This document shows, piece by piece, positions 1 through 64,000 of a stretch of 64,000 nucleotides of DNA. Position numbers and translations under genes: made by a program. The DNA is taken from the NCBI GenBank assembly GCA_010909165.1, contig MU008230.1:55769-119768 (forward strand), read 5' to 3'. Under the pieces are notes generated by a model. It worked only from the letters and a program-made list of their open reading frames with translations, was not told the DNA's origin and did no database searches. How positions within the stretch are numbered: the stretch's first letter is position 1; each line of letters starts with the position of its first letter. Origin of the DNA: Anthoceros angustus (taxonomy: Eukaryota; Plantae; Anthocerotophyta).

Positions 1-860
1 GTCACAAAGTAATCACTTTTTTCTTCTTGGTCTTGAGCGCTCTTCAATGCCCTTGAAACGCACTAACCGGTTGGTCCCGCTATTCGAACAAACTCCTAAT
101 ACTGCTATCGCTTGAGGCCTCACCGAAATAACTTCCTAATACGATGTTGTGCTTGTTCCATTGCGCAGACCTCAAACAAAATAGCAGTGGCTTGGCTTCC
201 ACAATGCTTGAATACCCATACAGATTGCATCCAAGTCTCGACGTCAGCCTTCAACCTCCAAGCTACCGGTTAATTGGAAGATGTGCGAACAAAGATTGTC
301 AGACAGCGTTGTATCCCGAACATGATTATCATGTGATATCTCATTCTCCGTAACAAGATTTAGGTCGTAATGTTCTTCCTTCTTCTTGTGCCCGAACATA
401 AGATCCATTGGTACACCAAGCAAGGCGCAATAACTGGAAGTATGTTTAAATATACCACATACTTGCACCTTCACAACATGTTTGCAAATGAATCCTTTCC
501 GCCCATCCCACAAGTACTAAATGCCCAAGATTTGGCTTCAACTTAAGGCAAAGAAAGCACATGGATGAGGCCACCAAGCCGTGAAACCCAAATGGTCGTG
601 GAAATTAGTGTAGAGAACTTGGAAGTTGCGTAGTACCGATATATGTGATTGCAAAGGGTTCAAGGACTACACAATTGGTGGTGGTAGTGAATTTTGAGTC
701 TTTGAATCCTTCCGATAGAAACTTGCAGACACATTTGAAGCCTTCACCGTAAATGAAATCTTCTACTCTATTCCATGGAATGTAGGCAATCTTCAAATCC
801 TTCAAAACCTCGCCAAGTTAGATTCTCGGTGTAGAACTGACTAAGCCCCTCGAAATTGCA
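1..860 (-). pseudogene. MULE-derived SWIM zinc-finger gene fragment (At1g60560/At4g13970-like), copy 1
   Basis: Minus-strand peptides FYTENLTW...LKIAYIPWNRVEDFIYGE (about 700-830) resemble the N-terminus of this plant family as recalled (FSWADLTW...VALIPYARVDEFIIGE); GFICKHVVKV (about 465-495) resembles a SWIM CxH end; many frameshifts. Confidence 0.5.
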
Positions 861-892
861 CCTTCACGGACACTCCATGGACGAGCACGTGC

Positions 893-1006
893 CGAATGCT
901 TTGGTTTAGGTTAATGTGTTTGTCTTTGGGTGCTTGGTTTAGGTTAACTGCTTGTCTTTGGGTGCTTGGTTTAGGTTAACTGCTTGTCTTTGGGATGGTT
1001 TGTTTA
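893..1006. repeat. About 33-bp tandem repeat (tttgggtgcttggtttaggttaactgcttgtc), 3-4 units; second array at about 2846-2955
   Basis: Directly visible. Confidence 0.85.
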
Positions 1007-1084
1007 AGACACCGCCGCCCTTCATACTCCTCGCGCACGGCTCTAAAAATCAAGCATGGTTGGTTTACATCACAACCTCACGAC

Positions 1085-1320
1085 GGCCTCCCAAGGCCGC
1101 CACTTCGGAGCCTCCGCCCGCATGGGCCGGGACGCCGGGCGGGGGGAGGCCTTGGGAGGCCGCAGAGGGCTGGAGGCCTTGGGAGGCCACGGGCTGGGAG
1201 GCCTTGGAGGCCGCGGGGGAGGCTAGGCGGGCCTTGGGAGGCCGCGGGAGGCAGGCGGGGGGAGGCCGGGGGAGGGAGGGCCGGGCGGTTTTGGGAGGCC
1301 GCGGGCGGGGTGGGGGATGG
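1085..1320. repeat. GC-rich low-complexity repeat (ggaggccttgggaggccgc-like units)
   Basis: Directly visible. Confidence 0.75.
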
Positions 1321-1750
1321 GCGGGTTGGGACGCCTGTTGTCCATGGCTCTTCGCCACTCACCGATGAGTGATGTGTGATCGGCTCCATTCCGGTGGATG
1401 GCAAGTTCGGGGTCAAATGAAATGGGTGATGATCCGAGTATGGCATGGCATAAACATTGCATCGCTAGTATGTGGGATGCCTGCTGGAAGTGGATTGTTG
1501 CCAGCGGGAGGAAGTGTTTTGTAGGTTCATCTTGCAGGGGCCCCTAGAAATGATGTAAAGTCGCTTGAGGCAGTATAAGTCACAACCGGAGATGCACTTG
1601 GCCAGCCCCATGCCTATCTCGTACTGTGACTCTCGTAAACCCGCCGGTTGAGTCTTGATGTCTGCTCACCAAAGTGAGGAGGACAACTAGCAAAGGCGGG
1701 GACATCGTGGATGGGACGTATTTTTGAATCGTATGTTCGTAGGAAATTGC

Positions 1751-1805
1751 CATACAAGAGCCTTCTAGCCATACAAGAGCCTTCTAACCATACAAGAGCC
1801 TTCAT
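1751..1805. repeat. 19-bp unit catacaagagccttcta(g/a)c x3
   Basis: Directly visible. Confidence 0.85.
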
Positions 1806-1965
1806 TATTGTACTAATTTGTAAAACATCCTAGTAAAGAAGTCCAGCTATACAAGGTCGAAAGCCTCAACAAATTCCTCGAACAAATTCTCACTCGAAAA
1901 ATTTCTTAGCTCGATTGCAAAATTTTTCCCTCGATTGCAAAATTCTCAGCCCTTAGCCTAAAGGT

Positions 1966-2830
1966 GTCACAAAGTAATCACTTTTTTCTTCTTCTCGGTC
2001 TTGAGCGTCTTCAATGCCCTTGAAACGCACTAACCGGTTGGTCCCGCTATCTGAACAAACTCCTCTAATAATGTTTCTGCTTGAGGCCTCGTCCACCGAA
2101 AGAACTTCCCTAATCACGATGTTGTGCTTGTTCCATTATTGCGCAGACTCAAACAAAATAGCGCTTGGCTTCCACAATGCTTGGAATACGGCGATTGCAT
2201 CCAAGTCTCGACGTCATTTCGCCTTCAACCTCCAAGCTACGGGTTAATTGGAAGATGTGCGACAACAAGATTGTCAGACAGTGCGTATCCTCGAACATGA
2301 TTATCATGTGATATCTCATTCTCCGTAACAAGATTTAGGTCGTAATGTTCTTCCTTCTTCTTGTAGAACATAAGATCCATTGGTACACCAAGCAATAACT
2401 GGAAGTATGTTTAAATATACCACATACATTGCACTGCACAACATGTTTGGTCGAACTTTCTCGCCCCATCCCACAAGTACTAAATGCCCAAGATTTGGCT
2501 TCAACTTAAGGCAAAGAAAGCACATGGACAGAGGCCACCAAGCCAGAAACCCAAATGGTGGGAAATTAGTGTAGAGAACTTGGAAGTTGCGTAAGTACCA
2601 TATATGTGATTGCAAAGGTGTCTAAGGACTGCACAATTGGTGGTGGTAGTGAATTTTGAGTCTTGAATCCTTCCGATAGAAACTTGGCACATTTGAAGCC
2701 TTCACCGAATGAAATCTTCTACTCTATTCCATGGAATGTAGGCAATCTTCAAATCCTTCAAAACCCGCCAAGTTAGATTCTCGGTAGAATGACCAAGCCC
2801 TGAAATTGCACCTTCAATGGACACTCCATG
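1966..2830 (-). pseudogene. MULE/SWIM gene fragment, copy 2
   Basis: Near-identical to 1-860 apart from small indels. Confidence 0.5.
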
Positions 2831-3285
2831 GACGAGTACTTGGCCGAATGCTTGGTTTAGGTTAATGTGTTGTCTTTGGGTGCTTGGTTTAGGTTAACTG
2901 CTTTGTCTTTGGGTGCTTGGTTTAGGTTAATCTGTTTGTCTTTGGGATGGTTTGTTTAAGACACCCGCTCAGCTCATACTCGCACGTTCTAAAATCAAGC
3001 ATGGTTGGTTTACATCACAACCTCGCTGTGGTGGGTGCGTATACTAGGGTTGTGCCGGGCAACGCAAGCAGTGACATCTGTATGGACTACATGGTGTTGC
3101 GTTTAAAGTATACCGATGAGAGAGCATCGTGATGGGCGAGGCATGGCATGCCACGCCAGCCTTCACACGCGCGAAGCATTGATTGCTTCGGAGATTGAGA
3201 CGCAGGCCCTCATCCACTATACGCATTTAGGTCGATTCAGCACAATTGGGACTTGCATGAGCAAGACATTAAGTAACGGCACTGG

Positions 3286-3862
3286 TGAAATAAGGTAGAA
3301 AAGTAAAAAAATAAAAAAACTAAGTTAGTAGCTGCTTGTTAAGAAGATGCATGTGTTGCATGCTTCATGCAATGTCCTGTTAGAGAGGAATTGCTACAGC
3401 CACAAATGAAGAGCTGCCTAGAGAGGACTCTATGATCAACTGTAAGAATCCTAGATTTAATAGCTACCTAGTTGAGGTCAGTCATGGGATATGTAAGGGC
3501 TAGAGCAAAGGCTTTGAGGAACAAGTGGGACTCACTCTTTGAAAGAGCAGTAAGCGTGTTTGGAGTTGAGAGAGCTGTAGAGAGCTAGCTAGTGAGCTTG
3601 TCATGGAATCAAGGGCAGTAACCAGTTGGGCGTAGATAGCCAGATTTCATCGTTGTATTCTTGCAATAAAGAGCAACACCTCGATGAGGTGGCCTGCGAG
3701 TCGTTAGTGGACGGCGGGCTACTTGGAGCCTAGTGCTGTGTTGAGAGGTTGAGAGCGCTGAGAATCGTGCAAGTCTCTTGTGGAGTGAATTGGTGAGGTC
3801 CTAGACCGGGCCGGGAAGGCGACTTGTCGCCTCATCGGGTCGAAAGTGAGGGGTGTTACTCA
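3286..3862. mobile_element. Putative solo LTR
   Basis: Starts TG, ends ...gggtgttact(ca) as gypsy LTRs often do, non-coding composition; no TSD or partner LTR seen. Confidence 0.35.
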
Positions 3863-5660
3863 TTAGGGGGTTTGAAGGTTACATTCCGCAAGAGCTCCTC
3901 GACATGATGGACTTGAGGAGTGAAGGCCCATGCCAAGAATGGCTGGAAAATGACAAGCATCAAAGAGTCAAGTGGAGGCTCTTTAAGATTGTGTTAGTTG
4001 GTAAACCACCAGGACTATTTCAAAGACCAACTTCCCGCAATTTTGTGGAAGATTTCGAGAGAGCCAAGCCGATTGGGGCACCATCATGTATGAGGCCTAC
4101 ATCCACCAAAGAAGCTCCTCAAGCCAAATTGTGGATGAGGAAGGGCCAAGGCCTGCTACCTTAGCACCTATTTGGTGCATTTGTGGAAACGAAGGGCTTC
4201 TCACAAGCAAGGAGTTGGAAGATGCTTGGCATCCTTCGAGATAATTCATCTCCACCTTTTGGAAAGGCCTTGCCTTTGCATTGAGGAAGACAAGGGAGGT
4301 CGACTCCACAAGCATGCTAGAGCAAGGAGGAGGATGTGGAGGCAACAAGGTTAGTGGGAATCCCCACAGAGCAAGAAAGAGGAGAGGAAGAACCGCCGAG
4401 GAAGGCCGAATGGTAGTCTATGAGAGGAGGACTACCATGTGAGGGGTGAGCCCAAGGGTGGGGAGTCCCCACCATCTCGCTTTGTGCCTAGCAGAGGCAC
4501 CCCCACCCCACCCTAGGGGAGGCACCACCCAAGAGGGTGGGCGACCACCGTGGGAGTCACCTACCACTAGGTAGGCATCACCATAGAGGCACCACCGAGG
4601 CGGTAGAACCCCACGAGGGAAGAAGGTAGGGAAGGGAGGAAGAGGCCGCGGGCGCCTAGGCCGCCACCACTACCCGCTGGAGGAAGGGCGGATGGAGCGA
4701 CTGTGAGGGACTCCCCGCGCTGATGGCCCGGAGTACAAGGGAGCTGGAGATTTCAAGGGGCCAACAAAGGTAATTGGGACCCTAGAGAATTGGTGCTTGT
4801 GAAGCACTCACCATGTGGATTTGAAGGGGCTAGGAGCTAGCAGCCTCCTTGTGGGCATGCCAAGAGGAAGTGAAAGCCCAAGACATGGCCGGAGGAAGGC
4901 TGGGACTGGCAATTGGAGCCATGGAGTCCGAAAAGGCAGCCAAGTTGGGAGAAGGTCAGAGAAGCTCCACGGATCAACGGCGGGAGAAGGTCCTAGAGGG
5001 AAGGTTGTCAAGAGGAGAGAGCCATTCGGCAACAACCCAAAGGGATTCATGGAGAAAGGCGAGGAGCACTTTTGCCCAATTAGAGCAAGAGCGAAGGGCA
5101 AAACGAGGCTCTGAAGGGAGAAGGTAGCGGTCCAAAGAATGGACGCAAGAGTGTGATGGCTACCCAAGCCATCAAGATCCGGACATGAAGAAGGAATTGA
5201 AAAGAGAGGCGCCGAGCTGGAGGCTCAAGACCAAGACTGCAAGAGTTGAGCAAAAAGAGTGCGTGAGGAGAGGGAGAGACTTGCTGCAGAATTGGAACAA
5301 AGGAGGTTCCAGAGGAGGAGCACCACAAGAAGGTGGTGCATGTGATGCCGGGTGAGAGGAAGAAGATTTTGGCATTATGCCCGTGCAAAATGGCCAACCA
5401 AATGGAAGTGAGGGAGGAGAATGTACCTCCATGTCAAGGTGGGAGAATTGACCACCAAGGGATGCCTACAAGGTAGGTGTGAGATGGAGAGTGGCCCACG
5501 AGATTGATGATCTCCAAATGCAATATCATAGCTTGGGGCTCACCTCCATAACAGATTTTGAAGGCCAACAAGTCTTATTGGCCAAGAGGAGGACATTGGG
5601 TCCTCATGATGATGGAGGAGCTGTGCAAGCCTACTTTGATGAGGCTATCAAGTGACATGG
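3863..5660 (+). pseudogene. Degenerate extra ORF of family B (DWGTIMYEAYIH...CYLSTYLVHLW motif)
   Basis: Motif at 4071-4190 conserved in B2 and B3; frameshifted. Confidence 0.6.
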
Positions 5661-7422
5661 ACTCCGAGGAACTGGGAGTCAAGGTGGAGAAGAGCGGCAC
5701 CAAGGGGTGATGGCGGAGAGCAAGGAGGGGGACCCCCGGGGTCACCCTACCATGGTGACACTACCACGGTAGTCCGCCGATCACGTAGACAACACACACG
5801 GTAGTCCCGATCTAGGGCAACCGAGCAGGGCTTGCTGGGAGTCGCGAGCCGGAGGATGAAGGAGCCGGGGTCCGTGACACACCGGAGAATAGAGGAGGGG
5901 GAGACAACCCCACCGAGGAGAGTACGGATCCGCCCCGCCAAGGAAGAAGGGGGGTGAGAAGTTCCTCCCCACGAGCAGGGAAGGGCCCGAGCCAGAGGAG
6001 TCAGATGAAAAAGGCCCGGGATTAGAAGGGATCCGCATGGTCAAATGGGGATGAAGACTTTGAAGATGCTCCATGATAGGTATGGACAAATCAAACAAGG
6101 CAAAGAGCAATGGAGATCTTGACCAACCTCACCGATGGAGAAGAAGGAGAAAGGGCCGACTACCATGGTAAGTCACCACCCCGTAGTCCGCCACTACCGC
6201 GGGTGGGAAGATGACCAGCGCGGAGGCTGAGAAAAGGCGCTGAGCGCGGAGGGGGGCGCATTGCCGGATGATGGAGGAATCAGCGCGCCTGAGATGGAGG
6301 AAGGGGCAAGATTGTACTTGCCCCACACATTGGGAAGATGACAAGGCTGGGAAGGGCAAGAGCAAAAGGAGGGCGAGGGAGCCAATCCACACACGCTGCC
6401 CACCCCAAAGAAGGTAAGGACTAGATATGGTCAAAGACCATAAATGTTGATAGAAGAATAGAAAGGATAGGTGTATCGACATCCTTTAAGGATGATCTTA
6501 GGTGAAGTTAGAATAGAATTTACCAACTATAGTTTAGATGCCGTGCCTTAAATGTCAAGTGTAGGAAATAATAGAATATTGGAAAAGGTGACCGCAGAGG
6601 GTCACCTAAGGGAGGTTGTATGTGGAAGGCCTCCTATAAGAGGAGGAGGATTTCACAAAGTAAAGTATCGCCTTGCCCACCCCGAGTCCTTTGCCATTAC
6701 AGAGGAATTTTACCGTGGAGCCAACGCAGTCTGTAGAGAGGAAGTCGTGGTCTGAGTGTTGGTGGAGGACTTGCTCCCGCAAGTGCCTAAACGAGTTGCT
6801 CCCTTGTGAATGGTGTGAAATTGCTTTGCTTTGGGTGTGTGGCAATGCCTGTGAACTCGGCTTGAGGGTAGACCGTGGAAAGACTCGAGGTTCACTGGTG
6901 TCAAACTCATAGCAACCGCCCAAGGAAGAACTTGCCGGTGGAGGCCGACCCTGTGCACAGCCGTAAGGGCGAGCCAAGAAGCCCGAACCGAGGTTAGAAT
7001 AGGAGGAAGAGGATGAGGAGATGAGTAGAGGATAGTGTAGGTGTTAGTGGAAGGCCACAGTGCCTAAGGGACGAATCCCAACTGCAAGTAAAAGAGCGCC
7101 TCCGAGTGGAGAAGAGTGGTCTTAGAAGTAGGGACGAAATCGCTGTGTCCCCTGGCGCCCGTGATAGGCTCCTCACCGCTAAGGCAGGACCCGCAATTGT
7201 GTTGTGTCGAGGATTGGTGAGGAGCAAGGCAAGTGGTGCACGCCAAGAGGGAGAGTAGAGGGCGCCTTGCTTGTTTAGAAGGCTGAGAAGTTGTGTCTCG
7301 CAGTAGCGATCACAAGACCTCGAACTTTCACACAAGTCTCATGGGACTAAAACCAACGCACGGGCGATGTGATAAGTGTGGCCGCTGGTGGGAGGATCTA
7401 AGCCCGGGTTTTCCCTACCACA
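3863..7422 (+). mobile_element. Athila/Tat-like gypsy family B, copy B1: extra (env-position) ORF remnant, purine-rich spacer and 3' LTR ending ...ccctaccaca
   Basis: Homologous to 45050-49270 (minus), 57929-59500 (minus) and 63022-63475; in B3 the same ORF lies downstream of an Athila/Tat-type integrase. Confidence 0.7.
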
Positions 7423-8044
7423 TAAGTCGTGCTTTAATTTTAATCTCACCTATATATGTAGGGTATTGTGTTAGTGTGTAAAATCAAACCTTTGTGCCCA
7501 ACCCACCGGAAACTTTAGCGAAGTTGTTGCACATGGGACTTTCAGATCGCTCAATCTCAACAAGTCCTCCTTTGTTTCGTCAATTTTAGTCTCGGGCTAT
7601 ATATGTAGGGTTTCACGTATCGTCAATATCATTGAACCGCTTGAGTTCCAAGTTGTAGCAAAATCTACAATTTGTTGTGCACTTGCTTGGGAACTTGTGC
7701 AGACGAGATTATGGCATCGTGTGATGCTACGGCTCGCTTTGGACCCAAGTCGCAGCGATGGGGGCGATATGGACGCAACATTGTGGGAGAACCTCCGACG
7801 ACGTAGGGGCGGGTGTTGTCCTCTGCTGGCAAGCGCTTCGCTCGAAAGTATGCACTACTACACAAAGATAGGGTTTTTACGCATCCCAAATCACGGACAA
7901 GTCCTTATTTTGGTGTTATAAAATAATAACGCCGCACTCGAATATAACGCTCGAGGTGGGTGCGGGGCATAGGTGGATCGACAATAACGGCTGCCTCTCT
8001 CGCCTATGTCACCGGAGCACCCGCCCACGTTCACACGCTTCGGT

Positions 8045-8460
8045 CCCACCGTTTTGTGCCGTCCCCGGCCCCTCGCCTGCCCCTCGCGCCCTGCCCCTGC
8101 CTGCCTCGTGCCTGCCTTGGTGCCTGCCGTCGACAGCTTTTTGTGCCGCTGCCCCTGTGGCGTGCCCCTCGAAGCCTGCCCCTCGTCAGTCCGTGGCGCC
8201 CCTCGATCCTGCCTCGTGGCCGCCTCCGAGCTCGCCCCGAGCCTGCCCGAGCCTGCCCCTCGAGCCCGTCCCCGCGCGTCCGGCCTGCCCCGAGCCTGGG
8301 CCCCTCGTGGCCGCCTCGAGCCTGCCCCTCGGGCCGCCCCTCGGCCTGCCCCCGAGCCTGCCCCGGGTGGCCGCCCCGAGCCCGCCCCGAGCCCGCCCCT
8401 GCTCCTGCCTTGGTGCCCGCCCTCGCCCACCCGCCCCCGTGCCCGCCCCTCACAACCTGC
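8045..8460. repeat. GC-rich gcctgcccc/gcccc(t)cg repeat tract inside the CACTA left arm
   Basis: Directly visible; generates spurious ORFs in all frames. Confidence 0.8.
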
Positions 8461-10735
8461 TCGTATGTGAGAGATCTTTTCCGAAGACCTTACAAGATTC
8501 TAAGGCCATAAAGCATGGGTTGAGCACGAGACCTCACCTAGAATATACCACGGGTACTACCACCGCATTTACCGTGACTCCACAAACAAGTTCAAGATGT
8601 AATTTATTCATCTCTGAACCATTTACAAATTCCGGCAATTGACAAGTCCCATGTTTCACCAATGCCTCGAGGTAGCCGCCATGTGAATCGCCTAAGCAAG
8701 CCTAGGCTCCACCCGCTAGTGAGGCGTGCACGTCCACTACCACCATCTCGCAACGCCCGCTGCTCAAACAAGAATGCATACGCCTTTGCCAAGAATCGTA
8801 CGAGCCTCATGCTACCAACACAATGGCACGCCTTCACAATGGCGAGTGAAGCTCTCAAAGACCTCAAAACCAGCCTGCTCATTAGAAACAAAATCCGAGT
8901 AGCGTATAAAATCTTCACCGCCATTGTAAACGAAGGGCATGCGACAATGTGGTGATGCCATGCCGTCCAACATCCAAAGAAACAATCTTCAACGTGGCCA
9001 ACCTGTGGTGCCCTTATGAATTTTGAGCGTGATGGCCCACCACGTAACGAGGCGTTTTGATCCCATGGTGGCCCGAAGAGCGAACTTGAACTTTGGGCCC
9101 CACCGGTTAGCCCGAGGTGTAAGATATCTTGCTCAAGCTCCTTCAAGAAGCTTCCATCGCCCGCCAGCTCCAACTGTCGCCAAACCCGATTCCCCGGTCT
9201 CGAACCCTCCAAATGCCGGCTCCAGATCTACAACAAGGACATCGAACTTTGGCCAAATGTAGGGACAAAAACATCTTATCGACTGTGTCCCATCTCGCAC
9301 AATCGGGATGTTCGGAGGGGTGTCACCCTCATAGCCTCCCACGCCGCTACAAATTCACCTAGCTCCTTTGTTTTGGCCTAGCATGCTCCTAGCCGCCTTT
9401 GCACATCCAACCCACCACCTACCATTGCTTACATGGATTGTGGGGCGATGGCAAGGCCCGATCATCATTGCCGAGGCGTGTGATGTGGCTGCTTTTCTCC
9501 ATCAACTCTATGGCGGTCCCTCTCGATTATAGAGATAATGCATTAATTAAATCGATAAAATAATTACATCATTGATAATCAAGAAAAGAACCAAAGTGTT
9601 TATGAGACTTGGACAACTTAACTAAAACCGAAAAGTCATGTCCGTTTTCGCTAAAGGTCGCAACCCTAATGAAAGGGTATATATAACTTAAGCTAAGTTA
9701 TATGTGTGACTAATAAGCTAACCCTAGGTTACTTAACATTATGATAACACCCTAAGTACTCATTACTTCACTCCCACTTGTTGAATGCATGTTAAGTACA
9801 CTCCTTCCTTGTGCGTCCCTTGTGAGCGTGAGCGCCACTTGAGCTTCACCCTCCTTAGCCATTTACCACGCAGGAGCAATGGAGCGTGAGGATGAGATGC
9901 CTCGCCCGAGGTACGCTGGTATTTAACCGCAGCCCTCGCGCCTCATTTCAAGATTCCAACTTTGGAGGAGAGCGCTTGCTGCTATGTCTTCTATCACAAC
10001 ACCATCTGATGATGCCTCGAAGGCTCGGGCTTACAATCGTGATCCCCTTGGTCGATTTTCAGCTAGAACACCTGCCATGAGAAGCCCAAAGAACTCACGA
10101 CACGCTGCTAAAGGTCCCCGCCGCTAGGCGTCCAAGAGGGAGGCCACCGTGGCGTGGTAGAAAGGGCGGGGCACGAGTGCCACCGCGATGCCGCCTATGG
10201 GGCTTCTTCTCGCGGTGCCCACCAACTAACGGTGTAAAGATTGCTGCGAGAGGAGGTTCGACGAGGGTGAATATGCCTACTCATTGTGAGGCGATTCCAC
10301 CGTGCCATTTTCCCCGCCATAAGAGAGTATGATGAAGAGACGAGTGTGCCCGGAAACATAAAACACCCGGATCGCCACTATGGTATCGATGTCGGGTGAC
10401 CGACACATACTGCCGTGGTGAAGGTCACCATGTGGAATACACCGCACACGCAGCCGCCTTCTGAAGCGTTGATTTCCGCCGCTTGCTTTTAGCCCCTTCG
10501 CTTATTGTGCTCCCACCGCTCGAGAAATTCTAACATCACACCGCTGCATCAGGACCGACATCCGCCAGGGAGGAGGAACGCCTCGAACTCAAGAACGACA
10601 TCTTATCGTGAAAGGAAGAGACGAATAGCCCTCTCAAGGAGAAAGCTTCTCACATCAAGAGCCGGATTCGAGAATCCGACGAGGAAAATAACAACATTGA
10701 TGATTCGATGAAGCGAGCTTCAATCGGGATTAGGG

Positions 10736-10930
10736 CTAGGCCTTTTCTTTTGCTTTGATCGCTTTGAGGAAGTCTTGCGACCTCCCGAGTCCCGGACTCT
10801 TTACATGTTTGTGGTGTAACTCTCGGCCTAGAGCCTTAGTCAAGATATCCGCAGGGTTGTCGGTTGTTGGTATGTAGTCCAAGTATATTTTCCCCGCCAC
10901 CGCTTCTTGGATTTGTTGTCCTCTGAGCAT
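10736..10930 (-). pseudogene. Copia RNase H C-terminal fragment
   Basis: IYLDYIPTTDNPADILTKALGRELHHKHV. Confidence 0.85.
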
Positions 10931-11322
10931 TCCTCCATTGGATGCGCTCGCGTTGATCGCTGCCGTCCACCAAAGTTGGCCATTCATTTGGCCAGCCTTT
11001 TTTTTGTTATTTTCAAGAAACATTTGTAGCTTTGTAAATGATTCTATAATAAAATATTTGCCAATTAGCTTGTTCTAGCGTGCCTAGTGCCAGATTGCAG
11101 AGGTGCAATCTGACAATGGATGCACTAGAACAGCCTCCTAGAAATGCAAATCTTTTAAAATATAAATCAAGAAAGCTATAAACTCATTTCTTGAAATTTG
11201 CTTTAAAGGTTTCTTTACAAGAAAACAACAATCAAAACATATAAACAAAGTACATTGTCCTGCACATCAGAATGTGCAGATTTTAATGTGCATTCTCACA
11301 AATGCAATCTACACCTAAACAT

Positions 11323-11335
11323 GGCTCTGATACCA
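11323..11335 (-). promoter_or_regulatory. Primer-binding site (initiator tRNA-Met)
   Basis: TGGTATCAGAGCC immediately after LTR end ...TGTCA on minus strand. Confidence 0.9.
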
Positions 11336-11819
11336 TGACAAATATTGGATAGGATTGGTGTAGACCAATTGCTATATTAAACAATTACATTATATATTTG
11401 TTATATCAATGAGTATATGAAGAATGACATATAACTAACTTAAGCTAGGTAGGTGAATAGACACACCCTTTCATAGAGACGTAACCCTAATGAGCAGACA
11501 CCTAGACTTATAATAGCTATGAACACATTCACTATACATGTGTACCAAACGAACCCTAATGTATTTACCTATTCTCATCACTTGAATGGCACCATCTGCG
11601 CTGCATTAGGTGCCACAAAACAAAGGGTTAGCACTAGGGCATCCAAAATCGCTTCTAACATTTGCCTCAATGTAGTCATATCCTCTGGCCTCACAACGCG
11701 GGCGGGTTGCGAACATGATCTACAAGGGCTTGAAGGGTGTCCGATTGGCGGGATTGAGCTCACATGATCGGCCAGCAGTTGGGCACGTTCTTCCGCGTCT
11801 TTGGACAAATGTGGTCCAC

Positions 11820-12630
11820 CTCCTCCCCTCCCTCCCTCCCATCCCATCCCCATCCCTATCCCCATCCCTTCCCATCCCCATCCCCGCCATCCCCATCCCT
11901 CGCCATCCCATCCCCATCCCATCCCATCCCCATCCCTCCCCATCCCTCCCATCCCATCCCCATCCCCTTCATCCCATCCCCATCCTCCCTTCCCATCATC
12001 CCTGTCCCATCCCTCCCATCCCCATCCCTCCCCACATCCCTCCCTCCCTCCCATCCCCATCCCATCCCCATCCCTCAGGTCTTCCCATCCCATCCCCATC
12101 CCTATCCCCATCCCATCCCCATCCCATCCCATCCCCATCGGTCCCATCCCCATCTCCCATCCCATCCCATCCCATCCCATCCCATCCCATCCCATCCCAT
12201 CCCATCCCATCCCATCCCATCCCATCCCATCCCATCCCATCCCATCCCCATCCCATCCCATCCCATCCCCATCCCATCCCAATCCCATCCCTGGTCCCAT
12301 CCCATCCCATCCATCCCCATCCCCATCCCATCCCCATCCCATCCCCATCATCCCCATCCCATCCCCATCCCCATCCCATCCCCATCCCCATCCCCATCCC
12401 ATCCCATCCCTCCCCATCCCCATCCCCATCCCCATCCCCATCCCCATCCCCATCCCCATCCCATCCCCATCCCCATCCCCATCCCCATCCCCATCCCATC
12501 CTCATCCCCATCCCCATCCCCATCCCTCCCCATCCCCATCCCCATCCCTCCCCATCCCCATCCCCATCCCCTCCCCATCCCCATCCCCATCCCTCCTCAT
12601 CCCCATCCCCTCCCTCCCCTATCCCCATAC
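11820..12630. repeat. (CCCAT)n/(CCCCAT)n microsatellite, about 800 bp
   Basis: Directly visible. Confidence 0.95.
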
Positions 12631-13969
12631 TTTTCCTCATCCCTCCTTACCTCCTACTATATAATTTTACTTCATGATATTAACTACAATATTTCTGTAA
12701 TCTTACTACAAATATTTACTATAAAATATTACTCTGGTCTTTTTCTACAACGGAGATTTACAAGCGGTACCCGAATTTACAGCAATTTGTCGGATTACTT
12801 AACCGTGATGAATTAACTATGGTCAACATGTGATTAACCAAACCCACTCATTTAATTACGGTTAATATATTGTAGTTAGCTAATCTCGGTCAACTAACCA
12901 TTATTTTTAACCACGATAAGGCCAGTATTAAAGTCCGTGGTTGTTCAACGTAGTAAATACTGTGGTAAAAGCTATGGTAATTTAAAGATTAACTAATATA
13001 CGGTAGACTTCATTAACGTACTCCGTACATACTTCGTATAGAATACACAATATAGCCATCATATACGATGTACTGGACTTTACCACGGACACTAATGCTA
13101 TGTGTTTACTACTGACGTTTTACTCCGGGAGTAGTAATGACCATTGTAAAAGCCGTAGTAATGTCCGTGGTAAAAGTATACTTTTCCTAGTAGTGATGTA
13201 TATATGTGTGGGGTGGATGTCATGGCCCCATGAGCGATGAGTGCGGAATGAAGACAAGCGTTAATTAAGGCTCCGATTAAGATCTCTCGGGCAAGGCCAA
13301 GACATGGCTCTTCTAATCCAAGTGGTGATTAAGGCTCAAGCGGTGGAGGCTACAAAGGGCAGCATCGTCATTGATCAAGCGGATTGTTGATGTCCGTGAG
13401 GAGAATGACCACACAGATCCCAAGCTCTCAAACGCGTCTTGCAGGAGCGATTTTCAGCAGTGATGTGTGTAGGAGATGGTGACCACTTAAAGACTAGATT
13501 TTTGCACATCAATAATCCCTGCTGACGAAGCCGCACAAGAATAGCAACGTGACTCGAAGGGCTCGAAAGAGCAGCCCAAGATTTGAGCGGAAGGCTGAGA
13601 AGAGGACGCAGAATCACCACACAGCTAAGTCCATGGTGGATTACCGGTGAAAGCACTTTGGATTATTTACTGTTGTTTTATGCAGGCAGATCTAGTCAAG
13701 AGGGGCCAATCTAGCGGAGCTGGAAAATCGATGCCTCCTTTTTTGACATGAGCAGGCCTTCCAGCCATTAACGTGTATACATCTTCATCCGAGTCATAGT
13801 CATCTGCCGAAGCACACGGGCCTTTTGTTGTGCTCACACTCCTGGCCAGCTGCTCTTGCAGCCGTTGCACCTCATTGAGCAATGCCTTCCGAGTGTAGCT
13901 CACACCCGGTTTCTGCTTGTCTGCTACTCGGTCACCTAGGCCCTTGGGCTTGAGTTCATGATGAGCTTG

Positions 13970-14402
13970 TGTTAACTGCTGTTTTGCAAGCTTTAAAGCA
14001 ACAAAATAAGTTTCGAAAATCAGCTAAAGCGAAAGAATTAAGCAAAGATCAAAGTATAATTGCCTTAATTAGATTAAGCTTAACTCACATTGAGTTAGCA
14101 TTAACTTGCAGTTTAGCTAGAGTTAGCGGCTATATAAGTTGGCTTTTCGGCAGTTTTTAGTTCAGTATGAGATTGTGAGCTCAGAGAGAGCTACACAGAG
14201 AGCACAGGAGAGAGAGATTGGTGACCCGTGGAGGGTTCTGAGATTGTGATATTGAGAGCCAAAGCGCTAGAGATTAATAAGAGAATTGAGCATTGTACTT
14301 GTGTTTGTGAGAAAGTGAGCGTTGTTGTGATGTTGGATGCTGGATTGCATATTTTCTGCGGGAATCCCTATGTTTGATAACCTGGGAATACTTCTAGCTA
14401 CA
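13970..14402 (+). repeat. 5' LTR of element H (433 bp, TG...CA), TATA-like tatataag at 14131
   Basis: First 226 bp match 19268-19493 with 6 substitutions counted by eye; directly followed by PBS. Confidence 0.88.
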
Positions 14403-14405
14403 TTT

Positions 14406-14422
14406 TGGCGCCGTTGCCGGGA
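14406..14422 (+). promoter_or_regulatory. Primer-binding site complementary to plant tRNA-Asp 3' end (Athila-type)
   Basis: TGGCGCCGTTGCCGGGA versus canonical TGGCGCCGTTGCCGGGGA, 3 nt after LTR-terminal CA. Confidence 0.9.
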
Positions 14423-14512
14423 TTCGTCTGCGAGAAATGCAAAGAGGAGTTCAGCGTGCAATTGTGTGTGTGAATTTGAAGAGATGAGAAAAACATTGAG
14501 TGATTAAAAATC

Positions 14513-15011
14513 AAAAGAGAGGAAGAGAAGAGAAGAGAGAGTAGAAGAGAGGAAAGGAGAGGAAAGGAGAGGAAAGGAGAGGAAAGGAGAGGAAAGGAGA
14601 GGAAAGGAGAGGAAAGGAGGAGGAAAGGAGAGGAAAGGAGAGGAAAGGAGAGGAAAGGAGAGGAAAGGAGAGGAAAGGAGAGGAGGAGAGGAAAGGAGAG
14701 GAAAGGAGAGGAAAGGAGAGGAAAGGAGAGGAAAGGAGAGGAAAGGAGAGGAAAGGAGAGGAAAGGAGAGGAGGAGGAAAGGAGAGGAAAGGAGAGGAAA
14801 GGAGAGGAAAGGAGAGGAAAGGAGAGGAGAGGAGGAAAGGAGAGGAAAAGAGGAGGAAAGGAGAGGAAAGGAGAGGAAAGGAGAGGAACGGAGAGGAACG
14901 GAGAGGAAAGGAGAGGAAAGGAGAGGAAAAGAGAAGAAGGAGAAAGAAGAAGAGAAGGAAAAAAAAAAGGGAGAAGAGAAGAAGAAAGAAGGAAAAAGAA
15001 AAAGAAAAAAA
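14513..15011 (+). repeat. Near-pure purine tract, core (GGAGAGGAAA)n
   Basis: Directly visible. Confidence 0.95.
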
Positions 15012-15689
15012 TGCAGGATCCTACACGCATCCGAATTAGCGAGCGCAAGAACGCCTCCGGCAGTGCGACCTGCGGCAAACGAGCAGCACCAGCAATCGCA
15101 GCGCGCACAACAGCGCCATGCTGCCGGGGCGTCAACTGTAGTAGGCCGGGGCACGCAAATCGAGGGCACACAGAACGGCAGCGGCAGGCTGCTTGGCACA
15201 CAGCAGCCGGCTAGCAGCACTTCCAGAGATTGGAAGGGGCGAGACGATCCCGCCGCGCGACAGCGAGGGCGGTTATTTTCGAAAGCGCTCCTACGACCTC
15301 GGCTTGGGGGGCTGTGGATGAGGCGAGCGTGATTGGGAAAGGCACGCCAAGCTGGTGGTTTGGCATTTGGCGGCTCCAGATCGGAAGGGTTTGAACTCGA
15401 GGTGCGAGCTTCCAGCAAGTTATGCACGAGATTGTAGGAGCCGCGTTCATCTGGATTTGGTTGTGGAGTGATGCTTGAGGTTGAGCCTAGTTCCACGGGC
15501 TTAGCCCAGGGTTTCGCTGCTAACCGGATCTATGTTGTTGCATGGTTGGCGATGGAAGTGACAGCTCTCTCCTCGGTTTAGTAGTTGCCCTTGTGCTGGT
15601 GGTCTGGAATGCCTGATTTTGGAAGCAGAAGAGCTTACCGTAAGGGTTCTATTTCCTGCTGCCCTACAAGATGTTAGTGGATTACCGAA

Positions 15690-18362
15690 ATGGAAGTGGA
15701 CTACAGCTACAAAGCTCGAGATCGAAAGGATCTTTACGAATCCTATGTTACAGTCGACGGAGGGAAGCAGGTCAAGCATTTGCGAGAAGCCATATGGAAG
15801 AAGTCCATGGCCACTTTTCAGGATTTCGAAGGTATCAAGGGGGACGAGCACCTCCGTCTGTGGAAGAAGAGCGATGGAAAATCCCTGGAGCTGCCCACGA
15901 AGTTATCAGCAGCGTTTAAGGATGATGAAGACAAGAATGTTTCTGTCACCCCTGTTGGGGCAGAAAAGTGGAATGATGCTTTTGTTGTCAGTGACCGTCA
16001 GAAGGCAGGAAAATGGGATACTCCGATGGCGCAAACAGATGTTAAGGAGGAGCTCATTCGTGTCTTTGGTGATCGTATTCGACACGCAAGGACCTTACTT
16101 CCAACTTCCAACAATCGTCTGCTAGATAGTGAGTTGCCGTTGAAGCCTGACCAGTCTTTACTCGATGATATTGGGCAGTACTTCCCTCTACAATGTCGGA
16201 AGTCTTCGTTCCGTGCAGCACTTTATAGTACTATTAAAGTTTTTCAGTTGTTCATGAGAGAGCCAGCCTCTCTGCATTGCTCCGATGAACTGACAGAAGC
16301 CATGTGGAAGAGAAATGGGCTTTTGATGATGCTTATTGCATACCCGGGTAGTGGGAAGACTACATTTGGGAAGGCGCTACGGGATCTTCTTGTGGTAGAC
16401 ATGGATAATTACAACAAGGGTCAACCATCCTGTCTGGCTGAATGTCTCAAACACTTTAAGCCGCAACTGGAATGTGATTTCAAACAGATGATCAAGAATT
16501 CTCTGAAGCACAACTTCGCGCTCCACCACACTTTGCATGCGGACGCGGGTGCTGTTATGCATTTGGAAAAAGGTCTGAGCGCACGAAATATACTAGGCTT
16601 GAGGGTGTTTTACTCTACCTTTGGATTGGATGCCAGGCACGGTTATATGGATTTTTTAGATGAGATATATTTACTTGGTAAGGGTGTCCTCACAGCTGTG
16701 GACTTGCAAATGGTGTTTGAGATTATTCGTGGAGTCTTACGAGTACCTGCGCATGAGAGGATACTCCTCCTCTTGTTTTTTGATGAAGTAAATGCTGCTC
16801 GAAGAAGGCTGGGCTGGATACCTGGAAGGGAGCAGTTGGAGGATGGGCTGTCCGATGATGATCAGACAACATGGGCTCAACAACTGTTCTCGGAGTACAT
16901 CAGTCATCTGAGTGACACGCGCCAGGGAATGACGTTACCCATTTTATTTGGTGCTACAACAAGGCACTCCGCTGCCAGTCTCAAATTCACTGAAAGTGGC
17001 AGCACACGCTCCTACTTGATCCCCCTGCCACCTCTGTCTCAACAAGCTACAAAGGAGATGGTGATAGCGTTGCACCGAAGGTTGGAGCTGACTATGGCAA
17101 AGTCCACCCAAGTCTGGGATGTTCCACAGCATGTGAAGGACCTTCTCCAGATCTGTGGGGGGATGCCACGGCTTTTGGCGTATGCATTCAGAGCCTTACT
17201 GCTCAAATCTGATGACAGTCGTATTGGCCCTGAAGAGCTATTAAACGCTTTGGAAAAGACCTCTGTCAACGCACCTGACATGCGCAGAGTGACAACGAAA
17301 TTAGAGCGCATGGTTTTTGACAAGGTGGTGTTCAGATCTTACGTAAATGTAAAGAAGTTTCCAGTGCTGGAAAGGGCTTTTGGTATTTCTATATTGGGAA
17401 GGATGGTGCGTCGGAAGGATCAGGTTCTTCATCCCTTTTGCGATAGATGGGGCGACTTAGAAGCGCAAGGTGTGGTTCTCCTGAATTTAACTAACCACAG
17501 TGAACATCATCGGAGGAAGAGGCTGCGGATGAATGAGGAGAAGCAGGAAGTAACAGAACGTAAAGTTGTTCTAACTGTCGTTGGGGGCAACGAGTTCATG
17601 GAGGAAGACACCGATGTGCCTGACACGACGGATGTTGGGTCAGTAGAAGTCCATGTGTCCTTCTGCCCTCTCATGCTGAAATATATTGTGGAATATCAAG
17701 AGGAAGAGTACATTTCATTGTGGCCAGAGATGTGGCAAACGGCGGATTGGAGGACTAAGGAGGAGGCTGATATCTTAACGTTGCTATTCAAGTTACGGCT
17801 GATGAAACAGTTTGGTCAGAACAAGTTTCGACTTACGGATCTCCTGCCTCGGGGTATTCGTATTCCTGTTGGGTTGACAGAGCTCTGCCTGAACATCCCA
17901 GATGTTTTTGTGCGACCAAAACCCATACCTGACGCAGGAAGCAATGACTGTTGGGCTTTCATGGGAAGGACTAACTATGGCGCAGACTCTATGATATTCC
18001 TGACTCAGAAAAGTGAGAGTCGTGGGAACGACGCCAACATCAGTCTCATCATCGAAAGCAAAAAACGGGTGGAGGCGGCGACAGTGTCGTTGAACTCTAT
18101 TATGAGGAAGCAAAAACATGTGACAGCGAAGCATAAACACCTTCTCGATGCCCGGGGGTCGTTAAAAAACATTTTTCTGTACATCACGGATGAAAAGTTG
18201 ATCAACAAAGACAATTCGAGGTCTGGTGAATCTCCAGGGAGCGATCTAATGGAGAACCTGATTGTGTGGGATGCTAGCGTTTTAGACGAAGGGCCTCTAC
18301 ACGCCCTTGCAGCGTTAAGGCACTACAAGTACTTGTTCCAGGAAGAAAGTAGCACAAGTTAG
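15690..18362 (+). CDS. Crinkler/CR-effector-like protein, 890 aa: Ubl-like header, P-loop NTPase, PD-(D/E)xK restriction-endonuclease-like domain
   Basis: Uninterrupted ORF; header VKHLREAIW...LRLWK (aa 55-59)...VSVTP; Walker A AYPGSGKT (16338-16361); Walker B LLLFFDE (D365-E366); nuclease-like NYGADSMIFL...IIESKK (D766, E789-x-K791). Confidence 0.8.
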   Translation: MEVDYSYKARDRKDLYESYVTVDGGKQVKHLREAIWKKSMATFQDFEGIKGDEHLRLWKKSDGKSLELPTKLSAAFKDDEDKNVSVTPVGAEKWNDAFVVSDRQKAGKWDTPMAQTDVKEELIRVFGDRIRHARTLLPTSNNRLLDSELPLKPDQSLLDDIGQYFPLQCRKSSFRAALYSTIKVFQLFMREPASLHCSDELTEAMWKRNGLLMMLIAYPGSGKTTFGKALRDLLVVDMDNYNKGQPSCLAECLKHFKPQLECDFKQMIKNSLKHNFALHHTLHADAGAVMHLEKGLSARNILGLRVFYSTFGLDARHGYMDFLDEIYLLGKGVLTAVDLQMVFEIIRGVLRVPAHERILLLLFFDEVNAARRRLGWIPGREQLEDGLSDDDQTTWAQQLFSEYISHLSDTRQGMTLPILFGATTRHSAASLKFTESGSTRSYLIPLPPLSQQATKEMVIALHRRLELTMAKSTQVWDVPQHVKDLLQICGGMPRLLAYAFRALLLKSDDSRIGPEELLNALEKTSVNAPDMRRVTTKLERMVFDKVVFRSYVNVKKFPVLERAFGISILGRMVRRKDQVLHPFCDRWGDLEAQGVVLLNLTNHSEHHRRKRLRMNEEKQEVTERKVVLTVVGGNEFMEEDTDVPDTTDVGSVEVHVSFCPLMLKYIVEYQEEEYISLWPEMWQTADWRTKEEADILTLLFKLRLMKQFGQNKFRLTDLLPRGIRIPVGLTELCLNIPDVFVRPKPIPDAGSNDCWAFMGRTNYGADSMIFLTQKSESRGNDANISLIIESKKRVEAATVSLNSIMRKQKHVTAKHKHLLDARGSLKNIFLYITDEKLINKDNSRSGESPGSDLMENLIVWDASVLDEGPLHALAALRHYKYLFQEESSTS

Positions 18363-19252
18363 ATAGGCGACAATTATTCTTTTTCTGAGCGGGGGCAGGA
18401 TCACGTGACAATTGCCTTGCTTTCCAGAGCTGCTGCTGTTGTGGCCATTCTGTCATCCGGGCATGTGTTTGGCCGTTCTGTCATGTAGTAGACAAGACGG
18501 TGCATGGTAGGCAACGGAGCTTGCACGCTAATGCATTGTAGGTAGCCAGCAGTTCCAGCAAAGTGAACTAGTGAACTACGCCTGAAACTTTTGATGTACC
18601 AGGAAATCGAAGTGGTTATTGTTTGCCTTTATTTGGAACTCTAACAATGTTGCTGAAAAATATGAAAATATGAGAAAAAAGGAGCATGAAAAAATAAGCA
18701 AGAAAAAAGCATCGGAACAGGAATAACAAAATACTTCACGGTTTTTTATGAAGGGAAGAAGTTTTTAATGTTTTTATGTGGCACAATTATATCTTGAGGA
18801 AGAAGAATCAATTCTCAATTCTAAAATAACATGGTTATTAAGGGTGCATGTGAAATTCTATACCAAGGCAAAACCAAATACCCTAAATCAAGGCGATGTT
18901 GGGGCAAGGCTGCATTTTGTTTTGTCGCTGCGAGGAGAAAGTCATGTGCCGAGAGAACAGTTTCGGGATGGTTTGTCCCTGTTAGGCCTAATGAGTGAAT
19001 CCTAGTGGGATGGTGGGATGGACATCTGTTGTTTGATTGGTTTTCCAAATTTTCAAGTTCAGCAGCACTCAAACTCAAAGATCTCTTTAGTCCAAGAACA
19101 ATCCAGACTCTTCATGGGAAGCCAGCTCACTACTCCACTCTCAGAAGCTAAGCTTATGCAAATCAAAGAATGCACTCAATGAAGGCTACGTAACCCTGTG
19201 AAGGGTGAGATCATCAGCAATAATCACTCGACAGTCAACAAGGCCTACGGAT

Positions 19253-19267
19253 AAATTGGGGAGAGTA
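19253..19267 (+). promoter_or_regulatory. Polypurine tract of element H
   Basis: aaattggggagagta directly before the 3' LTR TG; resembles Athila-type PPTs. Confidence 0.7.
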
Positions 19268-19493
19268 TGTTAACTGCTTTTTTGCAAGCTTTAAAGCAAC
19301 AAAATAAGTTTCGAAAATCAGCTAAAACGAAAGAATTAAGCAAAGATCAAAGTTTAATTGCCTTAATTAGATTAAGCTTAACTCACATTGAGTTAGCATT
19401 AACTTGCAGTTTAGCTAGGGTTAGCGGCTATATAAGTTGGCTTTTCGGCAGTTTTTAGTTCAATATGAGATTGTGAGCTAAGAGAGAGCTACA
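19268..19493 (+). repeat. 3' LTR of element H (226 bp, truncated)
   Basis: About 97% identical to 13970-14195. Confidence 0.9.
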
Positions 19494-21431
19494 ACATCAA
19501 ATTCAAAATCGTCACCACTACCAGTAAGCCGGTGTTTCGAAGAAGGCATAAGCTGAGCCCCATGGAATGGGACATCGTGGACAGACGCTGCAAGGAAATT
19601 GCAGCAGGTGGACTGATCCGGGAATCGAGCTCGCAATATGCTGCAGCCACGGTCCTGCCATTAAAGAAAGATGAGGATGGCGAATGGAAAGACAGACGGA
19701 TGTGTGGAGACTATCGAGCACTGAATGAGGTGACGCCCGTGGAGCGATATCCGATGCCCACATCGAGGAAGAAGATAAGTGCAAGACAGCCTTCTGGGGT
19801 AAGGAGCAATTATGGGAATGGGAGACGATGCCGTTATTGTTGAAGAACGCATCCATCTACTTTCAACGAGTAGCAGACTTGGAGTTACAAGGGCTACCAT
19901 TTGTGAGATGTTACATCGATGACATTCTAGTATTCAGCAATAGTTTAGAGGAGCATATTCAACATCTCGAAACGCTGCTACAGAGGCTATCTAACTCAGG
20001 GCTGAAGGCACATCCAAAGAAATGAAAGTTTGCCTACAAAGAAATCGAATACCTTGGTCATAAGATCGTCCCAGGTGGTGTACTACCACAGTTGGCAAAG
20101 GTGCAAGCTGTTAATCTCATGCCTAGGCCACAGGATGTTGCTGCCCTGAGAGCGTTTCTAGGACTCGTTAACTAGTATCGTCGCTTCATAAAGAACATGA
20201 GCAGCACGCAGTCGCGTATGTTAAAAGGAGTGCAATGGCAGTGGGAGCAGGAACATGAACATGCTTGGCAGGAACTGAAGGCACAACTATCAGAAAGGCC
20301 CATGCTCAGGAGGCCTGACTTTGACAAACCATTTATCCTATACAGTTAGATGCGGCGAATGGTGCTTGCATGATGGATGGGGAAGGAAGAGAACGAGTAG
20401 TTGCGTATGCAAGCAGATCTAATAATTCCGCCGGATCCAACCACTCATCTTATGAGGGAGAGTGTCTAGCCGCTGTGTGGGCAGTTTTACACTTCAGAAT
20501 CTATTTGTTTGGCAGAAGTTTCCAGCTCGTCACCAATCACCAGCCATTACACTGGCTGATGACGAACATGAAGTTGAGTGGCAAGATTGCGAGGTGGGCA
20601 CTACTACTGTCAGAGTATGATATGCACATAGTGCATCGAGCAAGAAAGGTGCACCACAATGCTGATGGACTTAGCAGAAACCCACTGTGCAATGATAGGG
20701 ATACGACTGGTGCACGACAGGATTTCGGGTATGCTCATCATATGCCAAGTTTGTATATGGCACTTTCGGGACGCGGGCGGAAGGAGAAGAACTTCGTCGA
20801 ATGCAGACAATACGTTGAAGGATGGGCGGTATGAGTGCGGATCATGACAATTCAAAGATTGACGAAGACCATGCGTTACACATGGAGGGATGGCAAACTG
20901 TTCATGATTGATCATGGGGTGAGTAAAGAAGTGCCTCCCGTAGAGGAACGAGAGCAGATAGTGACCAAGGTGCATAGGACACTTGGACATTTCGGCGTGA
21001 AACGGACACATCACATGCTAAAGAGTGCATACTTTTGGTCACGAATGTATGCTGATGTTGAACGAGTAGTGGCGAGGTGTGCTGCTTGTGATGCAGTCAA
21101 GGCAAGGTTCAATAGCCAGGACGTGGTGTTACATTCACTTCTCATCAGAGGACTATTCTTCCGATGGTCCGTTGATCTAATGCCTGAGCTACCATTGACC
21201 AAGCAAGGCAACAAACATTGCATGCTCATGATAGAACATTTCTCAAAATGGGTGGAACTGGCATTTCTTCCAGCTAGAACCTCGCAGTACACGGCCCGGG
21301 CATTTCTACAGTGTGTTCTGAGTAGGTATGGAAGCTGTGCAGAGGTGTTGACAGATGAAGGGAACGAATTCAGGGGTGAATTTCAAGAGTTGTTGGATAG
21401 GAGTTTGATAGATCACGGGCTTCGGTGGTGA
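19494..21431 (+). pseudogene. Ty3/gypsy pol (RT, RNase H, integrase), copy 1, degenerate
   Basis: RRMCGDYRALN, YIDDILVFS, SYEGECLAAVWAV, HNADGLSRNP, integrase H-H/C-C zinc region and FRWSVDL...IEHFSKW. Confidence 0.92.
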
Positions 21432-21460
21432 TCATGGGCGGGCTGGAAGCGGCGGCGCTN

Positions 21461-23523
21461 TGCCTTCCTGGCGTTGGACTTTCGATCTGGTTTCAATCAA
21501 ATCGTCATCGAGGAAGAAGACAAATGCAAGACATCATTCTGAGGTAAGGAGCAGTTATGGCAATGGGAGATGATGCCATTTGGATTGAAGAACGCATCCA
21601 TTTACTTTCAATGAGTAGCGGACTTGGAGTTACAGGGGCTACCATTTGTGAGGTGTTACATCTATGACATTTTGGTATTCAGCAATAGTTTGGAGGAGCA
21701 TATTCAACACCTTGAAAGCGCTTATTGCAGGCTATCTAGCTTTCGGGGAGAATTTGAGAATCCAAAAAGTGGCGTTTGCCTACAAAGAGATAGAATACCT
21801 TGGTCATAAGATCGTCCCAGGTGGCATGCTACCACAGTTGGCAAAGGTGCAAGCTGTTAATCTCATGCCTAGGCCACGGGATGTTGCTACTCTGAGAGCG
21901 TTTCTAGGACTCGTTAACTACTATCGTCACTTCATAAAGAACATGAGCAGCACCTGCAAAGTGTTGTATGAGTTGTTGAAAAAGGGGATGCAATGGCAAT
22001 GGGAGCAGGAACATGAATAGGCATGGCGGCTGAAGCAGTGTTGTGAGAGGCCCATGCTCGGAAGGCTGGTGCGACAAAGCGTTTGTCCTATACAGTTGGG
22101 TCGCGGTAGGAATTAACATTCTTGCAGGTGGATGGGGAAGGAAGAGAATGAGTCATTGCGTATGCAAGCAGATCTAATAATTCCGCCAAATCCAACTACT
22201 CATCTTATGAGGGAGAGTGTCTAGCGGCCTTGTGGGCAGTTTTACACTTCAGAATCTATTTGTTTGGTAGAAGTTTCTAGCTCGTGACCGATCATCAGCC
22301 ATTACACTAGTTGATGACGAACATGAAGCTGAGTGGCAAGCTTGCGAGGTGGGCACTACTACTATCAGAATATGATATGCACATAGTGCATCGAGCAGGA
22401 AAGGTGCACCACAATGCTGATGGACTTAGCAGAAACCCAATGCGCAATGATAGGGACACGACTGGGGCACGACAAGATTTTGGATATGCTCACCAAGTGC
22501 CAAGTTTGTACATGGCACTCATGGCCACGGAGCAGGAAGGAGAAGGACAGCTCGTCGAAGGCGGACGGGACATATGGAAGCATGGGCCAGCCATACAGCT
22601 ATTGAAGGATGGACAGATAGGTAGTATGGATGTTGCAGCAATTCAAAGACTGCAACGAAAGACTATGCATTACACATGGAGGGATGGCAAGCTGTTTGTG
22701 ACAGATCATGGGACGAGTAAAGAGGTGCCGCCCATAAACTGAGTAGATATGGAGGCTGTGCAGAGGTGTTGATAGATCAAGGGAAAAATTCAGGGGTGAG
22801 TTTCAAGCATTGTTGGATAGGAGTTTGATAGATCATAGACGCACGTCACGAGACCATCCTTAAGCGGATGGTTTGGCCGAACGGCTGGTGCAAACTTTCA
22901 AAGATGCTCTTGGCAGTCGCACAGGTCGAGCCCAATTTTAGGATGAGTTCTTTGTATGCCTTGCCTCTGATTCATTGTCACAGCGGCGTTGGGCAATTTC
23001 AGCCCATATTATATCATGTTTGGCAGGAACGCTATATTGCCAAACATAGTGGCAGACACGTATTCCAGACCAGTGAATTGGGCACAAAATGTGGATGAAT
23101 GCTTCTCAGAGCTACGAAACAGAGCCAAACTGTTACAACGTGTAATACCAATGGCAATGGACAACTTGGCTATCGCACAACATCGAGATCAATTGAGATA
23201 TGCATTTACTCAAGGGGGATCGTGGAAGCCAAAGGCCAAGAAATTCGAAGTAGGTGACTTCGTGTATCTTCAGCATCGCCCTTCTGGCTTTTTGGATGTG
23301 AGCACAGGATGATTGATTTTGCGAGTGGTGAATATTGGTGAGCAAGGGGTCGTCGAGTTGAAGGAGGCCACCAATCGATCTTCCGTGTGAACATTGTGGC
23401 CAGGTCACAGACCCGGAACTTATGCTTTTATGTGACTAGTGCAACCAAGGGCATCACGTATTTTGCCTTCGGCCCCCACTGAAGGTGAATGGTTCTGCCA
23501 TAAGTGCTCAACACAAAAGCTAG
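21461..23523 (+). pseudogene. Ty3/gypsy pol, copy 2 (RT end, RNase H, integrase, C-terminal PHD finger), degenerate
   Basis: Repeats motifs of 19750-21400 after the N at 21460; PYYIMFGR, KFEVGDFVYL; PHD at 23386-23507. Confidence 0.9.
23386..23507 (+). other. PHD finger (C4HC3) coding segment at integrase C-terminus
   Basis: CEHCGQVTDPELMLLCD*CNQGHHVFCLRPPL/EGEWFCHKC; one stop (23437) and one frameshift. Confidence 0.85.
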
Positions 23524-23904
23524 GGCAGAACCGATCTGGGGGGCCAAGTGGAACACATGCTCGCGATACGGGCATGAAATCCGAATTTTCCTAGGGCTGC
23601 TGGTTTCATAAAGCCCGTTCTTAGTTCACACAGGCAGTGTGGGGGGAACACAGTGTAGCAAGTGAAGAGGAAGGAGGTGCCAGCAAAAAGGTGAAAAGTG
23701 ATTTGTTGATGCATGCTGGAGATTTCAAAGGAAACTAGGTACTTTGTGTTGTTGATTGCACCGCTAGCCGCATGGTGGTGCATAGGTGTAGACAAATGAT
23801 CAATAGTGAGTGTGGACCGCGGACTCTCCCCTGGGGTAGGAAATGAGTTAGGTTTTGTTTTTTTCGTAGGCGTGGAGCAGGAAATAAGGCGGAAAGGAAG
23901 AAAT

Positions 23905-24075
23905 AAGTCCGGGGTACTCCGGACTGCACTACGGAGTAGGCAGAAGGACTCCGGAGTAGGCCGAGGGACTCCGGAGCACACTCCGGAGGAGCTACGGACT
24001 ACACTCTGAAGGGGGGAAAGTTCGGACCACACTCTGGAGTACCGGGGTAAGTCCGGACCCCACTCCGGAGCAGGA
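23905..24075. repeat. Degenerate actccggag tandem repeats in the gypsy 3' non-coding region
   Basis: Directly visible. Confidence 0.7.
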
Positions 24076-24399
24076 CGGGATAAGTACGCCAAGTAAAGTA
24101 ACTTAGGAGTCGGAGCGTGTTTTAGACAGACGGGGCCACGTGGACGGCACTAAGAGGTGAACGGGCATGTAGCAGACTAGGACCGTGGGGTTAGCCGTAT
24201 GGCGGTATTCACCTTCCCGGTACAATGCGGGCCCGTAAAGGCTAAATGTGGCGTAAAGGCGAGTAAGCGGAAGCGTAAGGCGAGAGTACGCCATGCAGAC
24301 CTCATGATTAAGGGCAGCGAAGACACCCCGCCCGTGACTACTCGGCGTCAGCGAGTGGAGGGAAGAGCCATTTCTTCGTGACCTCGCGACGATTTTCGC

Positions 24400-25400
24400 A
24401 GTCTCTCACGCTCTGTCACCCAGCTCTTTGGCGCTATCTTCGGCGCTTCGAGCACTCGCTGGCTCTGCTTCGTGGGCTGGGCCTTAAGCAGCGAAGGGGA
24501 GGCAGTTATTCACACTGTCATAGCGGTAGACAAGAAGAGCAGCGATGGGACCCAAGAAGGCGGAGGTATGGGAGCCTGCGCTTGGTGGAGTGCAACATTG
24601 TCACTGAGAGATACCAGACTTGGACCGGCTGGAGGCGAAGAAGCTGGTGGAAAAATGGCATGGACATCTTGGCAGCCTTGACGTTCGGCGGCATCACGCT
24701 CGTCAAGAATACGCCAGGAAGATGCTGGCCGTCGCCAACAAGGAGGTCCGCTCTAAAAGCTTGAGGGAGGACCCTAGGAGGAGGACCGTGGAGGTCGAGG
24801 CGTTTACAACCGGTGGAAAATTGGGGCATAGTCCGGGCCCCTCAGGTAAGGGGAAGGTGGAGGCAGGGAAGCGGCCATGCTAAGGCCGGGGCATAGCAGT
24901 GCATCAATGGGTAGTTGATGTCGGACTGCTTTGGATAGGCAGGTGAGGCGTTGGCTAAGGTCATTGTCCATTGGAACATGCTCACCAAGGTGGATCACCT
25001 TGGTGACAATCTTCTGGTGTTTCTGCACGCCCTGAAGCGAGGAAAAAGGGCCGACTGGGGGCGTAACATCTTCGCCCAGATCAGCCAGGAGGCCAGGTTG
25101 CTACGGAGTGAGAAGCCGCCTCCGTCAGCGCTGTCACCCTTCCTCATCCATGTATCAAGGCTTTGGAAGCTTCTCGGCACCTGCATAACTGACCTGGACC
25201 TCCGGAAGGGTCAAGGAGGAAGGAGAAGAAGGGCACGGATGCCTTGGGGCCTTGGTGGCCTGTTTGGCGGGGCCGGTGAAGAGGAGCCTGTGAGGAGGCG
25301 AACGCGCCAGCGTAGGGCCTTGAGGGTAAGTCACCGCAAGCCAAGGAGAGGATAGGAGCGAGGGGCCCCGGAAGGTGGGGAGGAGGAAATCAACCGGACC
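24400..25400 (+). pseudogene. Degenerate extra ORF downstream of the PHD-gypsy pol (DWG family, second subtype)
   Basis: KRGKRADWGRNIFAQISQE...ALSPFLIHV at 25030-25155 parallels the family B motif. Confidence 0.55.
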
Positions 25401-26559
25401 CAAGCCGGAAAGGCGGTGGAGGCGAGGATGGGCCCCAGCAGTTTGAGGGGTCAGAGTGATCGAGGGGTCCGAGACTTGAGAGTCCGGACTGTAGGTCGAA
25501 CCACGAGGTCCGAACTCAGAGACGAGGCCGGACCCGAGGTCCAGGACTACGAGAATAAGCCCACTTCTCGAGGATCGGACCCTCGGGTCGAGAGACCCCG
25601 GTCAGGTCCGGACTTAGAGGAAGGAGAGGACACCCCAACTTGCTTAGGGAGGTCCCCAAGCGGTGGCCCTATAGGGAGGGGACCCACCTCGGGCCGGGAG
25701 GAGGATGTGGTGGTTACCGCATTGTCGGACCGCCCGCCGTAGCCCAACTCGGCTGTGGTCTCGAAGGAGGGTCACCTACCGCTGGATCATCCGATTGCGC
25801 CCGTAACTATCGTAAGGCGGTGTTGTATAAATACGTTTAATTATGCACCGCCGGACTAGAACGGAGATTAGGCACGCTTTCACTTAGGGTTCTACGAGTA
25901 GTTAAGTAGTTACCAATAGCAGTAAGTAGCTTGAGGCTTCAACTTAACTCAAACAGATTTAGAGTTCAGATTATGAATAAAAAATGCTTTTTCATTCACG
26001 CTGCCGATCGCTTTATGGTATCGATGAAGAGCTCCTTGTCAGATGGTAGCCTTAGCCTCTCGCGCCTCGAGCTATCAAGAATCACCAAGCATCATGGCGC
26101 CAAGGCCACCATCAGAACCTCGACATCGAATCGAGTCCCCAACATGCCTCGCAGACGCACACCGGCATTGTATGCGCCACAATGCCTACCGCCGCGAGCG
26201 GCGAGCCGACCCTGTGAAGATTGCGTAGAGAAATTCAGATCCGGAGGGTTTGCTGCTTCACACGGACCCAGCGCGCCTCTCCGGCGGATCTCCTTACCTG
26301 CACGCCACTGCACATCCGAGGTCATACCACTCGCATAAATTACTACTACCAAAGACAAACTCACACAGATCTGGAGCACCTGCGCGTTCAAATCATCAGG
26401 CTGGAATCACAGTTGGAATTTCTCTCAGCAATGGTGCGAGACATGGCCATTGTCGCCAATAGGTAGAACACCGAATCATGCATGCTCGATCCTCTTAGGG
26501 ACCACCGCACCAAGAGACGAAGGGCAAGAAACATGGCCACCAATGTACCCATCCGTTGT

Positions 26560-28530
26560 AAATACACGATTATAAGTACAACGAAGTTGAATTCCGCGAT
26601 CACATCGCCTTCACGCAACGACTACGATACCTGGCAAATGCGCATTACGGCACTGCTAGAAGAACATGACCTCATGGGAATCATGGAAGGCACCGTCACA
26701 AAACCCATCATCGAGATCAAAGAATCACGATCAAATCGCAGCCTGGAGAAAAGGCGACAAGAGAGCCATCAGTATCCTTTTCTCAGCACTAGACAAGAAC
26801 ATGCTCCAGCATACGCAAGGCCAAAAGACAGCCTACGATATATGGAAGGTGTTCAAGGACATGTTTCAAGCTCAGAGCTCCATGTCCACAGTAAACGCCA
26901 CACGGCGCTTTACTTGCCGAGAATGAAGGAGCGATGCTTGAGCAACATGTGCACAACTTTCGAGTCGATGAGCCAAACTCACGTCAAGCGGCACCACTCT
27001 AAATGAATATCATGTTAACTAGCATTACTAACATCTCTTATGTAATCCTGAAGTATCCCTTGACAGCACAAGATATACCTTGTCAAGTCTTAGCGCATTG
27101 CTCAAGAAGAAGCTACCGATCACAACACATTAGGCTACGACAGGGCCAAACCACGCCCTCTTCGCATCAAGGGGCCGTGGTTCAAGAAGAGGCGGCTTCA
27201 GAAACAACTTCTCACGAAGACCACCTGGACAAGCCCCACACAACAGTTTCGGTCAAGGAAACCGATTCACACCACAGAAATCACAAAAGGGAGCCTGCAA
27301 TTGGTGTAAGATACCCGGCCATTTTGAGCATGAATGCAGGAAGAAGCAGAACGGAGAGCCTAGGCGAGAGACTCCCAGAAATAAGTCTCACATGACTACC
27401 TCAAGAGCTACACCATCAAACTCTATTCTCGCCATCTGTCTTACCTTGACGGCCGGGGCGGATAAAACACGATGGTTCCTCGACTCAAGCAACACGCATA
27501 TTTGCAGTGCAAGGACATATTGCACATACCACGATCCTCAGCGGCCAGCGTATTATTAGGGGCAACACTTCTGAGTGAGGCACGGAGAAGTACTACTCTG
27601 ACTATCAAATGGAGAGACCCTCACCATCAACGGAGTACTCCACGTTCCCACCATGACTAAAAACCTCCTTTCTGTCAGGAAACTCGCCACTGAACATGAT
27701 CTGGTCATCACTTTTCAAGGTAACCACTGCACTATACACCATTCCAAAGACCCAGGTAATGCTGCCTTGGCTCATGGACTCCCTTACAATGACTTGTATC
27801 TCCTAAACATCCAGTCTTCATCATCCCTCCTTGTGGAAGGCACCCCTCATAGCTCCCACAAAGAGTCTCTCTTATGGCACTGTAGGGCAGGTCACATGAA
27901 CCCCCGCTATTTAAACCAGTTTGCCAACCCAGAAATGTACCGAGATCCCATCAAACTTGAGTCAGCCCGGACTTTTGCGAAATATGCGATTACACAAAAC
28001 TCAATCAATCTCCATTTCCCCACCGTTCTCCCACCAGAGCCCGTCGCCTTCTTGAGCCCACTCGGATATCTCTGCCCCATAGTACCACATCCTTTGGCGG
28101 CCGTTCATGCTTCATCACCTTTTAGGCAGATGGGCGGTACTTTCACATTTCATTTCTTCAAACACAAGTTAGAAGCCTTCTTTGTTTCCGAGTTTTGCTA
28201 CTGGTGCGAGCATGGCGGCTTCGGTCACCACCACGCATACAGACAGCGGAGAATATGTCGACCATCCTTTTCAAGCTACGCCAATCCCACGGCATCCAGC
28301 GCGAATTCATTCCCTACACCTTCACGGAACCCTTGGCGGAGCGTCTCAACCGATCCATCCTTGAGATCTCCCGCTCCCTTCTCAAATTGTCAGGCCTCTC
28401 TCGAGGCTACTGGGCAGAAGCTGTGTCCACCGCCATTTACCTCCGAAATCGCCTTCCCACTAAGGAGCTCCCCAATACCACTCCTTTTGAACGCTGGACG
28501 GGCCATAACCCCGCATTTCCCACCTGCAGA
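26560..28530 (+). pseudogene. Copia C gag, zinc knuckle, protease, integrase (frameshifted)
   Basis: DYDTWQMRITALLEEHDL, CNWCKIPGHFEHEC, WFLDS, LWHCRAGH, YWAEAVSTAIYLRNRLP. Confidence 0.9.
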
Positions 28531-28534
28531 AAGA

Positions 28535-31500
28535 TGTGTTTTATTATTGTTTTGAATAATAACATGTTCTTGAAAAGGAACTTTTAAAGAAACATCAAGA
28601 AATGAATTTTGTGTTGTTTTTCTTTAAAAATCTATACAAATTCTTGCTGCATTAGGTAGCCATTCTAGCGTGCATTCATTGAATTGCTCCCTTGAGCAAT
28701 TGCAATGAACATACACTAAACAATGCCCAATGGGCAAAATTATATATAGAAAAATACAAAAGAAATATAAGATGCACATTTCGCACTTATAAAACACAAA
28801 TCCTTGTTGCACATGGCCTTTAGATTTACCAGCGGTCGCAACACCACGCTACTCGAATCATCCTAGGCAAAATAGGTCAAGAATTGATGGGCACACAATT
28901 GCTTCTCGATTACATTCGGCATCCTACAATGGAGCCAACAAAACCAAAATAGACCTATGCAAATTGCTGATCCGAGAGGCGCATTTAATACTATTGTGGA
29001 ATTTCTCTATCCTCAAGAGCGAGAATCGTGTTTACTCTTCCTCCAAGAAATCCACTAAATTTGCGGCGTGTACAAAGAGCTTTTGATGGAAGCAGGCAGC
29101 CCGTGGTTTCATCACAACTCAAGGCCACAAACACAGTGTCGGCAATAATTAATCATCGAAGCAAATAAGGATAGTGGACCGCACACAAATTAATGGACAC
29201 TTGTCTCTGACAAGCGTTGACTTACAGGATCTGAAGGAGCAAGTTGCACACTTGGACTACAAGTGGTTATCTTGTTGGGCAGATGCTCAAAAATCCAGTG
29301 TTGAAACACCACGCCGTAAATAAGACAAATCGTGAAGCTTTAGCTCACTTAACTCGTGTCCATCTTGCTCCACGTATGCCTACAATAGGTTCGAGATGAG
29401 GAGCTCCAAAATTGCGCTACGAGGAGGATCAGGATCAAAACACCGCGCGAGAATCAACAAGCGTTATGATCGGGGCGGTTTTGGGGATATATTCAATACG
29501 GTGAATTTGAACGAGGTCGAACAACAAGCCATAAATATGGCAAAGCACCTCAACTCCAAACTATGGAGGTAATGAATCCTTCAAGGAGAAGGATCGGTTC
29601 AATGGCAATGACTTTGACATATGGCGGTCCGGATGGAGGGCGTCCTCGAAATGAGGGCCTGAAACATGCAACCGGAAAGGTAGTGAAACCGGCGAGGATC
29701 TTGAGAAGAAGAATGGTTAGCTAAGGATAAGCGGAGCCAAGTACCTCATTCGTGGCTCGAAATGTTGAGGCAATGGGTGGAAACTTCAGCCGAAATCATG
29801 AATCTAAAGGAACTCTCGCAGCGAACATGGTCGGTGCAATCACTTTAAGAAATTTCCGAACTTGAGAATGAAGGATGGGGACTCGGTGGAGAAGCACGTG
29901 AGTACCTTTAGGACCCTAGCCTCCCGGCTTCAAGGTGCCTCTAAAGTTGCCATCAAGGATGATGAGATGGTGATGAGGCTCCTTCTTCGCTTCGAGTCTT
30001 GGTCACACTGTGACCTCCCACTGTGCTCGAGACACAAGCTACATTAGCTAAGAAGCAAGGCATAGAGATGCAGATGTCATTCTCACAACTTGTGAGTTCC
30101 ATCGCAAGAAGAGGCAAGCGGAACTAATCACAAGAAAGCGAGGAAACAACAGCCTGTACACCTCAAATCAAGGGCGAGGCAAGAAATCCTTCTCCAAAGG
30201 AGGTGGTGGAAATCCTTCCAAGGGAGGTAGCTCAGCGGATCCTCATGGGAAGAAGACTAAAAAGCAGCACCTGGCGGTGCAAGGCACTGGACATTGGGAA
30301 AAGAGTGTCGCAAAAGCAAGCTGGAATTCCTAGGAGGGCACCAGTGACGCCAATGTTGTGGTAAAGAAGGCTAAATCAGCTCTTACGGTTGGGACTAGGG
30401 AGTTTGCTAGTCCATTCGCTTCCACTTGCCTTTACAAGCTAATGAAACCAATAGATGAATGGTATTTAGATACGGTGCTCGCACATACGCTTTGATAGAA
30501 ATGCTTTCAAAACATATAGGTCTTTTCGGATCGATGTTTACCTTGGGGGACAGTCTCTAGTCTCACACAGTGGTACGCAGTTGAGTTGCTAGTTCCTCTG
30601 AGGATCACACTCATGTTGTTAGAAGTCTACTATGTGCGAAATGACTAGAAACCTTATTTGATCGAGATTGAATGCGATAACAACGATCACGTTGTTTTCA
30701 CTAGGACAGTAGAATCATAGATGCTATTGACCCTAGAAAGGTCCTTGCACATGGGTCTTGGACCACGATCTGTTAGTCTCCATTTGCACTGGAGTAGTCC
30801 CACGACACAAGACGTCTCCTTGCATCGCACAACAAGACAAAGTCTAAGTTGTGGCATGCGCTTGGGTCACCCTCACATGGCAAAGCTGCAAAAATTGGTG
30901 TGGTGACACTGTCAAGATGGACCTATTGGCCCTTTGAGCCATACCTTTATGTGAGGCTTGTGTGTTGTCGAAGAAACACCAAGTGCCTTCAAGAACAAAG
31001 CACCTCATCGTCTTGATGATCTCCTTGAGCTTGTACATCGACCTATGTGGACCCTTATCTCAAGCGTCCATAGGAGGTGGGCGTTATTTTCTAACGTTCT
31101 GAGATGACAAAGCGGTTGTCACCACCTATATCCTGAAGAACAAAAGCGAATGTTTCTCCTACTTCAAGGAATACATCAAATTGAGCGTTGGACGAAAAGC
31201 TCAATCAAGACCGAGATCGATAATGGGGAATTTACATCTAATGAATTCCAGCGATTACGAAAGATGAAGGCATTGGGCGCCAACTCACGTCAGTATACAC
31301 TCCACAGCGAATGGAGTGGCGGGCGCTTGAACCTCACATTGCGGAGATGGTCTCCTCATTGTTACATGATGCTCATTTGCCACTACCCTCTTGTGAGGCT
31401 TTGATGACTTCAACTTTTCTCGAGCAGTTACCCACCACTGCTGAAGGCAAAACTCCTTATGAGGTTTTGAGGAAGCCCTCTATTCAACACTTGAGGACCT

Positions 31501-34500
31501 TGGTGTCTCGCATATGCCTTCATCCCTAAGCGAAGCGATAAGGTATCGGATAAGTCACAAGCTGCTTATCTTTGGGGTATCTGAGAGGGATTAAAGCTTA
31601 CAAGCTATATGATGTCCCAATAGAGTCATCTATGCTCGGTGTTACATTTGATGAAACTTGGGCGTCGGTGGGAGCACTCATGTTCCCACACGAGATAGTG
31701 AGGAAACCTTTGAACTCTCTCACTATGACGGATCATGGCACTCATGCTCATACTCCACTGAGGAACATGCTCCTGCAGGAGGGGCAATCAGGCGATGTTA
31801 GGGAAGAACAACGAACTTGACATTCAACTGCAATGCCCGATCTGGATCACATTCCTCAACCGGTATAGCGATCGATGATGCAACGGTGATCGATCGGGAT
31901 GCTCGGAGGAATTAGAGGAAGTTGATGATGTACTTCTGTGAGCGAGCCTACTCGGCGTTACCTACGTGAGCGTCGACCTCCGACTACTATCATGCACGGA
32001 CTTGATTACCTCTTCTCATGTGAAGGCTTATGCGCCCGACATTAGATCCCATAGAGCCACGGTCTTATGAGGAAGCTCTCGGAGCACGATCACAAGGAAT
32101 GGAGAAAGGCAATCCGATTGAATATGATTCTCTTATCGAGAATGGAACTTGGGAACTAGCAAAGTTGCCCAAGGCGGAAAGCTGTGTCATGTAAATGGGT
32201 CTTTAAATTGAAGGTCAAAGGCGGATGGATCGTTTGATAGATACAAGGCAGATTGGTTGCTAGAGGTTTCACACAAATTCCGAGGTTTAGATTACCTCGA
32301 AACCTTTGCTCCCGTCAAGCTTGCTACTTTTGACCATGTGTGCGATTGCTGTGACAAGGACTACGAGCTGAGGATGTTTGATGTGAAGCGGCTTTCTTGC
32401 ATGGAATCCTTGATACGAGATCTACATGCGACCACAGTTATGAGGTTAACGGCAAGGAGGATTATGCTTGCAAACTAATTAAGTGCCTCTATGGACTTAA
32501 GCGATCCAATGAAATGGAATCTTGCCTTTGGACAAGGAGTTGCGAGCTCTAGGTTTTACAAAAGTAAGGTGACTTATACGTATACATCAAGAATGATGTA
32601 ATCTGTTACTTAGTATGTCGATGACCTCATCCTTGCAAGCAACTGGACTTTATCTCTTGATCACGAATCTGGCACAAAAATTCAAGATGTCGGACCTTGG
32701 ACCTTTGCAAAGTTGCTTAGGAATACACATTGGAGAAAAAGGATCCTTACCATGACTCGCAAATGTCTTGGAAAGTGCAGGCTTAGGACTCAAAGATGCC
32801 AAACTGCTGCAACACCTCTTCCAAGTGGTCTCAAGTTGAGCAAAGATATGTCGGTTACACGGTCAGGAAGGACGATATGAGAAATGTGCTGGCAAGGTGT
32901 GGGCAAACTCATATATGCTGCCAATACAACACGACCCGGAGGTAGCGTGCTACAAGTGCTCATCCCGGATCTCGAAAACCACAGGCGGACACATTGGACT
33001 TGTGTTAAGAGGTTTTCCGGTATGAAAGGCACACCAAACAGGTGTGTATACTCACAAAGATGGTGTGGCGGACCTCGGCGTGTACACCGATTCGATTATG
33101 CACGGTGACATAGATACGAGGTCGGTTTGAGTTATGTGGTGAGCTATCTTTGGAGGACCTATTGTTGGTCAAGCAAAAAGCAACCAGATTGCACTCTCAA
33201 GCACTGAGGCGGAATACAGTACTGCATGCGGTGAGGAGGTTATTTGGCTAAAGCTACATTTTGAGCTTGGCATTGAGTTGCTTGCTTGCACAAAATCGGA
33301 ACCGACCAAGGGTCAATTTATAGCTGAAAATCCGTCTTCCACTCCGGGACAAAGCATGTGGCGTTGGAATACCACCGGATTAGAGAGCTACTAGCTGCAA
33401 GCACAATATCTCGGAATACATAGCAACACAAGAAAACCCGGTGACATTTTCACAAAGGCTTTGGCGGGGATCTACATGAGAAGCATGTAAAGTTTTTAGG
33501 CCTAGGTGACTCCTCGGAGTCCCTAGGTAGTAGTGCATAAAGTCAAGTCATTACGGCAGCATTCTAGCTACGCCGAAAGAAGAACATTCATTCGGTGTAG
33601 TCGTTGAAGTTTGTCTCATCACGAGACTTCAAAGAATAGGAATCCCCATCGGATCCGATTCTCAGCGCTGACTCTCCTCCTCATCTTGAAGGATCGGGGC
33701 TGCTATAGGAGGCGGTGGTTTTCCTCCACTCCCTCCTTGCACGGCGAAATCCATCTTGATTGGAGGCTCGATTCTTCTTCCAGCGTATGTTGGATCCCGC
33801 CACCAGACGGTGGGAGCTTAGTGTAGCATCTCACATGCACAAGAAAAGATTGCAGCAGTATTGAAGCTGGGATCTTACTATAAGTCGACCACATGAAATG
33901 GGTAAGCCCGGTTTTCGACCTTGACACGTCTCATCACGGCTTTGGCCCACATAAACCCCCACGGAGGGCTGCGGATGCTTGATGGAGCCATAAGAGGCGA
34001 TCATGTCTCCTTGAATTCTGCGGGCTTAGGAAAGCTAGGCTCTTCACGGGGTTAGTCTCATTCTCGAGCCGAAATCGGGATTAACATGGGCCTTTACTCT
34101 TGTCAGCTTTGGAGTGGATGAGGCGGCGCGTCTGTTGAGCCCGCCCATGGGCTCACTTGCTGGCGGCGTGGCTCGCCTTGCTAGGACCTCCTTGGTGCCT
34201 CGCCTTCCACGAGGCGATTACCTTGGTACCCACTGGAGTGCTCACATCGTGAGGAACTTGTTCTAGTGTGGTAAACACCGCATGCGGTCCCTAGGGTGAT
34301 TTCGCTTGGCTGAGTCTCGGATCACGGGGAGAAGACATGATGCTCACGCCACTCCTTAGCCAGGACAATGAGAACTACACTCAAGCACGGGCGTATGCTA
34401 TTGTTGAGTAAGGCGCGCAGTGCGACCACTTCACATTGGGTGTCTCCATGCTTTTATTCGCCAAGGAGCGGGCGTAGCTCGTCTATGGTACTCGCGTCGC

Positions 34501-34851
34501 AACTAGGCGTAACAGTCGCCATGACAAGCAGGCCCGTCAAGGGGACACAAGGAACCCACGCGAAGAGAAGGCGTACAAGTCATGATCAACAAGTGGGAGT
34601 GAAGGAATAATTATTGTTTATGTGTGTTGACTCATGCTAGGGTTATGTTACCTTAGTTTAGTTAACCTATCGATGTGTAAACTAGGTCTAGTCACCTAGT
34701 ACCCTTTTAGGTTGTGACTCTTACAGTGGGCGTAACACTTGGTATCTTAATTAGGTTGTTTTAAGCATAAGCAAGTTACTCTTTTATTTGATCTTTCAAT
34801 TCAATCAATAATGTAATTGTGTTTTATTAATTCAATTCACCAAAATCTTCA
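28535..34851 (+). mobile_element. Ty1/copia element D2 nested in C
   Basis: gag-pol remnants about 29560-33530, about 1 kb 3' region, PPT aacaagtgggag 34589-34599, 3' LTR 34600-34851; AAGA on both flanks; matching 5' LTR not recognisable. Confidence 0.72.
29560..33530 (+). pseudogene. Copia D2 gag-pol, heavily indel-damaged
   Basis: LRMKDGDSVEKHV, WYLD, GLDYLETFAPV, ENPxDIFTKAL-like segments. Confidence 0.85.
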
Positions 34852-37150
34852 AAGAAATGGGATGACAAAGAGGTAAAGCTCCTCTTCATTTGGCTATTCC
34901 GACCGTCCAGGAAGCTTACAAAAGCTATTCGCCCTTGGATCAGAGGAGGTTATTCTTTCGCGGATGTCCGCCATGTGAATCCCATCTTCTCAAACTTACT
35001 TTCCTGAGCTCCATCCATCAACCCCTTACCCGATTGCCACCGGGCATTTAGGGTGTCCCCTCCTTGACCTTGGGCGAGGCATATGATGAATTACCATCCT
35101 CTTTACTTCAAGATCAAGGAGGTCCTTTCCCACAACACTTACAACTTGACCAGCCCGGCCCCACCCACCTACAGCTCACATAGCTTAGCCGGGATCGGCT
35201 GCATCCTTCACCGTACAAATCCGGACCGAGAGGTAATCCCAATCCAGTCACAGCCCTCTTTGAAACTAAAACCCGCGTCTAGGTCCCAACCCGGTTGTAT
35301 ATTGCTACCCGATGGGAGTAGTCTTTCCTTACAAATGTTCAGGTTCCTGAAGGTCCACGAGAGAAATCGACCAACCCAGGAATGAGTGGAAAGAACCTCC
35401 CTACACACACAGGGAGACACACCTTGGTAGGCGGATCATTTACCAATCTGAGGGCGAGGTGCACCTTTACACACCACATCACCTTGATCGATTCACGACT
35501 AGTCATGCACGAGGCGCTATCACTTGAATTTGAGAATGCGAGGGCGTACCTACTTCCATTGGACTCTCAGGCCACACAGAATAGGCGGCGGTGCAATCGA
35601 GAATGCTGACTCCTGCCCATCACGAAAAAACTTTTGGACACTCACGGTTTGCCACAGCGAGCGGAAAAGCAATCTCCTGCAAGTGGACATTCAGAAGGAA
35701 GCTCAACCCGGATGGAAGGATCTCACGTTACAAAGCGAGATTGGTGGCCCGTGGCTTCACTCAAATCCCAAGTTTCGACTATGAAGAAAATAGGCTTTTC
35801 AGCCTTGTAGTGAAGTCAACATCAATCAGGATACTCCTGGCCCTCGCTGCCCAGCACAAGATGGACATCCACCAAGTAGACATTAAAACAGCCTTCTTGT
35901 ACGGGACACTTCATGAAGAAATATACATGCTGCAGCCACCTGGCTTCGCAAAGGACCCGACCAAAGTATGTAAGCTGCTCAAATCTCTATACGGACTTAA
36001 GCAATTTGCACAAGTTTGGAATGAGACTGTGGATCTGTACCTTAAAGCATGTGGGTTCGTACCTCTTACCGCTGATTCAAGCGTATACATGCTAAGGACT
36101 TGCAAAGACAAGTTCGTCATAGTCACTCTCTACGTAGATGACAACTTCATCTTTGGAAGTGATCAGCAGCTCGTACAACCACGTCAGGGCACACATTATC
36201 CAAGCGGTCTCACGAGATAGCCGACGGGCGGAAAAGCATCCTCAAGTACGCGCACTTGGAGTACGCGATTCGAAGGAGGAACTCTGCGAGAACCATTCTT
36301 CTTCACCCAAAGAAACCTTTGCGTCGAATAGTTGCTCTCAAGATTCAACCTCAAAGATGCAAAGCCAATTCCAGCTCCCGCATGGCAGGCAGAAGGACAC
36401 AGGTATCGACCATGTATTTGCCCCAACTCCTGAGCAGGCAATTAGGGAAATGGAACACATACCTTACAATGAGGCGATTGCTTTACTTGCTACTTATCCG
36501 ATATGGACAAAATAGACCCGGATATTGCCCAGGCAGTCAATATAGCTTCGAGATACCTGTCCAACCCTGGCATGGCACACTGGACAAGCGACAAGAGGAT
36601 ACTATGCTACCTCAAAGGCACCAAGTCCCTAGGCATATACTGAGGAGGTGACCATGTATAAAGCAGATACTACTCACGGCTTTTCATATCTTTGATTGGG
36701 CGGGTGACCCGTCTTGGAAAAATCGTATATTTGTCGGTACGTGCGCATGATGATAAACTCCATTGCGGTGTCACAGGCATGTAAGAAGATGCAAACCGTG
36801 CATACATGTTCATCCACAGGCGGGTATCTTTCGCAACCTCGCCTTGGCGGCTAAAGAATACTATGGATCGGTAGGCGGTTCTGCCGCGACATCCGCGAAA
36901 GCAAAGATCATTACACGAGTTATTGTGCGACAACCAATCCGCTATCGCCATGACTCTGAACGGGCTTGCGATGTGCATTACATGCGAGAGCAAGCCGTCA
37001 AGATCGGCACCACTTCATCGAGGCGGTGGTGGCGAACAAAACTGCTGTGAGACTTGATATATGTGAGCACAAACGAGAACATTGCAGATCTCCTTACGAA
37101 GGGATTGCCAAAGCAGCTACACGACAAGCATGTGGAAGGATAGTCTTCGG
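34852..37150 (+). pseudogene. Copia C integrase C-terminus, RT, RNase H (frameshifted)
   Basis: KKWDDK, CKWTFRRKLNPDGRISRYKARLVARGF, QVDIKTAFLYG, LYVDD, IADLLTKG-like. Confidence 0.9.
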
Positions 37151-37801
37151 CCAAGAGAGACTTATCTGGAGGCGCACGGTCGGCCTACTAAAGGAGGCCG
37201 GCCAACAAGTGGCGGCCGGCGAGCGCTGACATCTCGGTCGTCCGGCGTGAGGAGGTTGAGCCGTTGCGACCCTGAACCTTTCCATGCTGACACTTTCTTT
37301 CATGTGCTGCTTGCGTTCAGGCACAGCGGCAACTCCATGATGTTTCTTTTTTGGTATCGTGCGCTTGGATCTTTCACCCGATTCGCTCGAGACTCTCACG
37401 CATATGCGCGATTGCTTTGGATGATGCAACTCGTGGTATGCCGTAAAAGGTTCACTGAGATACTCGACAGAGGCGCAGGCACCAATTGGAAGCGGGCGTG
37501 CAACATAGTTGCCATCTCGAGAGGGTGAGGGGCAGATGTTATGCTCTATCCGCCGGTTGAGAGTGTTGTAACAAATCGTTTAATTGTATGCTTGCGCCCG
37601 GACTAGGGGGAATAATGCTTGGAGATTAGGGCACACGTTCACTTAGGGTTCTCTGAGTGGAATTAAAGTAGTTACCAATATGGCAAGTAAAAGTAGCTTG
37701 AGGCGAGTTCAATTTGCTGTAACTCAAACATGTATTTAAGAGTTCAACGGATTGCATGAATAAACAATGCTTTTCTTCTACATTCTCGTCACATTGCTTT
37801 A

Positions 37802-38643
37802 GCGGGGGTAGAGGTCATCGTAGCAGAACCGAAGGGGCAACCTCGGAGCCTGCGCCAGCAGGCATGTGAGATAAGCCAGAGGAGGAGATGGTAGGCGGTG
37901 ATTAAGGGCTGCCCAGGCTGGCCACGATTCGAGAATAAGTGTAATAAAGGCCTTAGCCTTGGGCGTAATTATAAGAGGGCAGGCGGCTCTGATAAAGTAT
38001 CTCTCTTGGGGTGGACACAGCGTTTCGTTTATAGACCCTTGTGCGTCTTGGCCTAGCGTGTTGCCACAGGTCACTTGGCGGGCACGGCCGGCTCACGGAG
38101 AGGCCCAGTCTGAGATCTTGAGTTGATGGACCCTAGCGTGTGGTGGTGTGTGTGCGGTGCAAGAAGCGATCATGGACCCTTGCTCGTCCGGGCGGCGTCG
38201 GACGGGCCGGAGCCAGCGTGGTGGGGAACTCGGGAAGGTGTCACGAGCCTAGGCGGAGAAGCCGGGCGGGCAGCTGAGAGGTCCAGAACCACATGGCCAC
38301 CACAGCTCTTTTTCAAAGTGAAGTGGCGAGAGAGTGTGGAAGGAGGTGGGGAGTAGACTAGACAAGCGAGAGAGCGGATTGATAAGAATGCAGCCTGACG
38401 AGGTCCTTAAATGTTTAGCCACCATGCAGGCCTATTAAATTGGTGAAAGGTTAAAGAGTAGTTAGTCATGGGACCGTGCACGCCATGCAGCTTTCCGAGG
38501 TCAAGAATGATCGATGACGTTAGGATGAGAATCCCGGTTGGCACGTGCCAAGCAGAAGCTTATCATTCTCTTGGGAATGGACCCCTTGCTACTAGCGACC
38601 GGGATTGTCTCTTACAGGTGGCCGTCACGGTAGTCGCGCCGCA
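37802..38643 (+). repeat. Putative 3' part of a gypsy LTR (5' part 25706-25820) split by copia C, followed by a PBS-like tggcgccc at 38647
   Basis: Purine run gggaggagga then TG at 25706; ends CA at 38643; PBS-like site; gag downstream. Confidence 0.4.
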
Positions 38644-38899
38644 TTTTGGCGCCCTTCGAGGAATGAAATTGTTCCGTAGCATAGTGTGGAGTAAGGTTGA
38701 ATGCGTGGGGCGTGAGGTAGTTAGAGCAATTCTTTGAGTGGGCAGGACGTTGTAGCACGGGGGCGCTCGAGCTCGGGAGCAGGAAGCGGTGGCAAGCTCA
38801 GCGTGAGAGTTCAGCCGGCGGTAAGCGCGATGATTTTGTCGAACCCGTGAGGAGGGCGTGGTATAAAGGCGGTGGCATGAGGGCGTTCCTCAGCGCTGG

Positions 38900-40150
38900 G
38901 CTGCGGCGGCGATGGCGATAGCGTCGACAAAGCAAGCATACTCCCTCTTTGGGGAAAGAAGGAGCGGGATCACGGAAACAGCCGTGGAGGATTTCGTGTC
39001 TCGGCGAACTTCAGCGGCTCGGACGCACTCATTCGGTGTGGGGTTCTTGAGGGGAACGGCGGCTGGGTGAGTGGAGGAAGTACCGGGCACGCCCCTGCGA
39101 CCTTTGAGCGAGAGGATGCCTTCTGGAGAGATTCCGTGGAATCAACCGGGAAGGCTACGTCTGTCAAGGTCGAGTCGGGCGAGGAAAAGAGTAGTTGGGA
39201 TCGTCATCGAGCGGTTCTCGCCATCCGGACCCGGCATCCCACCCACACCACCACGTGCGGGTGCGGTGGTTCGCGGCCCGGCCTAAGCAATGATGGCTAA
39301 GCATGTCTTGCTACTGGCGGAGGAAGGATGTGAGTAAAGGCGGTTCGTGGCCGAGAGAACTATGAAGAATCGATGCCAGAAGGACGAGGGCGACTCAAGG
39401 AGGGAAGAAGAAAAAGAAGAGACGGGGTTCGGAATCTGAAGATGAAGAGCCCTCGGAAGAAGGTGAAGAGGCGGGAGGCTACTTCGAGGACGGAGGAGAT
39501 CTCAGGAAGAATCAAAGTCTCTCTGGAGGAAGAGGAACCCCGCTTGCAAAATAAGAAGAAGAGGCCGTGGTGAAGCGAAGGGCCCAGGAAAAAAAATCTG
39601 ATGCTGCTCGGTAGCGAGAGGCTCCACCGTCCGACCCTTAAAAAGTAGCGGGTTTGAGGAAGACTTGGAGGCGGGTAATGAAGAGGTGGAAGAGTTAGCG
39701 ATCAACGGTGAAGGACCGTGAGTGGCGGAAAGCGGTCACCACGGTCCGGACCCATTTATGGTGCGCGGTGTGCCACCAGCATGGGCATTCAAAGGCCAAC
39801 TGCCCTTCCAGACCCGTGAACCAAGTAGGTCGACTACGGGGAAGAGTCAGGAAGCAATGGGGGACGCTTGCAGTCTGAGGAAGCACCTCAGGTAGCGATA
39901 TCCAAAAAGCGATGTATCCTACGGCGGCTTGACCCATCCATGCACCGCCCTCGATGCAGCCCGCATGGGAGCACCTCCAAGGATTCTTTGGGTGGCGGTG
40001 GTCTGCTGGAACCCGGGCATTACTCCAACGCACGCCCATACCCCACCGGGCAAGGTGCGAGATTTTGAGGCCTTTGTGTGGGGATTTCAGCCCGGTGGGA
40101 CATAGTAGGCGATTACCTTGTGCTCGAATCCTCGCTCAAGGGCCAGTGCG
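38900..40150 (+). pseudogene. Gypsy gag remnant with CCHC zinc knuckle (element F)
   Basis: CAVCHQHGHSKANC at 39762-39803; Retrotrans_gag-like AFLERFRG and ESVxxxIERF pieces across frameshifts; second degenerate knuckle at about 40075-40115. Confidence 0.65.
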
Positions 40151-40260
40151 TTCGCCACCCGGTACAGGCCGCGTCCGCCTACACCCCCCCTCCCCAAGGC
40201 CGCGCCGGTGCTGCAAATTGAAGATGCACAGTTGGCGGAGTGGGAGGAGACACCGAGGGT

Positions 40261-43200
40261 TACGAAATTCAGGCAAATGCAGATCAATTAATCATATTGA
40301 TAATTACATTGTGTATCAAGAACATACATAAACATGTACACTACTTAAAATATGAAAAGACAACTTAACTTGACTTATGAATCATCGTGACCTAATCAAG
40401 CACGCAACCCTAATGAAAAGGTATGTAGCTATAACTTAACTAAACCCCCGAACCCTAATCATCTATCCAACATGTATATTCCTTTACTCCCACTTGTTGG
40501 TGATGATTTCTTATCGCTCCGGTCCATTTGCAGACTACCCATGGGGCGTGGTTCAAGTGTTTTCACTCCTAGAGCTCCATAGCCAACAACTCACTGTGCT
40601 ATTCGCCCGACTTCCACCAAGTCAGAAAGATGCTTTCGCCATGAAGCCGGCGGAGATAAGGTCGCGTTTCCTTATAACTGGCATATTTCATTACGCTCTC
40701 ACTCGCGCTCACGCAACGAGTTGTTCATCTCGACGCCATGGCTTCCTCGAGACTCACTCACGAGCCTTGTCCTAAGCGCAGCTGATTCCAAAGGAAGATT
40801 TGCAGCTAGTGCACCAGCTAGGACAACTACCACACCAGAGCCTCTCGTCGATTCTTTGCGGAAGGTGTGAAGCTGAAGTAGGGAGACCTAGGGGCACCAC
40901 CAAAGCTTTCTTGGAGCGGCCGTCATACTAAAGGCTGCCCTCAAGGAGAAACAAAGAATGGGTGGCCCTTCCCCCACCAGCAGCCAAGGCGTAGCAAAGG
41001 CGGCTACCATCAAGCGTAAGGAACCTCACTTTGCATATTCGGACGAGACTCACCGCACTCCACAGATATTTCCTAGGCCCTCCCGACAAGGACGTTAAAC
41101 GAGGATTGCCATGCGGGGCTGTTAAACATCCACGCTCCCTCGTGTGGTACAAAGTGTGGCTTGGTTGCAACGTGTTCACCATGAAGAGGATTGACGTCCA
41201 AATCTATGGAGCTCCTCCAGCCACGTTATTAGTACCTAGTAAGCATTTACAGCCCTTTCCTTTTCGTTGTCGCTATTTTCAGCTTGTGGTAATCCTCACA
41301 TATGCTCCCATTGTTCTGTCTAAGGTCTACCAAAAGAATTGAAGAGGAGGTGACCTAGACCGAGGAGGCCGAATTTCCTCTGAGGAGCGACAAGTCGAAC
41401 TCTCCCAAGACAGATGAGAGTTTCTCTTACAGCACACACTTATGATCACAACTCCTATGAGGATGAGGAGTCGAATCTAAGTCACTGCTCGGAGTCAATA
41501 GACTTTTTACTCTTGATTCGCTTTTGACTGGATATTAGAAGCTCATCACGTGACTTGGGACAGAGAGAGTTTCGAGCTCTCCCATCCCGGACTTTTTGCA
41601 TGAGCATCTCTGCTCAAAGCTTTGGTTAATATGTCTGCTGGGTTATCCTGTGTAGGCACATATTGCAGTTCAATTTTTCCTTCTGCTACCAGCCCCCTGA
41701 TGTAGTGATATTCAACCTCTACGTGTTTCGTGCGTGCATGGAAGACTGGATTTTTCGCTAGCGCCATTGAACCTTGGTTGTCTGTGTGGATAGTTGTGCA
41801 AGTAGGTATAGGAATTCCGAGCTCCTTAAATAGCAACTTACACGGACTATCTCTTCTGTCAGACCTTCAGATTCGGTAGAGGGGCAACCGTGGCTACCTT
41901 TTTACTCGACCAAAAGATACGTCCTCCAACCTTGGATATCACATACCCGTAGAGATTTCACGCTATCCACGTCTCGGCCTAGTCGAGTCCGTAAACACCT
42001 CAAGGTCTAAAGGTCTTCCTTTTATGTATCGCTAGCTAATTCCCAAGCTTGTGCCCCTTCGTATCTAAATGCCCTCTTTTGCTTGTCCGATTACTCAGGC
42101 ACAGGTTCTCTAAGAATCGGATAGCACGCTTGTAGTATTACTTCCAACCTTGTAGTGTTACTTGCATAAATCGCTAACGCATACACTGTAAGGAACCCCT
42201 ATCATTTGTTCCTTTCCTTGTTGAAGGTGACATAAGCTTACTAAACACATCTACATTGGCATAAGTTGATGAAGGTTTCGCATCTTTAAGGCCAAGTTGT
42301 TCGCTCTCTAGAAGGTAAGCGTGGTTGGGTAGTCATTACTCTTGTTTGCCTATTCCTCTGAATATGTATCCCAAGATGCTTTGTAGAGGGCGAGGCTGGA
42401 CATCTTGAACTTAACTGCCAGCATATCTATAATGCTAGTGATGAAGGCTTGGTTGTTACTGGACAATATAAGATCGTCCACATACACTGCCAAATAGCGA
42501 TTACATCTCCTTCTTGTAGACGTATAAGCTATCACCGCTTTTACGAAACCTAACTCTATGATTCTGTCTAGAGCTGCGTTCCACTTCATTGCCGATTGCT
42601 TTAGGCCGTATAAGCATTTGATCAGCCTGAGAGCATAGTTTTCCTTTCCCTTAACCTCATATCCAGGTGGCTGCTGCATGTATATTTCTATGTCCAACTT
42701 TCCGTGAAGGAATGCTGTCTTGACATCATACATTTGCAGCTCATAATCGAAATGTGTGGATATTGCAAGGATGGTCCTGAGGGTGGCAAGCTTTACAACT
42801 GGAGCGAAGGTTTCGAGGTAGTCCACCAGAACTTGTGAAAAACCTCTAGCTACCAGCGAGCCTTGTACATCAAGGTACCATCGACTTTACTTTCAGCTTG
42901 AAGACCCATTTACAAGAAACCAACTTTCGACCAGGTGGTAACTCTGCAAGCTCCCAAGTGCCATTTTCTATTAGTGAGTCATACTCTGACTGGATGGCTT
43001 TTTTCCATTCTTTGTGGTCAGGTCTGCTCAACGCCTCCTGATAGGACTGTGGTTCTATAGGGTCCAGAGACGTGGCAGCATTGATCTCCACATCTGAAGA
43101 AGGGACTCTAAAGTCTAAGGCACGATAATAATCTGGAGGTTGCCGGTGACGAGACGGATATCGTCTAGGTGGTTCTTTAGGCAGAAGTTCTTGTTGGGCA

Positions 43201-45049
43201 GGCTGGTTGGCAATAGGAGCATCATCCGATTCCAGTCATTTTCAGCATTTGTTCATGCTGCTCAGGGTTTTCATCTGGATATTCATATACAGGAGGAGGT
43301 TGCTCCTGTAATCCAGGCTCGTTTTGATTTGGTTCTTTAGGCTCGATTACATGATCAGGTTCTGCAGCTTTGTCCTCATCGACTAACTCAAAACCTGCTG
43401 GATCATCCCCACCTGCAGGAGCAACATCCTCATGGTGGACAGCCTGAGTCCCATGATCAGTTTGGTCAAAATGTGAGTCAGAGAAGCCTGTTGTATCGTC
43501 ATCTGGATTGAGAACAGGATTCTCAACAGCTCCCATTGATGCCCAAGTGCGGCTTTCATCAAAGGTGACACTCCTGGCATACACTATCTTGTTTTTAGGG
43601 ACATCATAGCTTATAGGCTTTGATTCCTTCTGTATACCCTATCATGAGGAGCTTTCTAGCCTTATCCGATAGCTTCTTCCTCTTTTCCTTAGGTATAAAG
43701 GCATACGCCACACAAATGCGGTGAAGGGCGATGGCTTCACGACACATAAAGGCTTCGTGAGGAGTTAAGCCCTGGCCCAAGCTGTGGTAGGCAACCTGTT
43801 CTTGAGATATGTCGAAGTCATGATGGCTTCTGCCCAATATGGCAAGGAATTTGGCGGCGTGATGGAGCAAGGAAGAGGTCATTTCACAAGGAGTTAGGTT
43901 GACCGGCTTTCGGCTACTCCGTTGTTGAGTGTAGACCCTTTGTGGCGACCAATGTGCCTTGACTAATGATAGCTTTGAAATTCCTTGGAAGTAAATTCTC
44001 CCCCATTATCTGATCTCAAGGTCTTGAGTTGCTTTCCAGTCCACCTTTCAGCGTATTTGATATAATCTACGATGGTGAAACATTCATTTTACCTTGGGAT
44101 GCAAGTGGTAACAAACTTTGGTCTTATCATGCATGAGCGATGGAAGTATCTACCACCTATGGACTCTGAGTGGTCCACATGAGTGCTGTATAGACTAGTT
44201 CAGGACTTCCAAGCCACCTGGTGCCTTGTTCTTGAAGGCAGCTTGGTGTCTTTTGGAGAGCACACACGATTCACACAGTGGAAGGGGAGCCATTGTCCCG
44301 ATCGGTCCATCCTGGTACAGGTCACTAACAGCTAATCTTTGAAGTTTTGCTGTGTGTGGGTGACCTAGTCTTGCATGCCACAACTTAGATTTTTCTATTT
44401 GTTGTGCAGAGGCAGTAGTAATGTCTCGTGTAAGGTGAGAAGCTGGAATACCACTATTGATGTGAAGGCAAGCGGTCATGATGCAGCAGCCCATGGTAAG
44501 TATTTTCCTATGATCAAATCGTCCGGTGATTGACATTACATCCTCATGAAGAGCATGTAGCGGTTGTTGTCGACATTCGACTTCGGTGAAATCAAGTTTC
44601 TAGTCATATACATGGCAGACTTCGAGGTTAACTTCGCCTGATGGAGGCTGAGGTCTGGTCTCAATAGCCACGACCGAGGAGACACAGTGATGCATCTCAT
44701 CACCTAGGTATACGTACTGATCCTTAACTGATTTGTACGTTTGAAAAGATGCTTTGTCAAAACAAATATGGTATAACTTTGTGTCCAAGTACGAGTCCCT
44801 CTGGGTCTAACCTCTAATTTTTGGTACAACGATGACAGCGGGGAAGCAATGTGAACTTGCAAACACTCGTGTACCTACTGTGAGGGCTGAAGGGGTAGGT
44901 TGCTTCTTCACAACCACGTGAGTCTCCGCACTAGATGTACCCTCCTTGCGAGGAACACCGGCTTGCTTCTTTCTACACTCACGTTCCCAGTGACCAGGTA
45001 ACTTGCACCAATTGCAGCTTCTTGTCCTTTTGGGTTTCTTCTGGCTGGC
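40261..45049 (-). mobile_element. Ty1/copia element D3 (3' LTR 40261-40486, PPT 40487-40497, RH, RT, IN, PR, gag knuckle), 5' end cut by B2
   Basis: ARTKHVEVEYHYIR...DNPADILTKAL, DVKTAFLHG, CKWVFKLK, LWHARLGH, CNWCKLPGHWEREC. Confidence 0.88.
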
Positions 45050-48000
45050 TGTGGTTTGGGAAAACCCGGGGCACTCCCGAGGTCCTCCCACTATAAGCGC
45101 CACACTTATCACTTTATCGCCCAAATGCGTTGGGTTTCGTCCCATGAGACTTGTGTGAAAGTTCGAGGCCTTGTGATCACGATGCCACCGCAGACACAAC
45201 TTCTCAGCCTCTAAACAAGCAAGGCGCCTACTCTCCCTCTCTGCACCAGCACCGCTTGCATCAAAATACCAATCCTCGACCTACAACGACAAACAAATTG
45301 CAGGTCCCGCCTCAGCCGAGGAGCCTATCACGGCGCCTGTGGACCCCCGATCCACACCGCGATTTCGCCCTACTTAAGACCACTTCTTCCACCTGGGGAG
45401 CGCCTTTACTTGCAGATTTGGGATCGTCCCTTAGGCTCGCCTGTGGCCTTCCACTAACACCTACACCTCTAATCCTACTCATCTCTCATCTTCTCATCCT
45501 CTTCCTCCTATTCTAACCTCTTATTCGGCTTGCCTGACCGCCTCACGGCACAACCGCCTGGCCGCCTCCACCAAAGAAGTTCTTCCTTGGGCTATGAGTT
45601 TGACACTGACAATGAGAACCTCCAGGAGTCTTTCCGTCTACCCTCAAGCCGAGAGTTCCGGCATTGCCACACACCCAAAGCAAAGCAATTTCACAAAGAA
45701 CCATTCACAAGGGGAGCAACTGCTTAGGCACTTGTAAGAGCAAGTCCTCCACCAAGCACTCCGACCACCGCGACTTCCTCTACTGACGCGTTGGCTCACA
45801 CACGCACGAAATTCCTCCAGAATGGCAAAGGACTCATGAGGGTGGAAGCGCAAGACATGATACTTTACTTTGTGAAATCCTCCTCCTCTTATAGGAGGCC
45901 TTCCACATACAACCTCCCTTAGGTGACCCTCTGCGGGTCACCTTTTCCAATTTCTATTATTTCCTACCTTGACATTTAATACTAGCATCTAATTATGTCC
46001 TTGGTAAATTCTATTCTAGTAACTTCACCTAAGATCATCCTTAAAGGATGTCGTTATCTCCTTTCTATTCTTCTATCTAGCATTTATGGTCTTTGACCAT
46101 ATCTAGTCTTCACCTTTGGGGTGGGGCGCGTCCTTGTGGATTGGCTCCCTCGCCCTCCTTTTGCTCTTGCCCTTCCCGATCTTGTCATCTTCCTAATGTG
46201 TGGGGCAAGTACAATCTTGCCCTTCCTCCATCTCAGGCGCCTTCTGTCCTCCGGCAATCGCCCCCCTCGCCTCAGGCGCCCTTCTTCTCCAGCCTCCTGG
46301 CGCGTTCATCGGCACTACGCGGTAGTCGGCGGACTCGGGTAGGGTGACTACCATGGTAGTCGGTCTTTTTTCTTCTTCTCCCCTCGGCCTCTTGGGTTGG
46401 AATCTTCCGTGCTCCTTTCCTCTGTTTGATTTGTCATACCTATCATGGAGCATTCTCAAAGTTCTTCCTCCCCAATTGTCGGATTTCACTAATCCTCCGG
46501 GCCTTTTGCATGGCCTCCTCTCTCGGCGGGCCTTCCCTGCTCGTGGGGTGAGAACTTCTCACCCCTCCTTCTCGGGTCGGATCCGTCCTTGTCTCCTCTG
46601 GGTTGTCTCCCCCACCTCCTCTTCTATTCTGGTGTCACTGGCCCCGGCTCCTTCCTCACCCGGCCTCCGCGGCGGCTCCCAGCCCCATCGCGGTGCTTGC
46701 TCTGATGCGGACTACTCGGCGTGGTTTCTACCACGGTAGTGCGGACTACCGTGGGTGATCACCGTGGTAGGGTGACCCCGGAGGCGGTGTCCCCCTCCTT
46801 GCTCTCACGCCATCCCTTGGCCCTGCGCTCCTCCTTGACTCCTCAGTTCCTCGGAGTCCATGTCCTTGTAGCCTCATCAAAATCGAGGCCTCCAGTGCAC
46901 TGCTGTGCTCCTTCATCATCATGAGGACCCAATGTCCTCCTCTTGGCCAACCGTAGACCTCATTGTTGGCCTTCAAAATCTATTGTGGAGGTGAGCCCCA
47001 AGCTATGATATTGCATTTGGAGATCATCAATCTCAGCCACTCTCCATCCTCACACCTACCCTTGTAGGCATCTCTTGAGTGGTCAATTCTCCCACCTTGA
47101 CATGGAGGTACATTCTCCTCCTTGCTTCCTTGGTTGGCCAATTTTGCGAAGGGCATAATGCCAAAATCGCCTCTTCCTCACCAGCATCTGTACCACCTTC
47201 TTGTGGTGCTCCTCCTCTGGAACCTCCTTTCGGTCTCTTGCTTGGCAAGTCCCTTCCCTTCTCCGCTTGCCAAGCACTCTTTCTCTCTCGCTCTTGCTTG
47301 CGTCTTGAGCTCCAGCTCCTTCTCCTCCAAATTACGGGTCCTTCGCAATTCCTCTTCCATGTCCGGATCTTGATGGCTTGGGTAGCCATCACACTTTCTG
47401 CGTCCATTTGTTGGACGCCACCTTCTCCCTTCCTAGCCTCTGTTTTGCCCTTTCTCTTGCTCTGGGCAAAATGCTCTTACGCCTCCAAGTCCCGTTGGGT
47501 TGTTGCCGAATGGCTCTCTCCTCGATGCGACAACCTTCCCTCTAGGACCTTCTCCGCTCTCCATGGTCACAGTTGGAGCTTCTCCTGACCTTCTCGGCTT
47601 GTGCCTTCTCGTCGGACTCCATGGCTTGCCATTTTGTCCCTGCTTCCTCGGCCATGTCTTGGGCCTTCCTCTTGGCATGCCCACAAGGCTGCTAGTCCTA
47701 GCCCCTTCAAATCCACAGTGAGTGCTTCACAAGCACTCGGCAATTCTCCTAGGGGTCCCAATTCCACCCTTTGTTCTTGCTGGAAATTTCCAGCTCCCTT
47801 GCACTCCGGGCCGCCAGCCGGTCCCCTCACGTCGCATCCGCCCTTCCTCCAGCGGTGGTGGCGGCCTGGCGCCCCGCCTTTGCTTCTCCTTCCCTTCCAC
47901 CCTAGCACCTGGCGTGGGGTGCTTGCCTACAGCGGTGGCTGCTCCCCTGTGGTGCCTACCTGGTGGTGGCGCCTACCACGGTGATACACCCTCTTGGGTG

Positions 48001-49270
48001 GGTGCCTCCCCTCTGGGGTAGGCGGGGTGCCTCTCTAGGCACAAATGAGATGGTGGGGACTCCCCACCCTTGGGCATCACCCCTCCTGGTAGTCCTCCTC
48101 TCATAGACTACCATTCGGCCTTCCTCGGCGGTTCTGTTCCTCTCCTCCTTGCTCTGTGGGGAAAAGCTTCCCACTCGGCAACCTTGTTGCCTCTACATCC
48201 TCCTTGCTCCTAGCATGCTTGTGGAGGTCGACCTCCCAGTCTTCCTCAATGCAAAGGCAAGGGCCTTTCCAAGCTTGGCTGGAGATGAATTATCTCAAGG
48301 ATGCCAAGCATCTTCCAACTCCTTGCTTGTGAGAAGTCCCTCGTTTCCCACAAATGCACCAAATAGGTGCTAAGGTAGCAGGCCTTGGCCCTTCCTCATC
48401 CACAATTTGGCTTGAGGAGCTTCTCCGGTGGTGGATGTAGGCCTCATACATGATGGTGCCCCAATCCTTGGCTCCTCTGAAATCTTCCACAAAATTGGAG
48501 GAAGTTGGTGCTGAAATAAGAGTCCTTTGGTAATTTACCAACCACAATCTTTGCAAAGAGCCTCCACTTGACTCCTTGATGCTCTCTTCCAGCCATTCTT
48601 GGCATGGGCCTTCACTCCTCCGTCCATCATGTCGAGGAGCTCTTGCGGAATTTGGAGAGGCCGTCCTCTTCCTCCATTCGACCTCTCGAGGAGAGCAATT
48701 CGAGCTCTCCTCCTCCGGTCTCCATACACTGTCGAATGCTCCTTACGGTCCGGCGAGGATCCGTTCGAGCATTCCTCGGATCGGCAGGCTGCCTATTGAT
48801 GGAGATTGATGAAGCACTCCTCAATCAACTCCAAATTGGTGTAGGCCCATTGGCGGCCGCCACCCATCAATTGGATGTTATCCTCCTCGCCCATTCTTAG
48901 AAAATCAACCAAATCGCGGGGTTAAGTTGCAAAACAAGTGAATTGGGGCATCTCGACTTCACCCCCTCACGGCGGCGTGACCTGCCACCTTCTTTCCTTT
49001 CCCCACTCGCGAGGAGGAACCCTTGTGGGTTCCTTCCCTTGCCTTTCACTCGAGGCATTATCCAAATTGGCAATCTGGAGGCTTGCTCTCAAACGCTCCT
49101 TCTCCTCGAGTCCGTCAACAAACCCCTCCTGAGGCACAATTCCCACGTTAGGCTTGGTGACGCTCCTACACTGCTGCCAATTTTCCTTGCGATTTCTCTT
49201 TCCAGGGCAAGGCGCCGCCGATAGGTGGTCGTGGTGCAGCAGGCGCTCTTACCCGGACGGGGTGAAGCCA
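45050..49270 (-). mobile_element. Family B copy B2 (extra ORF remnant and 3' LTR ending at 45050), inserted in D3 gag
   Basis: Reverse-complement homology to 3863-7422; DWGTIMYEAYIH at about 48435-48466. Confidence 0.75.
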
Positions 49271-49289
49271 CTTCCGACCATAGCCGGAC

Positions 49290-52200
49290 GAGTGGTAAGA
49301 TCCGCCTAGAAGGTACCTATTTTATGAATATAAATACCGTCATTTAGAGATACTAATTATAAGATAATAATTATTAAATAGAAAATAGCTGATAAATAGG
49401 ATCATTGTCTAAATATAATAACTGATTAAACCAACTAGAAAAACCCCAACTAACACGGTACCAACAAACCCAACGTCTAACCTATGAAAACCAAGAACAA
49501 GTAGGTAGTTCTAGAGCGGGACTCGGGGTCTTCTTGGCGTGACCAAAAGCCCCGTCTACATAATGTACAAGAAACAAGTAAAGGTCCAATTTCCAAAGCC
49601 TCTCTCCGCGGTAGCATCTTGGTATCGAGCCTCGCCATCATGGGATCAAGGATCTTAGATCGGGCGGATCAAGCTAGGCTAAATCGTCGCGCATAGAGAC
49701 ATGTGTGGCGAGAATCCTTTGACACACATGAGCGAGACCAAAAGGACCAAACAAGGGAAAGATTCTAGAATTTGAGGTCATCAAAGCCTGCAATCATTCC
49801 ATTCAGGGTGAACTCGAGTACAATCTTCAGACCTTGTTGACCCGCGTTCGTAGTTGAAGGTACCACTGTGTGGTGAGAGAAATCCACACAAGGCGTGGCG
49901 GCAACTCCAAGGGAGTGATTACGAATCATTACGTAATCCGAAAGCAAAATGAGTGATCATGTCCACCTTTTGAGGTGGATCGCATGATCTCTAGTGGAAG
50001 CGATGAGGATCACCCCTTGAAGGGATTGGGGACCGGGTCCGTCCGGGGCGCCAACAGCCAACAATTCCGAGGCGGGCGACTCACCGACATCCATGCGTTG
50101 GGAAAAGAGCCCGTGGAGACGGAAGGGCGTAAAAGGCGGCGTCATGAACTCTTGAGGAGGCTTCACATCCAGCTAGGAGCGGAAGCCCAACAAGAGGACT
50201 TTGCAACCGAATTTCCAGCAAGGCCCGAGCTCGCGGTTGCACCGGTAGGATTACAACTCGAACCCGGTGCTATGGCGACCCGTAAACGGGTGGGACCAGC
50301 CAGCGGAACTCGACAACCCGCAAACACCGAAGCTCAAGATCGGTAGGAAGGAGTTGACCGAGGTTGCGATTTTGCGCTTTTGGAAGGAGAACCCAAGTGG
50401 TTGAACACACACCGTGAGGAGTTGCGGGCATCATTCTCGTGCCAAGGCCATGGAGAAGGTTGAGGAATCCATTGGCAAGCTTGAGATGCAAGTGGGGAGG
50501 CCGAGCCCGTTTGGAGGCGGTGGCGGGTGTGCTCCAGGCGGGCAGCCATCACCCTAGGCGCTCATCCCCACCACGCCAAGAAACTTCCAGCCCACCCAAG
50601 TTGCGATGGCACACAACACTCAACACCCCTTGCCACATTGAGGCCTTTGACTCACGAATCGATGGAAGGAGAAGGAGAGACACTCACCAACCAATCCAAG
50701 CGACCGTGAGTTGAGTGTTGAAGATGGGGAGCGAAACTTGTTGTGGAGCTCCAACTGGCGAGAAGGACAACAAAGAAATTCGAGGCCATGGTGCGGCGTG
50801 CTGACTCATGAGGTATGAGCACCGGGAACACCAGAGGGAGGTCGAGTGGAGAGGAGCAAGGAAGAGAAGAACATCACTTCAAACCCAAACCCCAACTCGA
50901 CAAGGAGCTACGCAAGATCAAGGCATGCCATTTGATGGAAGTACAAAGGATGCTCAAAGCGTACATGATTGGTTAGACAAACTTGACAAATACCTTGCTG
51001 CTTCTGACAAGGATGATCTGTCAAAGATCAATTTCTGCGTGATGTGTTTGGAAGGGTATGCCTATCGATGGTGGCGAGAGGAAAAGCAGGTTGATCTGGG
51101 CATGGAGTCCCCAATTTACTCCTGGCCAGTCTTCCGACAAGTTTTCCTTGAGCACTTCCTCCCAGTGAACCACCGTAAAGACTTGTATCAGCAATTCAGG
51201 AAGATATACCAACAAGGGACTGTGCATGAGTACTGTGACAAATTCCTTCAACTCACACTTGATATGCCCAGGCTGGACGAGGAGCAGAAGGTGGAAAATT
51301 TTATCGATGGGTGAAGTTTGAGTTAAGAGCGGATGTGAATCGAGACAAACCCGGAAACTCGTGGAGGCGATGAAGGCCGCCATGAACTATGGCACAAACA
51401 AATACAAGCATCTCTCTTAGCACCTTCCAAGCCTAAGTGGAACAAGTCATAGCGCCGGAGAAAAACCGGCGTTCAAAATTCTCACCGAGGCGGGCGGGAG
51501 GACAAGAAGGCAAGAAAGTGCTTCACTGCGGCGGCGATCACGGCTCCAAGTCCTGTCCCTTCCGTAAGGACTTCATTAGTTGGTTGAAGGAAGCAGGCAA
51601 GTCTACCAGAATAGCAACTCTGCGACCCCAAGAGTGGGAAGGCAATCTCCATCACGGAGGTTAGAGAACTGCTGTAGCATTCTATTTCCAGCCATGCATG
51701 CAAGTTGTGTTCACGCATGTCAACTTGCTCATGTCCCAATCAAGTTAGAGATCGGCCTATCGAGTCGCGCCATGGGTTGCTTGACTGGGCTAGCCACCAT
51801 TATGTGTCCAAGGCGGTGCGGAGGCGGGCTGCCAATCCAGAAACCGGTCCACGTTTGCCCTAGGTGAAAAGAAACCGATGAAAAACGTTGGGTGGAGAGC
51901 TTACCTTTCCGTGGCTTCAAGGAGGTCCTCAAGTTGACGGTGATGTCATCTCTTTGCCATGATCATAGGCAAGCCATGGTTAGCAAGTCATTCTAGCATG
52001 CTAGAAGTCAAAGACGGACAATGTTGTCGTCTCGCATGACAATCACACATATGTCATGCAAGGAGCAATACATCCGACAAGCAACATTGTCTCGCTCTCA
52101 ATAAAGCAAGCCCATGGCGATTCATATATAGCAAAGCTGAAAAAGTCGCCTTAGAAGGTACCCGAATCTAGGGCAGTGAGACTCATGAGGACCGCTACCA

Positions 52201-52480
52201 CGGTCCATGAAGGATTTACGCGAATACAAGGACGTGTTTGCAGCCACAGCCGCCTCCTAGAAGACATGGACCACTCCATCGAGCTCCCTGCCCACAAGCG
52301 GTTAACATCCACCCTCTGGGACATCCGCTTTCGAGAATGAAGAGATAAAAACAAGTTGATGAGTTCTTGCAAAGGGGTTTGTCACACCTTCGTGTCACCC
52401 TTTGGAGCTCCAGTTCTCTTGGTTGCGGCGGATGGAGGGTGGCGACTCTGCATCGACTACCGGGTCTCAACCGAGCAACA
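49290..52480 (+). mobile_element. Ty3/gypsy element G (chromovirus-like): LTR about 49290-49616, Met PBS 49620-49631, gag, RT start; 3' truncated
   Basis: gtagca-tct-tggtatc(a)gagcc; gag and SPFGAPVLLV...WRLCIDYR. Confidence 0.8.
50808..51314 (+). pseudogene. Retrotransposon gag domain of G
   Basis: FDGS...WLDKLDKY...LEGYAYRWW...SWPVFRQVFLEHF...QQGTVHEYCDKF. Confidence 0.88.
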
Positions 52481-52584
52481 TAATGTCTACCGGATGCCAG
52501 GATATTATTGTTGCTGTGTCTCATCTTCTCCTAGCATGAGGCAATATGTTAGCCAAGCTATGCAGATTAGCCGCCCGATCGGCA

Positions 52585-53730
52585 TCACAATACTTGAGTT
52601 AGTTGCAGCTTGCTTGGTCTTTGCTTATAGAGTAACCCCATCTTTGGTGTACCACCAAGATAGCGGATACATCTCTGAACTGCTTGCCAGTGCGCTGGTC
52701 CATAGTTGGAAAGGAACTGAGAGGTCACACCCACAGCGTGTGAGAGCTCAGGGCGTGTCCAGTTGCGGAAGTAGATGAGTACTCCCACTGCAGGCCGATA
52801 TGGTGTCTTTTCCATCTGAATGTGTTCTGATTCATTCTTTGGACATTGCTCTAATGTGAGCTTCTCACCCACTGCCATTGGTGTTGCAGCAGGTGTAGCA
52901 TTCTGCATTCTGAATCGTGAAAGGGTCTGGACAACTAACTGTGCCTGATGGATAAATATTGTATGCCTTCCCAGGTTTTGACGTATTTGAATACCTAGGA
53001 ACCAAGTCAGTTGACCTAAATCTGTCATAGAAAACTCTGAGGTGAGAATGTTCTTGACTTTGTTCATCTGCATTGGGTTGCTGGATATGATGACAGCGTC
53101 ATCGACATACAGTGCTAGGTAAGCTACTCCATTTTTATCATGCAACTTATAGACATTTGAATCGGCTGTGCTTTGGACGAAACCACACTTCTTTAAGTAG
53201 GTATCTATTCTTTTGTACCACTCACGTGGTGATTGCTTTAACCCATACAATGTTTTGATAAGACGACAAACCTTATTTGGATGCTTTGGGTCAACGTACC
53301 CTTCAGGCTGACGCATGTATATTGTTTCCTCCAGGTCGCCATTCAAGAAGGCGGTTTTGACGTCCATGTGTTGAAGAAGGTAGTCATGCTGGGCTGCTAT
53401 CGCCAGCAAGGTACGGATGGATGTAGCTCTGACTACTGGAGAGAATGTCTCTGAGTAGTCTAGTCCTTCAACTTGGCTGTAACCTTGAGCTACCAGCCGA
53501 GCTTTGTATCTTGCTATAGATCCATCAGCCGCTTTCTTCAACTTGAATACCCATTTGCATGTTACAGCTTTTCGTCCAGGTGGTAAGTCTTCAAGTACCC
53601 ATGTTTTGTTATCCATTATAGACTTGTATTCTGATTCGATTGCTTCATGCCACTTAGCTTTCTCAGGTGAGTTCATTGCCTCCTGGTAGGACTGTGGCTC
53701 ACCCATGTCGATTGGCATGTCTTCATGCAC
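52585..53730 (-). pseudogene. Copia K reverse transcriptase segment (381-aa open frame)
   Basis: CKWVFKLK...YKARLVAQG, MDVKTAFLNG, LYGLKQSPREWY, LYVDD. Confidence 0.95.
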
Positions 53731-53959
53731 TAGAAAGCTTTGGTATGAAAGTGGAGGAGTGGTCCATTCATACGGGGACGCAGTGTGATGTCTGGAACTA
53801 CGGCGAGGAGCTTCCTCTGATGCTGGTTCAGGTTCAGATTCAGATTCTGCGTCTTCCTCTTGTATTGTGGCTTCCGAAGGTGATACACTATTTGTCTCTT
53901 CATTTGGACTTTCAGTCTCCTCTTCGACTTCATCTTAAGGAGTAAGGGTTGCATCACTC

Positions 53960-55273
53960 TCACTGTCTGTATGGGAATCTATAGGAGCCACGGGGTATGA
54001 GGAAGCCAGTAGTGCTACTATGCGATGTGGTTGTGAACTCTCCATCTTCACTTGTATCCTCGGGTTCGTCAGGCTGGACATCTAACCTAGACTGGTTTAC
54101 TGAAGGAGTAAGTAGCATTTTTTCATTAAATACTACACTTCGGGCATGGATAGTTGTTCTAGTTTGTGGATCTAGCAGCTTATAGCCTTTTATTCCTTCA
54201 GTATACCCCACAAAGACGTACTTTCTTGCTTTATAATCTAACTTCACTCTTTGTTTCTCTGCAAGGTGAGCATATGCTGGGGAACCGAAGATTCGCAGGT
54301 GATTAATTCGCGGCTTGTGAGTAGTCCATCTCTCAAATGGTGTAGCTCCAGTAAAAGCTTTGGTAGGCAGTCGATTTCTGATATACGCTGCTGTTGCTAC
54401 AGCCTCACCCCAATAACCTCGTGTGAGGCCCGACACTTTAAGCATAGCCTTGGCTGCTGACTGAAGGTGTTTGTTGTTCAGCTCGGCCAAGGGATTCTGA
54501 GAAGAAGTATACGGTACAGTGAGCTGCCTATGTATTCCAAGTTCTTTGCAGTAATCCTGGAATGCGCCTGAAATAAATTCTCCACCATTGTCACTCCGCA
54601 GGGTCTTCAGCTGCTCTCCAGTTTGCCTCTGGGCAAAAGACACATACTCCTTGAAGCAGCCAAGTGTTTGGCTCTTATGCCTGAGAAGGTACACTACTAC
54701 ATACCTACTCCAATCGTCAATGAAGGAAAGAATGTATAGTGCACCTCCCAAGGTTGCAGTTGACATGGGACCACATAGGTCAGTATGAACAACTTCAAGT
54801 AGCTTCGTAGCTCTTGTTGGGTTGTCATCTGTGTATGGACTGCGTTGGTGCTTCCCAAACACGCATGCTTCACAGAACTGCTTCTCTGCAAACTGGAGCA
54901 TGAACTTCTCTCGGTAAAGTGAATTGCTGGCTATCATTGTCTTCATTTTGTCGAAGTTGGCATGGCCCAGCCGACAGTGCCATAGTATAGCTGCATCATT
55001 GTTCTTGGTCTCTTGACTGACGTGGACTTGTGCACGTGTAAGTGGGAGACCATGCTCAGAGTTAATGTTGAGTTGATATAAATCATGGAAAGGTTCTCCT
55101 ATAGCTAACACCTTGTTCTTGTTTGTAGGGTCAGTGACTTGACACTTGAGACCCGTGAAGGAGACATTCAGAGTGTGCTGTGTGGTCAGCTTACGAACTG
55201 ACACAAGATTCTTGACCATAGAAGGTACGTGCAACACATCTTCCAACACCAAGGTGGTGTTGTTACTCAACAT
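53960..55273 (-). pseudogene. Copia K GAG-pre-integrase and integrase segment (437-aa open frame)
   Basis: LWHCRLGH, CEACVFGK, HTDLCGP, FIDDWSR, LRSDNGGEF. Confidence 0.95.
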
Positions 55274-55453
55274 AACTGGTACTGACCCGATGCCCTCTAT
55301 GTGCAGGCCACTGTCATCACCAAGAAGAACAAATTGACCGGGTGGAACAGCCCTATACTCGATAAGGGCCTTGCAATAGCGAGATGTGGCGAGCCTTTTG
55401 AGTCTATAAACCCGAGCGTGTTTATTTGACCTTGATTGAGACCATGCATCTGA

Positions 55454-56355
55454 CTAAAATGGTGTTTCCCTTACGCTGTACGACATTTGATGCTGGTGTT
55501 GGTGCAGTTCGTCTTGGCTCGTCTGCCCTCTTTTTACGACAATCAGCTTCCCAATGGCCAGGTATGAGACACCAATTGCAGGGTCCCTTCTTTTTGGCTG
55601 ATTGTGCTTGTATGTGACTTTTATAACCCTGTTAGGATTTGGAGTCGGGGCCTTGGTGAAATCTTTTAGGACACATTGCATCTGATGCCCAGTTGAAGAT
55701 TCTCCTCGGGAGGTGCCACCTTGGTTCACAGTTCGGGTTGACTCTTCCTCGAGAAGAGCTCCAATTATATCCGCCAATGTAATATCGAGTTCTTGCTTTG
55801 GCTGAGCATTACGGGCTGCATAGCGAGAACTGCGGTTTAACCTGCGTCTGCTTGAGTGGGAGGAAGAGAGAGAAGGAGGGCAACTGCTGCCTGCATCTCC
55901 GTGGTCCTCGTCCCACTTGAGGTAAGCTTCGATCGTAACTGTCGAAACTTCACCACATGTTGATCCACTGGTTCATTCTCACGCATTTTACAAGTATAGA
56001 ACGCTCTTGTAGCTCCAACCAGCGATGAGCCGTTGCTTACTTGATATGTATGTGTGAGTGAGTCCCAAGCTTCTTTTGTATTCTCCACATCTTGTGTATG
56101 AGACATCATTGATCCATCCAATGCGGACTGGATCACTCCAAGTGCTCTCAGGTCCAGTTTCTCCCAAGCTTCGACTTGTGCATCGGTCACAGTGGGTCCA
56201 GTTGGTTTAGGTACGGTTCCCGTGACAACTCCCCACAGGCCATTCTCTTTTAGAATTGTCTGGACTCTAAGTGACCAAATATCAAACTGGGACCCTGAGA
56301 AGCGGTCCTTTTCCTTGAAATCTATCTTCAGGTTGGTAATAACTGGAGTGACCAT
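55454..56355 (-). pseudogene. Copia K gag (frameshifted) with zinc knuckle
   Basis: FSGSQFDIWSLRVQTILKENGLW; CNWCLIPGHWEADC at about 55540-55585. Confidence 0.9.
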
Positions 56356-57928
56356 GTTTACTATGATCTGATTTGCAAGGGTAGCTGCTACTAACTTCGG
56401 ACTTGCTTCGTTACATACTCTGTGCCTTCTGTGTGCTCATTTGAATCACGATCAAATTTGGATCTACTCTAGAAGTGCTACTACCTTGTGAAGATGAAGC
56501 AGCAAAGAGAGAGAGTGGATCTGAGAAGTCAGGTGAAGGTGAGTTGCCTCTTCTTCTACCGCGACTTTTGCCCCTTGGCATGTACAGTCTTACAAGGCTC
56601 CAGTGGTTTGTCAAGTGATCTTGGTTGCACGCTTGCTTGCGGAAGCATGCTGAATCATCTTCATGGCTGTGTCTTGCTCTTGTTCTTTGAGTGCGAGCAG
56701 TGCGTAGGATTTGAATCGGTCGTCAGGATATGAGCGTGGGCGTTAGCCTTGGTAAAATCCAGACTAGAATTCTTCAAGGAAATCTGCAGCAAATTCTTGA
56801 CGTGCGAAAGGGTCTAATGTGTGTACTAAGGCGTGGCAGTTGTTGGCCTTCAAACTCGGAGGATGGAGCCAAGGAGCCCTGGCCGAACTTGATACTGCAG
56901 GTGATTTGAGATCATCAACTCCTGCGATTGCATCCACTTACCTTGGTAATGTGTGCCTCAATCAGGACCAATTCTCCCGCCTTGACATGGAGTCATAACC
57001 TCAGCGGTAAAATGTGAAATCATAAGACCTTAGAGCGGCAAGCCCACAAGGCTCGCCTCTGCAATTCGAGAAGTGCTCAAGATTACGGATGTACTCATGC
57101 GACCTTGTGGTATTCTCATCTAAGGACGGCAAGAGGATCCCTCTGGTTTGGTCCGAGTTCTGCAAATTGGTCGAAAGTAAGTCGGCTCTTTATCCACACG
57201 TGGACTTGCTCTTATGCTCCGGCGCCCACTGTCGATCTATGTATGCGTGTTTAGGGGTTCCAAATTGAGGTACGTATGTTGCAAAAGAATTCCTCTTCCA
57301 TGAAGATATTTGGGGCAGCTATCATTTTTGTAAAGGCCCTCCATTTGTTGGGTCACACGACAGCCAGAAAGGGGCCTTCTGTGAGGCAAATCTGTGGTTT
57401 CTACCTCGCTCTTCTCTCGGCTTGATCCCTTGCGCGTCCGATCGTGGTAGTCTTCCCAGCCGGGCGCTTACTTCCTGCTAAGAGTCTCGTCATTGCTGTC
57501 GTCTGACCATCTCGCCAAATTGGGTGAAGATACCTCCTGCACGGGACCTTTGTCGATGAAATTCTTGACCGCTCAATAATTTCTAATACCAATTCAAACT
57601 TTTCTCTAAGATGTTCTCTAAGCTCGTGGTGGCGGCGCATCCTCCATTCACCTCGCTCTGATACCATATAAATCCGCTGGGATCGGCGAGGTGCTGCTTG
57701 AGTAAGCAAAGACAGATGTAGAATGATGATCTTTAGCACATGGCCGGTAGCCTTAAAAAGGACTGAGCGGTTGTATCTGTAGTGTGAAATGCACCAGCGA
57801 TTAGTTTGTGGGGTCGCCACGACCACTTTGTCTAATATCATCGCTAGGAGAGTCTACACAGGTTCCCATCTAAATATAGTTGGGGTACTATTTATTATCG
57901 CTTTGGATATATATAATTCTACTCAACA

Positions 57929-60900
57929 TCTGCGTGCCTGCTGCTGAGGGGTGCTCACTCTACTGTGGCTGCTCCCCACAGAGTCGGGCTTACCTACCAG
58001 AGGGTCAAGGCTGCTACCACCGTAGGTCGCCCACCCCTTGTAGACTGCACGGGGCCGGGACGGGGTGCCTCCCTGTAGGCATATTAAATGAGATGTGGGA
58101 CCTCCCCACCCTTGGGGCCACCCTCCCGTAGTAGTCCCTTCTCATAGATCTACCATTCGGCCTTCGGCGGTTCTCGCTTCTCCCTTGCTTGCTCCTGTGG
58201 GGGAAAAGATTCCCACTCCGGCTACCTTGTTGCCTCCGCATCTTCTCCCCTTGCTTCTAGCATGCTTGTGGAGGTTTGCCCTCCTACCGTCTTCCTCAAT
58301 GCAAAAGGCAAGGGCCTTTCCAAGCTTGGCTGGAGATGGATTATCTCCGAAGGATGCCAAGCATCTTCCAATTCCTTGCTGGTGAGAAGCCCTTCCGTTT
58401 CCCACAAATGCACCAAATAGGTGCTGAGGTAGCAAGGCCGGGGCCCTTCTTCATCCACTGAATTCGGCTTGAGGAGTTTCTCCCGGTGGTGGATGTACGC
58501 TTCATACATAATGGTTCCCCAATCCGGCTTGGCTCCCATGGAAATCTTCCACAAAAATTGGAGGAAGTTGGTGCTGAAATAAGAAGTTCGTTGGTAATTC
58601 ACCAACCCCACAATCTTTGAAGAGTCTCCACTTCACCTCTTGATGCTCTCTGTCTTCCGGCCATTCTTGGCGTGGGCCTCCTCCATCCATCATGTCAAGG
58701 AATTCTTGCGGAATATCGGAGAGGGATGTCCTCTTCCTCCATTTGACCTTCGAGAGAGCAATTCGAGCTCTCCTCCTCGGTCTCCGTGACACTGCGAATG
58801 CCTTACGGTCCAGCGGGATCCGTTCGAGCATTCCTCTAGCGGCAAGGGCCTGATTGATGGAGGTTGATGTAACACTCCTCAATCAACTCCAAATTGGTGT
58901 AGGCCCATTGGCGGCCATATACCCACCCCAACTGGATGTTGTCTTCTTCTGCCCACTGCCTGAAATCCACTAAATCTCGGGGGTTGAGCTGTCCTGCAAA
59001 ACACGTGAATTGGGGCATTACAAGCTCATTTCCCCCTGGCGGCGTAGCCTCTGCTGCTTTTTTCTTCTTGCCCCCTTGCGAGGAAGAACCCTTGGCAGGC
59101 GGCTCCTTCCCCTTGCTCTTCCTGCGGCATGGCACCTTCCTTACTTCCGATGAAGAGAATTACTTTCCAATTCCAAGCGTTGTGTGCTCCAAATCTTCAC
59201 TCCCAAGCACTCCCTTCCTTGTCACTGGGAGCAACACCCAACCTGAGGCACAAGTATGCGTTAGCCTGGTGCGAACCTTCCGGCACGCGCCCTTTCGCGA
59301 TTTCTCCTCCCGGGCAAGCGGCCGGGCAACTGGAGCTCCTTTTCCGCTTCCGACTTCAGCCTTCACGCCTTGATTGCTCACCGGGCCCTCCGTCGTCGGG
59401 CTGCTTCGAAGGCTTGGCGAGCTTCTCCACGATTGCCCGAGCACGGAGAAGACTCCCACGCCGTGTCTGTAGGATGTTTTCCTCCGCTCCGCCACGCTAT
59501 TAGGGCTTCCTTCCCTTCTTATTTCGGACCGCCTTCCTCTTGGGCGTAGATGCGGCGATGGCGGCTATTCTACACTTCTCCTCCTTTTCCTTCTCTTTGT
59601 GGTTACGCCCAGCTCGCCCCGCGAAGTGAAGTTGGCTCGATTCGAAGGGAAAGTTGGCGCTGCCCAAATTGCACTTTGCCCTCTTCGGATTGCTGCCACC
59701 TGGAGAGTTCCCAACCCTAGATCCGGTTCAACATCCTAAATGACCAAGCCTGCCTAAATTACCTACCTTCCTGCCCTATCCGCAACCTCAAATCAATTAC
59801 CTTCTAATTAATCCTATTGGTCTGCTTCCCTATTGGTGAGCATATATAGTGGATATTCCCCTTATATTCATTGCTTTTCCCTGGCCAAGATTCCGTCAGC
59901 CTACCGCGGTAGTCCGCCACCACCGCTGGTCGCTTTTCTCGACCTACGTGGTGCAGCCAGAGTCTCACACCTACCACCTTCGGACCGCCCTCCCGCCTGC
60001 CCTGGGGGTCATTTGACCCATTCTTCCTCGGGATATCCTTTTCAGCTCCCTAACCACATCCTACAACTCCAGCTTTAAGATTCTCAGAAGTTTTCCTGGC
60101 ATGCTCCTCTTTGATGGTTCTTAGCCAAAAAAAATCAAACTTGTTCGTCTTCGGGCTCTTTTGGGCTGGTTGCCCAAACTTTTATGTTCCACATACTCCC
60201 CACCTCACCTGTTTGCGTCCTCGCAAACAACATGTACCTCAATTTGAAGGTACTTCTAACCTTCCACCCATTTACTGGGTCGGCAATTCTCCATCCAATA
60301 CTGAAGTTGCAGCACTCCATTCTCGTACACCGCCACCTCATAAGGTCCCATCCATCTTAGCCTAAGCTTCCTGGAAAGTCTAGGTATCGACTATCATATA
60401 GAAGAACCAAATCATCACGATAGCCTCTGCTTCCTCAACCTCCCATCATGCCTTTTCCGAGTTCACTGAATCTGGTTTCTCTAAAGCATCCTCCCTACGT
60501 TCCTCTGCTCTGAACGATTCTAGTCCCTAGCTACCCCGACTCCTCTCTCGGTCATGCGTTCATCCTCCATGATCCCGAGGTGGTACTTCAAATTCCACGG
60601 CATCTGGTGACATGCATGAGATAATAAGGGTCTTCTTGGTGGTTACCTTTTCCGCGTCCTGTAAGCCCACGTGCCGAATGCAACCTTAGCATCCCAATCA
60701 TACATGTGTGTTATGTACCACCTTGGTGAGGATTGTGCATAACCCGTTCGTCTTCTCCGTCAATCCGTCGCCTTGGGGTTGTAGAGTCTTCGATGCCGAA
60801 TGTTGAAGTAGGTGGTTAGGGACTCAGCGTGAGTTGAGAAATGCGTCCCCCGGTCACTAACCAACTCTAAAGGACATCCGTACCTCGTTATGATGTTCTC

Positions 60901-61150
60901 GAATAAGAACTTTGCGTCAGCGTGCCCTCGTCGCCTCAGCCTCCACCATCTTCGTGCAATAATCCGTAGCTACCAAAATGTACTGCTTCCTCGTCCATTG
61001 CGTTGGCTTTGATCGTCCTACGAAATCGATTCCCCACTTCTAACGGTAACGGTAGATGTAGGTAAGAGGCCATTGTGTCGACAACGAGGGTCGTCCAACC
61101 CTCCTCGACACGCCACACACCGAGTGAACTCCCACACATCCTTTTGCGCC
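57929..61150 (-). mobile_element. Family B copy B3: Athila/Tat-type integrase remnant (about 60270-61150), spacer, extra ORF (about 59500-57929)
   Basis: KWGIDFVG...YILVATDYCTKMVEA; KLRLRWMGPYEV...VNG; MGAKPDWGTIMYE at about 58502-58540. Confidence 0.75.
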
Positions 61151-61199
61151 AGTTAGCCCTCCAGAGCACAAAGAAGAAGAAGTAGCCCGCCCGGGTTAA

Positions 61200-62300
61200 G
61201 GCGTGGCGAATTCGGGAACCCAACGGGGCCGTCAAGGATTTTATTTGGCAATACAGCTGATGGGCCCGCCATGGCTCCTATGTTTTCTGCAAAGACAAGA
61301 AGTGGATTATTTGTCCGACCACTGCCGCTCCTCCATGAAGTGGTCAAGGGGCGAAAATCGATTGGGGACGAATTCTCTCGACAAGTTGTGTGAAGAGAGG
61401 TTGAACCTCGATTTCTCCTACCTCGACCTCTAATTTCACCACCTCGTCCATCTTTATGCATGCTAACCGCCAGAGGTAGAATTGTGGCCTCCTTCACATG
61501 TGGAAGCCGCTAGGGAGGTGAAATGAAGGCGGAGGAGCCCAAGGAGGAAATCGAGGAGGAATCCTGATAGCAAGTCCGTGGCATGTGCGCCTGAGGAAGA
61601 GAAGGAAATTTCACCAAAAAAAGAGGAAGACCGGGTGAAGGCCTCACCAGAAAAGGTGAGATGCTGACGTCGACGCCACAACAGAAAAATGAAGGCCAAA
61701 CGCGATTGAGGTGGCTAAGAGGAGGCGCGATCCGAGGAGACAATTTTGCCGACTGGATGCGATGATGAACCAACCTGGAGGGATTAGGCCGACCTCGTGG
61801 ACCCTCCTCAAAGATGGGAAGAGATTTTCAAGGGGACTCCACCGCAACAGAGGTGGATGCCGAATTGGTGAGGGTGCGCACTTGCCGGGAAGGAAAGTGC
61901 TCGGCTGGGATGGCGCCCGCCACAACAGTGGATTTGCGTGAGCCGACCACATCGGCGATCCGCCCAAGCGGATTTGACTGCAAGCCTTAGCCTCACATGG
62001 CTCAGGTGCAAGGGCGGCGCGAGGAAGTGGTGAAGGCTGTGTTTGACGAAGAGGAGGCCAAGCGCAAGCAAATCGGAGGAAGACAAGCGGGCCCTAGAGG
62101 AAATAAGGGCCAAGATCTGTGAGGAAGATTTGTGGCCTGGGAGAAGTTGTGCCATGACGAGTCAGCAGGAAGCGCCATGGCTCAAATTAAGGATGCCCAC
62201 GAGACAAACCAGAGATGCGGTGGGGAGTTGTTGTGGAGTGGAGGCGGCCTCAAGTGGAGAAGGCCCATGTCGCAGATAAACGGAGCTGGATGACGCGTAA
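61200..62300 (+). pseudogene. Degenerate DWG-family extra ORF, third subtype
   Basis: KIDWGRIL (61354-61377)...SYL...HLVHLYA (to 61460) across a frameshift and stop. Confidence 0.45.
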
Positions 62301-63021
62301 AGGATAAGGGAAAGGGGAAGGTAGCAGGACCACGACCGGGGTAGTGGAAGGAACTACCGAAGGAAAGGAAGCAGCAACCGCGGTAGCCGAAACACCTACC
62401 AGGGTTGCTGAACAGACGACGGTCGTGGAGTCCACCACCGCGGTAGTGGAAGCTGCTACCGGCATTGGCGAGCCCAACTCTGGAACGGCCATGAGCGGAG
62501 CGACAGGATGCGACGCGACGCAGGACCATGCAACCAGTGTAGCCTCACGGAGGAGGGGGTAAGCACCGCCCACAGCAGGAGGTCCTATTATGTTGCGGCA
62601 CATGGATGAGGAAACTTATGTTCTCGGGTCTATATGTGAATGGGGAACGCGTGCTTAACTTCACCGCCCATGTGCGTGTGGAAATAGGAGGGACTGTGGC
62701 CTACCCATCGCAAGTGAGGACTGTGCATACTTCTACCATCACGCCCGAGTGTGGGGTTGGCCCCTATTATGTGGAGGCGACTTTGGAGGAGTTAAGGAGG
62801 AGGAGGTCTGTGCTTGGGTGGACGAGGAACCGTAATAATCCTCAAAGAATAGGCGGCAAGCGGAAGATGCGGAAGCCTGGGCGGTACACCTCAAATTAGG
62901 ACGTCCAGCAAAGTGATGAGGTGGAAGTATTGTGGGAAACCCGCGATCGCGTGGCGTGAGGGCTCGTGGCGGCGTAATGGAGGACTAAGGGCCAGCGGCC
63001 AAGCTCGAGGGAGGCCCAGCG

Positions 63022-63475
63022 TGTGGTAAAGGGAGAATCCGGGGCCTCCCAGTCCTCCCACTATAGCGGCCACACTTATCCCAATCGCCGCTCAGACGCT
63101 GGGTTTCATTCCCATGAGACTTGTGTGAAAGTTCGAGGTCTTGTGATGCCCGATCGCTACCTGCAGTGACACACTTCTCAGCCTTCTAAACAAGCAAGGC
63201 ACCCTCTACTCTCCCTCTTACAGCAGCTGCACCACTTGCACTGCTTCGAAAAATCGCCAACCCTCGACCCACAACGACACAAAACAATTGCGGGTCCTGC
63301 CTCAGCAGCAAGGAGCCTACCACGGGCGCCCAGGGACCCCCTGGTTCACACCGCGATTTCGTCCCTACTTCTAAGACCAAACTTCGACCTACAACGACAC
63401 AACACAATTGCAGGTCCTGCCTCAGCAGCAAGGAGCCTACCACGGGCGCCCAGGGACCCCCTGGTTCACACCGCG
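63022..63475 (-). repeat. Terminal fragment of a family B LTR containing an 85-bp direct repeat with 120-bp period (63271-63355 / 63391-63475)
   Basis: cccatgagacttgtgtgaaagttcgagg shared with 45140-45168 and the reverse complement of 7315-7345. Confidence 0.8.
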
Positions 63476-63489
63476 CTGTTAGAGTCGGC

Positions 63490-64000
63490 ATGACGCAAGC
63501 CAATGTACCCCACGACGCTGACCGAGCACTCGCGCGCTGGGCCTTGCGCTGGCTCGAGCCGAGGAACTGGATGAAGCCCTGATGGCGGCCATTGCCGCCG
63601 AGCAATACCGCCCTACGACGGGTCCGCACGCATCATCGCCAGTGTCAGTGCCGTTTGCGTGGCGCTGGAGCATGGCCGAGCGCTGTGGGTGCTGGTAGCT
63701 CAGTGGCTGCCGACAGCGGCGTTCAGCTTGCTCCGCCTGCAGCATGAGGCGTTGGCGCGCGCCGTGTGGCTACTCTACGCAGCGACAGACCTCGCAGTGG
63801 ATCAGCTCGCTCCGCTGTCGAAGGAGACCGAGGCTGCGGCCAACAAGCTGCCGATGCTGGCCGACATGCTCAAGCAGCTGGCCGCCAAGCCGGCGGCGGC
63901 GCAGCCACTGCTCGGCCTGCAGGCGTTCAAGAACAACGCCGCCGCCGCGCTGAATTCCTTGTGCACGGCGGCATCAACGCCCTGCACCGCCATTCGCAGG
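63490..64000 (+). pseudogene. Bacterial-type hypothetical protein (DUF6988-like), 3 apparent frameshifts, runs off the window
   Basis: Stitched translation ...RAEELDEAL...YDGSARIIAS...VALEHGRAL...LLRLQHEALARAVWLLYAATD...KLPMLADML...FKN...LNSL/VHGGINALHRH; abrupt switch to high GC and GC3; family name recalled, not searched. Confidence 0.6.

Follow-up and report, generated by a model that had tools for sequence, protein, structure and literature searches.

A defective Athila-type LTR retroelement enclosing an intact ATPase-nuclease gene, plausibly by capture of a host gene

The stretch of DNA analysed here, a window of 64 kb, contains an LTR retroelement in which one intact 890-codon gene occupies the place of gag-pol. 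With moderate confidence, it is regarded as a gene-transducing defective element, that is, a single dead copy carrying a captured host gene. Elements of this kind are already known, gene capture by plant LTR elements being on record (PMC13317346), and it is plausible that this copy is one of them. We read the encoded protein as a probable nuclease under ATP control, of the kind involved in conflict or immunity. The features of the element and its neighbour are collected in Table 1.

Table 1. Features of the retroelement, of its gene and of the adjoining pol fragment (window positions)
Feature	Position	Strand	Basis or remark
5' LTR	13970-14402	+	433 bp, TG..CA; direct repeat of 19268-19493
TATA-like box and AATAAG, within 5' LTR	14131-14137; 14276	+	motif location
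PBS, 17 nt, ATHILA tRNA-Asp/Asn type	14406-14422	+	3 nt (TTT) past LTR
Short leader of element	14423-14512	+	direct reading; no similarity elsewhere in window
GA-rich microsatellite grading into A-rich run	14513-15011	+	TRF; 10-nt unit
GC-rich block upstream of ORF (up to 64.5% GC)	15012-15689	+	composition step at ~15000
890-codon ORF, intact	15690-18362	+	N-terminal module, STAND/AAA+ ATPase, winged helix, PD-(D/E)xK nuclease
N-terminal module, residues 16-98	15735-15983	+	weakly Crinkler-header-like
ATPase and winged-helix region, residues 112-600	16023-17489	+	Foldseek, motifs
Nuclease domain, residues 650-882, restriction-endonuclease fold	17637-18335	+	Foldseek, conserved motifs
3' UTR-like stretch	18363-18712	+	direct reading, TRF, GC drop
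AT-rich non-coding 3' internal region of element	18713-19252	+	composition, ORF and Pfam searches
PPT, purine run	19253-19265	+	2 nt ahead of 3' LTR
3' LTR, incomplete (226/433 bp)	19268-19493	+	97.3% identity to 5' LTR
Degraded Ty3/gypsy pol fragment (RT, RNase H, integrase)	19494-23312	+	ORFs, Pfam, self-similarity

The anatomy is that of an LTR retroelement which is non-autonomous and carries cis signals of Athila type, in agreement with the original prediction. That prediction had described a 433-bp TG..CA LTR, a PBS 3 nt downstream, a purine tract, an 890-codon ORF, a PPT and a second LTR about 97% identical over 226 bp, and all of these were found in place. The two LTRs align over 226 bp with 6 mismatches and no indel, a divergence of 2.7%, and the 3' LTR stops exactly after a heptamer which likewise terminates the full 5' LTR. 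The LTR pair, PBS and PPT all face inward in the correct order and orientation, 4.9 kb apart. The PBS 17-mer occurs once in the window and was typed against the published ATHILA PBS, the window holding no tRNA gene for direct comparison; its first 13 nt are identical to the ATHILA tRNA-Asp/Asn PBS, which at the ATHILA junction follows an AT-rich spacer (bioRxiv 10.64898/2026.03.20.713144). ATHILA/Tat Ty3/gypsy elements and their LARD-type derivatives thus share with the present element the PBS 13-mer after an AT-rich 3-nt spacer, as well as TG..CA LTRs and a PPT. Unlike them, it has no pol for phylogeny and no env-like ORF, and its type rests on the PBS and spacer. Beyond the leader, TRF describes the microsatellite as (AAAGGAGAGG)n, with 43.8 copies at 14513-14943 and A/G-rich sequence onward to 15011; this repeat yields spurious long minus-strand ORFs. 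No Pfam match to gag, PR, RT, RH or IN was obtained with the 890-codon ORF or the ten longest other inter-LTR frames, which bears out the predicted lack of these domains and makes the element non-autonomous.

At the ends of the element no TSD was found (5-bp flanks GCTTG / ACATC), the sequences flanking it on either side are mutually unrelated, and the junction at 19493/19494 is abrupt. Because the 3' LTR is incomplete and a TSD is lacking, a clean single insertion is not demonstrable. The missing TSD, incomplete 3' LTR and unrelated flanks would also fit a pair of unconnected remnants, in which the 5' LTR with its PBS and the PPT with its partial LTR come from separate same-family copies around a resident host gene, and 97% identity also lies in the range for distinct copies of a young family. 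This arrangement is nevertheless very unlikely, as it requires two same-orientation insertions of one family and two deletions, each sparing just the inward-facing end, and the two LTRs listed in Table 1 are the only copies in the window, with no third. It is extremely improbable that the assembly has fused an LTR element with an unrelated gene through collapsed or chimeric repeats: the region is repeat-dense, a long microsatellite lies beside the left junction of the insert and the right-hand junction of the element is abrupt, but the signals stand in exactly the order of one element, and neither N runs nor duplicated junction sequences were seen within it.

The window is nearly all transposon sequence, and its next real ORFs, of 437 and 381 codons, both belong to a copia element. 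The gypsy pol fragment is a neighbour directly downstream, outside the element; it lacks gag and protease and has no LTR in common with it. No autonomous partner carrying the element's LTR was found in the 64 kb.

Between the LTRs, the region from about 15012 to 18712 looks like a discrete acquired insert of 3.7 kb, GC-richer and with an A-rich 3' tail. The GC content is 61-65% at 15000-15400, about 47% in the ORF and 31% at 18600-18800, just past the A-rich tract. This degenerate tract (18656-18712, TRF) closes the 3' UTR-like stretch, and the right end of the insert presumably lies around 18712. Its left part is presumed to be the GC-rich block, in which no Pfam domain was found and which may represent a 5' UTR, the gene's own promoter or both. 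The ORF is the longest in the window by far and the sole coding sequence of the element, and it is considered complete because its first residues equal those of Adiantum relatives. At the observed LTR divergence, the probability that an ORF of 890 codons contains no stop is about 0.2-0.4, so that its intactness is compatible with neutrality and is no proof of selection. The absence of introns is weak evidence, since the Selaginella relative has long exons across the same region, and the degeneracy of the A-rich tract likewise counts against transduction.

The same composition could reflect a nested arrival, in which a retrocopy or DNA fragment of a host gene landed in a pre-existing small LTR element (LTRs and about 1.2 kb of internal sequence) and the two never moved together. 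The borders of the insert are discrete in composition, its 3' tail is A-rich and so are both its flanks, features compatible with an insertion primed by poly(A); the 680-bp GC-rich stretch with its upstream ATGs is promoter-like as much as 5' UTR-like and would fit insertion at the DNA level, together with the gene's promoter. The ORF is intact, and in a window made almost wholly of transposons any new insert falls into a transposon. Such an event is nonetheless judged unlikely: it would have to strike a short internal region devoid of gag and pol instead of the far commoner LTRs or pol regions, and no convincing duplication can be called around the insert because the flanking A-rich sequence is of low complexity.

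The original prediction had also assigned the protein to the Crinkler (CR) type, which is borne out in part. The arrangement of NTPase, winged helix and restriction-endonuclease fold was recovered by Foldseek and by motifs, but the match of the header falls below threshold. Pfam PF20147 aligns with residues 20-67 at an E-value of 0.014 and 16.6 bits, under the cut-off of 24.6; residues 1-110 are modelled as helices with low confidence (pLDDT <50), and the module is 43% identical to a stand-alone ORF, P0015. LXLFLAK and HVLVXXP, the motifs of oomycete CRN N-termini (PMC5289972), are absent from the 890-aa protein, in which an L-x-L-W remnant at residues 55-58 is the only equivalent of the former. 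Walker A (residues 220-225) and Walker B (363-368) are intact, GGMPR follows at 490-494, and the succession of Walker A, Walker B and a winged-helix domain is that of STAND/AAA+ proteins. The top Foldseek matches of the ATPase model are NLR NB-ARC domains, ORC/Cdc6, Apaf-1, CED-4 and TnsC, with probabilities of 0.96-1.00 for NB-ARC, ORC/Cdc6 and Apaf-1. In the nuclease domain, the PD-(D/E)xK motifs are intact (D in GADS, 764-767; E-x-K, 789-791), and the top matches of the model are MspJI, MUS81, BbvCI, AspBHI, Card1, the Avs3 nuclease and FokI. This fold assignment is consistent, though marginal in significance, the best E-value being 1.5e-3. PADLOC and NCBIfam profiles gave no match to the protein.

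The module order of a small, putatively header-like N-terminal part, P-loop ATPase, helical or winged-helix region and REase-fold nuclease is that of the CR effectors of Zhang et al. 2016 (summarised in PMC5289972), whose toxin part is NTPase+HTH+REase; Zhang et al. admit headers without LXLFLAK or HVLVXXP. The present protein differs from CR effectors in its sub-threshold header and the missing motifs, no sequence similarity to CR proteins of oomycetes or fungi was detected, and its host is of the green lineage and not a pathogen. It resembles STAND immune proteins in that the ATPase model aligns best with NRC3, Sr35, NRC4, Apaf-1 and CED-4, and bacterial Avs3 in its nuclease match; unlike Avs3 and NLR proteins, it has no repeat-type sensor domain, and its nuclease is C-terminal.

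Sequence searches place the gene in a green-lineage family. A phmmer search of 1.84 billion representatives (standing for about 15 billion proteins) returned 21 matches at 25-40% identity, of which all those with a named organism are from Viridiplantae; no oomycete or fungal Crinkler was among them. A Klebsormidium relative carries a near-threshold ubiquitin domain upstream of its ATPase. In Selaginella, the relatives are chromosomal genes in tandem clusters, with paralogues on the same scaffolds and no LTRs, and the gene there has at least one intron and adjoins PPR genes. Relatives that are intron-bearing chromosomal genes without LTRs point to a cellular origin of the cargo, and the expansion of the family in Selaginella proceeded by tandem duplication, not through LTR elements.

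In its strong form, the original prediction would make the composite, now or in the past, a multi-copy vehicle, repeatedly retrotransposed by helper Athila/Tat machinery so as to expand a nuclease family or to carry a selfish toxin. The 5' half and the PPT together supply every cis signal that copying in trans requires, LTR divergence is low (2.7%), the missing TSD would suit recombination between two same-family copies, and teleost CR-like toxin genes that multiplied with adjacent transposons provide a precedent (PMC12957317). However, no further copy of either the ORF or the LTR pair was seen in the window, JGI metagenomes or IMG/VR, collections outside which the source genome lies, and Selaginella, the sole genome with visible expansion, has tandem copies without LTRs. 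Representatives of the ~15 billion proteins likewise include no paralogue above 45% identity, which is uninformative if that genome is simply missing from the collection. A multi-copy vehicle is rated as unlikely.

Under the preferred explanation, gene transduction, the element's RNA would have gained, by recombination in the course of reverse transcription, either a transcript of the host or a fusion made by read-through, so that the captured block took the place of the element's own genes, much as in maize Bs1 and defective transducing retroviruses. The composite could then be copied only by proteins from an autonomous relative, and a later deletion would have removed the 3' part of the right LTR from this copy. 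That loss, together with the missing TSD, marks the copy as a fossil. Either the LTR or the GC-rich block may have driven expression, and the product would be a cytoplasmic protein with a possibly ubiquitin-like N-terminal module followed by a STAND/AAA+ ATPase switch, a winged helix and a nuclease. As in the present case, Bs1-type elements hold host-derived coding sequence between LTRs with a PBS and PPT, have lost their own genes and depend on helpers (PMC13317346). In Bs1 and most plant cases, gene fragments are fused to element sequence, whereas here a whole intact gene of 890 codons is enclosed; the element is known from one copy, and no parent gene was found in the collections searched. 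Another parallel is AACRNL (PMC12957317), a Crinkler-like ADP-ribosyltransferase of teleosts that has multiplied together with neighbouring transposons. It, too, is a CR-like gene of toxin type in a free-living eukaryote, with a degenerate header and a physical link to transposable elements, but its carriers are hAT/mariner DNA transposons, its toxin is an ART domain and it has several copies, against an LTR retroelement, a nuclease and one copy here.

Plant LTR elements pick up host sequences, usually just fragments. An element that depends on a helper and contains nothing but an entire nuclease gene, to all appearances functional, would be a plant counterpart of a transducing retrovirus, and it would connect with two recent ideas, on CR-type toxin modules in free-living eukaryotes and on their multiplication with transposons. 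The gene is most likely a captured host gene, its copying or spread by the element is at present hypothetical, and the case, with one fossil copy, counts as a curiosity that is well documented and as a lead. It is improbable that an Athila-type element acts as a dedicated carrier, spreading an intact CR-like ATPase-nuclease to many loci, with a nuclease that could serve the element itself. If this were true, the nuclease could act on host defence or be cargo of a drive-like or selfish-toxin kind, and retrotransposition would offer a route for the expansion of a conflict-gene family. Many copies, if a census showed them, would explain in concrete mechanistic terms how a conflict or immunity gene family expands rapidly in non-seed plants or algae.

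The element is bounded by a direct repeat (13970-14195 and 19268-19493) that aligns over 226 bp with 6 mismatches and 0 indels, equivalent to 97.3% identity; self-comparison of the 64-kb window revealed no third copy of the LTR sequence. The upstream copy extends to 14402 and so forms an LTR of 433 bp, with TG at its start and CA at its end. An LTR of 226 bp, the extent of the repeat itself, was considered and rejected: the 433-bp version is directly followed by the PBS and is therefore taken as the true length. The PBS (17 nt) begins after a 3-nt TTT spacer and occurs once in the window. Its first 13 nt are those of the published ATHILA PBS, which is complementary to the 3' end that tRNA-Asn and tRNA-Asp have in common and is preceded by a similar, 3-6-bp AT-rich spacer (bioRxiv 10.64898/2026.03.20.713144). 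The same 13-mer appears in the paper describing FIDEL, a retrovirus-like element of peanut. The repeat alignment, the uniqueness of the PBS and the terminal purine run bear out the LTR pair, PBS and polypurine tract of the original prediction. That two independent LTR remnants happen to flank a resident gene is highly improbable, as it would require too many coincidences. Searches of the window for tRNA genes and Rfam families found none.

Features of the element and of the surrounding window
Feature	Position	Strand	Remarks
Repeat family	3883-7422; 45050-48651 (inverted)		at least 3.5 kb, ~80% identity; strongly purine-skewed GC-rich stretches
Repeat family, further parts	58062-59094; 63022-63385
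Minisatellite	11700-12650		~1 kb, C-rich, CCCAT/CCCCAT-type units; spurious ORFs of 214-350 codons on both strands
5' LTR	13970-14402
Leader			90 nt long, directly after the PBS; first internal part of the element
Microsatellite (AAAGGAGAGG)n	to 15011		~44 units, grading into A-rich run
GC-rich block			between microsatellite/A-rich run and ORF
Splice-signal-like interval	15632-15670		just 5' of start codon; GTAAG-type motif, pyrimidine run, AG; shorter than a plant intron permits
ORF	15690-18362	+ (LTR sense)	890 codons
Non-coding stretch			0.9 kb, 3' of ORF, inside LTRs
Polypurine tract	19253-19265	+	purine run, 2 nt upstream of 3' LTR
3' LTR	19268-19493		incomplete
Degraded Ty3/gypsy pol fragment	19494-23312	LTR sense	downstream flank; RT, RNase H, integrase
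Ty1/copia elements	26482-28555; 35591-36220	+
Ty1/copia element	52585-55273	-	best-preserved transposon ORFs of the window (RT 380, integrase 436 codons); best integrase match 45% identity among 5.8 billion proteins

Between the LTRs, neither the ORF nor the ten longest other frames gave a Pfam match to gag, protease, RT, RNase H or integrase, confirming the earlier claim that these motifs are missing there. The intact sense-strand ORF it described is also present. At twice the length of any other in the window, this reading frame cannot have arisen by chance at this base composition. It occurs in a single copy in the window, and its exact product is absent from public assemblies by exact look-up; no match was obtained in JGI metagenomes queried with the protein and a 25-mer of the LTR, or in IMG/VR queried with the LTR-PBS junction. 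With the source genome missing from the protein collections searched, this lack of further copies is uninformative. The LTRs differ by a Jukes-Cantor distance of 0.027 (for the raw distance, the 95% interval is 0.010-0.057), and at this divergence the ORF should have taken up about 36 substitutions. Since the probability that none of these creates a stop codon is 0.2-0.4, the intactness of the frame does not show selection.

The 3' LTR retains only 226 of 433 bp. It stops exactly at the heptamer AGCTACA (19487-19493), which forms the terminal seven bases of the full LTR and has only two sites within it, at 14189-14195 and 14396-14402 in the 5' copy. A random truncation would coincide with this heptamer in about 1 in 400 cases, so the simplest reading suggests that the intervening part was lost between two short direct repeats, with the CA end kept. 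Even under this reading no target-site duplication is found, as the 5-bp flanks differ (GCTTG versus ACATC). The gypsy fragment in the downstream flank begins abruptly where the partial LTR ends and contains neither gag nor protease. Six or more separate reading frames hold its pol domains, implying at least five interruptions, and within it a stretch of about 1.2 kb is duplicated once in tandem (82% identity). Gypsy pol was not found in the upstream flank, which is unrelated to it; on this ground, the reading of a simple nested insertion into the gypsy element downstream was rejected. Given this dissimilarity, the two flanks do not represent one interrupted sequence. This copy has undergone at least one rearrangement and no longer forms a clean insertion; that the region is mis-assembled is a very remote prospect.

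At fine scale, base composition delimits a discrete block between the LTRs. GC content is 61-65% at 15000-15400, about 47% through the ORF and 31% at 18600-18800, the last stretch directly following a degenerate A-rich tract (18656-18712). In the LTRs and the 3' internal region, which belong to the element itself, it is 33-43%. Such a profile is consistent with a roughly 3.7-kb segment of foreign origin, ending in a poly(A)-like tail, that entered an AT-richer element by insertion or recombination. The CpG observed/expected ratio does not separate the gene from transposons. Transduction of a host gene is the favoured reading, held with about even confidence. A host transcript or read-through fusion would recombine with element RNA during reverse transcription, and this recombination would displace gag-pol, accounting in one step for the missing trace of these genes. 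Capture by RNA recombination is also the model for defective transducing retroviruses. Among plant LTR elements, a transduction model has been described for Bs1 (PMC13317346). The main rival holds that a small non-autonomous element came first and that a retrocopy or DNA fragment landed in it later, an unlikely course of events that the A-rich sequence on either side and the GC-rich upstream block, a possible promoter, would suit equally well.

The protein encoded by the ORF consists of an N-terminal module, an ATPase and a nuclease part. Its initial residues are identical to those that open the Adiantum relatives, which shows the N-terminus to be complete, and it carries no hydrophobic N-terminal stretch. 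The whole-protein AlphaFold2 model, built with 19 relatives in the alignment (mean pLDDT 72, pTM 0.72), is confident for residues ~112-600 and 650-880, with pLDDT < 50 for residues 1-110. Its best structural matches, at probabilities of 0.96-1.00, are the NB-ARC domains of the plant NLRs NRC3, Sr35 and NRC4, ORC/Cdc6, Apaf-1, CED-4, the archaeal Walker ATPase PAB2304 and Tn7 TnsC. These matches identify the ATPase part as one of STAND/AAA+ type with a winged helix. Three motifs are intact: Walker A at residues 220-225, Walker B at 363-368 and the family-conserved GGxPR at 490-494. Residues 640-890, modelled separately (pLDDT 73), best match MspJI, MUS81, BbvCI, AspBHI, Card1, the Avs3 nuclease domain and FokI; all of these are PD-(D/E)xK nucleases and agree with one another, although the best E-value is only 1.5e-3. 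The family alignment contains a conserved G-x-D-S ... (E/Q)-S-K pattern, represented here by GADS (764-767) and ESK (789-791), and the predicted C-terminal nuclease fold is moderately well supported. PDB sequence searches returned only generic P-loop matches, and nothing relevant was matched by PADLOC and NCBIfam profiles. The N-terminal module (residues 16-98) is a real conserved unit; in another plant-like genome, a stand-alone ORF of 171 residues shares 43% identity with it.

Crinkler (CR) proteins join a ubiquitin-like header to enzymatic toxin parts, and the commonest architecture in Phytophthora is NTPase+HTH+REase, according to Zhang et al. 2016 as cited in PMC5289972. The ORF product shares this architecture, and the folds and motifs of its ATPase and nuclease uphold the NTPase-nuclease part of the Crinkler-type gene originally proposed. 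The header is where the proposal falters: PF20147, the Pfam Crinkler header, reaches 16.6 bits, below its cut-off of 24.6, LXLFLAK is reduced to L-x-L-W and HVLVXXP is absent, leaving the likeness of the N-terminal module to a Crinkler header weak. Moreover, phmmer against 1.84 billion representatives found no sequence link to recognised CR members, and for these reasons CR membership is not established. It is fair to say that the protein works in the manner of a CR toxin's NTPase-REase part; a role as a Crinkler effector is not shown. In a non-pathogen such as Anthoceros, and with no secretion signal, the protein is at least as aptly described as an ATP-gated nuclease that would act inside the cell in immunity or conflict, following the same logic as NLRs and Avs proteins.

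The distribution of relatives was defined by an exhaustive phmmer search of the same 1.84 billion cluster representatives (E ≤ 0.001), which gave 21 matches at 25-42% identity; a word-indexed homology search gave a single match, from Adiantum. All matches with a named source belong to the green lineage, with about ten genes in Selaginella moellendorffii and others in Adiantum capillus-veneris, Klebsormidium nitens and K. subtile, Chlorokybus, Coccomyxa and Myrmecia; none of the phmmer matches is an oomycete, fungal or animal protein. A near-threshold ubiquitin domain lies about 100 residues upstream of the ATPase in a Klebsormidium relative, which makes a putative ubiquitin-like header plausible. 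The Selaginella paralogue P0010 has a weak C-terminal kinase match, reminiscent of the REase-kinase combinations that PMC5289972 describes for CR proteins. In Logan run SRR33208241, from another plant-like genome, two short fragments encode the nuclease module (L001, 5895-6332) and the N-terminal module (L002, 2623-3138) as separate small ORFs on different contigs in genic contexts; these could be fragments, or else exons belonging to a gene rich in introns. One of them adjoins a PPR gene.

In Selaginella, the paralogues are grouped on a few scaffolds, which several of them share, so that the growth of the family there was by tandem or segmental duplication. At the locus GL377653.1 713472-736073, a gene with at least one intron adjoins duplicated PPR genes, a fragment of a second paralogue lies about 10 kb away, and no LTRs were seen. 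In teleosts, a CR-like toxin gene has multiplied with DNA transposons as its carriers (PMC12957317). Transposon-assisted multiplication of such a gene is thus already known, as are gene capture by plant LTR elements and CR-like proteins in land plants. The stronger reading of the present case, a multi-copy toxin-carrying retroelement that would amplify the gene as first proposed, is decidedly doubtful. What is new is the instance itself, in which an Athila-type, helper-dependent element of a green-lineage genome holds a complete ATPase-nuclease gene and nothing else.
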